Assembly (NCBI RefSeq): GCF_000012285.1
Contig: NC_007181.1
Coordinates: 1,920,001 to 1,952,000, forward strand
Direction: 5' to 3'
Source of the DNA: Sulfolobus acidocaldarius DSM 639
GTDB lineage: Archaea > Thermoproteota > Thermoprotei_A > Sulfolobales > Sulfolobaceae
Length of the DNA stretch: 32,000 nt
Positions 1 to 32,000 of this stretch are shown here, in pieces (positions within the stretch are counted from its first letter, which is position 1; every line of letters begins with the position of its first letter). The position numbers and the translations under genes were made by a program. The notes below the pieces were generated by a model, which was not told the DNA's origin, made no database searches, and saw only the letters and a program-made list of their open reading frames with translations.

Positions 1-485
1 GTACACTTTTTCACAACTCCTTGAACTGGATCAAAGAACCTGTTACCATAGGGGCAGCCATAAATGCAGTATTTACAACCTATGCATTTGTTATAGTCGA
101 CAAGGACTATACCGTCTTCAACTCTCTTGAAAGTTGCCCCCACTGGACATACTGGTACACAAGGGGCATTCATACAGTGGAAGCAGTTTATTGGTATATT
201 ATAAACCTTAGTTTGGGGCCAATTCCCCACTTCAACGTTTAGCACTCTCAGCCAGAACATTACGTCTAGGTCTCCGTAAGGGTTAAGGTCAGGTAATGGT
301 CCGAACATACCTGATGTGTTCCACTCTTTACATGACATCTGGCAACCTGCACAGCCAAAGCACTTATTTAAATCCGTTATTATTGCAAAGTTCTTAGATG
401 GTTTAAACGGTAACCTATATTCAACTCCGTTTTGATACATGTCTAGGGTTATTTGTTGGGGTTGAGTACTATTTGTGGAGGACAT
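1..485 (-). CDS. 4Fe-4S ferredoxin-type beta (electron-transfer) subunit of a Psr/Sre/Dms-family molybdoenzyme; the 3' end runs off the window
   Basis: Absent from the ORF track because it is truncated. My minus-strand translation from the ATG (complement of 483-485) reads [56 protein letters not shown]...[21 protein letters not shown]...[22 protein letters not shown]. These are CxxCxxCxxxC(P) cluster motifs typical of PsrB/NrfC/DmsB. A GAGGTGA SD (complement of 492-498) overlaps the alpha stop codon, 7-8 nt before this ATG. Confidence 0.85.
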
Positions 486-496
486 ATTATTTCACC

Positions 497-3400
497 TCAT
501 GGGGAAACTTGTTCTGATGCATAACCATACCTCAACTTATAATTACCAATTACGTAACCGTTTTGGGCTAAAGAGCCAGGGGATACAAAGCTCCATATTT
601 CTGTGTTCTGCATTGAGTTAGCATTGAAACGTAGATAGGGTATATCAACTGCTTGTGCAAAGGCAGGTGTAACTGGGGAATTGCTTACACTTATTTGTCC
701 ACCTATCTGAGAGACTATTGTGCTTATTATATCCTGGTTACTGAAGTCCTGTCCCATATAAATGAAAGTACTTGAGGACACACTGACCTTATTTGTGTTA
801 GCCTTTCCGACTATCTTTATCCTTGAATCATGCCATGCTGTCTGTCCTGTTATAGGGTCTAAGTTTAATATGGGAAATGCATTGTCCACGTTAGGGTCTA
901 ATGCTCCTCCTCTAGAGGGAGGCATATATACAATATTAGCCCAGTTATTCAACACACTGTACTTCACCTGAGGAGAGTCCTGAGTTTGGCTCCTGAAACC
1001 TGGTAATGCCTGAGAGGATACTACCACCCATGCAGAACCTGGTCTAGTCGCCTCGTCTAGGAACACTAATGCAGTGAGCTGAGTTGTTAGTCCCCCACTC
1101 TTGGGCTCGTTCATAGCCTGGAAAGTGACAAAATCTCCATTATTTATACCCATTGACTGAACATAGGGGTCTGCTGAACTCAGGACCATTGGGGTATAGG
1201 GTATAATAGCTGTTAACCACGGAGTAGTATAAGACCAGGAGTGATATGTTCTATCATGTCTCCTTACAAAGAATGTCAACGGATACTGGGAAAGGTCTAT
1301 ACCATCTTGAGTAATATCAGACTTCCATGTGGGAGGCGGGTAATACCCTCCAAAAGGTTTGAAGTAATCCAATATGTTATTCCTGAGAGCACTACCGTAA
1401 CTATCATTAGGCAGTGTGGATGGAACGAGGAACTTAGAGTTGTTTGTTAACTTGTAATAATAGTAGTACGCAGCGTTATAACCTGTCCATTTTCCAGCTG
1501 CAGCAAGTCTAAATCTCTGCAAATACTCAAGATATATTCTGTGAATATATGGTAACCCAACGTTACCATAACCTCCTGGCATGTAAGCTCCCCATCCTCT
1601 AAAGTAGAACATATTGACATTTCTCATGTATCTTATTGACGGTGGAAGTACGTATACTGCGCCTCCCTTACCTACCTTTACTACTCCTGGATTTATGTCA
1701 TTTAATGTCATTTTTCCGGCTGCGAAGTTATTTATTATACTTTGTAGCAGGTTCTGGAGTAATGGCTGGAACTGTACTGGTAATCTGAAGTAATCCTCAA
1801 TTCCGCCATTTCTGTTACTTGCACCTATGGTGTAAGTCGTTGCAGTAGAGAACGTTGAACCGCTAGGCACTTGAGAGGTAATTTGGCTTATGACTGTACT
1901 TTGGTCAGAGCCATTTGGAACAAATGAGGCATATAGCTTAAGCTGTTGGGGATTTGGAGTTTGCGCTTCAGCCTCATTTTTCAATATGTATTCAAAGTTT
2001 TTGCCATATCCCGCTATCAAAGTCCCTGATTTTAGGATGTAAATTCCTGTGGATATTAAGCCTGGTTGACCCTGGGAAAATATTTGTTGCCCTGTAACGG
2101 GATCATGTATGGTGACTGGGCTAACAAGTGGTAGACCTGTTACCGGATCCTGAGTAGTATAGTGTGGGTTGTTAGTGGGACTAATTGATAAGTTAGGATT
2201 GGATTTTTGGTTTGGATACCCTCTAACTAACCATAGGAGTGTAAGTAGAAAATCACCAGCACTTAGTACAGGGTATAGAGATGGAAGTGAAGGCCAATTT
2301 AAGGAATCAGAGGGTCCATTTGGCAAACTGGTAGGTCTATCAAAAGTTGAGTGAAAACCGTATACCTCTAGGAATGATAAGTCGGGAATAACTAAATCTA
2401 CAACATTATCGTTCTCGTGCATAAAGAGGTCAATAGTTGTAGTAAATGGTATAATATAGTTTCCATTCGAGTCTGTCTCTGTAACCTTTTGCAATAAATC
2501 ACTTAATGTGTAAGCGTTATTCCAATATGGTGCGGTCAAATACCACATCATTGCTTGGATATTATAAGGTATTATAGCCTTATTGAAGTACTTATTCATC
2601 AAATACGCTGTATAAGCTACTGCTGAAATTGATCTCTGTGTAGTAAGGGGTAATTCCCAACTATAGCCACGGTCAACCAGTAAAGGTCTACCTGTTTTAT
2701 AAATTACTAAGTCGTCTGGACCATCTGGGAACCCATAGGGACCTGCGGGAACCACTGACACTTTGGTGATTTCAACGGTTCCGTCATTATGTATTAACTC
2801 GTTCTTGAGAAAACCAGCCCTACCACCAGCTGGGGGCTTTACGCCCAAGGATGCAAGATCAGGATCTATTGATGGGGTATTAGCCAAAGGATGTGGAGGT
2901 ACTCCATGACCGGGGAAGTAGTGAGGGTATGGATACTTATACCCGTCAGCCCCTGGATTGTCCCAGGCACCTAACATTAATACTAAATAATAAGCTGAAG
3001 CTGCAGATTGGAATCCGTTTGCATGTGCAGCTAGCCCTCTCATAAAGTAAATGGAAACAGGTCTACCTGTGATAGACTCATGATATCTACCTAGGTAATC
3101 GACCCACTTTACAGGTTGTTGAATAGACTTCTGAAATGCAACAACTGCTAGTTCATTTGCGATCCTAACTACAGTGTACTCCGGTATTCCAGTAAGATTA
3201 GAAACATTTATGGCACCGTATTGAGCCGTCTGATCTGGTGAGGTATAGGGATCATAGTTCATTAACTCAGCCCTCAGAAGTTCAAACCCTGTTGTAACAG
3301 TCAAGGTTATGGTATTACTGCTACCGGGTGATGCAGGAACAGTTACTTGAATTGCAGGAACTTTTATCATTTGACCATTTCTCAGTCTATAGGAGACTTG

Positions 3401-4855
3401 AACTATATTACTGATCATACTTGAAGGTAACTCATCTAGGGTCAAGATGGGCATGACACCGTTTTGCCATGGTATATCAACATAGGAGTAAACATTACCA
3501 TCACTTCCTAACACAGCCTCCAGCCATTTCGAAGCAGGGAAAGTGAATGAAACAGTACTGCCTGAGGACGTTGTTGCAGTAATCTTCTGTGATGTGGAAT
3601 AGAGGCTGTTTTTCACTGGCATCCTAACATGTAAACCTGTATTATTACTCGCGTTAGGGTCTGAGGGGTCTAATGGGTCTCCATACTGAGGATTGGGATT
3701 TAGTATTACCAGCCATGACAAATTAGTATAATACCTTAAGAACTCCTCGTCTATATGAGGGAAATTGGCGGTATCTGGTATTTCACCAAATTGAGGAAGA
3801 GTTACCACCTGACCGTTAGGTGCAACAGTCTGGAAAAGCAGTTGTCCTGTCCCGCTGTAAGAGGGAGAAACTTGTTGTAAGGTAATGGGATTTAAGACTG
3901 TCTTACCATTAGAAACCTTATATACGTAAAAGTGGAAATCTACCAAGACCCTTATCCATCCCATGAACAAGGCTCCATCTGTAGCCGGATTTACATATAG
4001 GTGCTCATCCGAGACACTGTAGAAGCCAAATCTCTCAGGGGCTATAGTTAGGACTTTTCCTCCATTTTCCCTTATCCTAGCTATAATTCTCCTCATCCAA
4101 TTAGGGAAGTGATCCCCAGCAAGACCGGCTAAAATGAAGTATTGGGCTCTCGTCTCATCAGGTCCTGCATATTCCCACACTGGGGCACCAGTAACGTAAA
4201 CTCCTGCTGAGTAGACATTCATTGAGCAAAATCCTCCATGTGCACCTGAATTCGCAGTACCAAAGTTACCAGCAAAGAAACCTGCTGTTATTCCAGGGAT
4301 TAACTGATCCCTCCCTGTAAATAGGACAAATGAATGGGGATTAGTTTCCCTAATCTTCAACAGACCAGGAAAGTTACCTATACCTAAACTTCCCGGGTTC
4401 AAACCTAACTTGGACCAAGAGTTCGCATTGGCACCATTCACAAGGATATCATAAGCAGTATCGTAGTCAATGGCAATCCATTTACCTGACCCTCTTGGTC
4501 CAGCCCTAAGTAGAGGATATCTTAACCTTGAAGGAACGAAATAGTAGTAGACATCAGCTGCTCCTCTAGGACAAACTCCGCCATCATTTATGTGCCAACC
4601 AATAGTCCCAGTAACGAACCTAGGATATCCCTCTGGAGTTCTAGTTACCTGAATTGCACATCTACCTAAACACTGGAAACAGTTCGTGTACACTATTTCG
4701 TCAGAGGGATAGTTCAGGGTGTAGCTAGTTGTCTCGGCAATGGGTCTAAATATTTTATCCACAACAGAAGGAGTGCTGAGGAAAACTGCAGTACCTAAAC
4801 CAGCAAATCCACTTATTTTTAGAAAGTCTCTCCTACTTAGCTTTAATTGACTCAT
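497..4855 (-). CDS. Tat-exported molybdopterin (bis-MGD) oxidoreductase catalytic alpha subunit, unusually large at 1452 aa
   Basis: The N-terminus [26 protein letters not shown] is a consensus twin-arginine signal (SRRxFLK). It is followed by the N-terminal [4Fe-4S] motif CFQCLGRC...GGVCPRG (Cx2Cx3C...C) of the Psr/Phs/Ttr/Arr clade. A candidate Mo-ligand context is AHGGFCSMN. Conserved-looking MGD-domain blocks include [13 protein letters not shown] and [17 protein letters not shown] near the C-terminus. One uninterrupted ORF. Confidence 0.85.
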
Positions 4856-5058
4856 TAATTAAATTTTTAATAAAGTTTTTTTAAGTATTCACTTCAGTTT
4901 GAAGATATGACTGAATATTCATATTTACCATATTAGTTCATAGCCACAACCACGATAAATTTTTTTGAACAATAAGCTCACACACAATTTATCATTATTT
5001 TTTGATAAAAGTTATAGTAGTATAAATATTTAAGATTAAGTGCTTACAATTTAAAATA
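4856..5058. promoter_or_regulatory. Divergent promoter region between the alpha gene and the wHTH-led operon
   Basis: 203-bp, very AT-rich spacer. A TATA-like TATAAATATTTAAG (5021-5034) is centred about 32 nt upstream of ATG 5059. An A-run, CTTAAAAAAAC on the minus strand (about 4874-4886), lies about 25 nt upstream of the alpha ATG (4855). Both geometries suggest leaderless or short-leader mRNAs. The region also holds an 8-bp palindrome GAATATTC (4913-4920) and a 6-bp inverted repeat TTCAGT/ACTGAA (4893-4898 / 4910-4915). Confidence 0.4.
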
Positions 5059-5688
5059 ATGATAAGATTAGAACCGAATGACATACTAGTGTTGGAGGAG
5101 TTAATTTTATACATTCAGCTCACTTCATACCGTTTCTCCAAGCTTACAGGGATATCAAATGCAACGGCGTGGAGGACATTCAACAGACTAGTAGGATTAG
5201 GCTTAGTAAAGAGGGAGGATAAAAGGGGCTTTTCAATAACGGCTAGGGGTGCTATAATACTCTACTTAAACACGTCTAAGGGCAATGTGAGGAGAAGATG
5301 TTTGTCGGTCTTAAAGAAGTTGTGGAACTATGATGGTGATGAAGAGAAACTCAAGTATTTCCTAGAGGATGTAGATAAGGTTTTGAAGAGTATGAACCTA
5401 TCACCGTTTGTGATATGTTTTAATCAGCCTGTAACTATTGCCACAATGTTATACAATAAACAGGATGAGCTAAGGGAGGAGACGAAAGAGGTTATTGCAA
5501 ATATTTTGATAAACTTTTTCCCGTCAATAGATCTGAGGAACGGATGTAAGGCAATTATCTCATATGACAATAATGGAAAACCTTATGTACTTGCAGCAAA
5601 GTGCAAGAGAGAAGGTATAAAATTAAGGTATTATTGTCCCGAGATTTCAAAGTACCTCAGTGTCACAAATGCTGAATTACCTCAATGA
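5059..5688 (+). CDS. Winged-helix (MarR/TrmB-like) DNA-binding protein with a C-terminal Cys-containing domain
   Basis: The ORF has a TATA box at the correct distance. The N-terminal segment LTSYRFSKLTGISNATAWRTFNRLVGLGLVKRE reads as helix-turn-helix plus wing. I do not recognise the C-terminal half. Confidence 0.6.
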   Translation: MIRLEPNDILVLEELILYIQLTSYRFSKLTGISNATAWRTFNRLVGLGLVKREDKRGFSITARGAIILYLNTSKGNVRRRCLSVLKKLWNYDGDEEKLKYFLEDVDKVLKSMNLSPFVICFNQPVTIATMLYNKQDELREETKEVIANILINFFPSIDLRNGCKAIISYDNNGKPYVLAAKCKREGIKLRYYCPEISKYLSVTNAELPQ

Positions 5689-6532
5689 GTACTTGGAACT
5701 AGGTTTCAATCCCTCAACTATTTTAGGAACATGCGAACTGAGTGAACAATTTGGGATTTATCATGGAGAGAGAGGTGAAGAGGTAAGCCTATTTTTCATT
5801 AAGTCAAGTAGACCAATGGAGAAAAGGGGAAAAATAAATATACACTACTTCTCTCCAAAATTTGAAGTCATAATAGAGAGAAGCGTAAAGCTAAATGGAG
5901 AGGCTCTGGTCTCGGCATCCACACTGCGTATTGTTGATATAACTTTTCCCCCTGAGTCTAAGATATATGACGGTCTGTTAAGAGGTCTGGTGTTAAATCC
6001 CATAGTGGTTAAGGGAGCTGTAGATAACCTTTACTTCAAAAGAGAGGACATCTTATTTGGATGGGGCTTAGGTGAGGGTATTGCGAAGCTTGGAAAGTTT
6101 GAACCCAGTGATTATTGCATAATACAGCCTCTAGGTGAGTTAGCATTTATTTCTCTCTACAACAGGTTTGTGATGGGGAGACTTAATTTAGATGACTCCT
6201 ATGTTAGGAGAGAAAAGGAGAAGATTCTGGAAATTAGTTCAAAAGTTTACAGGGAACTCGGTGAGGTGGTAAGAGAGAACGAGAATAACCTTACGTATGT
6301 CGAGGATATTGGCATGAACCAGGACTCTGTTAAGAAATTGAAAACATTGAAGATAAAAACTATCATAGTTCATGATAAAAATATTCTAGAGCTAACAAAG
6401 AACTTCACAAAAAATCCTTTTGCAAGTCCATTTTCAGTGGTCATATTAGGAAATAAGATTGGTGTAGACAGGGTAGTTGATAAAGCCCTTAGCCTTGGCT
6501 TAAGCGTTTTCAGATCAAGTTTTATTAGTTAA
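5660..6532 (+). CDS. Hypothetical protein of about 287-290 aa with no recognised domain
   Basis: Long ORF overlapping the upstream gene by 29 nt. ATG 5669 (MLNYLNE...) is an alternative start. Same strand and tight packing imply co-transcription. Confidence 0.55.
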   Translation: MSQMLNYLNEYLELGFNPSTILGTCELSEQFGIYHGERGEEVSLFFIKSSRPMEKRGKINIHYFSPKFEVIIERSVKLNGEALVSASTLRIVDITFPPESKIYDGLLRGLVLNPIVVKGAVDNLYFKREDILFGWGLGEGIAKLGKFEPSDYCIIQPLGELAFISLYNRFVMGRLNLDDSYVRREKEKILEISSKVYRELGEVVRENENNLTYVEDIGMNQDSVKKLKTLKIKTIIVHDKNILELTKNFTKNPFASPFSVVILGNKIGVDRVVDKALSLGLSVFRSSFIS

Positions 6533-6569
6533 AAAATTATTTTTAACTTTATAATGGTGATCATAAATT

Positions 6570-7334
6570 GTGGACATGGAAGGAGAAGAGGATCCAATAT
6601 ATGAAGCTGAAAGGTTAATTGAGAAAGGGGATTATCCTGAGGCATTAAATGTCTTGGGTAATTTAAGCTTGCCTGAAGCTTATATCTTGAGGAGCAAAGC
6701 CTATATCGAGATGGGAAAAAGTGAAGAGGCTATAAGAGAACTTAAAGAGGGCATAAACAGATTTCCCTATGCCCACTATATGTATTATGAGTTAGCCTTG
6801 CTGTATTTCAATCATAATGACCTTGTTAATGCATTGGACGAGGTGAATAATGCTCTTTCAATTCTACCTTATTCTTATGATTATAATAAATTAAAGGCTA
6901 GGATACTGTTTGAAATGCAGGAATATGAACAAGCTTTTGATGTTCTCACCTATGTGATAAAGATGAAGCCTGATGATGTTGAAAGTAGGTTATTACGGGC
7001 TCAATGTTTTTACTTAACAGGAAAATTCCTAGATGCCCTTAAGGAGATAAATAGGGCTTTAGAATACAACAACAAGGACGAAACACTACACACCCTCAAG
7101 GGTAAGATCTATCTGGAGACCCATTTCTACAAGTTGGCACTAAGTGAGTTCAAGATATCTGTATCCATAAGACCCACCGCTGAAAATTATTATCTTCTTG
7201 CCTTCTCAGAGTATATGACAGGAGAATGTGGAAATGCCATAAGTGATTCTGAGAAGGCTTTAAGCCTTGATCCCAATAACAACGTGATAAGGGAGTTCTA
7301 TGAGTCCTTAAGAAATATGTGTGGACAGAAATAA
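6570..7334 (+). CDS. TPR-repeat protein (about 6 repeats)
   Basis: Repeated 34-aa TPR-like units, for example AYILRSKAYIEMGKSEEAIRELKEGI, YYELALLYFNHNDLVNALDEVNNALSILP, LLRAQCFYLTGKFLDALKEINRALEYN and YYLLAFSEYMTGECGNAISDSEKALSLDPNN. The track start is a GTG at 6570. ATG 6576 sits about 25 nt after TTTATAATGG (6547-6556), so it is a plausible leaderless start. Confidence 0.8.
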   Translation: MDMEGEEDPIYEAERLIEKGDYPEALNVLGNLSLPEAYILRSKAYIEMGKSEEAIRELKEGINRFPYAHYMYYELALLYFNHNDLVNALDEVNNALSILPYSYDYNKLKARILFEMQEYEQAFDVLTYVIKMKPDDVESRLLRAQCFYLTGKFLDALKEINRALEYNNKDETLHTLKGKIYLETHFYKLALSEFKISVSIRPTAENYYLLAFSEYMTGECGNAISDSEKALSLDPNNNVIREFYESLRNMCGQK

Positions 7335-8916
7335 TTTCAGTTTTTTGAAAAGAATCATTATTTTCCGGTTAAGCGTCTCTGAAACTAGATATTGTTTGTC
7401 GATGATAAGACTAAATGTTGGGCTAATAGTATCTAAGAAGGCTAGAGAAATACTAGGAGATGAACTTTTAGTTAGTATATTTAATGATGGAGAGATTGCG
7501 TATGTAGCTGAATATGGGGACTTCATCGAGAAAGATCTCAAAGAGAATAGCGTAAATGCATTAGTTGTAGTTAGTGAGAGCGAAAACAGGAATATCAAGG
7601 ACTTTTTGAGTAACATAGACGAGTTAACCAATATACACCCTTTGTCCGTGGAAGTGTTAGACATTAACTGGCTACAGTCAAGGGAGCAAGCAAAAGCCCT
7701 GATATTAGCTTACATAAGCAAAGCTTCCCTCTCTTTCCTTGCCCGGAGAGTTCAACCACTACGAAACAAGAACTTAACCAGGAGATCACTCTTAAGGAGA
7801 AAACTGTACTATTATAAACCCTACCCTGTACTTGCCCAGGAGATCTCCTTTGAAAGGGAGATGAAATACCTCTCATCACTTTGTGAATTAGTGGTGAAGA
7901 CCCCAGAGGGTCCACAGGTCTCCGATCCTGATAAGTGTACTTCCTGTGGATTTTGCTCAGGTATGTCGTTCTTAGGTTACCTGGAAATGCCTAACTTCAG
8001 TACAGACCAGGTCATTGCATTTATTAACACACTGAGTAAGTATGCCCCTACAGATAAGCCCGGTATAGTCCTGATCACGTGCAACAGGATTACAGATATA
8101 CCTAAACTGAAAGAGGCATACATATATCCTCTTATATCTCCCTGTGTCTCATCAGTTCACGACTCTTTCCTGACAGCAATCCTGGTCTCTGGTTTTTACC
8201 CCGTGCTATACTCCCCTGACAGCTCTTGTGAACTGAGAGATAGGGCAAAGATAAGGGCAGAAGTTGCTATCAAGAGATTCCCTGGAACCGAAATACGATT
8301 CCCTTATGTGGAGGATCTAAATGAATTAGAGGACGTGTTGAGGAATGTTGCCAGCAATTCCCTAATGTTGACCAGGAACGAGATACCTCAGGACATAGTT
8401 TTATCGAGAAGTAGAAGGAGGAATTTACTATTGTGGTCGATTTCTCAGTTCAGATCACAGTCAAAGCTGAATGAGGAAGACGAGATACCTGGAGTATTTA
8501 AGGTGGTTGTAGATCCTGATAAGTGCGTTCTTTGTGGAGTTTGTGTAAGATCTTGTCAAATGTTGGTATTTGACATTAAAAATACCTCGAGCAGTACAAC
8601 GCTGTATCACGATTTATCATATTGCATAGGTTCGCAGAGGTGTGTCAGAAATTGTCCAGAGGGGGCGATAACACTAGTGGGATCTGTTAAAATAAAGGAA
8701 CTGGGTAACAGGTCGGTGGTCTCGGCAACAATAGGTAAGTGCAAGTACTGTGGGAAGCCACTAGATTCAATAAAGGTGAAAAACAGAGTAAGTGAGATTT
8801 TGATGAGTTCAGGAATAAATGACATTGAAGACTATGTTGACGTGTGTAACGATTGCAAACAGAAGAACATGAGTAAAAAGTGGGTTGAAAAGACATTGGG
8901 GTTGAGCAAAAAATGA
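7321..8916 (+). CDS. Cytoplasmic Fe-S protein with an HdrA-C-terminal/MvhD(FlpD)-like region, a 2x[4Fe-4S] ferredoxin domain and a C-terminal CxxC...CxxC zinc-ribbon-like motif
   Basis: Motifs: PDKCTSCGFCSG; GIVLITCNR...ISPCVSSVHDSFLTAILVSGFYPVLYSPDSSCE (by eye aligns with the MvhD pattern xxCNWC...CSGRxxPxxxLxAFxxGADGVxVxGC); DPDKCVLCGVCVRSCQ; YCIGSQRCVRNCPEGA; GKCKYCGKPL...VCNDCKQK. The true start is probably ATG 7402 (MIRLNVGLIV...), because the first 27 codons overlap the TPR gene end. Confidence 0.7.
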   Translation: MDRNNFSFLKRIIIFRLSVSETRYCLSMIRLNVGLIVSKKAREILGDELLVSIFNDGEIAYVAEYGDFIEKDLKENSVNALVVVSESENRNIKDFLSNIDELTNIHPLSVEVLDINWLQSREQAKALILAYISKASLSFLARRVQPLRNKNLTRRSLLRRKLYYYKPYPVLAQEISFEREMKYLSSLCELVVKTPEGPQVSDPDKCTSCGFCSGMSFLGYLEMPNFSTDQVIAFINTLSKYAPTDKPGIVLITCNRITDIPKLKEAYIYPLISPCVSSVHDSFLTAILVSGFYPVLYSPDSSCELRDRAKIRAEVAIKRFPGTEIRFPYVEDLNELEDVLRNVASNSLMLTRNEIPQDIVLSRSRRRNLLLWSISQFRSQSKLNEEDEIPGVFKVVVDPDKCVLCGVCVRSCQMLVFDIKNTSSSTTLYHDLSYCIGSQRCVRNCPEGAITLVGSVKIKELGNRSVVSATIGKCKYCGKPLDSIKVKNRVSEILMSSGINDIEDYVDVCNDCKQKNMSKKWVEKTLGLSKK

Positions 8917-9455
8917 ACTTCGTTATAACTTTGCTTAACACGTTGATAAGAGCCCCTAATTTAAAGGAAATCCTGAAGCAAATCGAGGGATCTGATTATT
9001 TCAAGGTCGAAATTAATCCTACAAACATAACTGTGAACTCTGATGCTTATCTCCTAGAGGAGCTCTCCTATAGGGGGAGGATATTCATAGCTACGAATGT
9101 CCCGTCTAAATTAGCCTATGAGATCTTAAACAGGTTTAACCTGGACAGTTTCATTACCAGAGTAGTCTCTGCTGAAGATGTAGGCATGTTTACCACAAAT
9201 CCTAAATTTTTTGAATATTTATACAGAATGACTGGAATACAGAGGGGAACAGGTTATTTCATAACTTCCAATACCCTCTCAATAAATAATGCAAAGTCAC
9301 ATCAATTTAAGGTGGTCATGATAGACCGTGAGGGCATAAATTCCGTAAACCTGGTGGATGTAATAAAAGTTAAGGACCTTAAGAAGATCGTTGAACTGAC
9401 AGGTAAGAGTTATGTCGACACCAAAATTGGCGATTCGTCATTGAGGTGTAAGTGA
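8913..9455 (+). CDS. HAD-superfamily-like protein with degenerate catalytic motifs (likely a pseudo-enzyme)
   Basis: An ATGA start/stop overlap with the upstream gene (8913-8916) indicates translational coupling. IFIATNVPSKLAYEILNRFNLDSFITRVVSAEDVG...NPKFFEYL...YFITSNTLSINNAKSHQFKVVMID resembles HAD motifs II-IV. Motif I (DxDGTL) reads ITLLNTL, and the motif IV aspartates are S/N. Confidence 0.5.
   Translation: MNFVITLLNTLIRAPNLKEILKQIEGSDYFKVEINPTNITVNSDAYLLEELSYRGRIFIATNVPSKLAYEILNRFNLDSFITRVVSAEDVGMFTTNPKFFEYLYRMTGIQRGTGYFITSNTLSINNAKSHQFKVVMIDREGINSVNLVDVIKVKDLKKIVELTGKSYVDTKIGDSSLRCK
9443..9448 (+). promoter_or_regulatory. Shine-Dalgarno GAGGTG for the TTG-initiated ORF at 9457
   Basis: GAGGTG lies 8 nt upstream of TTG 9457 and inside the end of the preceding gene. 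This matches the Sulfolobales pattern of an SD in front of internal operon genes. Confidence 0.5.
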
Positions 9456-9456
9456 T

Positions 9457-9873
9457 TTGATATCCGACTCAGAAATCGTTGAAATATTTAAGGAGTTGGG
9501 AATGAAGGTAAAGGAGGAAAAACAGCAAGGGTTACACTTTCACGTCAGTATATCTCCACCAACTGCAAACTCCGCCATAGTGTCTATAATAAGACCCACA
9601 GCCTTTTCGAAGTACTATGTGGTGACTATGGCAATAGAGGTTGACCCACCTAAACTGAATAAGAAAGTGTTGAGGGAGATCGGTGTAGAGTTGGCTAGGC
9701 TAAATGTGGAATTTTACGTTATGCCACCAGATAAACCAACTACAATTCAGATTGCTAAGCTATTATATCAAGAGGACTTAAGTAAAAACGAATTAATAAA
9801 CACGGTAACACTTGTGAAGAATGCAGGTTTTATCGTATTTAATATACTTAGTGGAGAAAATATGAATGACTAG
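9457..9873 (+). CDS. Hypothetical 138-aa protein with no recognised domain
   Basis: The ORF has a TTG start preceded by a strong SD and begins 1 nt after the upstream stop, so it is operonic. Confidence 0.6.
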   Translation: MISDSEIVEIFKELGMKVKEEKQQGLHFHVSISPPTANSAIVSIIRPTAFSKYYVVTMAIEVDPPKLNKKVLREIGVELARLNVEFYVMPPDKPTTIQIAKLLYQEDLSKNELINTVTLVKNAGFIVFNILSGENMND

Positions 9874-9930
9874 TAATATCAATAAAATGAAATTAAGGTT
9901 TATTTATTATAATAATTATACTTACACAGG

Positions 9931-10980
9931 ATGGGTCTATTCACTGCACCAGCTCCAGGTACTAATTTTGGAATAAACTCACCACTGTTGCAGATTAACC
10001 AATATCCTGAATGGGATGTAACAGTCGCACTAGCACTCTATTTTACTGGACTTGCAGGAATGTTGATGGCTATAACTTCAATCCTAGAGTTCACTGGGAG
10101 ATATCCAAGTTTGGTGAAGAGAAACTCAATCTTCGTATTTATATTTGCTGTCCTATCCCTGGTAGCATTTGATATACATTTAGGAGTACCTATAAGAGGG
10201 TTCTATGCCCCTGCAAATGCATTCGCGGCTCTTTTGAATTCGTGGATGGCAAGAGGTATTGAATTCGTGGGAGGACTGCTAGTTTTCTCATTGATTTTTA
10301 TGGCTATTAAGGTACTTGATGTGAAAAATGTTGTTGCCACATGGGTGTTTGCAATTTTAGGGCTCGTGGCAGGCATTTTTTCCACGACTTATAGTGGTTT
10401 TGAACTATCTGCTGCGACTGGTGTACCTTTCTGGAATAATGGAGGGCTTCCTGCACTTTTCTTAGCGTCAGGTATAGTAGGTGGTAGTGCATGGAGTTAT
10501 ATAATAAGTCTAGTGACGAAGGGCGAGGAAGGAATAAGGGCTAGAAGGCTTACTGCAAAACTTTTAGCATACTCTGCAGTAGCTGAGCTAGCAACGTGGT
10601 TCCTCTTCATGGCAAACGTCAATTTCGTTTACGTATTCAACGAAGTAGCCTATAACTACATGATATCAGCAGTAACGTTTGTAATAGACCTAGCATTACT
10701 AGGATTGGCATTTGTAGTGCCTGGTGTAGGTAATCTAATGATGTGGAGAATGTTGAGGAAAACTAGCTCACAATCTCCAAGTCCTTCACCTATTGACTTT
10801 CCTAATTACTTGAAAATAATTATACTGGTCGTCGCAATATTAGCTTTAGTCTCTGGGTTCTTCACCAGGGAGGATATACTTTTCGCCGGTCAATACGCAT
10901 ATCAAGTAGCCCCACTAACGCCATTCCAATATACTAATGGTCAGCCCACACCTATAGGTGCATTTGGGTGGAGAAGTTAG
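9931..10980 (+). CDS. NrfD/PsrC-type polytopic membrane anchor subunit of the molybdoenzyme
   Basis: 349 aa with about 8-9 hydrophobic helices. The N-terminal signature EWDVTVALALYFTGLAGM matches the NrfD-family pattern Wxxx(I/V)AxYxFxxGxxxG. No heme-ligand pattern is obvious. A TATA-like TTTATTTATTATAATAA (about 9899-9915) suggests it may also have its own promoter. Confidence 0.75.
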   Translation: MGLFTAPAPGTNFGINSPLLQINQYPEWDVTVALALYFTGLAGMLMAITSILEFTGRYPSLVKRNSIFVFIFAVLSLVAFDIHLGVPIRGFYAPANAFAALLNSWMARGIEFVGGLLVFSLIFMAIKVLDVKNVVATWVFAILGLVAGIFSTTYSGFELSAATGVPFWNNGGLPALFLASGIVGGSAWSYIISLVTKGEEGIRARRLTAKLLAYSAVAELATWFLFMANVNFVYVFNEVAYNYMISAVTFVIDLALLGLAFVVPGVGNLMMWRMLRKTSSQSPSPSPIDFPNYLKIIILVVAILALVSGFFTREDILFAGQYAYQVAPLTPFQYTNGQPTPIGAFGWRS

Positions 10981-11024
10981 AGAAGGAGAGCGTATAAATA
11001 AAAATATTTCATGATAATTACTTT

Positions 11025-12332
11025 TTATTTTTTCTCCAATTTTTCCAAAGGCACCCTTACGGTATCTACTCCCTTTCTATACCAGATTAGACTAGCTATA
11101 CCACCCATAAGCCATAAACCGAAATTGAGGATTAGATAGTCTAGGAGAGAAAATGATGATGTAACAACAAGAGAAATCCCATAAGCGGCAATTGGAAATA
11201 TCCTTACGAGTCCTATCATGAAAGCCCTTATGTTATTGGGCATTAATACAGGCTCATATAAAGTCCTCACTGCCCAACTAAACTCACTAAATAACATATT
11301 TATAAAGAGAAGAATGTAGAAAATTCCCACATTAAAATTCATTGTGAGTAATACTATCGGTATCATACTTAATGCGCCTCCCATATAGGATATTAAGGAG
11401 AACATTCTAGTATTAATCCTTCTTACAAGAACAGTTGCTATGAAACCTGAAACAGATGCCCCTAAATTGGCTATGAATATTATAAAAGGAGTCTGTGAAC
11501 TTGAAAAATAATAGTCAGCAACAGTAAATGCCATTAAGCCATATGTAAGATATTGTGTAACCCCTATAATAACAAGAAATATGTATCTAGAGATTAAACT
11601 AGTATCATCCTTGACTTGAGTCTGTGTATTAATCTCTCCAATTTCCTTAGCGACCTTATTAGCCTCTCTCTCCGCTTTACTTATATCCCCTTTAGCCATA
11701 AGCCACCTAACAGACTCAGGTAAAAGGAACCTTATTACGATTCCAAATATGATTCCTAGTATCGCAACTAGGGACAAGGCGAGAAGTTCAATCGTAAATG
11801 AGTTTGATAAGCTATAAGTCAGGTAACCTATTAAAGCAGCCACTGTAGCGCCGATATTGTCAAAATTTGGTCCTAGTATTAAGATGCTGTCTCTATAGTT
11901 CAATGGCATCATCTCTGCACTATATGACAACATAATAGGAACCTCACCTTCAACCCCAAATTCCCCAAGTATAATGCCTATTACTATAAGTAAGATATAC
12001 GGAAACTGGGCTAAACTACTGGTGTTGAAACCTGATAGTACAGATGCAAGTATTATCAGAATCGTACCTACCGAGTAAAGGGTCATGGTTATAAAGAACG
12101 TAACCTTTCTCCCTAGTTTTCTATCTGAAAAGAAAGATAGGATTAGGTTTCCTGCTAATGCTGCAAGTGTAGGTGTGAGCAAAAATAAAACGCTATTAAT
12201 GCTGGGATAGATCAATGGGGCTATGGAGGATATAACACCCCACATGAAATAGCCTACCACAACTGACGCGAACATTAGGGAGTGAACTGTAGTCCACTTG
12301 GATGCATCTACTGATTTTACTATTTTTTCCAT
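11025..12332 (-). CDS. MFS transporter, sugar-porter/metabolite:H+ symporter-like
   Basis: 435 aa, about 12 TM helices. Motif A-like FFSDRKLGRKVTF and the sugar-porter signature-like LPESVRWLMAKGDISKAE (PESPRWL type) in the central loop. Confidence 0.8.
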   Translation of the reverse strand: MEKIVKSVDASKWTTVHSLMFASVVVGYFMWGVISSIAPLIYPSINSVLFLLTPTLAALAGNLILSFFSDRKLGRKVTFFITMTLYSVGTILIILASVLSGFNTSSLAQFPYILLIVIGIILGEFGVEGEVPIMLSYSAEMMPLNYRDSILILGPNFDNIGATVAALIGYLTYSLSNSFTIELLALSLVAILGIIFGIVIRFLLPESVRWLMAKGDISKAEREANKVAKEIGEINTQTQVKDDTSLISRYIFLVIIGVTQYLTYGLMAFTVADYYFSSSQTPFIIFIANLGASVSGFIATVLVRRINTRMFSLISYMGGALSMIPIVLLTMNFNVGIFYILLFINMLFSEFSWAVRTLYEPVLMPNNIRAFMIGLVRIFPIAAYGISLVVTSSFSLLDYLILNFGLWLMGGIASLIWYRKGVDTVRVPLEKLEKK

Positions 12333-12476
12333 AAATTAAGTTTCATATAAGCAAGTTATAAAGTTAGTTATATTCAAATCCTATAACTTTCAATATCTCA
12401 ATGATTTACAAAAATAGACGTTCCTAATTACCTTAAGTTGCCAAAAATACTTAAGAGTTAAATATTTAAACTTTAA

Positions 12477-14174
12477 ATGATTTGGCTTTTAATTATGCAG
12501 TATAAGTGGATAGCCCTAAGTAATACCACAATTGGAGTGTTAATGGCTTCTATAAACGGTAGTATAACCATAATTTCATTACCAGCAATCTTCAGGGGTA
12601 TCAATGTTAATCCCTTTGATTCCTTTCAGTTTCTCCTATGGATATTGATGGGATATAACGTAGTCACAGCCACATTCCTGGTCTCCTTTGGAAAGCTTTC
12701 GGACATTTACGGAAGAGTAAGATTGTACAACCTAGGTTTCCTAATATTTACCGTAGGTTCAATTCTCCTTTCAATCACACCAAATCAAGGAAGTTTAGGA
12801 GCTCTGGAGCTTATAATTTTCAGGGTTATTCAGGGTGTAGGTGGTGCTTTTCTATTCTCGAACAGTGCGGCAATAATAACTGATGCCTTTCCTTATAACG
12901 AAAGGGGTAAAGCTCTAGGTATCAACCAGATAGCGTTCTTAGGGGGGTCATTAATAGGCTTAATACTAGGAGGCATACTTTCTGTGATTAACTGGAGATT
13001 AGTGTTCCTAGTTAGTGTGCCAGTGGGAATACTGGGAACAATATGGAGTTACACTAAGTTGAAGGAGATATCAAAGCCTAGTAGAAATGAAAGTATTGAC
13101 TGGGTAGGTAACTTAACTTTAGCTGTAGGTTTAATATCTATACTGGTTGCTGTCACTTATGGTCTATTGCCATATGGTAGTTCTCAGCTAGGCTGGGGAA
13201 ATCCGTATGTAATTGCAGGACTAGTGGTTGGATTTGCTTTGATTGGTGCTTTCATATATGTGGAAAGAAAGGTACAATACCCCATGTTTAGGTTAGAACT
13301 ATTCAAAATTAGGATGTTTGCGGCTGGAAATTTCGCTAGCCTATTACGATCAATAGCTTATGGTGGTCTAACAATTATGTTAGTTATATTTCTCCAAGGG
13401 ATATGGTTGCCTATACACGGTTATAGTTATGAGGAGACACCCTTCTGGGCTGGGATATACATGATACCGCTTATGGTAGGGTTCGTATCAATGGGACCAA
13501 TAAGTGGTTGGTTATCAGACAGATACGGTGCGAAGCTGTTGGCTACACTTGGGATGGTTATTGTAGGTGTGGGGTTCCTAATGTTAACTACTCTTCCATA
13601 TAACTTCAGTTATCCTGAGTTTGCAGCAATCATATTCTTCATGGGCTTAGGTAACGGAATGTTTGCCTCTCCAAATACAGCCTCAATAATGAACAGTGTA
13701 CCGCCTAAATATAGGGGTGCAGCCTCAGGGATGAGGGCGACGATTCAAAATATAGGACAAACAGCAAGCATAACCATATTCTTCACCATAGTTATAATAG
13801 CGTTGAGTTCCAGCTTACCTTCAGCCCTAGCTAATGCTGTATCTCAAGCAGGGGCACCTCAATTATCTGGTTATGTGCAAAATATACCTGTGACTGGTGC
13901 ACTATTTTCAGCGTTTCTGGGATATGATCCTGTCAAAACCATATTGTCGTCATTACCTGCTCAAATCTACTCAAGTATACCTCCTCAGGCTATGGCTATA
14001 ATGGAACAACACACGTGGTTCCCAACGGCAATTGCTCCATCCTTCCTACTATCGTTGAGGGAAGCATTCTATATAAGTGCAATATTGTGCTTCTTAGCTG
14101 CAATAGCCTCGGCGTTGAGAGGGAAAACAACAATAGCTGAGATTGAAAGAGATGGTGGGAGAGTTGATAAGTGA
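12477..14174 (+). CDS. MFS drug:H+ antiporter, DHA2 (EmrB/QacA-like, 14-TMS type)
   Basis: 565 aa. N-terminal [30 protein letters not shown], motif [17 protein letters not shown] and motif C-like [24 protein letters not shown] 12495 is an alternative start. Confidence 0.85.
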
Positions 14175-14269
14175 AAAAATACCATGTGTAAATAAGTTAA
14201 AGATTATGAATGCTACAAGAAGTTATTCAAGTAAATTTGCCTTTTATCATACTCAAAATAATTTAAGGG

Positions 14270-14725
14270 GTGGTGGGTAGGAACATGGAGATTACAATGG
14301 ATGAAAGGCTTCAGGTAATTGTCACCATCGCTAAGGTAAATAGGGCTTTTCAAAGAGAACTCAACAAAAAGTTAGCTAAGCTAAATATATCTTACCTTGA
14401 TTACCTCGTTTTAAGAGGAATAAAGGATGGTCCGAAACCCATGGTTGAGCTGGCGAACAAGTACTTGGTTACCCAAGCTTCAATAACCTCTACAGTTGAT
14501 AAACTGGAGGACATGGGTTTAGTGAGAAGGGAGAGGAGTCAAGATGATAGAAGGCTAGTGTTGATATATATAACAGAGAAAGGAAAAGGAGTTATGGAGG
14601 AGGGGTTTAGAATATATAGAGAATTATCAGAGGAAATTATGAAAGAGTTGAAAGATGATCAAGTGAAGTCCCTATTGGAGGGTCTTAATATCCTCCTCTC
14701 TAGACTAGAAAACATAAAAAGTTAG
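14270..14725 (+). CDS. MarR-family transcriptional regulator
   Basis: LDYLVLRGIKDGPKPMVELANKYLVTQASITSTVDKLEDMGLVRRERSQDDRRLVLIYITEKGK is a canonical MarR wHTH with a DRR wing. The likely true start is ATG 14285, preceded by GGTGGTGGG (SD-like, 14267-14275). Confidence 0.85.
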   Translation: MVGRNMEITMDERLQVIVTIAKVNRAFQRELNKKLAKLNISYLDYLVLRGIKDGPKPMVELANKYLVTQASITSTVDKLEDMGLVRRERSQDDRRLVLIYITEKGKGVMEEGFRIYRELSEEIMKELKDDQVKSLLEGLNILLSRLENIKS

Positions 14726-14769
14726 TACTTTTTATGAAGGACTTTACTAAAAGAGCATTTAACTTAAGA

Positions 14770-15960
14770 TTATCTAGTTATAGGTTTATCGCCTTCTCTA
14801 TTCTTAACAACAATATTTGCGTAAATACTATGAAAATATACAATGGAGAGAATGCTTAGAGCAGAACAAAGGAAATACTCAGAATTTGGAGACAATACTT
14901 GGAACATTGTATTACCCAGTGGAAAACCTATTAGACTCCCCAATGCAGTTGAAGACTGGGCGAAACCGAATCCACCACTCCTACTCCCGGGCGGTAAAGT
15001 CTTACTAAGTAATGTTAAGATAGAGTTTTGGGCTATACCATTTCCCATCGCCAATAGGACTAGGCTAACATAAGCTAGGATTTGGTTTGAGGGAAATGAG
15101 AGTAAGATATAGGCTATAAATGTTATTGAAAGTCCAATAGTAGTCGCTATCCTTTCCCCTGCCTTCCCTATTATCCTGTATACTAATAGAAATTGGGCTA
15201 CAGCTTGGACTATTCCCACTAATCCTAATACTAATCCTATTTGAGAGGGACCCCAGTTGTAGAAATATCTTCCGTAAAAAGCAAGTGTCCCTTGAAGTAC
15301 AGCAAAGCTTAATGCTATAATAAGTGTTAATGTAAAGAACGAGCTGGACATTCTGAAAATTTCCTTGAGTGAAGCTTGCCTCATGGCAATTTTCTTATTG
15401 TCGTTACTGACCAACAGGTATACTAAAATCAGGTTAAGAAAAGCAAGACCTGCAACTATCAGAAATGTGTTCCTATATCCAAGAGGAGACAGTACACCGC
15501 CAATTACAGGACCAGCGACAAAACCAACTCCAAATGTGCCAGATATTATCCCAATATTACGGGAGTTATCCTTACCTAGTTCAGTGGCATAGGAGAGTAT
15601 AACTGGTAAATTACTTGTCAAGGCTCCTGTTATAAACCTTGCTAAAAGTAAGAGATAGAAGTATGGTGATAAGCCTATTATCAAGTAACCTACAACCTCA
15701 GAGCCTATTCCCAAAGTCAAAATGTTCTTCCTTCCTCTTATATCCGAGAGTCTACTGATATAGGGGGAGAAAACTAACTGGGCTATTGAGTACGTTACTG
15801 TTAATAAGCTATACTCGATTGGAGTAGCTCCCAGCTGTAGAGAGTAATATGGTAGGATTGGAATTATTATCCCGAATCCTACTGAATCTAAGAATGCCGT
15901 CAAGGCTAAGGTAATTAATGTAATTTTTCCATTCATAAAGTGACCTCTCCATGTGATCAT
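14770..15960 (-). CDS. MFS efflux transporter, DHA1 (12-TMS, tetracycline-resistance-like)
   Basis: 396 aa. LDSVGFGIIIPILPYY and motif A SRLSDIRGRKNILTLG. ATG at codon 9 (MNGKITL...) is an alternative start. Confidence 0.85.
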   Translation of the reverse strand: MITWRGHFMNGKITLITLALTAFLDSVGFGIIIPILPYYSLQLGATPIEYSLLTVTYSIAQLVFSPYISRLSDIRGRKNILTLGIGSEVVGYLIIGLSPYFYLLLLARFITGALTSNLPVILSYATELGKDNSRNIGIISGTFGVGFVAGPVIGGVLSPLGYRNTFLIVAGLAFLNLILVYLLVSNDNKKIAMRQASLKEIFRMSSSFFTLTLIIALSFAVLQGTLAFYGRYFYNWGPSQIGLVLGLVGIVQAVAQFLLVYRIIGKAGERIATTIGLSITFIAYILLSFPSNQILAYVSLVLLAMGNGIAQNSILTLLSKTLPPGSRSGGFGFAQSSTALGSLIGFPLGNTMFQVLSPNSEYFLCSALSILSIVYFHSIYANIVVKNREGDKPITR

Positions 15961-16042
15961 ATTAAGACTGTTTTAGCCAAAGCCTAATGGAGACCGTGGT
16001 TTTAATTTTATAGCTTTTAAGCTCTAAACCAAAAGTAATAGT

Positions 16043-16831
16043 GTGGATGAGACTGACAGGCTAATAATATTCAATCTGCTCAGGGATGGAAGAATATCCC
16101 AGAACAAACTAGCTAAGATTATAAACCTAGCTCCTCCCTCTCTGAACTCGAGGTTCAGAAGACTGATCGATGAAGGAGTAATAAGGGGCTTCAAGGTTTT
16201 CATAAACCCAAACCTAATAAACAAGTACTTCGCATATTACGCTTTTCCCAATCTAAGAGAGGCTTACTCAGATAAGATATTCGTGAAATTCAATTGCCTT
16301 GAGAACTTCAACGTTTATGGGTTTCAGGGCGAAAGTATTGAAGAGATAAAAGAGACTGTGGATGGAATTTCCTCAGAGTTAGGAAAACCCATAATGGAGT
16401 ATATCCCTCCTCAGACTCCCATAAAGCCTAAAAAGCAATATCTACTACTGATAAAGACACTAGTTGAGAATCCTAGGGCTGAAATAAGTGAAATAGCAAA
16501 CAAGCTCAACTTTAAGGTATCGAAGGTTAGGAGGTTGATTAGTGAACTTAAGGGATTTGCAGTAATACCAGAGGTTGACCTGATAAAAGCCGACTCAATG
16601 CTCCTGGCTGTCTTTACAAAGAAGCTTAATGACGTGATAACAGTCACCAACAGGTTCTCGGTCATAACAATACCCGGAGCGTTAGGAGGAATTGATGTGA
16701 GCTTTGTTGGTTCAATACGGAATGCGAAGGCAATGATCGATAATGTGAGGAGGATAGATCCAGACGCACAGGTGATGTTGGTTTATAATTACGAGATAAA
16801 GAACGACACAAGGAATTTGGAAATTGAATAA
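16043..16831 (+). CDS. Lrp/AsnC-like regulator with an internally duplicated HTH-plus-effector-domain architecture
   Basis: GTG start. HTH 1: DRLIIFNLLRDGRISQNKLAKIINLAPPSLNSRFRRLIDEGVIRGF. HTH 2: LLLIKTLVENPRAEISEIANKLNFKVSKVRRLISELKGFAVI. Each is followed by about 70 aa of RAM-like sequence. At 262 aa it is about twice a normal Lrp. Confidence 0.7.
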   Translation: MDETDRLIIFNLLRDGRISQNKLAKIINLAPPSLNSRFRRLIDEGVIRGFKVFINPNLINKYFAYYAFPNLREAYSDKIFVKFNCLENFNVYGFQGESIEEIKETVDGISSELGKPIMEYIPPQTPIKPKKQYLLLIKTLVENPRAEISEIANKLNFKVSKVRRLISELKGFAVIPEVDLIKADSMLLAVFTKKLNDVITVTNRFSVITIPGALGGIDVSFVGSIRNAKAMIDNVRRIDPDAQVMLVYNYEIKNDTRNLEIE

Positions 16832-16969
16832 TTTAGCTTACAGTAAGTTACCAAGACAAGTGTGGACTTATGTTGATTTTTTATGGATAATTAACGTATT
16901 TTTGATCAAGGAATTGTTGCACATAATGAGCCTAAAGCCTAATAAGCCATATGTTATTATACAAAATAT

Positions 16970-17188
16970 ATGAAGTATGCTAATTTTTGGATCAAATTCA
17001 AAAATTGGGCTATAAATGCTGAAGACAAGGACGTTCCGTTGAGACTGAGAGAGGTGGTCAGGGTTATAAAGGAAAATCCTGAAATTTCTGTAGTTAAGTT
17101 AGCTGCATACTTTGACAGTGATGCGTTATTTCTTGCGAGGTCTATCTATTTTAATTACAAGAAAATGGTTCAGAACGAGGTAGCTTAA
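16970..17188 (+). CDS. Small hypothetical protein (72 aa)
   Basis: An isolated ORF in an otherwise empty 480-bp gap. The A/T-rich upstream sequence is too close to the ATG to be a clear TATA. No domain recognised. Confidence 0.3.
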   Translation: MKYANFWIKFKNWAINAEDKDVPLRLREVVRVIKENPEISVVKLAAYFDSDALFLARSIYFNYKKMVQNEVA

Positions 17189-17313
17189 TTCTAGTTCTTT
17201 ACCACGAGACCTTTACTTAAGGGATATTTCTCCTCAACGAACGTCTTATAATTTACACTATTACGTATATTTACTACTATATACTTAAAGGTGACTTAGT
17301 GTGAAAGAGAGTG

Positions 17314-18009
17314 TCAGAATTTGTTAGAGTTGTCTACGAAAACTTGCATCAATACTTTCCTAATGGCATTCCTTATATGTCTGTCCAGGGCTACCTTCGT
17401 CACCCCATACATTTTGGCTAACTCCTCGAGCTTAGTCTTCTTAGGATAATCAAAGAAACCCATCTTATACGCTGTGTATAGTATCTGTCTCTCTGTAGGT
17501 GTAAGCGATGAGAGGATCATCATCTCACTCTTAACCTCATCCATTTCTACCCTATCAAAATCAAGGTTTTCAACCTCTACATTGATCTTTTTTAGCTCTT
17601 CACTAATTTGGGTCTCCAATTGATCTCTCTTGTTGAATGTGTAGACTTGCCAGTCTTCGATACCATCACTCACAGTAAGATTCGCCACAATAGCGTTACT
17701 GTTCATCATAGCCTTTGTAATTGAGTTCTCAAAGTTCTTAAAGTAGTAAAGTAAGGCTGTCTTACTTGACTTATTCCTATCAACCCTTATGATCTTTATG
17801 TTATTCCTATACTTTCTACTTAACACGTCAATGAAGTCTGTTAGCTGAGTTTTTGTGTTTGAATATAACTCAACTATTTCAAAAACAGAGTTCTTTGCCA
17901 CAAGAGGGAAGAGGTATTTTACATTTGCCGTAACATCATAACCTGATGTCTCCTGTGTCCAACAAGCATCATGTTTAACCCGCATCCTCACCTTGTAAAT
18001 TTGCATCAT
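17314..18009 (-). CDS. HTH_10 (bacterio-opsin-activator-type) transcriptional regulator
   Basis: C-terminal LTPTERQILYTAYKMGFFDYPKKTKLEELAKMYGVTKVALDRHIRNAIRKVL matches the HTH_10 pattern (LTxrQxexLxxAxxxGYFdxPR...LAxxLGxsxxtxxxHLRxAexK). ACTATATATAATAAC on the minus strand lies about 25-38 nt upstream of the ATG. Confidence 0.75.
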   Translation of the reverse strand: MMQIYKVRMRVKHDACWTQETSGYDVTANVKYLFPLVAKNSVFEIVELYSNTKTQLTDFIDVLSRKYRNNIKIIRVDRNKSSKTALLYYFKNFENSITKAMMNSNAIVANLTVSDGIEDWQVYTFNKRDQLETQISEELKKINVEVENLDFDRVEMDEVKSEMMILSSLTPTERQILYTAYKMGFFDYPKKTKLEELAKMYGVTKVALDRHIRNAIRKVLMQVFVDNSNKF

Positions 18010-18142
18010 AGTTGGTTTTATATAGGGCGAGTTATTATATATAGTTTATTATTTTCATTGATATTATTTATTTTTTATTTTCAAATAAATGATTATATCC
18101 TAAGCCTAGCTTTACATTATAACCTTTGTGTAACGTAGTACT

Positions 18143-18211
18143 CCTCGGTCTCACCTGAAAGAGGTTGCTGACGTCTTGTCATTGGCTTACTCCCCACCAT
18201 AAGGGACGAGG
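18143..18211. other. GC-rich structured island; candidate small ncRNA or degenerate element remnant
   Basis: About 53% GC over 18141-18226, inside a 402-bp intergenic region that is otherwise very AT-rich. Helices found by eye: closing stem 18143-18152 with 18203-18211 (CCTCG/CGAGG plus TC/GA, one bulge); hairpins ACCT-gaaag-AGGT (18153-18165) and TGAC-gtctt-GTCA (18169-18181). No ORF with a start codon spans it. Confidence 0.25.
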
Positions 18212-18411
18212 CTTTCTCGACTTCGTAAAGTAATTGATGCGGTTTACTCAGTATTACTTTATTGAGGACTTTAATATCACTAGACTATAGGCGTATTACA
18301 CTAGAATATGCTTCATAATTATTAATTTACCCCTGAATAATTTTCATATAGTATTTAAGTTTAAACTCTTTAAACGTAATGTTTATTAAATGACAACGAG
18401 AAAACCACTTT

Positions 18412-20589
18412 ATGCCTAAGTATATAGGTAAACCGCTGAAAAGAATAATAGAAGATCCGCCTCTTGTGACTGGAAGGGCTACCTTTGTATATGACTTAGA
18501 CCTAAGGGGTACATTATACGCATCCTTTGTAAGGAGTCAATACGCACATGCTAAAATAAAAAGTGTAAAATGTCCTGAGGGTTCAATGTGTTTTACATCC
18601 CATGATTTACCCAAGGCTATCACAGGAATAGCTAGGAACGAAGCTGTCTATCAAGGTCAACCTATAGCTGTAGTATTGACCAATGATGAGTATAAGGCAA
18701 GGGACTTAGCAGAAGAGGTTGAAGTTGAATATGAACCGTTACCTAGCGTAATAGACGTTGAGGAAGCCTTGAGTAATAAGGAGAGGGCGATGAGTGAATT
18801 AGAGTCCAACATCGTCTTACAGGATGAGGTTAATGTTGGGGATATTCAAAGTGACTTTAAAAGAGCTTATAAAATTATTGAGGGGGAGCTAATTAATCAA
18901 AGGGTTATCCCCTCTGCCATGGAACCCAGAGGAGCCTTTGCACAATTTGACGGTAAAAGGTTAACAGTGTGGAGTAGTACACAGACCCCATTTGACCTTA
19001 AGAAGTCCTTATCAGAAATCTTATCTGAATACGGCGTTAATGACATAAGAGTTATACAACCTTATGTCGGTGGTGCCTTCGGTAGCAAAATAATAAACTA
19101 TGCTGAGGAGTTCGTTGTAGCCTATCTCTCAGTAGTAACAAAGAGACCCATAAAGTGGTTTAATTCAAGGACTGAGGACATGATGACAACAAACCACGGC
19201 AGGGATATGAGACTAAGGTTTAAGGCTGCGTTTGACTCGGAGGGAAAGCTGTTGGGAATAGAGGGTACACTTATACATGATTTAGGGGCACCCTTCGAAG
19301 ACATAAACAGGGACTCCTTTTGGATGACAACTACAGCAGCGAGGCTGCTAATAGGTAGATATAAGGTCAATTCCCTCAAAATAAGGGTTCTGGGTGTTGC
19401 TACAAACAAAGCCTTTATCGGTGCTTACAGGGGTGCAGGGAGACCTGAGGCTACATATTTTATTGAAAGGATATTGACTTTAGGTGCTAGGGAACTGGGA
19501 TTAGATCAATATGAGGTAAGAGAGAGAAATGTGATGGACGACGTTAATTTCACCAAATTACCCACAGGATTAACGTACGATAGTGGTAAGTACAAAGAGT
19601 TACTTAGAATAGCTAAACCGTACTACAATGACTTAATAAAGAGAAGGGACAGCTTGAGGAGTAAGGGCAAACTAGCTGGTGTCGGTGTCGCAATAGTAAG
19701 TGAGATAGCATCATTTGGTCCTTACTCTACAGCTAAGGTAAAAGTTCTCCCCAATGGTAGAATACAAGTTATAACTGGTACAACGCCCCATGGTCAAGGA
19801 GATGCAACAGCCTTCACACAGATAGCTGCTGAAGTATTTGATGTTGACCCTTCAAATGTAGATGTGCTTTGGGGAGATACTGACCTAATATCAGATGGAG
19901 ACCTAACGGCAGGCAGTAGAACGATAACTGTTGGTGGATCTGCAGTATATGAAGCTGCAGTTAGGCTAAAGGAAAAACTGTTGAAAGTTGTGTCGGAGAA
20001 AATGGGTGTGAGAGCTGAAGAGATCGAGTACAGAGAGGGTAAGTTTATTCATGAAGACAAGACCATGAGTCTGTGGGAGGCTGCAAGGACTTCCATGTTT
20101 ATGGGAGTATTACCTGAGCAGGACTACTCATATGTCATGAATCTCTATACATCCCCTTATGGTGTACATATGGTTCTGGTTGAGGTCGATAGGGACACAG
20201 GCTTTACTAGAGTACTGGATTATAAGGCATTTGATGACGTAGGTGTGGTTGTAAATCCATTATTGGCTGAGGGACAAACTCATGGAGGTGCACTTCAGGG
20301 TATAGGTCAAGCCCTGTACGAGGAGGCAGTTTACTCTCAAGATGGTAACTTGCTGACCTCTAATTTCTCAGATTACGTTCTACCTACTGCCGTTGAGTCA
20401 TTTAATGTTGAGTGGAAGTCATTTGGATTAACAAAATCTGATACCCCAATTGGATCTAAAGGTATTGGCGAGTTACCTACCATAGCTGGAACACCTGCTG
20501 TGGTGAGTGCTATAGAGGATGCAATAGGTAAGAAGATATACACCATGCCCGTCAAACCAGAACTAGTGCTAAAGTTACTAGGAGAATAA
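18412..20589 (+). CDS. Molybdenum hydroxylase large subunit (xanthine dehydrogenase / aldehyde oxidoreductase / form-II CoxL-like)
   Basis: 725 aa. N-terminal IGKPLKRIEDPPLVTGRATFVYDL-type motif, VGGAFGSK, active-site loop GAYRGAGRPE (the AYRGAGR form-II signature, not AYxCSFR of true CODH) and TPHGQGDATAFTQIAAEVF. TATA-like TTTATTAAATG (18382-18392) lies about 26 nt upstream of the ATG. Confidence 0.9.
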   Translation: MPKYIGKPLKRIIEDPPLVTGRATFVYDLDLRGTLYASFVRSQYAHAKIKSVKCPEGSMCFTSHDLPKAITGIARNEAVYQGQPIAVVLTNDEYKARDLAEEVEVEYEPLPSVIDVEEALSNKERAMSELESNIVLQDEVNVGDIQSDFKRAYKIIEGELINQRVIPSAMEPRGAFAQFDGKRLTVWSSTQTPFDLKKSLSEILSEYGVNDIRVIQPYVGGAFGSKIINYAEEFVVAYLSVVTKRPIKWFNSRTEDMMTTNHGRDMRLRFKAAFDSEGKLLGIEGTLIHDLGAPFEDINRDSFWMTTTAARLLIGRYKVNSLKIRVLGVATNKAFIGAYRGAGRPEATYFIERILTLGARELGLDQYEVRERNVMDDVNFTKLPTGLTYDSGKYKELLRIAKPYYNDLIKRRDSLRSKGKLAGVGVAIVSEIASFGPYSTAKVKVLPNGRIQVITGTTPHGQGDATAFTQIAAEVFDVDPSNVDVLWGDTDLISDGDLTAGSRTITVGGSAVYEAAVRLKEKLLKVVSEKMGVRAEEIEYREGKFIHEDKTMSLWEAARTSMFMGVLPEQDYSYVMNLYTSPYGVHMVLVEVDRDTGFTRVLDYKAFDDVGVVVNPLLAEGQTHGGALQGIGQALYEEAVYSQDGNLLTSNFSDYVLPTAVESFNVEWKSFGLTKSDTPIGSKGIGELPTIAGTPAVVSAIEDAIGKKIYTMPVKPELVLKLLGE

Positions 20590-20596
20590 ATTCATG

Positions 20597-20603
20597 TTTT
20601 TTT
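20597..20603 (+). terminator. Oligo-T terminator candidate after the CoxL-like gene
   Basis: A T7 run begins 8 nt after the stop codon. It is embedded in the inverted repeat CATGTTT (20593-20599) / AAACATG (20613-20619). Confidence 0.4.
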
Positions 20604-20812
20604 GTTCACAACAAACATGTATACACATTTTATTTCTATGTTTCGGTTTGTTGGCTCTCCTTTCTTTACAGATCCTCATATTTACTTAAATATTCTATAA
20701 ATATTCAAAGTTATTCCTCTTAAATTAGTTTCAGAGAGTGGCATGAATATTTATGTAAACAAAGGAATAAAATTTTAATTCTCTACCTTATAATAGAGTT
20801 AACTGACCATTA

Positions 20813-21961
20813 TTGAAACCACTTAAAGCGTATACTTTTTTCGCAAACCTAGCTAGCAGTCTCACGAGTCCCTTCATATCGTTTTTCGTAGCCTCAAATG
20901 GAATTATAGGGAGTGTACTTGCTATAGCTACTTCAGCAGGAACTACTTTCCCCGGTATAGCCCAGTACTTTCTAATAAACCTCTCCATCAAGGCTAAGAA
21001 ATTATTGTTTTGGGGAACCTTAGCTGAGGGGATAATCTGGCTATTAATAGGCTTGCTAGCACTAACAAATACTTTCTTTGTAGTTCTGTATGTGATAATA
21101 ACCTTAATTATGGGAGTGACCAATTTTGGATGGCTTTTAATCCTTGATAAGATTAGCGGAACGAGTAGGGGTTTAGTCTTATCCCAATATAATCTATATG
21201 TATATTTGGCAGGTCTCTTGGCTACATTATTCACAGGTTTTGTAGCTAGTAGTGATATAAACGTGTTGAGATTCTTCTTTATAGCTTCAGGTTTACTGTA
21301 TATTTATGGTGCTTACGTCAATTCAAAAATCGACATAGATGTTGAATTTAAGAGTAAGAGTGTATCCCCAATGAAGGTTTTCAAAAACAGTAAGTTAAGG
21401 AATTTTCTTTTGGCAAACTCTCTTTTTACATTTACGTGGGCAATGGCATGGCCATTATTCCCATTGGCTCAGGTTTATAAGTTTCACCTCGATAGTTTTG
21501 AGATAGCTATTATTAATGTGATAGGCAACCTGTCCACAGTAATTTTACAAAGAATTGTTGGTAGATTAATAGATAAACACAGAGTTGCCACCATGTTTTT
21601 CAGCAGATTTGCATTAGCTACATTCCCATTAGCCTATGCCTTTTCTACGACTCCCTATGAGATCTACGCATCAAGCTTAGTTTCAGGGTTTACCAATTCG
21701 GCATCAGTATCGCTTACTGCATACATATTGGATGTTTCAGACTATCAGCATAAAAGGACAATAATAGCGTTATACAACATGCTAGCAGGATTAGCTGCAC
21801 TAGGAGGATCCCTATTTAGTAGCTTTATCTTTGGATTATTACTGAGTTACTTCTCAAATATGGTTACTACAATAGATGTGATGTTAGGCTCAATAGGTGG
21901 ATTAAGGATTATTGCTTCTCTTCTCTTCTTGAGAGTAGAAGAGAAAATAGATAAATTGTAG
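20813..21961 (+). CDS. MFS-type membrane transporter (divergent)
   Basis: 382 aa, about 10-12 hydrophobic helices, TTG start (no in-frame ATG for about 100 codons). Loop QRIVGRLIDKHRV resembles a second-half MFS motif A. Family assignment is weak. Confidence 0.6.
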   Translation: MKPLKAYTFFANLASSLTSPFISFFVASNGIIGSVLAIATSAGTTFPGIAQYFLINLSIKAKKLLFWGTLAEGIIWLLIGLLALTNTFFVVLYVIITLIMGVTNFGWLLILDKISGTSRGLVLSQYNLYVYLAGLLATLFTGFVASSDINVLRFFFIASGLLYIYGAYVNSKIDIDVEFKSKSVSPMKVFKNSKLRNFLLANSLFTFTWAMAWPLFPLAQVYKFHLDSFEIAIINVIGNLSTVILQRIVGRLIDKHRVATMFFSRFALATFPLAYAFSTTPYEIYASSLVSGFTNSASVSLTAYILDVSDYQHKRTIIALYNMLAGLAALGGSLFSSFIFGLLLSYFSNMVTTIDVMLGSIGGLRIIASLLFLRVEEKIDKL

Positions 21962-22045
21962 CTTGATATAATAACTCAAAAACTTTGTTAAAAATTCTTG
22001 AAATAAGTGATAAAAGTAGAATAAGTTTTGATTATTACCTTTGTC

Positions 22046-23188
22046 TTAGCGTTCATCGAACTCTCCTCCCTTTAGGTACTTGAGTACCTTGATTCCGTAA
22101 TTTTTGGCTAATCTTATCGGAATCTCTCCTTTTGCTCTAAGTCTAAATATAATTATTGGAATAATTTCCTTGTCTCTAAATACCTTCTTAACCATTTCAA
22201 CCTTAGCATAAAATCTCTTTACGTCTCTTTCCCTTAAAGTTGCTTTCACTTCTCCGAGATAGACTTTGTTATTGTACTCTAGAAATACGTCAAACTCTAA
22301 ATTCTTTTTTCCGAATTTTATAGTTTTTCCGCTTACTTTACTGACATCTATGCCTTGATTTTTAAGCCAAGCAGGGAAATCTCTCCTGATTATCTCCTCT
22401 GTCATTAGACCGAATGTATTTTCTAGTCCACTTACTCTCTCGTTTAATGCTGAAACAGACTTTACCAATTTATCAACGATTTTGGTTAGACGTATAATGG
22501 CTTTTGTGTTCTCCTCTGTCATTTTCCTTAATTCAGCTATAGCCTTTGTGTTCTCCTCTGTTTGCTTCCTAAGTTCAATAATGGCTTTTGTGTTCTCCTC
22601 TGTCATTTTCCTTAATTCAGCTATAGCCTTTGTGTTCTCCTCTGTTTGCTTCCTAAGTTCAATAATGGCTTTTGTGTTCTCCTCTGTCATTTTCCTTAAT
22701 TCAGCTATAGCCTTTGTGTTCTCCTCTGTTTGCTTCCTAAGTTCAATAATGGCTTTTGTGTTCTCCTCTGTCATTTTCCTTAATTCAGCTATAGCCTTTG
22801 TGTTCTCCTCTGTTTGCTTCCTAAGTTCAATAATGGCTTTTGTGTTCTCCTCTGTCATTTTCCTTAATTCAGCTATAGCCTTTGTGTTCTCCTCTGTTTG
22901 CTTCCTAAGTTCAATAATGGCTTTTGTGTTCTCCTCTGTCATTTTCCTTAATTCAGCTATAGCCTTTGTGTTCTCCTCTGAACTCTTCACCAAGTTCCCT
23001 GTTATTTCCCTTAAGCCTGCCAGCTCCTTTCCAATTTCTTCAAACTTTTTATCATAATCCTTCTGCTGTTCTCTGAAATCTTGGCTAATTGAGTGTAACT
23101 CTTTTAGACTCTCAGCTAGTGACTTCACAAGGAAAGTTTCTAATTCCTCCCTAACTATCTCTCTTACCCTTTTCTCGTCAACTACCAT
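22046..23188 (-). CDS. Coiled-coil protein with a C-terminal PD-(D/E)XK nuclease-fold domain (DUF3782-like architecture)
   Basis: 380 aa. The centre is about 11.6 copies of a 14-aa unit, TEENTKAIAELRKM / TEENTKAIIELRKQ. The C-terminal LEFDVFLEYNNKVYLGEVKATLRERDVKRF gives a D...E-x-K motif of restriction-endonuclease-like folds. TTATATATAA (23212-23221) is centred 28 nt upstream of the ATG (leaderless geometry). Confidence 0.8.
   Translation of the reverse strand: MVVDEKRVREIVREELETFLVKSLAESLKELHSISQDFREQQKDYDKKFEEIGKELAGLREITGNLVKSSEENTKAIAELRKMTEENTKAIIELRKQTEENTKAIAELRKMTEENTKAIIELRKQTEENTKAIAELRKMTEENTKAIIELRKQTEENTKAIAELRKMTEENTKAIIELRKQTEENTKAIAELRKMTEENTKAIIELRKQTEENTKAIAELRKMTEENTKAIIRLTKIVDKLVKSVSALNERVSGLENTFGLMTEEIIRRDFPAWLKNQGIDVSKVSGKTIKFGKKNLEFDVFLEYNNKVYLGEVKATLRERDVKRFYAKVEMVKKVFRDKEIIPIIIFRLRAKGEIPIRLAKNYGIKVLKYLKGGEFDER
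22494..22980. repeat. Perfect 84-bp tandem repeat, 5.8 copies, in-frame inside the CDS
   Basis: The unit aatggcttttgtgttctcctctgtcattttccttaattcagctatagcctttgtgttctcctctgtttgcttcctaagttcaat recurs with starts at 22494, 22578, 22662, 22746, 22830 and 22914. I saw no mismatch between copies. Each unit is two diverged 42-bp half-units. Confidence 0.95.
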
Positions 23189-23480
23189 TATGTTATTTAC
23201 TCATTTCAAGATTATATATAATTTTTTGAGAGACTACGTCATTTTCCTTTGTTAAGGTAAAATTTAATCTTAATATTATGGTTTTTCGATATAATAAAAA
23301 CGAATACTATTATTAATCTAACAGCGAAAACAGAAAACTTTCCACCTTACAATAATCTGAGTTCCAGATGGTGTCTTCATTTTACCGTTAAAAGATAGGA
23401 AAAATCAGATGTCCCAAGAATTTCTTAAACTCTACAAATTCCCATGGCAGACTTTTGAAATGTCTAATATACAAGTTAAG

Positions 23481-24245
23481 TTATCTTTTTTCTCCCAAAT
23501 TAACTTTCCCTAGGGCAAAACTCGTCATAACCTCTGTTATCTCCTCCACATTAGTCTCCTCTTTCTTCTTATGAAATATTATTTTTCCTCTGTCAAGTAC
23601 ATAGATCCTATCAGCAACCTCATATCCCTGAATTATATTGTGGGTAATTATCAAGACGCCGAGCCCCTTCTTTTTTAGGTTTCGTGCTAACTCTAGTACT
23701 TTCCTAGCCTCTACGACACTTAATGCTGCAGTGGGCTCGTCCATCAAAATCATTTTAGCAGAGAAATAGACCGCCCTAGCAACAGCTACTGCCTGCCTTT
23801 GTCCACCTGACAAGTTCTCCACTTTCATATTTATATCAGGTATTCTTATCTGTAGGGAGTCGAGTAATTTTTTAGACTCCTCCATCATTTTTTTCTTATT
23901 GAGGAATATCTTATTTGTTACTTCCCTAGCCAAGAATATGTTGTAATAAATTGGTAAATCGGGGATTAGAGCTAAATCCTGATATATAGTCTCTATACCC
24001 AAACTTCTAGCATCATTCGGAGAGTTAAATATGACCTTCTTTCCCTCAAATACTAAGTCTCCGCGGTCAGGTTTGTGATAACCTGAAATTATTTTAATTA
24101 GCGTTGATTTTCCCGCTCCGTTATCGCCAAGTAAAGCAACCACTTCACCCTTATTTATCTCCATTGATACACCGTCCAACGCTTTAACAGCACCAAAACT
24201 CTTATGAACATCCCTTATCTCTAGTAGGTCACTCATTTTCCTCAA
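23481..24245 (-). CDS. Sugar ABC importer ATP-binding protein (single NBD)
   Basis: Walker A GDNGAGKST, signature LSGGQRQ, Walker B ILMDEPT, H-loop ITHN. Overlaps the permease gene end by 17 nt. GAGG lies 5 nt upstream of the ATG. Confidence 0.9.
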   Translation of the reverse strand: MRKMSDLLEIRDVHKSFGAVKALDGVSMEINKGEVVALLGDNGAGKSTLIKIISGYHKPDRGDLVFEGKKVIFNSPNDARSLGIETIYQDLALIPDLPIYYNIFLAREVTNKIFLNKKKMMEESKKLLDSLQIRIPDINMKVENLSGGQRQAVAVARAVYFSAKMILMDEPTAALSVVEARKVLELARNLKKKGLGVLIITHNIIQGYEVADRIYVLDRGKIIFHKKKEETNVEEITEVMTSFALGKVNLGEKR

Positions 24246-25299
24246 CTCTCCTGTATATTTTTTGTATTTTAAATTTTAATATTTTTGTTATTCTATCTTT
24301 GCCTTCAGGGGATGAGGACGTAGCAGTAGCTATAGACTTCAGCTTATATGATGCTCTCTTCGCGTAATACGAAAGTACCATCACCACTACTATGGCTCCT
24401 CCCAAGATTGCGTCAAACTCGTAGGCATTTATGCCAAGTATGTTAAATCCATTCAGAAGCTCAGATATAAATACAGAACCTAAAAAGGCACCAACCAGGC
24501 TACCTTTTCCTCCCACTAATGATGTTCCGCCTATTACGGCAGCAGCTATACCCTCCAATACCACGTCTGCGGTGAAGTTTGTTGCACCAATAGTCAGGAC
24601 TCTAGATCCCTGAATTATACCCACTAAGGCTCCGATGTTTGCCATTATTATGAAATTTATAATTTTCACCCTATCTACGGGTACACCTACCTCTGAGGCT
24701 CCTGTAGGATTACTCCCTGCTGCTATTGTCCAAACTCCTATCTTAGTATAGTGTAATAGTAGTATTAGAAAGACCAATGCCCCCAATGACCATATAAAAG
24801 GTACAGGGAGAATTGAAACAGTACCTCCAAGGAATCTGAAATACGGAAATGACTCAGGATATCCACCTGAGTAAATTAATGCTATACCATTGAAAAGGAA
24901 AAGTGTGCCTACAGTCGTTATTAATGAGTTCACTTTAGCCTTAGTTGTAATCAAACCGTTCATAAGACCTATTAATGACGCGAGACCTAGGCTTAGCAGT
25001 ATTGAGACCACTATGGCAGGTGTGGGTGAAATTGCCTGATATATGGAGTTATATATGGTCAAGGTTATTAACGGTACGAAATTTGCCAGTGCGGGAGGTG
25101 ATAGGTCGATCTCTCCGCACAGCATAAGCATAGCTTCACCTATAGCAATAATCCCAATTTCTGCAAGATACTGAAATATTGTGGTTATGTTGTTTGAGCT
25201 AAAATAGGCGGAATTCTCGAAGTAGAAAAACAGCGCAATAATTACATTTACTAAAAAAAGTTGGAATTCAAATCTTCTAACTACATTTAATATATTCAT
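24229..25299 (-). CDS. CUT2-type (RbsC/XylH-like) sugar ABC importer permease
   Basis: 356 aa and highly hydrophobic. Typical BPD_transp_2 blocks GEIDLSPPAL, TKAKVNSLITTVGTLFLFNG and GGTSLVGGKGSLVGAFLG. Confidence 0.9.
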   Translation of the reverse strand: MNILNVVRRFEFQLFLVNVIIALFFYFENSAYFSSNNITTIFQYLAEIGIIAIGEAMLMLCGEIDLSPPALANFVPLITLTIYNSIYQAISPTPAIVVSILLSLGLASLIGLMNGLITTKAKVNSLITTVGTLFLFNGIALIYSGGYPESFPYFRFLGGTVSILPVPFIWSLGALVFLILLLHYTKIGVWTIAAGSNPTGASEVGVPVDRVKIINFIIMANIGALVGIIQGSRVLTIGATNFTADVVLEGIAAAVIGGTSLVGGKGSLVGAFLGSVFISELLNGFNILGINAYEFDAILGGAIVVVMVLSYYAKRASYKLKSIATATSSSPEGKDRITKILKFKIQKIYRRVEENE

Positions 25300-25305
25300 T
25301 GTAGG

Positions 25306-26514
25306 TTACCCACTTGAAGATGACGATGAGGTAGTTGATGTAGGTTTATAAGCTGTTGATGAACCCTCATATCTTGACGCCAGTAAATATGGCTGTATAT
25401 TACTATTGGTTATGAACTTGGAGCCGGTGTCAATATTTAATGGATATACTAAAGTATCAGATATTAGGTAAAGATATATTGCCAAAGTTGGGAGGAAACC
25501 TTGTAGGTATGGCTGCTGATCTATTGTGAAGTCCAGGTAACCATCAACTATGTTTTGAATAGTTGCAGGTAATAGATCATATCCACCAGCAGCTATTGTA
25601 CCACCATTTGATACAGTCTTTATCCCGTGTTCTCTCAACACATTACCTACACCCTGAGTGCTTCCTGCATCTACTGCAAACATTCCCTTTACATCAGGAT
25701 GACTGTTAAAGTAACTCTCTATAGCAGACTGTTCATCACTTACTAAGGCGCCAGTTGCTACAACATCAATAGTGTAGTGTCCCTCAATAACACTTTGAAT
25801 TCCGTCTATTCTTGGTTGTATATTAGCTGTACCAGGTGTAGCTATAAATAACGCAACTCTGGAACCTGAAGGAACTAAATTAAGTATTCTCTGCCCGAAT
25901 AACTGACCTGATGCATATAACGACTGTCCAATGTAGCCTAGATAAGGTGGATTATGATACTGAGAGTAACTTGGATCATCTGTAGGTATATAAGCGTTAT
26001 ATGCAAACACAGGAATACCAGCATTTAATGCGTCTTGTGTAGGTTTATCAAAAGCATTAGGTGATATAACAGAAACTGCTATACCGTTTGCCCCTTGAGA
26101 TATGGCAGCCTCCATATCATTTACCATGGTAGTGGTATCTGAGGTCTCTGAGCCAGTCCACTGATAGTTACAATCTAGTAATAGACAAGCATCTTGAATA
26201 CCGTACTGTGTTGGGACGAAGAAGGGATTAGTAGTTACGTGATTGATAAAGACAATCTTCCACGTTGGATGCTCTGGAACTTGCCCATACATAAACCCTG
26301 GCTGTGGGGGAGCAACACCTGAAGATGAAGAGCCCTTTGGTGCAGTTACGTATCCTGACCCAAATCCTGCACCGAATGCTGCTAGGACTCCAGCAATAAT
26401 ACCGCCCTTTGCTAATGTAGACAGTGCTCTTCTTCTAGACAAGTCTGTTTTAGACACTTGATTAATTATAGCTTTTGCAATTTCCTCTTTTATCTCATCT
26501 TTAGATTTCGCCAT
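25306..26514 (-). CDS. Type-I periplasmic-binding-protein-fold sugar-binding protein (RbsB/XylF-like) with an N-terminal anchor
   Basis: WKIVFINHVTTNPFFVPTQYGIQDA and ANGIAVSVISPNAFDKPTQDALNAGIPVFAYN are typical of the pentose/hexose PBP type I. The N-terminus has a charged 25-aa segment, SRRRAL, a TM helix and a Ser-rich linker. The C-terminal tail is TSTTSSSSSSG. Confidence 0.85.
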   Translation of the reverse strand: MAKSKDEIKEEIAKAIINQVSKTDLSRRRALSTLAKGGIIAGVLAAFGAGFGSGYVTAPKGSSSSGVAPPQPGFMYGQVPEHPTWKIVFINHVTTNPFFVPTQYGIQDACLLLDCNYQWTGSETSDTTTMVNDMEAAISQGANGIAVSVISPNAFDKPTQDALNAGIPVFAYNAYIPTDDPSYSQYHNPPYLGYIGQSLYASGQLFGQRILNLVPSGSRVALFIATPGTANIQPRIDGIQSVIEGHYTIDVVATGALVSDEQSAIESYFNSHPDVKGMFAVDAGSTQGVGNVLREHGIKTVSNGGTIAAGGYDLLPATIQNIVDGYLDFTIDQQPYLQGFLPTLAIYLYLISDTLVYPLNIDTGSKFITNSNIQPYLLASRYEGSSTAYKPTSTTSSSSSSG

Positions 26515-26557
26515 GTTATGATAAGTAAGACGCTTATCAATTATTAGTATTTATTTT

Positions 26558-26565
26558 AACATGTT
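26558..26565 (-). promoter_or_regulatory. ARA-box (AACATGTT) abutting the BRE/TATA of the sugar-binding-protein promoter
   Basis: The minus strand reads AACATGTT-AAAATAAATACTAATAATTGATAAGCGTCTTACTTATCATAAC-ATG. The palindrome sits directly upstream of an A/T-rich TATA element, 43 nt from the start codon. The ARA-box consensus AACATGTT is described for arabinose/xylose-inducible Sulfolobales promoters. An 8-mer match alone is expected about once by chance in 32 kb, so the support comes from its position. Confidence 0.6.
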
Positions 26566-26937
26566 AAACGTTATAAACGCTGAGTAATAATTATAGATAT
26601 AATATTGCAGTTAGTATTTATACTTTATTTAACTGTTTTTCACACCCATAACGTATGAGCACTTCACAGAGTAGAAGATATGTGATACCGTCTCCCAACT
26701 TGACTTACAATTCAGAAGTTTTATGTTAGCCTAGAACTTTTTACTTTATCATTGTTTTTCTCATATCATCGCCTTTCTCCCTTAACAACAAACAAGAAAT
26801 AATTGACCTTCACAACCTCTATTTTCTCCTTCCCTTTAATCTAAACTGATTAATTTATTTACTTACCTACTAATATTATAGGAGTTTTCAACTTGTTTAT
26901 AAAAAGTCTTTTTAAATAGAAATCTTCCAATCTTTAT

Positions 26938-29523
26938 ATGAAAAGAGAGTTAACAACAACTGATTTTCATGCAATGCTCAACACCGATTTAGGAAGGGAC
27001 CTAAAATTAGAGCAAGAAACTGTCGAGATAACAGGGAATGAGGTCAGAGTCTACGACTCAAAACACAATGAGATACTTACTCTGAATGGGGTAATTAGAC
27101 TTGATGTGGAGAGCGGAATAACTATAAGTAAGCTTGTAGGAACCACGGCAGATGGTAAGGTCGTTGAATTAGCTTACTTTACAAAGAGAAAAGAGGAGGT
27201 GTTTAAGAAGTTAGCAGAGGCATTCAACTCCGGAGAGCAAATAGAGATTAAAGACGAGGTAGATGACAAGAGCCACAAGCCTGGGGTAAATACACTCAGG
27301 TGGTTATTCTCCATATCATCTAGATATAGGAAAACCATGATATTAGGTGCAACACTATCATTGATCTCAACCGGATTAAACCTCGTACCCCCTTACCTGC
27401 TCAAGATACTGATTGACAACGTATTGATATCGAACAATCACTCTGCACAACTATTCCAATTGATAGTGCTCCTCCTTATCACCTCATACACTAGCCTAGC
27501 CTTGGTATCCTCATTGCAAACAAGGATATTAAACAATTTAGGTTCAAGAATTATAAACGATCTAAGGGAAATGCTGTATAATCATGTCATTAAGCATGAC
27601 TACTCGTTCATAGAGAGAATTTCCCCCAGCAGAATATTATCCAGGCTCACCACAGACGCTGGGAACACAAACTGGTTACTAGTCTGGGGATTACCTACAC
27701 TAGTAACTAACTTCTTCACTCTCCTAGGGATAGGAGTGATCCTCTTTACACTTAACCCATTACTGGCAACATTTATACTTATACCCATACCGCTAATATT
27801 GTTCATGGTAGTAAGATATAGGAAGAAGTCACATAGGTTATACCATAGAAACTGGAGGAGAAGTGCTGATATAACATCAAGGATAAATGACACAATCCCC
27901 AACTTCTTGGTTGTTAGATCATTCTCGAAAGAGGAATATGAGAGTAAAAGGCTCAGAAACATGTTAGATAAACTTTATGAGTCCAGTGTAACAATAAACA
28001 GGTTAAATTCTCTCTATTGGCCTGTGATAGGTTTAGTGGTTAACCTTTCCACAGTCATAATATGGTGGGTAGGTGGTCATGAAGTCATATCAGGAGTAAT
28101 TGAACTAGGTGTTATAACAGCCTTCATTGCTTACCTATCACAGTTTTACAGCCCCATAAATAACCTCAGTAACGTCTTGCCCTTTATTCAGCAATCCCTC
28201 ACATCGGCAGAGAGGATAAGAGAAGTGCTAGAGGTAAAACCACAAATTACGAATTCTGAAACCCCCAAAAGACCAGTTATGCCCTCAGAGATAGTGTTCG
28301 AGAACGTATTCTTCGGTTATGATCCACACTTCCCCGTTGTAAAGAACCTAAACATAAACATCAGACCAGGAGAAAAGGTTGCAATTGTGGGTAAGAGTGG
28401 GTCAGGTAAGAGCACCATTGCAAAATTGTTATTGCGGTTCTATGATGTCAATAAGGGGAAAATAACAATAGGAGGTGTTGACTTAAAGGAGATCGATATA
28501 GATTACTTAAGGAGGAAAGTTGCATATGTTCCTCAGGACGTTGTCCTGTTCGACACTACTGTTGGTTATAATGTTGCCTATGGTTCAGATAACGTGAATG
28601 AAGTAGATATAGTAAGGGCTTGTAAAACAGCTAAAATACATGATGAGATAGTGAGATTGCCTTTCGCATATGACACAATTCTAGGTGAGAGGGGGACATA
28701 TCTCTCAGGAGGGCAAAGGCAAAGGCTGAGCATAGCTAGGGCAATTATAAAGAACCCTGATGTTTTAATTTTTGATGAGGCAACATCGAATTTAGACGTA
28801 GTTAGTGAAAGGGAAGTTTATGAGGCAATGATGGAGGTCTCAAGAAATAAGACTGTAATACTCATAACCCACAACATACATGAGGTAATGAACGCTGATA
28901 AGGTAATCGTCCTGGATAACGGCGAGGTAATGGAGAGGGGAAAACCAAAAGAGTTATTACGTAACGAAACATACTTCCATAAGATTTTCAAAGACCAAAT
29001 AAACGAGGAGAACGTGTTCTCTAAGGACGGTAATGGGAAAGAGATACATGACATAAGGATACTAAATCCCCGGTCAACTAAGATAACTCCTGCAGAGAGG
29101 AGGAGCAGGGTTACTGTTGAAGCTGAAAACGAGATATATAGAGACCTCATTCCTAAGGCACTATTTCCCATAACAAACCCTAAGTTCATAGGATTTTACA
29201 CTGATGACGGCAAGGAGTTATTTCTGCTTGAGGACTACAGTAAACTAGATAGCGAATCGTTGAAGGTACTAGAAAGTGCTCTGTTATACAACAACCTTGT
29301 ATTTAAGGTTGTTAAGATAAATAATATCAACATAAAGGGAGATCAGTTAGAGTGGGATCTTGTAACAGATAAAGGAGTTTCAAAGACATTCACGTTGGGT
29401 AGGAGGAATGTAGTTGTCTTTGAGAAAAAGGTTGTACTAATAGACCGTAATGATAACTTGTATGAAATAAATATGGAAAGTATTGATAAGAGAAGCTTAA
29501 GATTATTACTGGAGACCATTTGA
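26938..29523 (+). CDS. ABC exporter half-transporter (type I TMD-NBD) with an extra N-terminal soluble domain and a C-terminal DUF1854/PH-like domain
   Basis: 861 aa. Six-helix TMD from about aa 125-420. Walker A GKSGSGKST, signature LSGGQRQRLSIARA, Walker B LIFDEATSNLD, H-loop ITHN. About 115 aa precede the TMD and about 190 aa follow the NBD. TTTTTAAATAG (26909-26919) is centred about 25 nt upstream of the ATG. Confidence 0.9.
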   Translation: MKRELTTTDFHAMLNTDLGRDLKLEQETVEITGNEVRVYDSKHNEILTLNGVIRLDVESGITISKLVGTTADGKVVELAYFTKRKEEVFKKLAEAFNSGEQIEIKDEVDDKSHKPGVNTLRWLFSISSRYRKTMILGATLSLISTGLNLVPPYLLKILIDNVLISNNHSAQLFQLIVLLLITSYTSLALVSSLQTRILNNLGSRIINDLREMLYNHVIKHDYSFIERISPSRILSRLTTDAGNTNWLLVWGLPTLVTNFFTLLGIGVILFTLNPLLATFILIPIPLILFMVVRYRKKSHRLYHRNWRRSADITSRINDTIPNFLVVRSFSKEEYESKRLRNMLDKLYESSVTINRLNSLYWPVIGLVVNLSTVIIWWVGGHEVISGVIELGVITAFIAYLSQFYSPINNLSNVLPFIQQSLTSAERIREVLEVKPQITNSETPKRPVMPSEIVFENVFFGYDPHFPVVKNLNINIRPGEKVAIVGKSGSGKSTIAKLLLRFYDVNKGKITIGGVDLKEIDIDYLRRKVAYVPQDVVLFDTTVGYNVAYGSDNVNEVDIVRACKTAKIHDEIVRLPFAYDTILGERGTYLSGGQRQRLSIARAIIKNPDVLIFDEATSNLDVVSEREVYEAMMEVSRNKTVILITHNIHEVMNADKVIVLDNGEVMERGKPKELLRNETYFHKIFKDQINEENVFSKDGNGKEIHDIRILNPRSTKITPAERRSRVTVEAENEIYRDLIPKALFPITNPKFIGFYTDDGKELFLLEDYSKLDSESLKVLESALLYNNLVFKVVKINNINIKGDQLEWDLVTDKGVSKTFTLGRRNVVVFEKKVVLIDRNDNLYEINMESIDKRSLRLLLETI

Positions 29524-29542
29524 ACGATATTTGCAGATACTC

Positions 29543-29548
29543 TTTTTT
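29543..29548 (+). terminator. Oligo-T terminator candidate after the ABC exporter gene
   Basis: A T6 run 20 nt after the stop codon. Confidence 0.35.
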
Positions 29549-30075
29549 AAGCTCTTAAAATTCAAGCTGTAACGTTAATTTTCGGTATTTACTCGTGTTA
29601 GTCTCACTCATTTTACTCCATTTCAAGTACATACTCTCACCTAGTCAACGCATTATTTCTACACGTAGTCTTTAGGAAAGAGTAAAGAAAAAGAGAGGAA
29701 AGATGAATCTGAGGCAAATACGGTACTAAAAAAGAGGAGTCACTTAAGTTTAAAAAAGGTTTACCTTGATGTCGGCGTAGGTGTCACAGTTATCTTCTCT
29801 CTCTTTGTCCTCCTCTGCTTTATCATAGTTTTCTCGTATTTTTCGTAGCACATACTAGATAATGTCATTTTATTAAAATATAAGCTTTCTTTAATAAAAA
29901 ATAAAGTCATACTAATACATTTGAAGGATTACTTATACCAAGAAAATAGTAAGAACCAAAACCTAAAGATCTTAAATTGACCTTTATACTTAATGATTTA
30001 TTATTTCTATATTAATGCATTATAATCAAACTAATAAAAATTTTTATATAAACAAATTATATTAGTAAAAAATAG

Positions 30076-31167
30076 GTGGTACATTTGATTGTGATTGAGT
30101 ATAAAAGTGGTAGAAGGGAGGAAATTCCCGTAATAGACTACCACGCACATATTTGGAAAGCTGGCGAAAGTAATTGGTTAAGACCAGAGCTAGCAAAGGG
30201 GTGGATAAGTTGTTTTTATGATTATCAGACCGCCTTAACCCCAGATGAATATAAGATGGACTTCGAGACCTTCAAGTACTATGGTCATGAGAAGTTCATT
30301 GAAGACGTAATGATAAATGGATATGTTGACGTGGCAATAACTCAACCTCAGTATCTACTCTACTTTTATAAAAAACCTTTCGGGAACACAGAGGAATTTG
30401 GTAAATTAGCAGTAGAGAATCCATATCGTTTTGTTATAGGCACCAGATTTGACCCAAGGGATGGGGAAGAAGGAAAGAGACAATTGGAGGAAGACGTTAG
30501 GAAGTACAGGGTCAAACCATGGCAAATGAGACATGTTAAGTTGTATACAGCTGAGTGGAAAGAGGTTGACGGAAAGTTATCAAGGGGATGGAGGTTAGAC
30601 TCAAAGGAGGCTTATGAATTCCTTGAGTTCAGTAAATCATTAGGTATAAACATCTTTGTTGCCCATAAGGGTCCCACAGTTTGGCCCTTAGATAAAGACT
30701 CATTTGACGTAAAGGACGTAGACGCGGTAGCCTCATCGTTCCCCGAACTTAAGTTTGTTGTAACCCATGTTGGACTACCTAGACTAGATGACTTTTGCTG
30801 GATAGCAACACAAGAGAAGAACGTATATGGAGGATTAGCAGTAGCCTCAGCTTTCATAAGGAAAAGACCCAAATATTTCGCTAGTATTATTGGGGAGTTG
30901 CTGTTCTGGTTGGGAGAAGACAGGGTTTTATGGGGTAGTGACTATGCTATTTGGAACCCTAAATGGCTAATAGAGGACTTCATGAAATTTGAATTACCAG
31001 AGGAGATCAAGAGGGAGTATGGCGTCGAGTTAACATTAGACACTAAGAAGAAGCTACTATACCAGAATGCCTCAAAACTATGGGATATACCACTAGAGGA
31101 AGTAATGAGAAGGGAAGATGACATAACGAGGAGGAGGAACTTACTTCATGTAAAGATGGAGGGGTAA
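30076..31167 (+). CDS. Amidohydrolase-2 family (TIM-barrel metal-dependent hydrolase/decarboxylase)
   Basis: N-terminal metal motif VIDYHAHIW (HxH), then FVAHKGP, VVTHVGLP and WGSDYAIW (the terminal Asp ligand context). GTG start at 30076 sits about 26 nt after TTTTTATATAAAC (30041-30053), giving leaderless geometry. TTG 30085 and GTG 30091 are alternatives. Confidence 0.85.
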   Translation: MVHLIVIEYKSGRREEIPVIDYHAHIWKAGESNWLRPELAKGWISCFYDYQTALTPDEYKMDFETFKYYGHEKFIEDVMINGYVDVAITQPQYLLYFYKKPFGNTEEFGKLAVENPYRFVIGTRFDPRDGEEGKRQLEEDVRKYRVKPWQMRHVKLYTAEWKEVDGKLSRGWRLDSKEAYEFLEFSKSLGINIFVAHKGPTVWPLDKDSFDVKDVDAVASSFPELKFVVTHVGLPRLDDFCWIATQEKNVYGGLAVASAFIRKRPKYFASIIGELLFWLGEDRVLWGSDYAIWNPKWLIEDFMKFELPEEIKREYGVELTLDTKKKLLYQNASKLWDIPLEEVMRREDDITRRRNLLHVKMEG

Positions 31168-31224
31168 GATACGGACGTAGAGAAAATACTAGATAGTGTA
31201 TTTGATCCAGAGACTAATTACTCC

Positions 31225-31599
31225 ATGTATAAGATGAGATTCCTAAAGGGATATTATGAGGACGATAAAGGAAACTTACACCTGATAATCTCTCCTCCCA
31301 CCTTTTGGTGCCCTCCTCTTTTCCTCTACATTATGCTAGAGGAGATTAGAAATAGACTGCCTGATGCTATCATTGAGGTTAAGGACCATCATGACTCTAA
31401 GAAACTCTCAGAATGTATTAACAACGGTCTCAAGTTTCATGAGTGTTACAGTAACGAATCATTGAATGGTGATGAATACGAGAAAGTTAAGAGGACATTT
31501 GAGGAGAAGAGGAGTAATAAATACGGTAAGTTGGTACAACTTTCTTTAAATATAAATGGAGAATTATGTAAACTAATAGCTGAGGCGAAGGAAAGATGA
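31225..31599 (+). CDS. DUF59 (MIP18/PaaD-like Fe-S assembly) domain protein; the domain appears to begin upstream of the first ATG
   Basis: Sequence from 31177, VEKILDSVFDPETNYSMYKMRFLKGYYEDDKGNLHLIISPPTFWCPPLFLYIMLEEIRNRL, aligns by eye with the DUF59 core (VxxxLxxVxDPExxxxxxxLGxVxxxxxxxxxxxVxxxxTxTxxxCPxxxxxxxxxxxxL). The track ORF starts only at the M of SMYKM. Confidence 0.7.
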   Translation: MYKMRFLKGYYEDDKGNLHLIISPPTFWCPPLFLYIMLEEIRNRLPDAIIEVKDHHDSKKLSECINNGLKFHECYSNESLNGDEYEKVKRTFEEKRSNKYGKLVQLSLNINGELCKLIAEAKER

Positions 31600-32000
31600 A
31601 AGCTGTGAGAATTCATGAGTATAACAAGCCATTAAAGTTAGATGATGTACCTGAACCCAAGATATCATCCCCTTATGATATTATAGTAAAGATTAAGGGA
31701 GCAGGAGTTTGCAGAACTGACCTACACATTCAAGAGGGAGTTTGGAAGGACATATTCAATCCAAAACTTCCTTTTACCATAGGTCATGAGAACGTGGGAG
31801 TTGTGGAGACTAAAGGAGATAATGTAGACTGGTTGAACGTTGGAGACCAGGTAATCCTACATCCATATATAACATGCAGGAGATGTAAAGCTTGCAGGTC
31901 TGGGAATGACATGCATTGCCCCAATGGAAAATTTCCTGGTCTAGACGGTACTGACGGTGGATATGCCGAATATTTGAGGACATCAGCCTACTCAGCAATT
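31596..32000 (+). CDS. Zn-dependent medium-chain alcohol dehydrogenase; N-terminal 135 codons, continues beyond the window
   Basis: Not in the ORF track because it is open-ended. ATGA overlap with the upstream stop. My translation: MKAVRIHEYNKPLKLDDVPEPK...GAGVCRTDLHIQEG...IGHENVGVVE...CRRCKACRSGNDMHC. This shows the catalytic-Zn Cys/His (GHE) and the structural-Zn four-Cys loop. Confidence 0.9.
   Translation, partial: MKAVRIHEYNKPLKLDDVPEPKISSPYDIIVKIKGAGVCRTDLHIQEGVWKDIFNPKLPFTIGHENVGVVETKGDNVDWLNVGDQVILHPYITCRRCKACRSGNDMHCPNGKFPGLDGTDGGYAEYLRTSAYSAI

Follow-up and report, generated by a model that had tools for sequence, protein, structure and literature searches.

Gene organization of the locus

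The window analyzed is a 32,000-nt stretch of the Sulfolobus acidocaldarius DSM 639 genome, and matches S. acidocaldarius CP046615.1 at 100% identity over 14,855 nt. The genes for the alpha and beta subunits of a putative molybdoenzyme are located on its minus strand. Alpha (positions 497–4855) is an ORF of 1,452 aa. The beta gene runs off the window, with the N-terminal 161 of its 277 aa encoded at 1–485; the complete gene is located at 14371–15204 of locus L001. A Shine-Dalgarno sequence, tGAGGTGA, overlaps the alpha stop codon, 11 nt ahead of the beta ATG. On the other side of alpha, a 203-nt A+T-rich intergenic region (4856–5058), which presumably contains promoters, has TATA-like runs 5' of both flanking ATG codons, as judged by sequence inspection only. 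The divergent genes on the plus strand are those for a winged-helix (wHTH) regulator (g1, 5059–5688), an orphan protein (g2, 5669–6532, 287 aa), a cytoplasmic TPR protein (g3, 6570–7334, 254 aa), an SreD-like polyferredoxin (g4, 7402–8916, 504 aa), a pseudo-HAD protein (g5, 8913–9455, 180 aa), a DUF2299 protein (g6, 9457–9873, 138 aa) and an NrfD/PsrC-type membrane anchor (9931–10980).

The coordinates of alpha, beta and NrfD and the Shine-Dalgarno sequence of beta agree with the initial annotation, as do the ATGA overlap of g4 and g5 at 8913–8916 and the g5-g6 junction, in which GAGGTG at 9443–9448 precedes the g5 stop codon at 9455 and the g6 TTG start codon at 9457. The 29-nt overlap reported for g1 and g2 is obtained when g2 starts at GTG 5660 (290 aa); the ATG at 5669 used by NCBI and the orthologues gives an overlap of 20 nt. 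The 14-nt overlap reported for g3 and g4 is not retained. It was assigned because the longest ORF, which starts at 7321, was taken for g4; homologue alignments and the NCBI call place the start at ATG 7402, leaving a 67-nt gap. The earlier family assignments (weak wHTH, TPR, Fer4, weak HAD_2, NrfD and an unknown 290-aa protein) are reproduced, except that the 138-aa "unknown" is a DUF2299 protein.

Catalytic subunits and chaperone

Alpha has a twin-arginine signal, SRRDFLK. Its FS0 cysteines (C59, C62, C66 and C95) and C210 are invariant in the alignment of homologues, and C210 is aligned with the Mo-ligand Cys173 of Thermus thermophilus PsrA (2vpw), the best PDB match. The homologues across Sulfolobales are 58–80% identical to alpha. 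The next tier consists of the ~1,240-aa Thermoproteales and paralogue forms (31–34% identity), and the third of SoeA-like proteins of ~970 aa. The window alpha, one of the giant alphas of Sulfolobales (1,430–1,460 aa), is enlarged by many insertions, as mapped by alignment. The Pfam molybdopterin models remain below threshold on the window alpha, and PF00384 is carried only by homologues that are 58–70% identical to it. Alpha is assigned to the Psr/Phs/Sre/Soe clade as a Mo/W-bisPGD catalytic subunit, predicted to be exported by Tat.

Beta matches Pfam Fer4_11 (4.6e-14) and the NCBIfam DsrO/DmsB/NrfC/TtrB models (1e-24 to 5e-27), is 79–86% identical across Sulfolobales, and is a four-cluster ferredoxin of the PsrB/DmsB/SreB type. 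The NrfD anchor matches PF03916 (5.9e-13), has about 7–8 hydrophobic segments and is preceded by a 57-nt A+T-rich gap. Its orthologues (47–72% identity) adjoin alpha in every Sulfolobales locus reaching that far, and its relatives in Thermoproteales are 28–32% identical.

The initial annotation found no TorD/NarJ-type chaperone. This is correct for the window itself, but not for the system, because a gene for a 233-aa protein with an above-cut-off match to PF02613 Nitrate_red_del (7.3e-15) lies 360 nt past the left edge of the window (window coordinates −1061 to −360), directly after beta. The implied replacement of such a chaperone by the six-gene module is not supported. The chaperone and g4 genes are overlapping or immediately adjacent in S. 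islandicus, Metallosphaera (L005), L029, Thermoproteus and the Stygiolobus paralogue.

Accessory proteins other than g4

The g1 protein gives weak wHTH matches (TrmB, 1.7e-3, and Lrs14) and is named MarR/HTH protein by NCBI. Its C-terminal domain has three cysteines (C163, C182 and C193) that are shared by all of 14 sequences, and its gene adjoins NrfD/alpha in Sulfolobales and Thermoproteales. It is predicted to be a cluster-specific transcription regulator. The g2 protein has no Pfam, NCBIfam or PDB match, whether its own sequence or a profile is searched. Its orthologues are found in part of Sulfolobales (Aramenus, a Saccharolobus MAG, Metallosphaera with E 1.5e-5 over the full length, and S. 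islandicus with 7e-5), always immediately 3' of g1 with overlapping stop and start codons.

The g3 protein matches Pfam TPR_2 (3e-20) and other TPR models, as well as the NCBIfam MamA and SycD/LcrH-type TPR models; this assignment is generic. The g3 gene adjoins alpha in the giant-alpha loci of Sulfolobales, with the exception of L029. The g5 protein matches HAD_2 (5e-4) and, over its C-terminal half only, TIGR01428 (1e-8). In alignments it has the HAD fold without the catalytic motif-I Asp, and an invariant C-terminal cysteine tail, GDSxLRC. The g6 protein matches DUF2299 (1.2e-35), and its predicted fold is similar to those of T3SS chaperones and YbjN.

Conservation of the cluster

Sulfolobales have at least five different orders of these genes, in all of which g1–g6 and NrfD remain linked to the giant alpha, although the genes flanking the cluster are not conserved between loci. 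S. acidocaldarius and Aramenus share the order g1-g2-TPR-g4-g5-g6-NrfD, divergent from alpha-beta-chaperone. All ten genes are located on one strand in one Saccharolobus MAG. The order in S. islandicus, Metallosphaera, Stygiolobus and Acd1 is g1(g2), NrfD on the minus strand, and TPR-alpha-beta-chaperone-g4-g5-g6, and the TPR gene is inverted in A. copahuensis. In L029, chaperone-g4-g5-TusA-like-DUF2299-TatA-TatC, with MoeA/MobA-like genes, is divergent from NrfD-alpha-beta. The Thermoproteales order is g1-NrfD-alpha-beta-chaperone-g4. The core kept in Thermoproteales and in the Sre-type paralogues consists of the wHTH protein, NrfD, alpha, beta, the chaperone and the Fe-S protein. In loci extending that far, g5 and g6 are present with every giant alpha, g5 always downstream of g4; both are absent from all clusters examined with an alpha of ~1,240 aa or canonical size.

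The window contains the S. acidocaldarius version, in rearranged form, of a cluster of roughly ten genes that is conserved across Sulfolobales. The split layout, which the initial annotation treated as a property of the system, is a local rearrangement common to S. acidocaldarius and Aramenus; in most relatives NrfD is directly upstream of alpha or TPR-alpha. The association of the six genes with the enzyme is upheld, since they or their core move with alpha, beta and NrfD through several independent rearrangements, and they therefore probably belong to its regulation and maturation system. Adjacency confined to one genome, which had been named as evidence against this association, is not what is found: the linkage is conserved across Sulfolobales and partly in Thermoproteales. 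In the loci examined, co-occurrence only with the giant alpha holds for TPR, g5 and g6, but not for the wHTH and Fe-S proteins, which are also present in Thermoproteales. Likewise, the description of the set as undescribed and lineage-specific does not apply to the Fe-S protein and the chaperone, which occupy the SreD and SreE positions, the Fe-S family being widespread, but does apply to TPR, pseudo-HAD, DUF2299 and g2. The first three appear to be additions found only with the giant alpha, and g2 one found in part of Sulfolobales.

The SreD-like polyferredoxin g4

The g4 protein consists, from the N-terminus, of an alpha/beta domain, an SRRxLL motif, a reduced ferredoxin domain, a degenerate MvhD-like domain and a C-terminal part in which alignments locate an RRR motif, a two-cluster ferredoxin domain and a CxxC...CxxC end. 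The top Foldseek matches of its AF2 model (pLDDT 82) are HdrA. A profile search retrieves 533 clusters at E ≤ 1e-10, and the family is widespread in archaea. Distant full-length relatives have an above-threshold PF02662 FlpD/MvhD domain (P0130, 1e-26), and only one of the 26 Sulfolobales sequences matches FlpD (0.024). The HdrA/MvhD-like assignment made earlier is thus right in kind. The internal (S/T)RRx(L/F)(L/F) motif is present in 130 of 140 family representatives. Newly recognized features of the SreD-like family are its Fer4-MvhD-Fer4 architecture and the conserved Tat-like SRRxLL motif inside it.

Six of seven sampled distant g4 contexts adjoin NarJ-like, Tat and Moco-biosynthesis genes; the seventh has no link to them. 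One relative is located inside a mobA-like/moeA/moaA/moaD/moaE/moaC operon, and another is flanked by MobB and a NarJ-like gene, in a stretch that shows no structural genes. In L031, an alpha-beta-NrfD-g4-like-NarJ-like-Tat cluster, with the g4-like gene at the sreD position, lies beside a NiFe hydrogenase. These neighborhoods favor a role of g4 in maturation rather than in enzyme-specific electron input. Against this role, a polyferredoxin would fit just as well as an electron-transfer subunit, and reduction of the radical-SAM enzyme MoaA might be all that the g4-like protein of the Moco operon does.

It is unlikely that g4, perhaps with g5 and g6, is a cytoplasmic partner that gives electrons to, or takes them from, the enzyme or the quinone pool, which is the electron-input option of the initial annotation. 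The Fer4-MvhD-Fer4 architecture, the HdrA fold and the three full CxxCxxCxxxC motifs of most family members are consistent with such electron input, and a legend in the T. tenax paper names sreD an electron transfer protein (PMC3189178). However, the redox chain is probably located outside the membrane, because of the Tat signal of alpha, with which beta travels. NrfD-type anchors, as known from PsrC, hold no cofactor able to connect a cytoplasmic Fe-S protein. In addition, the cysteines of the MvhD domain and several of those of the ferredoxin domains are no longer present in the g4 of Sulfolobales, and some g4 relatives are encoded in Moco operons or beside NarJ-like genes without structural genes.

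Comparison with known systems

The closest known system is apparently SreABCDE, as judged by gene content. The sreABCDE operons of Acidianus ambivalens and Thermoproteus tenax (TTX_0045-0049) have been published, and SreD is described as a "polyferredoxin of unknown function" and, in the T. tenax genome paper, labeled "FeS electron transfer protein" (PMC3189178). The same five gene types are present in the window cluster (the A. ambivalens operon being compared by its published description), and in Thermoproteus the relatives of alpha are accompanied by precisely the same five-gene set. In contrast, the window alpha exceeds the Thermoproteales and paralogue forms by about 200 residues, and as many as five additional genes (g1, g2, TPR, pseudo-HAD and DUF2299) are conserved with it. 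S. acidocaldarius, an obligate aerobe, reportedly lacks sreABC (PMC5127849), and Stygiolobus has both a window-type cluster and a separate Sre-like cluster (L006 and L021). PsrABC shares the FS0 motif, the Mo-ligand cysteine and the anchor type, but the window alpha is nearly twice as long as PsrA, with similarity detectable only over residues 53–310, and PsrABC lacks SreD-like, TPR, HAD-like and DUF2299 partners.

In the periplasmic nitrate reductase system of E. coli, the cytoplasmic polyferredoxin NapF, whose twin-arginine-like motif does not direct export, interacts with NapA before the latter is exported; with NapD, it may be the best functional analogue of g4. Three parts of g4, the N-terminal alpha/beta domain, the MvhD-like domain and the C-terminal CxxC...CxxC, have no counterpart in NapF, in which the RR motif is N-terminal, whereas in g4 it is internal. 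Unlike HdrA, g4 has no FAD/thioredoxin-reductase domain, and the genes that accompany it are those of molybdoenzyme maturation instead of Hdr/Mvh. The g6 protein resembles class I T3SS chaperones in predicted fold and in being encoded in an export-related cluster, but no T3SS is known in archaea, and its putative client would be a Tat substrate.

The automated Metallosphaera label implies that the enzyme is an archaeal SoeABC-type sulfite dehydrogenase with neighbors incidental to a known system, which is distinctly improbable. SoeABC of Allochromatium vinosum has the same three-subunit plan, the nearest relatives outside Thermoproteota include a protein named SoeA by JGI, and SoeAB(C) is reported, by annotation, in all Metallosphaera genomes (PMC7325606). 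However, these SoeA-like relatives cover only 19–24% of alpha in BLAST and, in the alignment, lack residues 2–46, which include the clear Tat signal of the window alpha. Moreover, the accessory genes fit the sre operon layout, and no accessory gene set is known for SoeA-like proteins.

Proposed role of the cluster

Tat exports folded complexes, and g4, possibly with the small proteins, might hitch-hike with alpha-beta as extra exported subunits. The twin-arginine-like motifs of g4 and the Tat genes located after g4-like/NarJ-like genes in L012, L029 and L031 are consistent with this export, which is nevertheless very unlikely: the RR motif of g4 is internal, at a distance of 85–165 residues from the N-terminus, with a conserved domain of confidently predicted fold ahead of it and no hydrophobic h-region after it; NarJ-type partners are cytoplasmic; and the Moco-operon contexts do not suit a structural subunit. 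That the six genes are merely unrelated housekeeping neighbors can be dismissed as highly improbable, although TPR and HAD folds are common and DUF2299 is present in methanogens that presumably lack the alpha enzyme (3cxj), because the synteny persists through the rearranged loci, down to 31% alpha identity and with changing flanks, and the start and stop codons overlap tightly.

It is reasonably probable that the cluster encodes an uncharacterized, membrane-bound, outward-facing Mo/W-bisPGD oxidoreductase, a paralogous offshoot of the Sre/polysulfide-reductase family, with a maturation system of g4 and small proteins. Most likely, these helper proteins prepare the enzyme for export. Transcription would be controlled by g1 with its wHTH and three-cysteine domains, possibly together with g2. 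The NarJ-like chaperone would hold the alpha signal peptide in the cytoplasm during cofactor insertion, and g4 would be a redox-active maturation factor working at the same stage, before export; it could either provide electrons for the insertion of the cofactor or of Fe-S clusters, or dock by way of its internal Tat-like SRRxLL motif. The TPR, pseudo-HAD and DUF2299 proteins may be extra holding or assembly factors for the unusually large alpha. The alpha-beta dimer would then be exported by Tat, dock on NrfD and exchange electrons with caldariellaquinone.

Subunits of the molybdoenzyme

The alpha gene (497-4855, minus strand) encodes a catalytic subunit of 1,452 amino acid residues. The N-terminus of alpha carries a canonical twin-arginine signal, in which R8, R9, F11, L12 and K13 are invariant in nine homologues, and is matched weakly by the Pfam TAT_signal model, at 0.0099, which is under its cut-off. 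C59, C62, C66 and C95 (FS0) and C210 are invariant across nine homologues, down to 37% identity, and match the FS0 cysteines and the Mo-ligand Cys173 of T. thermophilus PsrA (2vpw) in the HMMER alignment. Alpha also matches canonical enzymes of ~970 residues at 1e-97 with HMMER. PF00384, PF01568 and PF04879 give no match to alpha at E<=0.01 in the Pfam scan. PF00384 is present in the alpha homologues P0031 (70% identical) and P0034 (58%), and PF01568 is present in P0036 (30%). These molybdopterin matches are missing because the alpha sequence has diverged and contains insertions, not because the domains are absent. The extra length of alpha, as mapped by alignment, is made up of about ten scattered insertions or loops, with no single added domain.

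The first 161 codons of the beta gene are located at 1-485 on the minus strand, and the full protein consists of 277 residues in L001, the corresponding locus of CP046615.1. Beta is an ordinary four-cluster subunit that is matched by the Fer4_11 and DmsB/DsrO/TtrB models. The NrfD/PsrC anchor (9931-10980, plus strand; 349 residues) is matched by PF03916, and its gene adjoins the alpha gene in relatives. Because alpha has a Tat signal and the FS0 and Mo-ligand cysteines, and is accompanied by this beta subunit and an NrfD anchor, the enzyme is a complex iron-sulfur molybdoenzyme of the Psr/Sre type, with catalytic subunits that face outward. The sequence reveals this class but not the substrate.

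A second, unrelated Mo enzyme gene is located at 17314-20589. It encodes a 725-residue large subunit of the xanthine-dehydrogenase/CoxL type (MoCoBD_1/2, Ald_Xan_dh_C) and is preceded by a divergent HTH_10 regulator. CoxM/CoxS-type genes are not found beside it in the ORF list of the window.

Arrangement of the genes in the window

Over the 14,855 nt shared with L001, the window and CP046615.1 are 100% identical, and exact matches to the alpha protein occur in S. acidocaldarius genomes. The ORF positions given by the initial annotation are confirmed, including those of the seven plus-strand genes at 5059-10980, which encode a wHTH protein (g1), an orphan (g2), a TPR protein (g3), an Fe-S protein (g4), a pseudo-HAD protein (g5), a DUF2299 protein (g6) and NrfD. 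Most of the couplings described between these genes are also real: the SD sequence tGAGGTGA spans the alpha stop codon, g1 overlaps g2, the ATGA at 8913-8916 belongs to both g4 and g5, and GAGGTG at 9443 lies upstream of the TTG start codon of g6, which begins one base past the stop codon of g5. The 14-nt overlap of g3 and g4 is an artefact of taking the longest ORF, which starts at GTG 7321. All g4 homologues align from residue ~28 on, and the start codon assigned by NCBI is ATG 7402, which gives a protein of 504 residues, so that 67 nt lie between g3 and g4.

A bacterial sigma-70 promoter/terminator scan of 4700-11100 gives 20 sites versus 18.4 expected and is uninformative for an archaeon. 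The 57-nt gap upstream of NrfD (9874-9930) is very A+T-rich (TTTATTTATTATAATAATTATAC). It could carry a separate archaeal TATA/BRE promoter, in which case NrfD would be independent of read-through from g1-g6. Elsewhere in the window, the ORF at 22046-23188 (minus strand) contains a perfect 84-bp tandem repeat at 22494-22980 (5.8 copies, 100% matches, TRF score 974), which encodes the 28-residue units (EENTKAIAELRKMT / EENTKAIIELRKQT) of a 380-residue coiled-coil protein. The copies show no divergence at all, which suggests that the array has expanded recently or is still being homogenised.

Chaperone gene outside the window

The initial annotation recognised no TorD/NarJ-type chaperone. None of the six genes g1-g6 encodes one, but the enzyme has such a chaperone just beyond the window edge. 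The gene for a 233-residue NarJ/TorD-type protein is located at 15216-15917 of L001, which corresponds to -1061 to -360 in window coordinates, that is, 11 nt after beta and 360 nt past the edge. The protein matches PF02613 (Nitrate_red_del) with 55.7 bits versus a cut-off of 22.2, and is named TorD/DmsD family chaperone by NCBI. The gene is retained after beta in every locus that reaches that far. The premise that the chaperone is missing therefore falls. The region past the chaperone gene (L001 16037-18616) encodes a 336-residue, N-terminally anchored, S/T-rich protein, which has 265 residues in another strain (L002), and a 490-residue polytopic membrane protein whose C-terminal domain is of the 2x[4Fe-4S] type. 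These two genes are rejected as members of the system, having no counterpart in any related locus.

Conservation of the gene cluster

One genome per GTDB species was scanned with the alpha alignment, which gave 25 loci, and further loci were added by exact look-ups. All window proteins were compared with these loci by tblastn and blastp. The same gene set is found in several orders across Sulfolobales. In S. acidocaldarius and Candidatus Aramenus, the order g1-g2-TPR-g4-g5-g6-NrfD is divergent from alpha-beta-chaperone. In a Saccharolobus MAG (L010), the same ten genes are located on a single strand. Inverting the g1-to-NrfD block of this one-strand layout gives the S. acidocaldarius layout, so the split of the locus is a local rearrangement. 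In S. islandicus, two Metallosphaera species, Stygiolobus, Acd1 and RB850M, NrfD is divergent and directly upstream of the block TPR-alpha-beta-chaperone-g4-g5-g6, which is tight, with overlapping starts and stops; g1 is located nearby, and so is g2 in S. islandicus and Metallosphaera. Acidianus copahuensis has the S. islandicus-type order with TPR inverted.

In Thermoproteus, Vulcanisaeta and Caldivirga, in which alpha has ~1,240 residues and is 31-33% identical, the order g1-NrfD-alpha-beta-chaperone-g4-like is located on one strand. A paralogous second cluster in Stygiolobus (L021) and a Sulfolobaceae MAG (L012) has this Thermoproteales order, followed in L012 by TatA-TatA-TatC. A metagenomic contig (L029; alpha 58% identical) has chaperone-g4-g5-like-TusA-like-DUF2299-TatA-TatC divergent from NrfD-alpha-beta. 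TatA and TatC are located directly beside the accessory genes at 1290-5360 of L029, 16617-18159 of L012 and 10891-12915 of L031, a locus of an archaeal genome, and L029 adds MoeA and a MobA-like gene. These three clusters amount to complete synthesis-to-export cassettes.

The genes on either side of the set show no conservation from locus to locus. Among the loci extending that far, g5 and g6 occur with every alpha of 1,420-1,460 residues and with no shorter form. That the set stays together as a neighbourhood argues for functional linkage, and the six genes g1-g6 probably belong functionally to the molybdoenzyme system. The observations of the initial annotation are largely correct, and its interpretation is supported in part only: the proposed module is real, but it replaces no chaperone, and two components are the counterparts of SreD and SreE, which already have names but are uncharacterised.

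Relation to sulfur reductase

All five gene types of SreABCDE are present in the S. acidocaldarius cluster, but in a different order. The pentacistronic operon of T. tenax is described as "exactly" like the sulfur reductase operon of A. ambivalens (PMC3189178), and a 2021 review gives SreD and SreE as still of unknown function (PMC8551704). The Thermoproteales clusters recovered here have the sreABCDE composition. In L031, a NiFe hydrogenase is followed by Tat-alpha, beta, NrfD, g4-like, NarJ-like, TatC and TatA, in agreement with the order of sreABCDE. Because of this composition and this order, g4 is placed in the SreD position and the chaperone outside the window in the SreE position.

Within the Sre family, the giant-alpha cluster is probably a Sulfolobales paralogue. 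Its alpha is 31-34% identical to those of the Sre-like forms, and this low identity is consistent with the reported absence of sreABC from S. acidocaldarius, based on a KEGG-style annotation (PMC5127849). The window contains no hydrogenase gene. The Metallosphaera genes have been labelled SoeAB(C) by automated annotation (PMC7325606). SoeABC has a cytoplasm-facing SoeA without a Tat signal, whereas alpha has this signal, and SoeA-like relatives lack alpha residues 2-46. No paper on the giant enzyme or its extra genes was found in a literature search, which is not proof that the cluster is undescribed.

Accessory proteins other than g4

The protein encoded by g1 (5059-5688) consists of a wHTH domain and a C-terminal domain, in which C163, C182 and C193 are invariant from Sulfolobales to Thermoproteales. 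This arrangement suggests that g1 may be a metal-, Fe-S- or thiol/redox-sensing regulator dedicated to these clusters. The g2 gene is always located downstream of g1, and no relative of known function is detected for its product with either the single sequence or a profile. A PurM/HypE-like identity, considered from the C-terminal sequence of g2, was dropped, because it is supported neither by Pfam (5 members) nor by a PDB profile search. The g3 product is a plain TPR protein.

Only the C-terminal half of g5 (8913-9455) matches HAD models, under their cut-offs. HAD motif I, DxDx(T/V), is not conserved in g5, and its position is variable (T/L/N/D/E) in nine orthologues. The protein and its orthologues in loci L003-L011 and L028 end with the tail (M/I)GDSxLRC(T), which is invariant in nine of nine Sulfolobales orthologues and in which the cysteine is penultimate or terminal. 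In L029, a TusA-like gene encoding 69 residues is located between the g5-like gene and the DUF2299 gene. The cysteine tail and this neighbour hint at a possible sulfur-relay or thiol-based function of g5. The g6 product is a DUF2299 protein (PF10061; 122.7 bits versus a cut-off of 22.8), which may have a fold like that of T3SS class I chaperones and the YbjN family. A word-index search for DUF2299 homologues returned the query alone, and the single-sequence structure model of g6 is unusable (pLDDT 46).

SreD-like polyferredoxin g4

The AlphaFold model of g4, built from a 26-sequence alignment, has a pLDDT of 82 and a pTM of 0.81. The best PDB matches of this model in Foldseek are HdrA chains and HycF, with TM values that are low, as expected for a multidomain protein (0.18 for HdrA). 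An HdrA-type FAD/thioredoxin-reductase domain is not detected, because no Pyr_redox/FAD family is found in Pfam scans of 26 g4-family members. When the g4 profile is compared with 1.84 billion representatives, 533 clusters are detected at E<=1e-10, many of them full-length (430-560 residues). Pfam analysis of ten of the 533 shows the layout Fer4, FlpD/MvhD, Fer4, and a Candidatus Terraquivivens protein matches PF02662 at 1e-26. PF02662 is undetected in g4 itself and above threshold in full-length relatives, and the homologous region of g4 is predicted by the model to be folded alpha/beta. In Sulfolobales g4, the first ferredoxin motif has partly decayed, and so have the cysteines of the MvhD-like domain; both are kept in Thermoproteales.

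The SreD-like layout consists of an N-terminal alpha/beta domain, an internal SRRxLL, Fer4, MvhD, Fer4 and CxxC...CxxC. The C-terminal CxxC...CxxC is present in 139 of 140 family representatives. The internal motif (S/T)RRx(L/F)(L/F), which is near the Tat consensus, is present in 130 of the 140, ~57 residues before the first CxxCxxCxxxC. The RR motif sites of g4 (7402-8916) are residues 125-131 and 336-345; a second RRR motif lies ahead of the second ferredoxin domain in Sulfolobales and Thermoproteales members. The RR motif is not a signal peptide, because the N-terminal domain ahead of it is folded with high confidence and no hydrophobic stretch comes after it.

The gene contexts of seven distant relatives were sampled. 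The first has MobB, g4-like and NarJ-like genes in this order; MoeA and a MobA-like gene lie close by, and the 15 kb contain no structural genes. The second is the Sre-like cluster with Tat genes (L031). In the third, the g4-like gene is located within a mobA-like, moeA, moaA, moaD, moaE, moaC/B operon beside TatC and modABC, and in the fourth it is convergent with a NarJ-like gene. The fifth has MoeA, MobA-like, MobB and g4-like genes, with a NarJ-like gene 3.5 kb further, and the sixth has NrfD, alpha, beta, NarJ-like, HTH and g4-like genes. The remaining one of the seven shows no link of this kind. In addition, the chaperone gene overlaps g4 or directly adjoins it in S. islandicus, Metallosphaera (L005), Thermoproteus, L029 and the paralogous Stygiolobus cluster. 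These contexts and this abutment are better explained if g4 is a general maturation factor than if it is a subunit in the electron chain of one enzyme.

Possible roles of the accessory genes

The genes and their conservation, the Tat signal and cofactor-binding residues of alpha, the chaperone gene, and the family and contexts of g4 are all shown by the sequences. From them we infer that g1, perhaps with g2, would regulate the cluster, and that g4 and the NarJ-like chaperone would work jointly in the cytoplasm while the cofactor and Fe-S clusters are loaded, ahead of Tat export. TPR, pseudo-HAD and DUF2299, which occur with the enlarged alpha only, may be extra holding or assembly factors. NrfD would anchor the exported alpha-beta and couple it to caldariellaquinone.

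The main alternative is that g4 is an electron-transfer partner of the enzyme. Against this role, alpha-beta face outward, the NrfD anchor is without a cofactor, the clusters of g4 are decayed in Sulfolobales, and g4 relatives occur in Moco-operon contexts. For the six genes as a whole, a role in maturation rather than in electron transfer is about as likely as not. A broader proposal for maturation is tentative and somewhat doubtful at present: SreD-like polyferredoxins may be widespread in archaea as an unrecognised factor in the maturation of Tat-exported Mo/W-bisPGD enzymes, working with a NarJ/TorD-type chaperone, possibly docking by signal-peptide mimicry and providing reducing power for cofactor/Fe-S insertion. 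Sulfolobales would add TPR, the Cys-tailed pseudo-HAD and DUF2299, with its possible T3SS-chaperone fold, for the giant alpha.

Implications

To our knowledge, almost all that is understood of the maturation and Tat export of molybdoenzymes comes from E. coli (NarJ, TorD, DmsD, NapD/F, FdhD/E). The locus and its relatives provide a ten-gene set that can be dissected in the genetically tractable S. acidocaldarius. The enzyme is found in every Sulfolobales genus sampled, and bears on the incomplete map of sulfur and metal respiration of thermoacidophiles. SreD and SreE have reportedly been listed as "function unknown" since 2003. The comparative evidence places the SreD-type polyferredoxin with cofactor and export genes, not with the electron chain of one enzyme, and the conserved internal twin-arginine-like motif of the g4 family offers something specific to test. 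Of greatest interest is this picture of the SreD-like family, with its internal Tat-like motif and its links to NarJ, Tat and Moco genes, which gives a testable hypothesis for an "unknown function" that is twenty years old.

Follow-up and report, generated by a model that had tools for sequence, protein, structure and literature searches.

The window analysed here, 32 000 nucleotides of the chromosome of Sulfolobus acidocaldarius DSM 639, carries near its beginning a gene for a protein of 1452 residues. Three questions arise from this locus: whether such a length is real, what the additional residues are and which reaction the protein catalyses. The first-pass annotation had proposed a giant, Tat-exported molybdopterin catalytic subunit with large internal insertions. 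Our analysis supports this, placing the Tat-signal-bearing protein in the Mo-bisMGD (DMSO reductase) family and showing the insertions to be lineage-specific. Judged from its sequence, the protein is predicted to be the catalytic (A) subunit of an exported molybdoenzyme, limited to Sulfolobales and representing a much enlarged relative of SoeA, a sulfite dehydrogenase subunit of bacteria. The literature search turned up no paper on this protein, and it belongs to no curated family.

The single uninterrupted ORF described previously was recovered in the ORF list and by translation (table 1). A reading frame of 1452 codons cannot be of chance origin. The homologue search revealed more than 30 full-length orthologues of 1421–1458 aa across Sulfolobales (S. 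acidocaldarius, Saccharolobus, Sulfurisphaera, Metallosphaera, Acidianus and Ca. Aramenus), the length being equal in independent complete genomes and in metagenomes. As all of these are collinear with shorter relatives, and the protein itself aligns with shorter single-gene homologues throughout its length, the length is genuine, and a fusion or sequencing error, named earlier as a potential source of the extra residues, is ruled out. The protein had been said to exceed PsrA, DmsA, TtrA and NarG, in agreement with the chain lengths retrieved in the PDB search (1247 aa for NarG and 1148 aa for NxrA); it surpasses NarG by about 200 aa. Neither the homologue search nor the tree described below revealed a characterised clade of enzymes of such length.

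Table 1. Position of the predicted genes, motifs and expanded regions in the window (aa, residues of the A subunit).
Feature	Coordinates	Strand	Description and basis
FeS (B) subunit gene, 5' part	1..485	-	first 161 aa, cut by window edge; Fer4_11 and related matches
Catalytic (A) subunit gene	497..4855	-	1452 aa, 159.9 kDa; stop codon 497-499; ORF list, translation, orthologues
C-terminal extension, aa 1365-1452	500..763	-	kept in Sulfolobales, 63% mean identity; AlphaFold pLDDT ~35
Insertion, aa 1127-1160	1376..1477	-	includes a 19-residue peptide; common to Vulcanisaeta/Caldivirga relatives; conserved sequon N1150
Expanded region 2, aa 861-1067	1655..2275	-	several insertions around conserved core stretches, e.g. 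one of 11 residues
Inserted beta-hairpin, aa 661-703	2747..2875	-	common to Vulcanisaeta/Caldivirga relatives, absent from SoeA (alignment)
Expanded region 1, aa 309-546	3218..3931	-	mosaic of five insertions around a small conserved subdomain; predicted beta-rich unit
AHGGFC motif, aa 205-210	4226..4243	-	Cys210, inferred Mo ligand
FS0 [4Fe-4S] binding motif, aa 59-98	4562..4681	-	C59-x2-C62-x3-C66...C95-P-R97-G
Tat signal peptide region, aa 1-33	4757..4855	-	SRRDFLK twin-arginine motif and hydrophobic stretch
Winged-helix regulator	5059-5688	+	209 aa; Pfam/NCBIfam
290-aa protein	5660-6532	+	Pfam/NCBIfam
TPR protein	6570-7334	+	Pfam/NCBIfam
Cytoplasmic ferredoxin-domain protein	7321-8916	+	~500 aa; Pfam/NCBIfam
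HAD-like protein	8913-9455	+	180 aa; Pfam/NCBIfam
DUF2299	9457-9873	+	Pfam/NCBIfam
NrfD-family membrane protein	9931..10980	+	349 aa, ~8-9 hydrophobic segments; Pfam NrfD, hydropathy

The cluster motif reported in the first pass is present: its four cysteines, followed by Arg97, are invariant or almost so in two alignments (A1 and A4). This motif aligns to the FS0 domain of PsrA and gives a weak match to the Pfam model Molybdop_Fe4S4. The AHGGFC motif is invariant in the giant clade and in SoeA-like proteins, and the motifs TDGAL and MRG..H.NGF are likewise invariant. In a pairwise alignment, Cys210 pairs with a cysteine of Thermus thermophilus PsrA that is presumably the Mo ligand of that enzyme. 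A search with the signature Nx[GAS]AHGGFC[SA] pulled out the SoeA genes of sulfur oxidisers. The A subunit is predicted to carry Mo- or W-bisMGD, with a NarJ-type chaperone and moeA/mobA-like neighbours as indirect support.

None of the Pfam molybdopterin domain models reaches its threshold on the protein, which would be compatible with a cofactor-less, non-catalytic scaffold comparable to QrcB or ActB, or with a fusion or assembly artefact. Such an origin is extremely improbable and already essentially refuted by the invariance of the FS0 cysteines, of the Cys ligand motif and of the MGD-binding motifs, by the dedicated chaperone and cofactor genes that accompany the enzyme, and by the constant length and collinearity described above.

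The fold predicted for residues 253–1452 was compared with solved structures using Foldseek, and the listed matches with E ≤ 0.001 are all chains of the DMSO reductase family: PcrA (3e-10), EbdA, NxrA, NarG, ArrA and FDH. These matches identify the four-domain MGD-binding fold of the family, although truncation of the model and the presence of the inserts keep the TM-score at only about 0.3. NarG, NxrA, EbdA and PcrA, which have the best E-values, are other large members of the family; unlike the present protein, they use an Asp ligand, their insertions are non-homologous and they are distant in sequence. Among solved chains, PsrA (2vpw, E 1.5e-35) comes closest by sequence profile, and the N-terminus is best matched by the NCBIfam models PhsA, TtrA and ArrA. 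Membership of the PsrA/PhsA family was considered and rejected: with its cut-off set at 694, the PhsA model reaches 62.8 bits and covers aa 5–140 only, and in the tree PhsA stands apart from the group. PsrA has about 760 aa, and its likeness to the A subunit is recognisable in sequence only over the first 310 or so residues. The resemblance to T. thermophilus PsrABC lies in the Tat-exported A-B-NrfD-type architecture and in the Cys ligand of Mo.

A neighbour-joining tree, based on 904 core columns and including SoeA, the long Tat-bearing clade, PhsA and DmsA, was used to place the protein. SoeA and the long Tat clade are grouped at 100 per cent with respect to PhsA and DmsA. The core, whose position the earlier description had left to phylogeny, belongs with SoeA in this sense, in a separate clade of long, Tat-bearing proteins that is itself monophyletic at 100 per cent and along which length rises. 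As the monophyly of SoeA receives 38 per cent support, the long Tat clade is either sister to SoeA or nested in it. Core identity is 31–34 per cent to SoeA, 21 per cent to PhsA (from an Escherichia coli plasmid) and 19 per cent to DmsA.

SoeA, the catalytic subunit of the sulfite:quinone dehydrogenase SoeABC known from work on Allochromatium vinosum and Aquifex aeolicus, is the nearest family of known function. The cores of the two proteins are collinear throughout (full E ~1e-100 for the block match to SoeA-like proteins), and they share the FS0 motif and the signature with the Cys ligand; the accompanying FeS subunit is also of SoeB type. However, SoeA has only about 965 aa, faces the cytoplasm and lacks a Tat signal, the SoeA-like proteins beginning directly at the FS0 motif. 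The A subunit further differs from SoeA in having half its content of charged residues and approximately 480 extra residues.

The additional length appears to have grown in steps, from SoeA (~965 aa) through a Desulfitobacteriaceae metagenome-assembled genome (1074 aa, P0053), a metagenome contig (1183 aa, P0052) and Vulcanisaeta/Caldivirga (~1250 aa; 1246–1268 aa in cluster P0036) to Sulfolobales (~1450 aa). A relative from Thermoproteus sp. (L007) also belongs to this set. These long relatives form a clade with the Sulfolobales proteins at 100 per cent bootstrap, with 38–40 per cent core identity, a Tat signal and the same operon. They share the hairpin at aa 663–703, the segment at aa 1128–1150 and part of region 1, but are 190–380 aa shorter, lacking aa 309–361, most of aa 978–1045 and the full C-terminal tail.

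Judged from their domains, the flanking genes make up a classical complex of the A-B-NrfD kind, with an adjacent four-cluster ferredoxin subunit B and a chaperone resembling NarJ. The start of the B gene follows the A stop codon at a distance of 12 nt; the full-length orthologue of B in strain SUSAZ has 277 aa and is 46 per cent identical to SoeB over 201 aa (E 9e-69). The NrfD protein probably anchors the complex and reacts with quinone. In this genome its gene is displaced by 5 kb and lies on the other strand, whereas in relatives (L002, L005, L088 and the P0052 locus) it directly adjoins the A gene. The operon order NrfD-A-B-NarJ-like-ferredoxin is found in all members of the clade, and the chaperone resembles type II (EbdD/NarJ) chaperones. 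In SoeABC the anchor SoeC is of the DmsC family; when the NrfD anchor was compared with a DmsC-family protein whose gene follows a soeAB pair, no significant similarity emerged. Judged from its Tat signal and its anchor, the complex lacks two features that define SoeABC, cytoplasmic orientation and a DmsC-type SoeC, which counts against the sulfite-oxidising scheme favoured below.

The six genes between positions 5059 and 9873 are transcribed divergently from the A gene, and the set is kept beside the enzyme genes in S. islandicus (L003) and in L005; they may have a role in maturation or regulation. In L005, moeA and a mobA-like gene adjoin the cluster, beside tatA and tatC. The operon of strain SUSAZ also encodes a membrane-anchored 336-aa protein, rich in S/T and in sequons, which could be a partner.

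The consensus Tat signal reported for the protein was found at aa 7–13, followed by a hydrophobic stretch of 13 residues, and matches the Pfam and TIGR Tat models weakly. RRDFLK is invariant among the orthologues, and Tat motifs also occur in the relatives of 1074–1263 aa. The A subunit probably crosses the membrane and is extracellular. Its predicted export is supported indirectly by its content of charged residues (K + R + D + E), which at 13.4 per cent matches that of an extracellular sugar-binding protein encoded in the window (13.2%); the proportion is 16.6 per cent in the B subunit, 23–31 per cent in cytoplasmic proteins encoded in the window and 22–25 per cent in SoeA/SoeB. So low a charge fits with exposure of the A subunit to external acid. 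The B subunit has no Tat motif of its own and so would be exported together with A.

The nature of the extra residues was addressed by alignment with shorter homologues. Aa ~309–545 and ~861–1067 indeed lack counterparts in the nearest of these, as expected from the long internal insertions described in the first pass. They do not constitute two large blocks: the approximately 480 additional residues are spread over at least eight sites (aa 141–163, 309–366, 388–401, 423–441, 474–518, 663–694, 878–894, 978–1066 and 1128–1148), to which a C-terminal tail is added. The insertions of region 1 are located at aa 309–366, 388–401, 423–441, 474–487 and 496–518; those of region 2 at aa 878–894, 934–943, 978–1045 and 1051–1066. 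Three peptides quoted previously as examples of inserted sequence were found where they had been placed (aa 422–444, 502–525 and 966–1011), but a part of 11 residues is conserved core common to SoeA. A segment of 19 residues (aa 424–442) is a lineage-specific indel, missing from the S. islandicus and Acidianus orthologues. Within Sulfolobales, the insert regions are conserved, with a mean identity of 60–73 per cent.

It had been suggested that the inserts may be modules of Ig-like or beta-sandwich type, exposed at the outer face, where they would capture substrate, touch the S-layer or particles, or be glycosylated. Several observations are compatible with this: the protein is probably extracellular, the inserts are richer in S/T/N/Q than the core (32% versus 21.5%), the SUSAZ operon protein might serve as partner, and region 1 is predicted by AlphaFold to be beta-rich, with a pLDDT of ~80–93 in context and of 83.7 (pTM 0.77) when folded alone. 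Against it, the model of aa 309–546, the one region modelled confidently by itself and the one to which the structural comparison applies, has no neighbour in the PDB or BFVD (best Foldseek E-values 0.6 and 0.06, respectively; TM ≤ 0.17). In the remainder of the protein, the hairpin at aa 661–703 has two confident strands (model residues 428–451, pLDDT 77–91), and region 2, where helix and strand are mixed, was modelled at low confidence (pLDDT 45–73), as was the C-terminal tail.

Comparisons of sequence gave a similar picture. Profiles of region 1, region 2 and the C-terminal extension match no solved structure in the PDB, the Pfam scan yielded nothing in the insert regions and no internal repeats were found in the protein. 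In an exhaustive search of 1.84 billion representatives, no listed protein matches through the inserts, and the listed homologues from outside the Sulfolobales clade all score best in the core. The N-x-S/T sequons, described as many, number nine, fewer than expected by chance, as composition-matched shuffles gave 13.2 ± 3.2; conservation is limited to N378 and N1150. Since no structural or sequence match was found anywhere, the beta-rich region 1 is not demonstrably Ig-like, and glycosylated display modules are, given also the scattering of the extra residues, very improbable. The alignments suggest instead that at many sites these residues extend parts of the surface that already existed, and that they are not discrete inserted domains.

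The substrate had been considered not to be deducible from sequence alone, and we agree. The reading that we favour, with modest confidence, is that of an outward-facing, membrane-bound, three-subunit molybdoenzyme that oxidises sulfite or a related oxyanion and whose inserts are surface elaborations. Subunit A would be folded in the cytoplasm and loaded there with the [4Fe-4S] cluster (Cys59/62/66/95) and Mo-bisMGD (ligand Cys210), the NarJ/TorD-type chaperone helping its assembly before the Tat system exports it with B. Outside the cell the pair would sit on the NrfD anchor instead of a DmsC protein, despite being grouped with the cytoplasmic SoeAB. The weakest step of this scheme is its chemistry: most probably, sulfite or a closely related sulfur oxyanion would be oxidised at the outer face, and the electrons would pass through FS0 and the four clusters of B before reaching caldariellaquinone at the NrfD subunit. 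The extra residues, gained stepwise at surface sites in the Tat-exported clade, may constitute novel beta-rich, charge-poor elaborations providing an outer layer for the hot acid (pH 2–3) outside the cell; they may also touch partner proteins, whereas a function in capture or display is not part of this reading.

Sulfite is suggested as substrate solely by the identity of about 32 per cent to SoeA and by the gene context of one neighbour. As for gene context, the 1183-aa relative is adjoined by rhodanese, SoxYZ, metallo-beta-lactamase and SoxA/TsdA genes, and TauE adjoins a bona fide soeABC. Homologues of SoeAB have been noted in Metallosphaera genomes, their role in Archaea being stated as unestablished (PMC7325606, PMC8551704), and for the sulfite:acceptor oxidoreductase of Acidianus the literature candidate is only a 203-aa SUOX-type homologue of untested activity (PMC5461723). 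In this superfamily, 32 per cent identity is insufficient to fix specificity, and Psr-type NrfD complexes mostly work as reductases. S. acidocaldarius is a heterotroph with, to our knowledge, no known growth on sulfur compounds. A serious though lesser possibility is a terminal reductase of the same architecture and enlarged surface working in the other direction: quinol would be oxidised at NrfD and the electrons handed to an acceptor outside the cell, for example polysulfide/sulfur, tetrathionate, thiosulfate, arsenate, Fe(III) or Mo(VI). The combination of A-B-NrfD and Tat signal is the layout of Psr/Phs/Ttr enzymes, in line with the N-terminal NCBIfam matches and with PsrA as closest solved structure, and the nearest long relatives come from anaerobic, reducing organisms (Vulcanisaeta, Caldivirga, Thermoproteus and Desulfitobacteriaceae), which speaks against sulfite oxidation. 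Tat-exported crenarchaeal molybdoenzymes of unknown function in Pyrodictium have also been proposed as Fe(III) reductases (PMC8105010). On the other hand, the core groups with SoeA and not with PhsA, B is close to SoeB, the enzyme is kept in aerobic Sulfolobales including S. acidocaldarius, and the 1183-aa relative is encoded among Sox and rhodanese genes.

A more specific version of the sulfite-oxidising scheme, which we regard as unlikely, is that the complex is the long-sought quinone-reducing sulfite:acceptor oxidoreductase of the Sulfolobales membrane, inverted with respect to the bacterial SoeABC and with the inserts as 'armour'. Were this the case, sulfite/SO2 would be oxidised outside the cell at pH 2–3 and ~75–80°C, a lineage-specific armour of ~480 residues with a novel fold would allow Mo-bisMGD and the FeS clusters, which are acid-labile, to function in hot acid, and no catalytic subunit of the DMSO reductase family would be larger or more exposed to acid.

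The catalytic subunit A is encoded by a single unbroken ORF of 1452 codons (ORF list and translation). The protein has a mass of 159.9 kDa, and hydropathy analysis places its sole hydrophobic segment at the N-terminus, which carries a consensus twin-arginine (Tat) signal. The motif of FS0, the N-terminal [4Fe–4S] site, reads C59-x2-C62-x3-C66...C95-P-R-G, and every peptide quoted in the first-pass annotation was found in the protein where it had been placed. The gene is a real feature. Full-length orthologues recovered by a search of 5.8 billion proteins measure 1421–1458 aa, and the protein is collinear with single-gene homologues from end to end, so that the unusual length already pointed out is genuine. 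To our knowledge, this is the largest catalytic subunit of its family.

The S. acidocaldarius SUSAZ orthologue is 95% identical and shares one 90% cluster with the DSM 639 protein. The remaining orthologues (58–80% identity) come from Saccharolobus, S. islandicus, Sulfurisphaera, Metallosphaera, Acidianus, Ca. Aramenus and metagenomes; the protein itself is present on 57 contigs, the longest of 2.29 Mb. When HMMER was run exhaustively against 1.84 billion representatives at 50% identity (query aa 253–1452, E <= 0.001), only 329 relatives emerged, with the whole giant group in one cluster; the clade is therefore narrow and, within the searched sample, restricted to Sulfolobales. In the Thermoproteus sp. 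UBA157 MAG, the A homologue is split into two overlapping ORFs of 449 and 938 aa in different frames; the gene is either a pseudogene or carries a frameshift introduced by MAG assembly.

Coordinates of subunit A, its structural segments and neighbouring features.
Feature	Sequence	Position	Strand or counterpart
Subunit A gene	window	497..4855	-
Inverted repeat, first arm	window	4989-5001	
Inverted repeat, second arm	window	5053-5065	
Genes for winged-helix regulator, 290-aa, TPR, ~500-aa cytoplasmic ferredoxin-domain, HAD-like and DUF2299 proteins	window, upstream of A		divergent from A
NrfD-family membrane protein gene	window	9931-10980	opposite to A
HTH_10 regulator gene	window	17314-18009	-
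Xanthine-dehydrogenase/aldehyde-oxidase large subunit gene	window	18412-20589	+
380-aa protein gene	window	22046-23188	-
CUT2-type sugar transporter genes	window	23481-26514	-
Sul12a enrichment	DSM 639 chromosome	1,916,073-1,927,216	
336-aa protein gene	SUSAZ locus (L001)	16037-17047	
490-aa NapH-like ferredoxin gene	SUSAZ locus (L001)	17145-18617	
EB_dh-domain protein and cytochrome b genes	S. islandicus locus (L003)	1-5072	
Split A homologue	Thermoproteus locus (L007)	5974-9664	
Matching block	A protein	aa 38-310	SoeA-like (~965 aa) aa 4-252
Matching block	A protein	aa 541-661	SoeA-like aa 340-461
Matching block	A protein	aa 704-859	SoeA-like aa 467-614
Matching block	A protein	aa 1068-1126	SoeA-like aa 700-754
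Matching block	A protein	aa 1160-1350	SoeA-like aa 760-930
Insert sites	A protein	aa 141-163, 309-366, 388-401, 423-441, 474-518	
Insert sites	A protein	aa 663-694, 878-894, 978-1066, 1128-1148	
C-terminal tail	A protein	aa ~1365-1452	
19-aa indel	A protein	aa 424-442	window 3530-3586

Curated models scarcely recognize the protein. Over its whole length, Pfam gave sub-threshold Tat and Fe4S4 matches only, and NCBIfam and PDB sequence searches matched the first ~310 residues only: the NCBIfam PhsA model, whose cut-off is 694 bits, scored 62.8, while the PDB match was to PsrA (2vpw) with an E-value of 7e-9. No family assignment of the whole protein was obtained from Pfam or NCBIfam. The protein is thus a very divergent family member that lies outside every curated equivalog. 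Because the Pfam molybdopterin models miss it, annotation pipelines say only ‘oxidoreductase’ or ‘Tat signal domain-containing protein’.

Among families of known function, the closest affinity is with SoeA, a subunit of the cytoplasm-facing sulfite:quinone dehydrogenase SoeABC. The FS0 cysteines and the motifs AHGGFC, TDGAL and MRG..H.NGF are invariant in the giant clade and in SoeA-like proteins, which argues for a cofactor-bearing, catalytic protein. Cys210, within AHGGFC, lies opposite a Cys of PsrA in the alignment. A scan of genome contigs for the signature Nx[GAS]AHGGFC[SA] found it, among the matches listed, in the soeA genes of Halorhodospira, Thiobacillus, Aquificaceae, Thiothrix, Ruegeria and others. 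Bacterial SoeA genes dominated these listed matches, which also gave the Thermoproteus locus and had no Sulfolobales genome among them. Phylogeny of the core, proposed in the first-pass annotation as a means of placing the clade, was reconstructed by neighbour joining (904 core columns, 200 bootstraps), with PhsA and a DmsA-type protein, both from annotated E. coli plasmids, as outgroups. This unites SoeA with a clade of long, Tat-bearing proteins at 100% bootstrap. The long clade is itself monophyletic (100%); SoeA monophyly receives a bootstrap of only 38%, so that the long clade may be either sister to SoeA or nested within it. Core identity of the giant protein is 38–40% to its long relatives, 31–34% to SoeA, 21% to PhsA and 19% to DmsA. 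Length rises along the long clade, from 1074 aa in Desulfitobacteriaceae through 1183 aa in a metagenomic relative (P0052) and ~1250 aa in Vulcanisaeta/Caldivirga to 1427–1458 aa in Sulfolobales. Every member bears the Tat motif, which in the Desulfitobacteriaceae protein is visible only after start-codon correction; SoeA-like proteins are without it.

Identity with SreA, the sulfur reductase of Acidianus, was rejected as improbable from the list of homologues and the distribution of the genes: no SreA-like protein appeared in that list, and sreABC is reported from a subset of Sulfolobales only, whereas the giant A gene is order-wide.

Alignment with SoeA-like proteins shows that the ~480 extra residues are spread over at least eight sites and a C-terminal tail, and not concentrated in two blocks. 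The hairpin at aa 663–703 and the segment at aa 1128–1150 are common to the 1250-aa Vulcanisaeta and Caldivirga relatives, and some other insertions are found in Sulfolobales alone. Within Sulfolobales, mean identity to the query is 60–73% in the inserts versus 76–89% in the core. One peptide quoted in the first-pass annotation as a typical insert is a 19-aa indel and a natural deletion variant: S. acidocaldarius-type orthologues and one further sequence (P0034) have kept it, but those of S. islandicus and Acidianus lack it.

The first-pass annotation, largely right in its description, had also proposed that the inserts may be Ig-like or beta-sandwich modules and glycosylated; these two points found no support. 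AlphaFold models were built for aa 253–1452 and for the first expanded region (aa 309–546) alone. In the longer model (pTM 0.76), this region (aa ~316–545) and the 661–703 hairpin are confident and beta-rich, the second expanded region (aa 861–1067) reaches a pLDDT of 45–73 at most, and the C-terminal tail (~35) is unpredicted; part of the conserved core, aa 773–864, is also poorly modelled in this run. The first region is predicted to fold as a unit, since its lone model reaches a pLDDT of 83.7 and a pTM of 0.77. Foldseek comparison of the lone model gave no similar structure, whether from the PDB (best E 0.6, TM <= 0.17) or from BFVD, profiles of the two expanded regions and the tail had no match among solved structures, and self-comparison detected no internal repeats. 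Among the HMMER matches listed, the best-scoring stretch of homologues outside the Sulfolobales clade always lies in the core. Ig-like or beta-sandwich modules are therefore unsupported. The extra residues would instead enlarge pre-existing surface elements, giving a fold without known neighbour. The ‘many’ N-glycosylation sequons amount to nine and are not enriched, the expectation being 13.2 +/- 3.2; two of them, N378 and N1150, are conserved and the others are not. The many-site distribution, the composition and the length series might indicate that the inserts form a stabilising outer layer for hot acid, a proposal that we regard as possible, though less likely than not.

Charged residues (K+R+D+E) make up 13.4% of A and 16.6% of its FeS partner B, compared with 23–31% in cytoplasmic proteins and 13.2% in an extracellular sugar-binding protein of the same window. 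The Vulcanisaeta-type relative has 17.9%, and SoeA and SoeB have 22–25%. This low charge, combined with a Tat signal that is conserved and with tat genes beside one orthologue, supports a presumably exported, outward-facing enzyme exposed to the acidic medium.

The B gene, coding for a four-cluster ferredoxin, starts 12 nt downstream of the A stop and runs past the window edge. The SUSAZ orthologue of B, 277 aa long, lacks a signal and shares 46% identity with SoeB. Next in the SUSAZ operon come genes for a NarJ/EbdD-type chaperone, a 336-aa membrane-anchored protein and a NapH-like membrane ferredoxin; the last two genes, 3' of the chaperone gene, correspond to sequence beyond the left edge of the window. 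In the 336-aa protein, a single membrane helix at the N-terminus is accompanied by an S/T-rich linker and several N-x-S/T sequons, and only 7% of the residues are charged. The complex may include both proteins as additional subunits or have them as partners. The divergent gene set of the window also accompanies the orthologues in S. islandicus and at another Sulfolobales locus (L005), where tatA, tatC, moeA and a mobA-like gene adjoin the cluster.

Shorter relatives have the canonical order NrfD-A-B-chaperone-ferredoxin. In every one of them and at L005, the gene for NrfD, the membrane anchor, lies immediately upstream of A; in the window, six accessory genes separate it from A-B. The cluster has been rearranged in S. 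acidocaldarius. The NrfD-family anchor is unrelated to the DmsC-type SoeC of SoeABC and fits a topology inverted relative to that enzyme. Tat-exported molybdoenzyme complexes of the Psr/Soe lineage are a well-known kind of system; new in this variant would be the size of the catalytic subunit, the predicted inversion relative to SoeABC and the proposed surface elaborations without a matching fold.

The giant gene and the gene of the 209-aa winged-helix regulator diverge from a 203-bp promoter region that contains a perfect 13-nt inverted repeat (TTATCATTATTTT / AAAATAATGATAA, 51 nt between arms), whose second arm overlaps the regulator start codon. It could be an operator. A few kb from the cluster, S. 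islandicus has genes for a possibly CbsA-like protein with an EB_dh domain and for a cytochrome b that may be SoxN-like; they are a possible neighbouring respiratory module, or their proximity may be coincidence.

We regard the giant protein as a divergent, apparently intact Mo-bisMGD catalytic subunit of an A-B-NrfD complex related to SoeAB. That it oxidizes sulfite is a tentative assignment, somewhat short of an even chance. Sulfite or a related sulfur oxyanion is suggested by the SoeA/SoeB kinship, by the genes adjoining that of P0052 (rhodanese, SoxYZ, metallo-beta-lactamase and SoxA/TsdA, taken from gene calls), by a weakly TusA-like neighbour at L005 and by an activity of Sulfolobales still without a gene. 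Acidianus was described in 1999 as having a membrane-bound sulfite:acceptor oxidoreductase activity; the only gene since proposed for it encodes a small SUOX-type homologue of 203 aa, the candidate of the literature (PMC8551704, PMC5461723). For Metallosphaera, the literature notes ‘SoeAB’ in the genomes, its role being unproven. A reductase role, which we judge somewhat less likely than sulfite oxidation, would agree with the anaerobic reducers that host the nearest long relatives and with the Psr-type reductase architecture of the complex; moreover, 32% identity to SoeA is too low to fix specificity, which counts against sulfite. A link to the ‘MoOR’ Fe(III)-reductase candidates of Pyrodictium/Pyrobaculum was also considered.

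If sulfite is the substrate, the membrane-bound sulfite-oxidizing activity of Sulfolobales would gain a concrete candidate that is open to genetic work, and sulfite oxidation and energy conservation would have to be redrawn in thermoacidophile pathway maps. The SoeAB module would then have an exported form as well, facing outward and seated on another anchor. The clade would offer a natural experiment in which a cofactor-rich enzyme was rebuilt for hot acid through charge depletion and stepwise surface accretion, from 1074 to ~1450 aa, a series that may run parallel to the acidophily of the hosts.

The giant gene is probably Saci_2102. In S. acidocaldarius, Saci_2103 is a predicted MarR-type regulator, Saci_2116 is xylR and Saci_2122 is xylF (PMC8578740). 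Genes of the window for an HTH_10 regulator and for the binding protein, permease and ATPase of a CUT2-type ABC sugar transporter are probably xylR and xylFGH (Saci_2120–2122), respectively; by gene order, this would make the giant gene Saci_2102 and the 209-aa regulator Saci_2103. A full-text literature search found no publication on the giant protein, and the one mention of Saci_2102 concerns a ChIP-seq peak of a chromatin protein, Sul12a, to which it is the nearest ORF. No other Sul12a enrichment in the genome is as strong or as wide as this peak (6.9-fold over 11 kb; PMC9025068), which has an intragenic summit and probably overlaps the window.

A second, unrelated molybdenum enzyme in the window is a 725-aa xanthine-dehydrogenase/aldehyde-oxidase large subunit; none of the ORFs scanned beside it has recognizable FAD or [2Fe-2S] subunit domains. 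Further along, AT and GC skew are both strongly negative in the 22–24 kb bins, which coincide with the gene of a 380-aa protein; charged residues make up 39.7% of this protein, and its Pfam matches are only weak ones of coiled-coil type.
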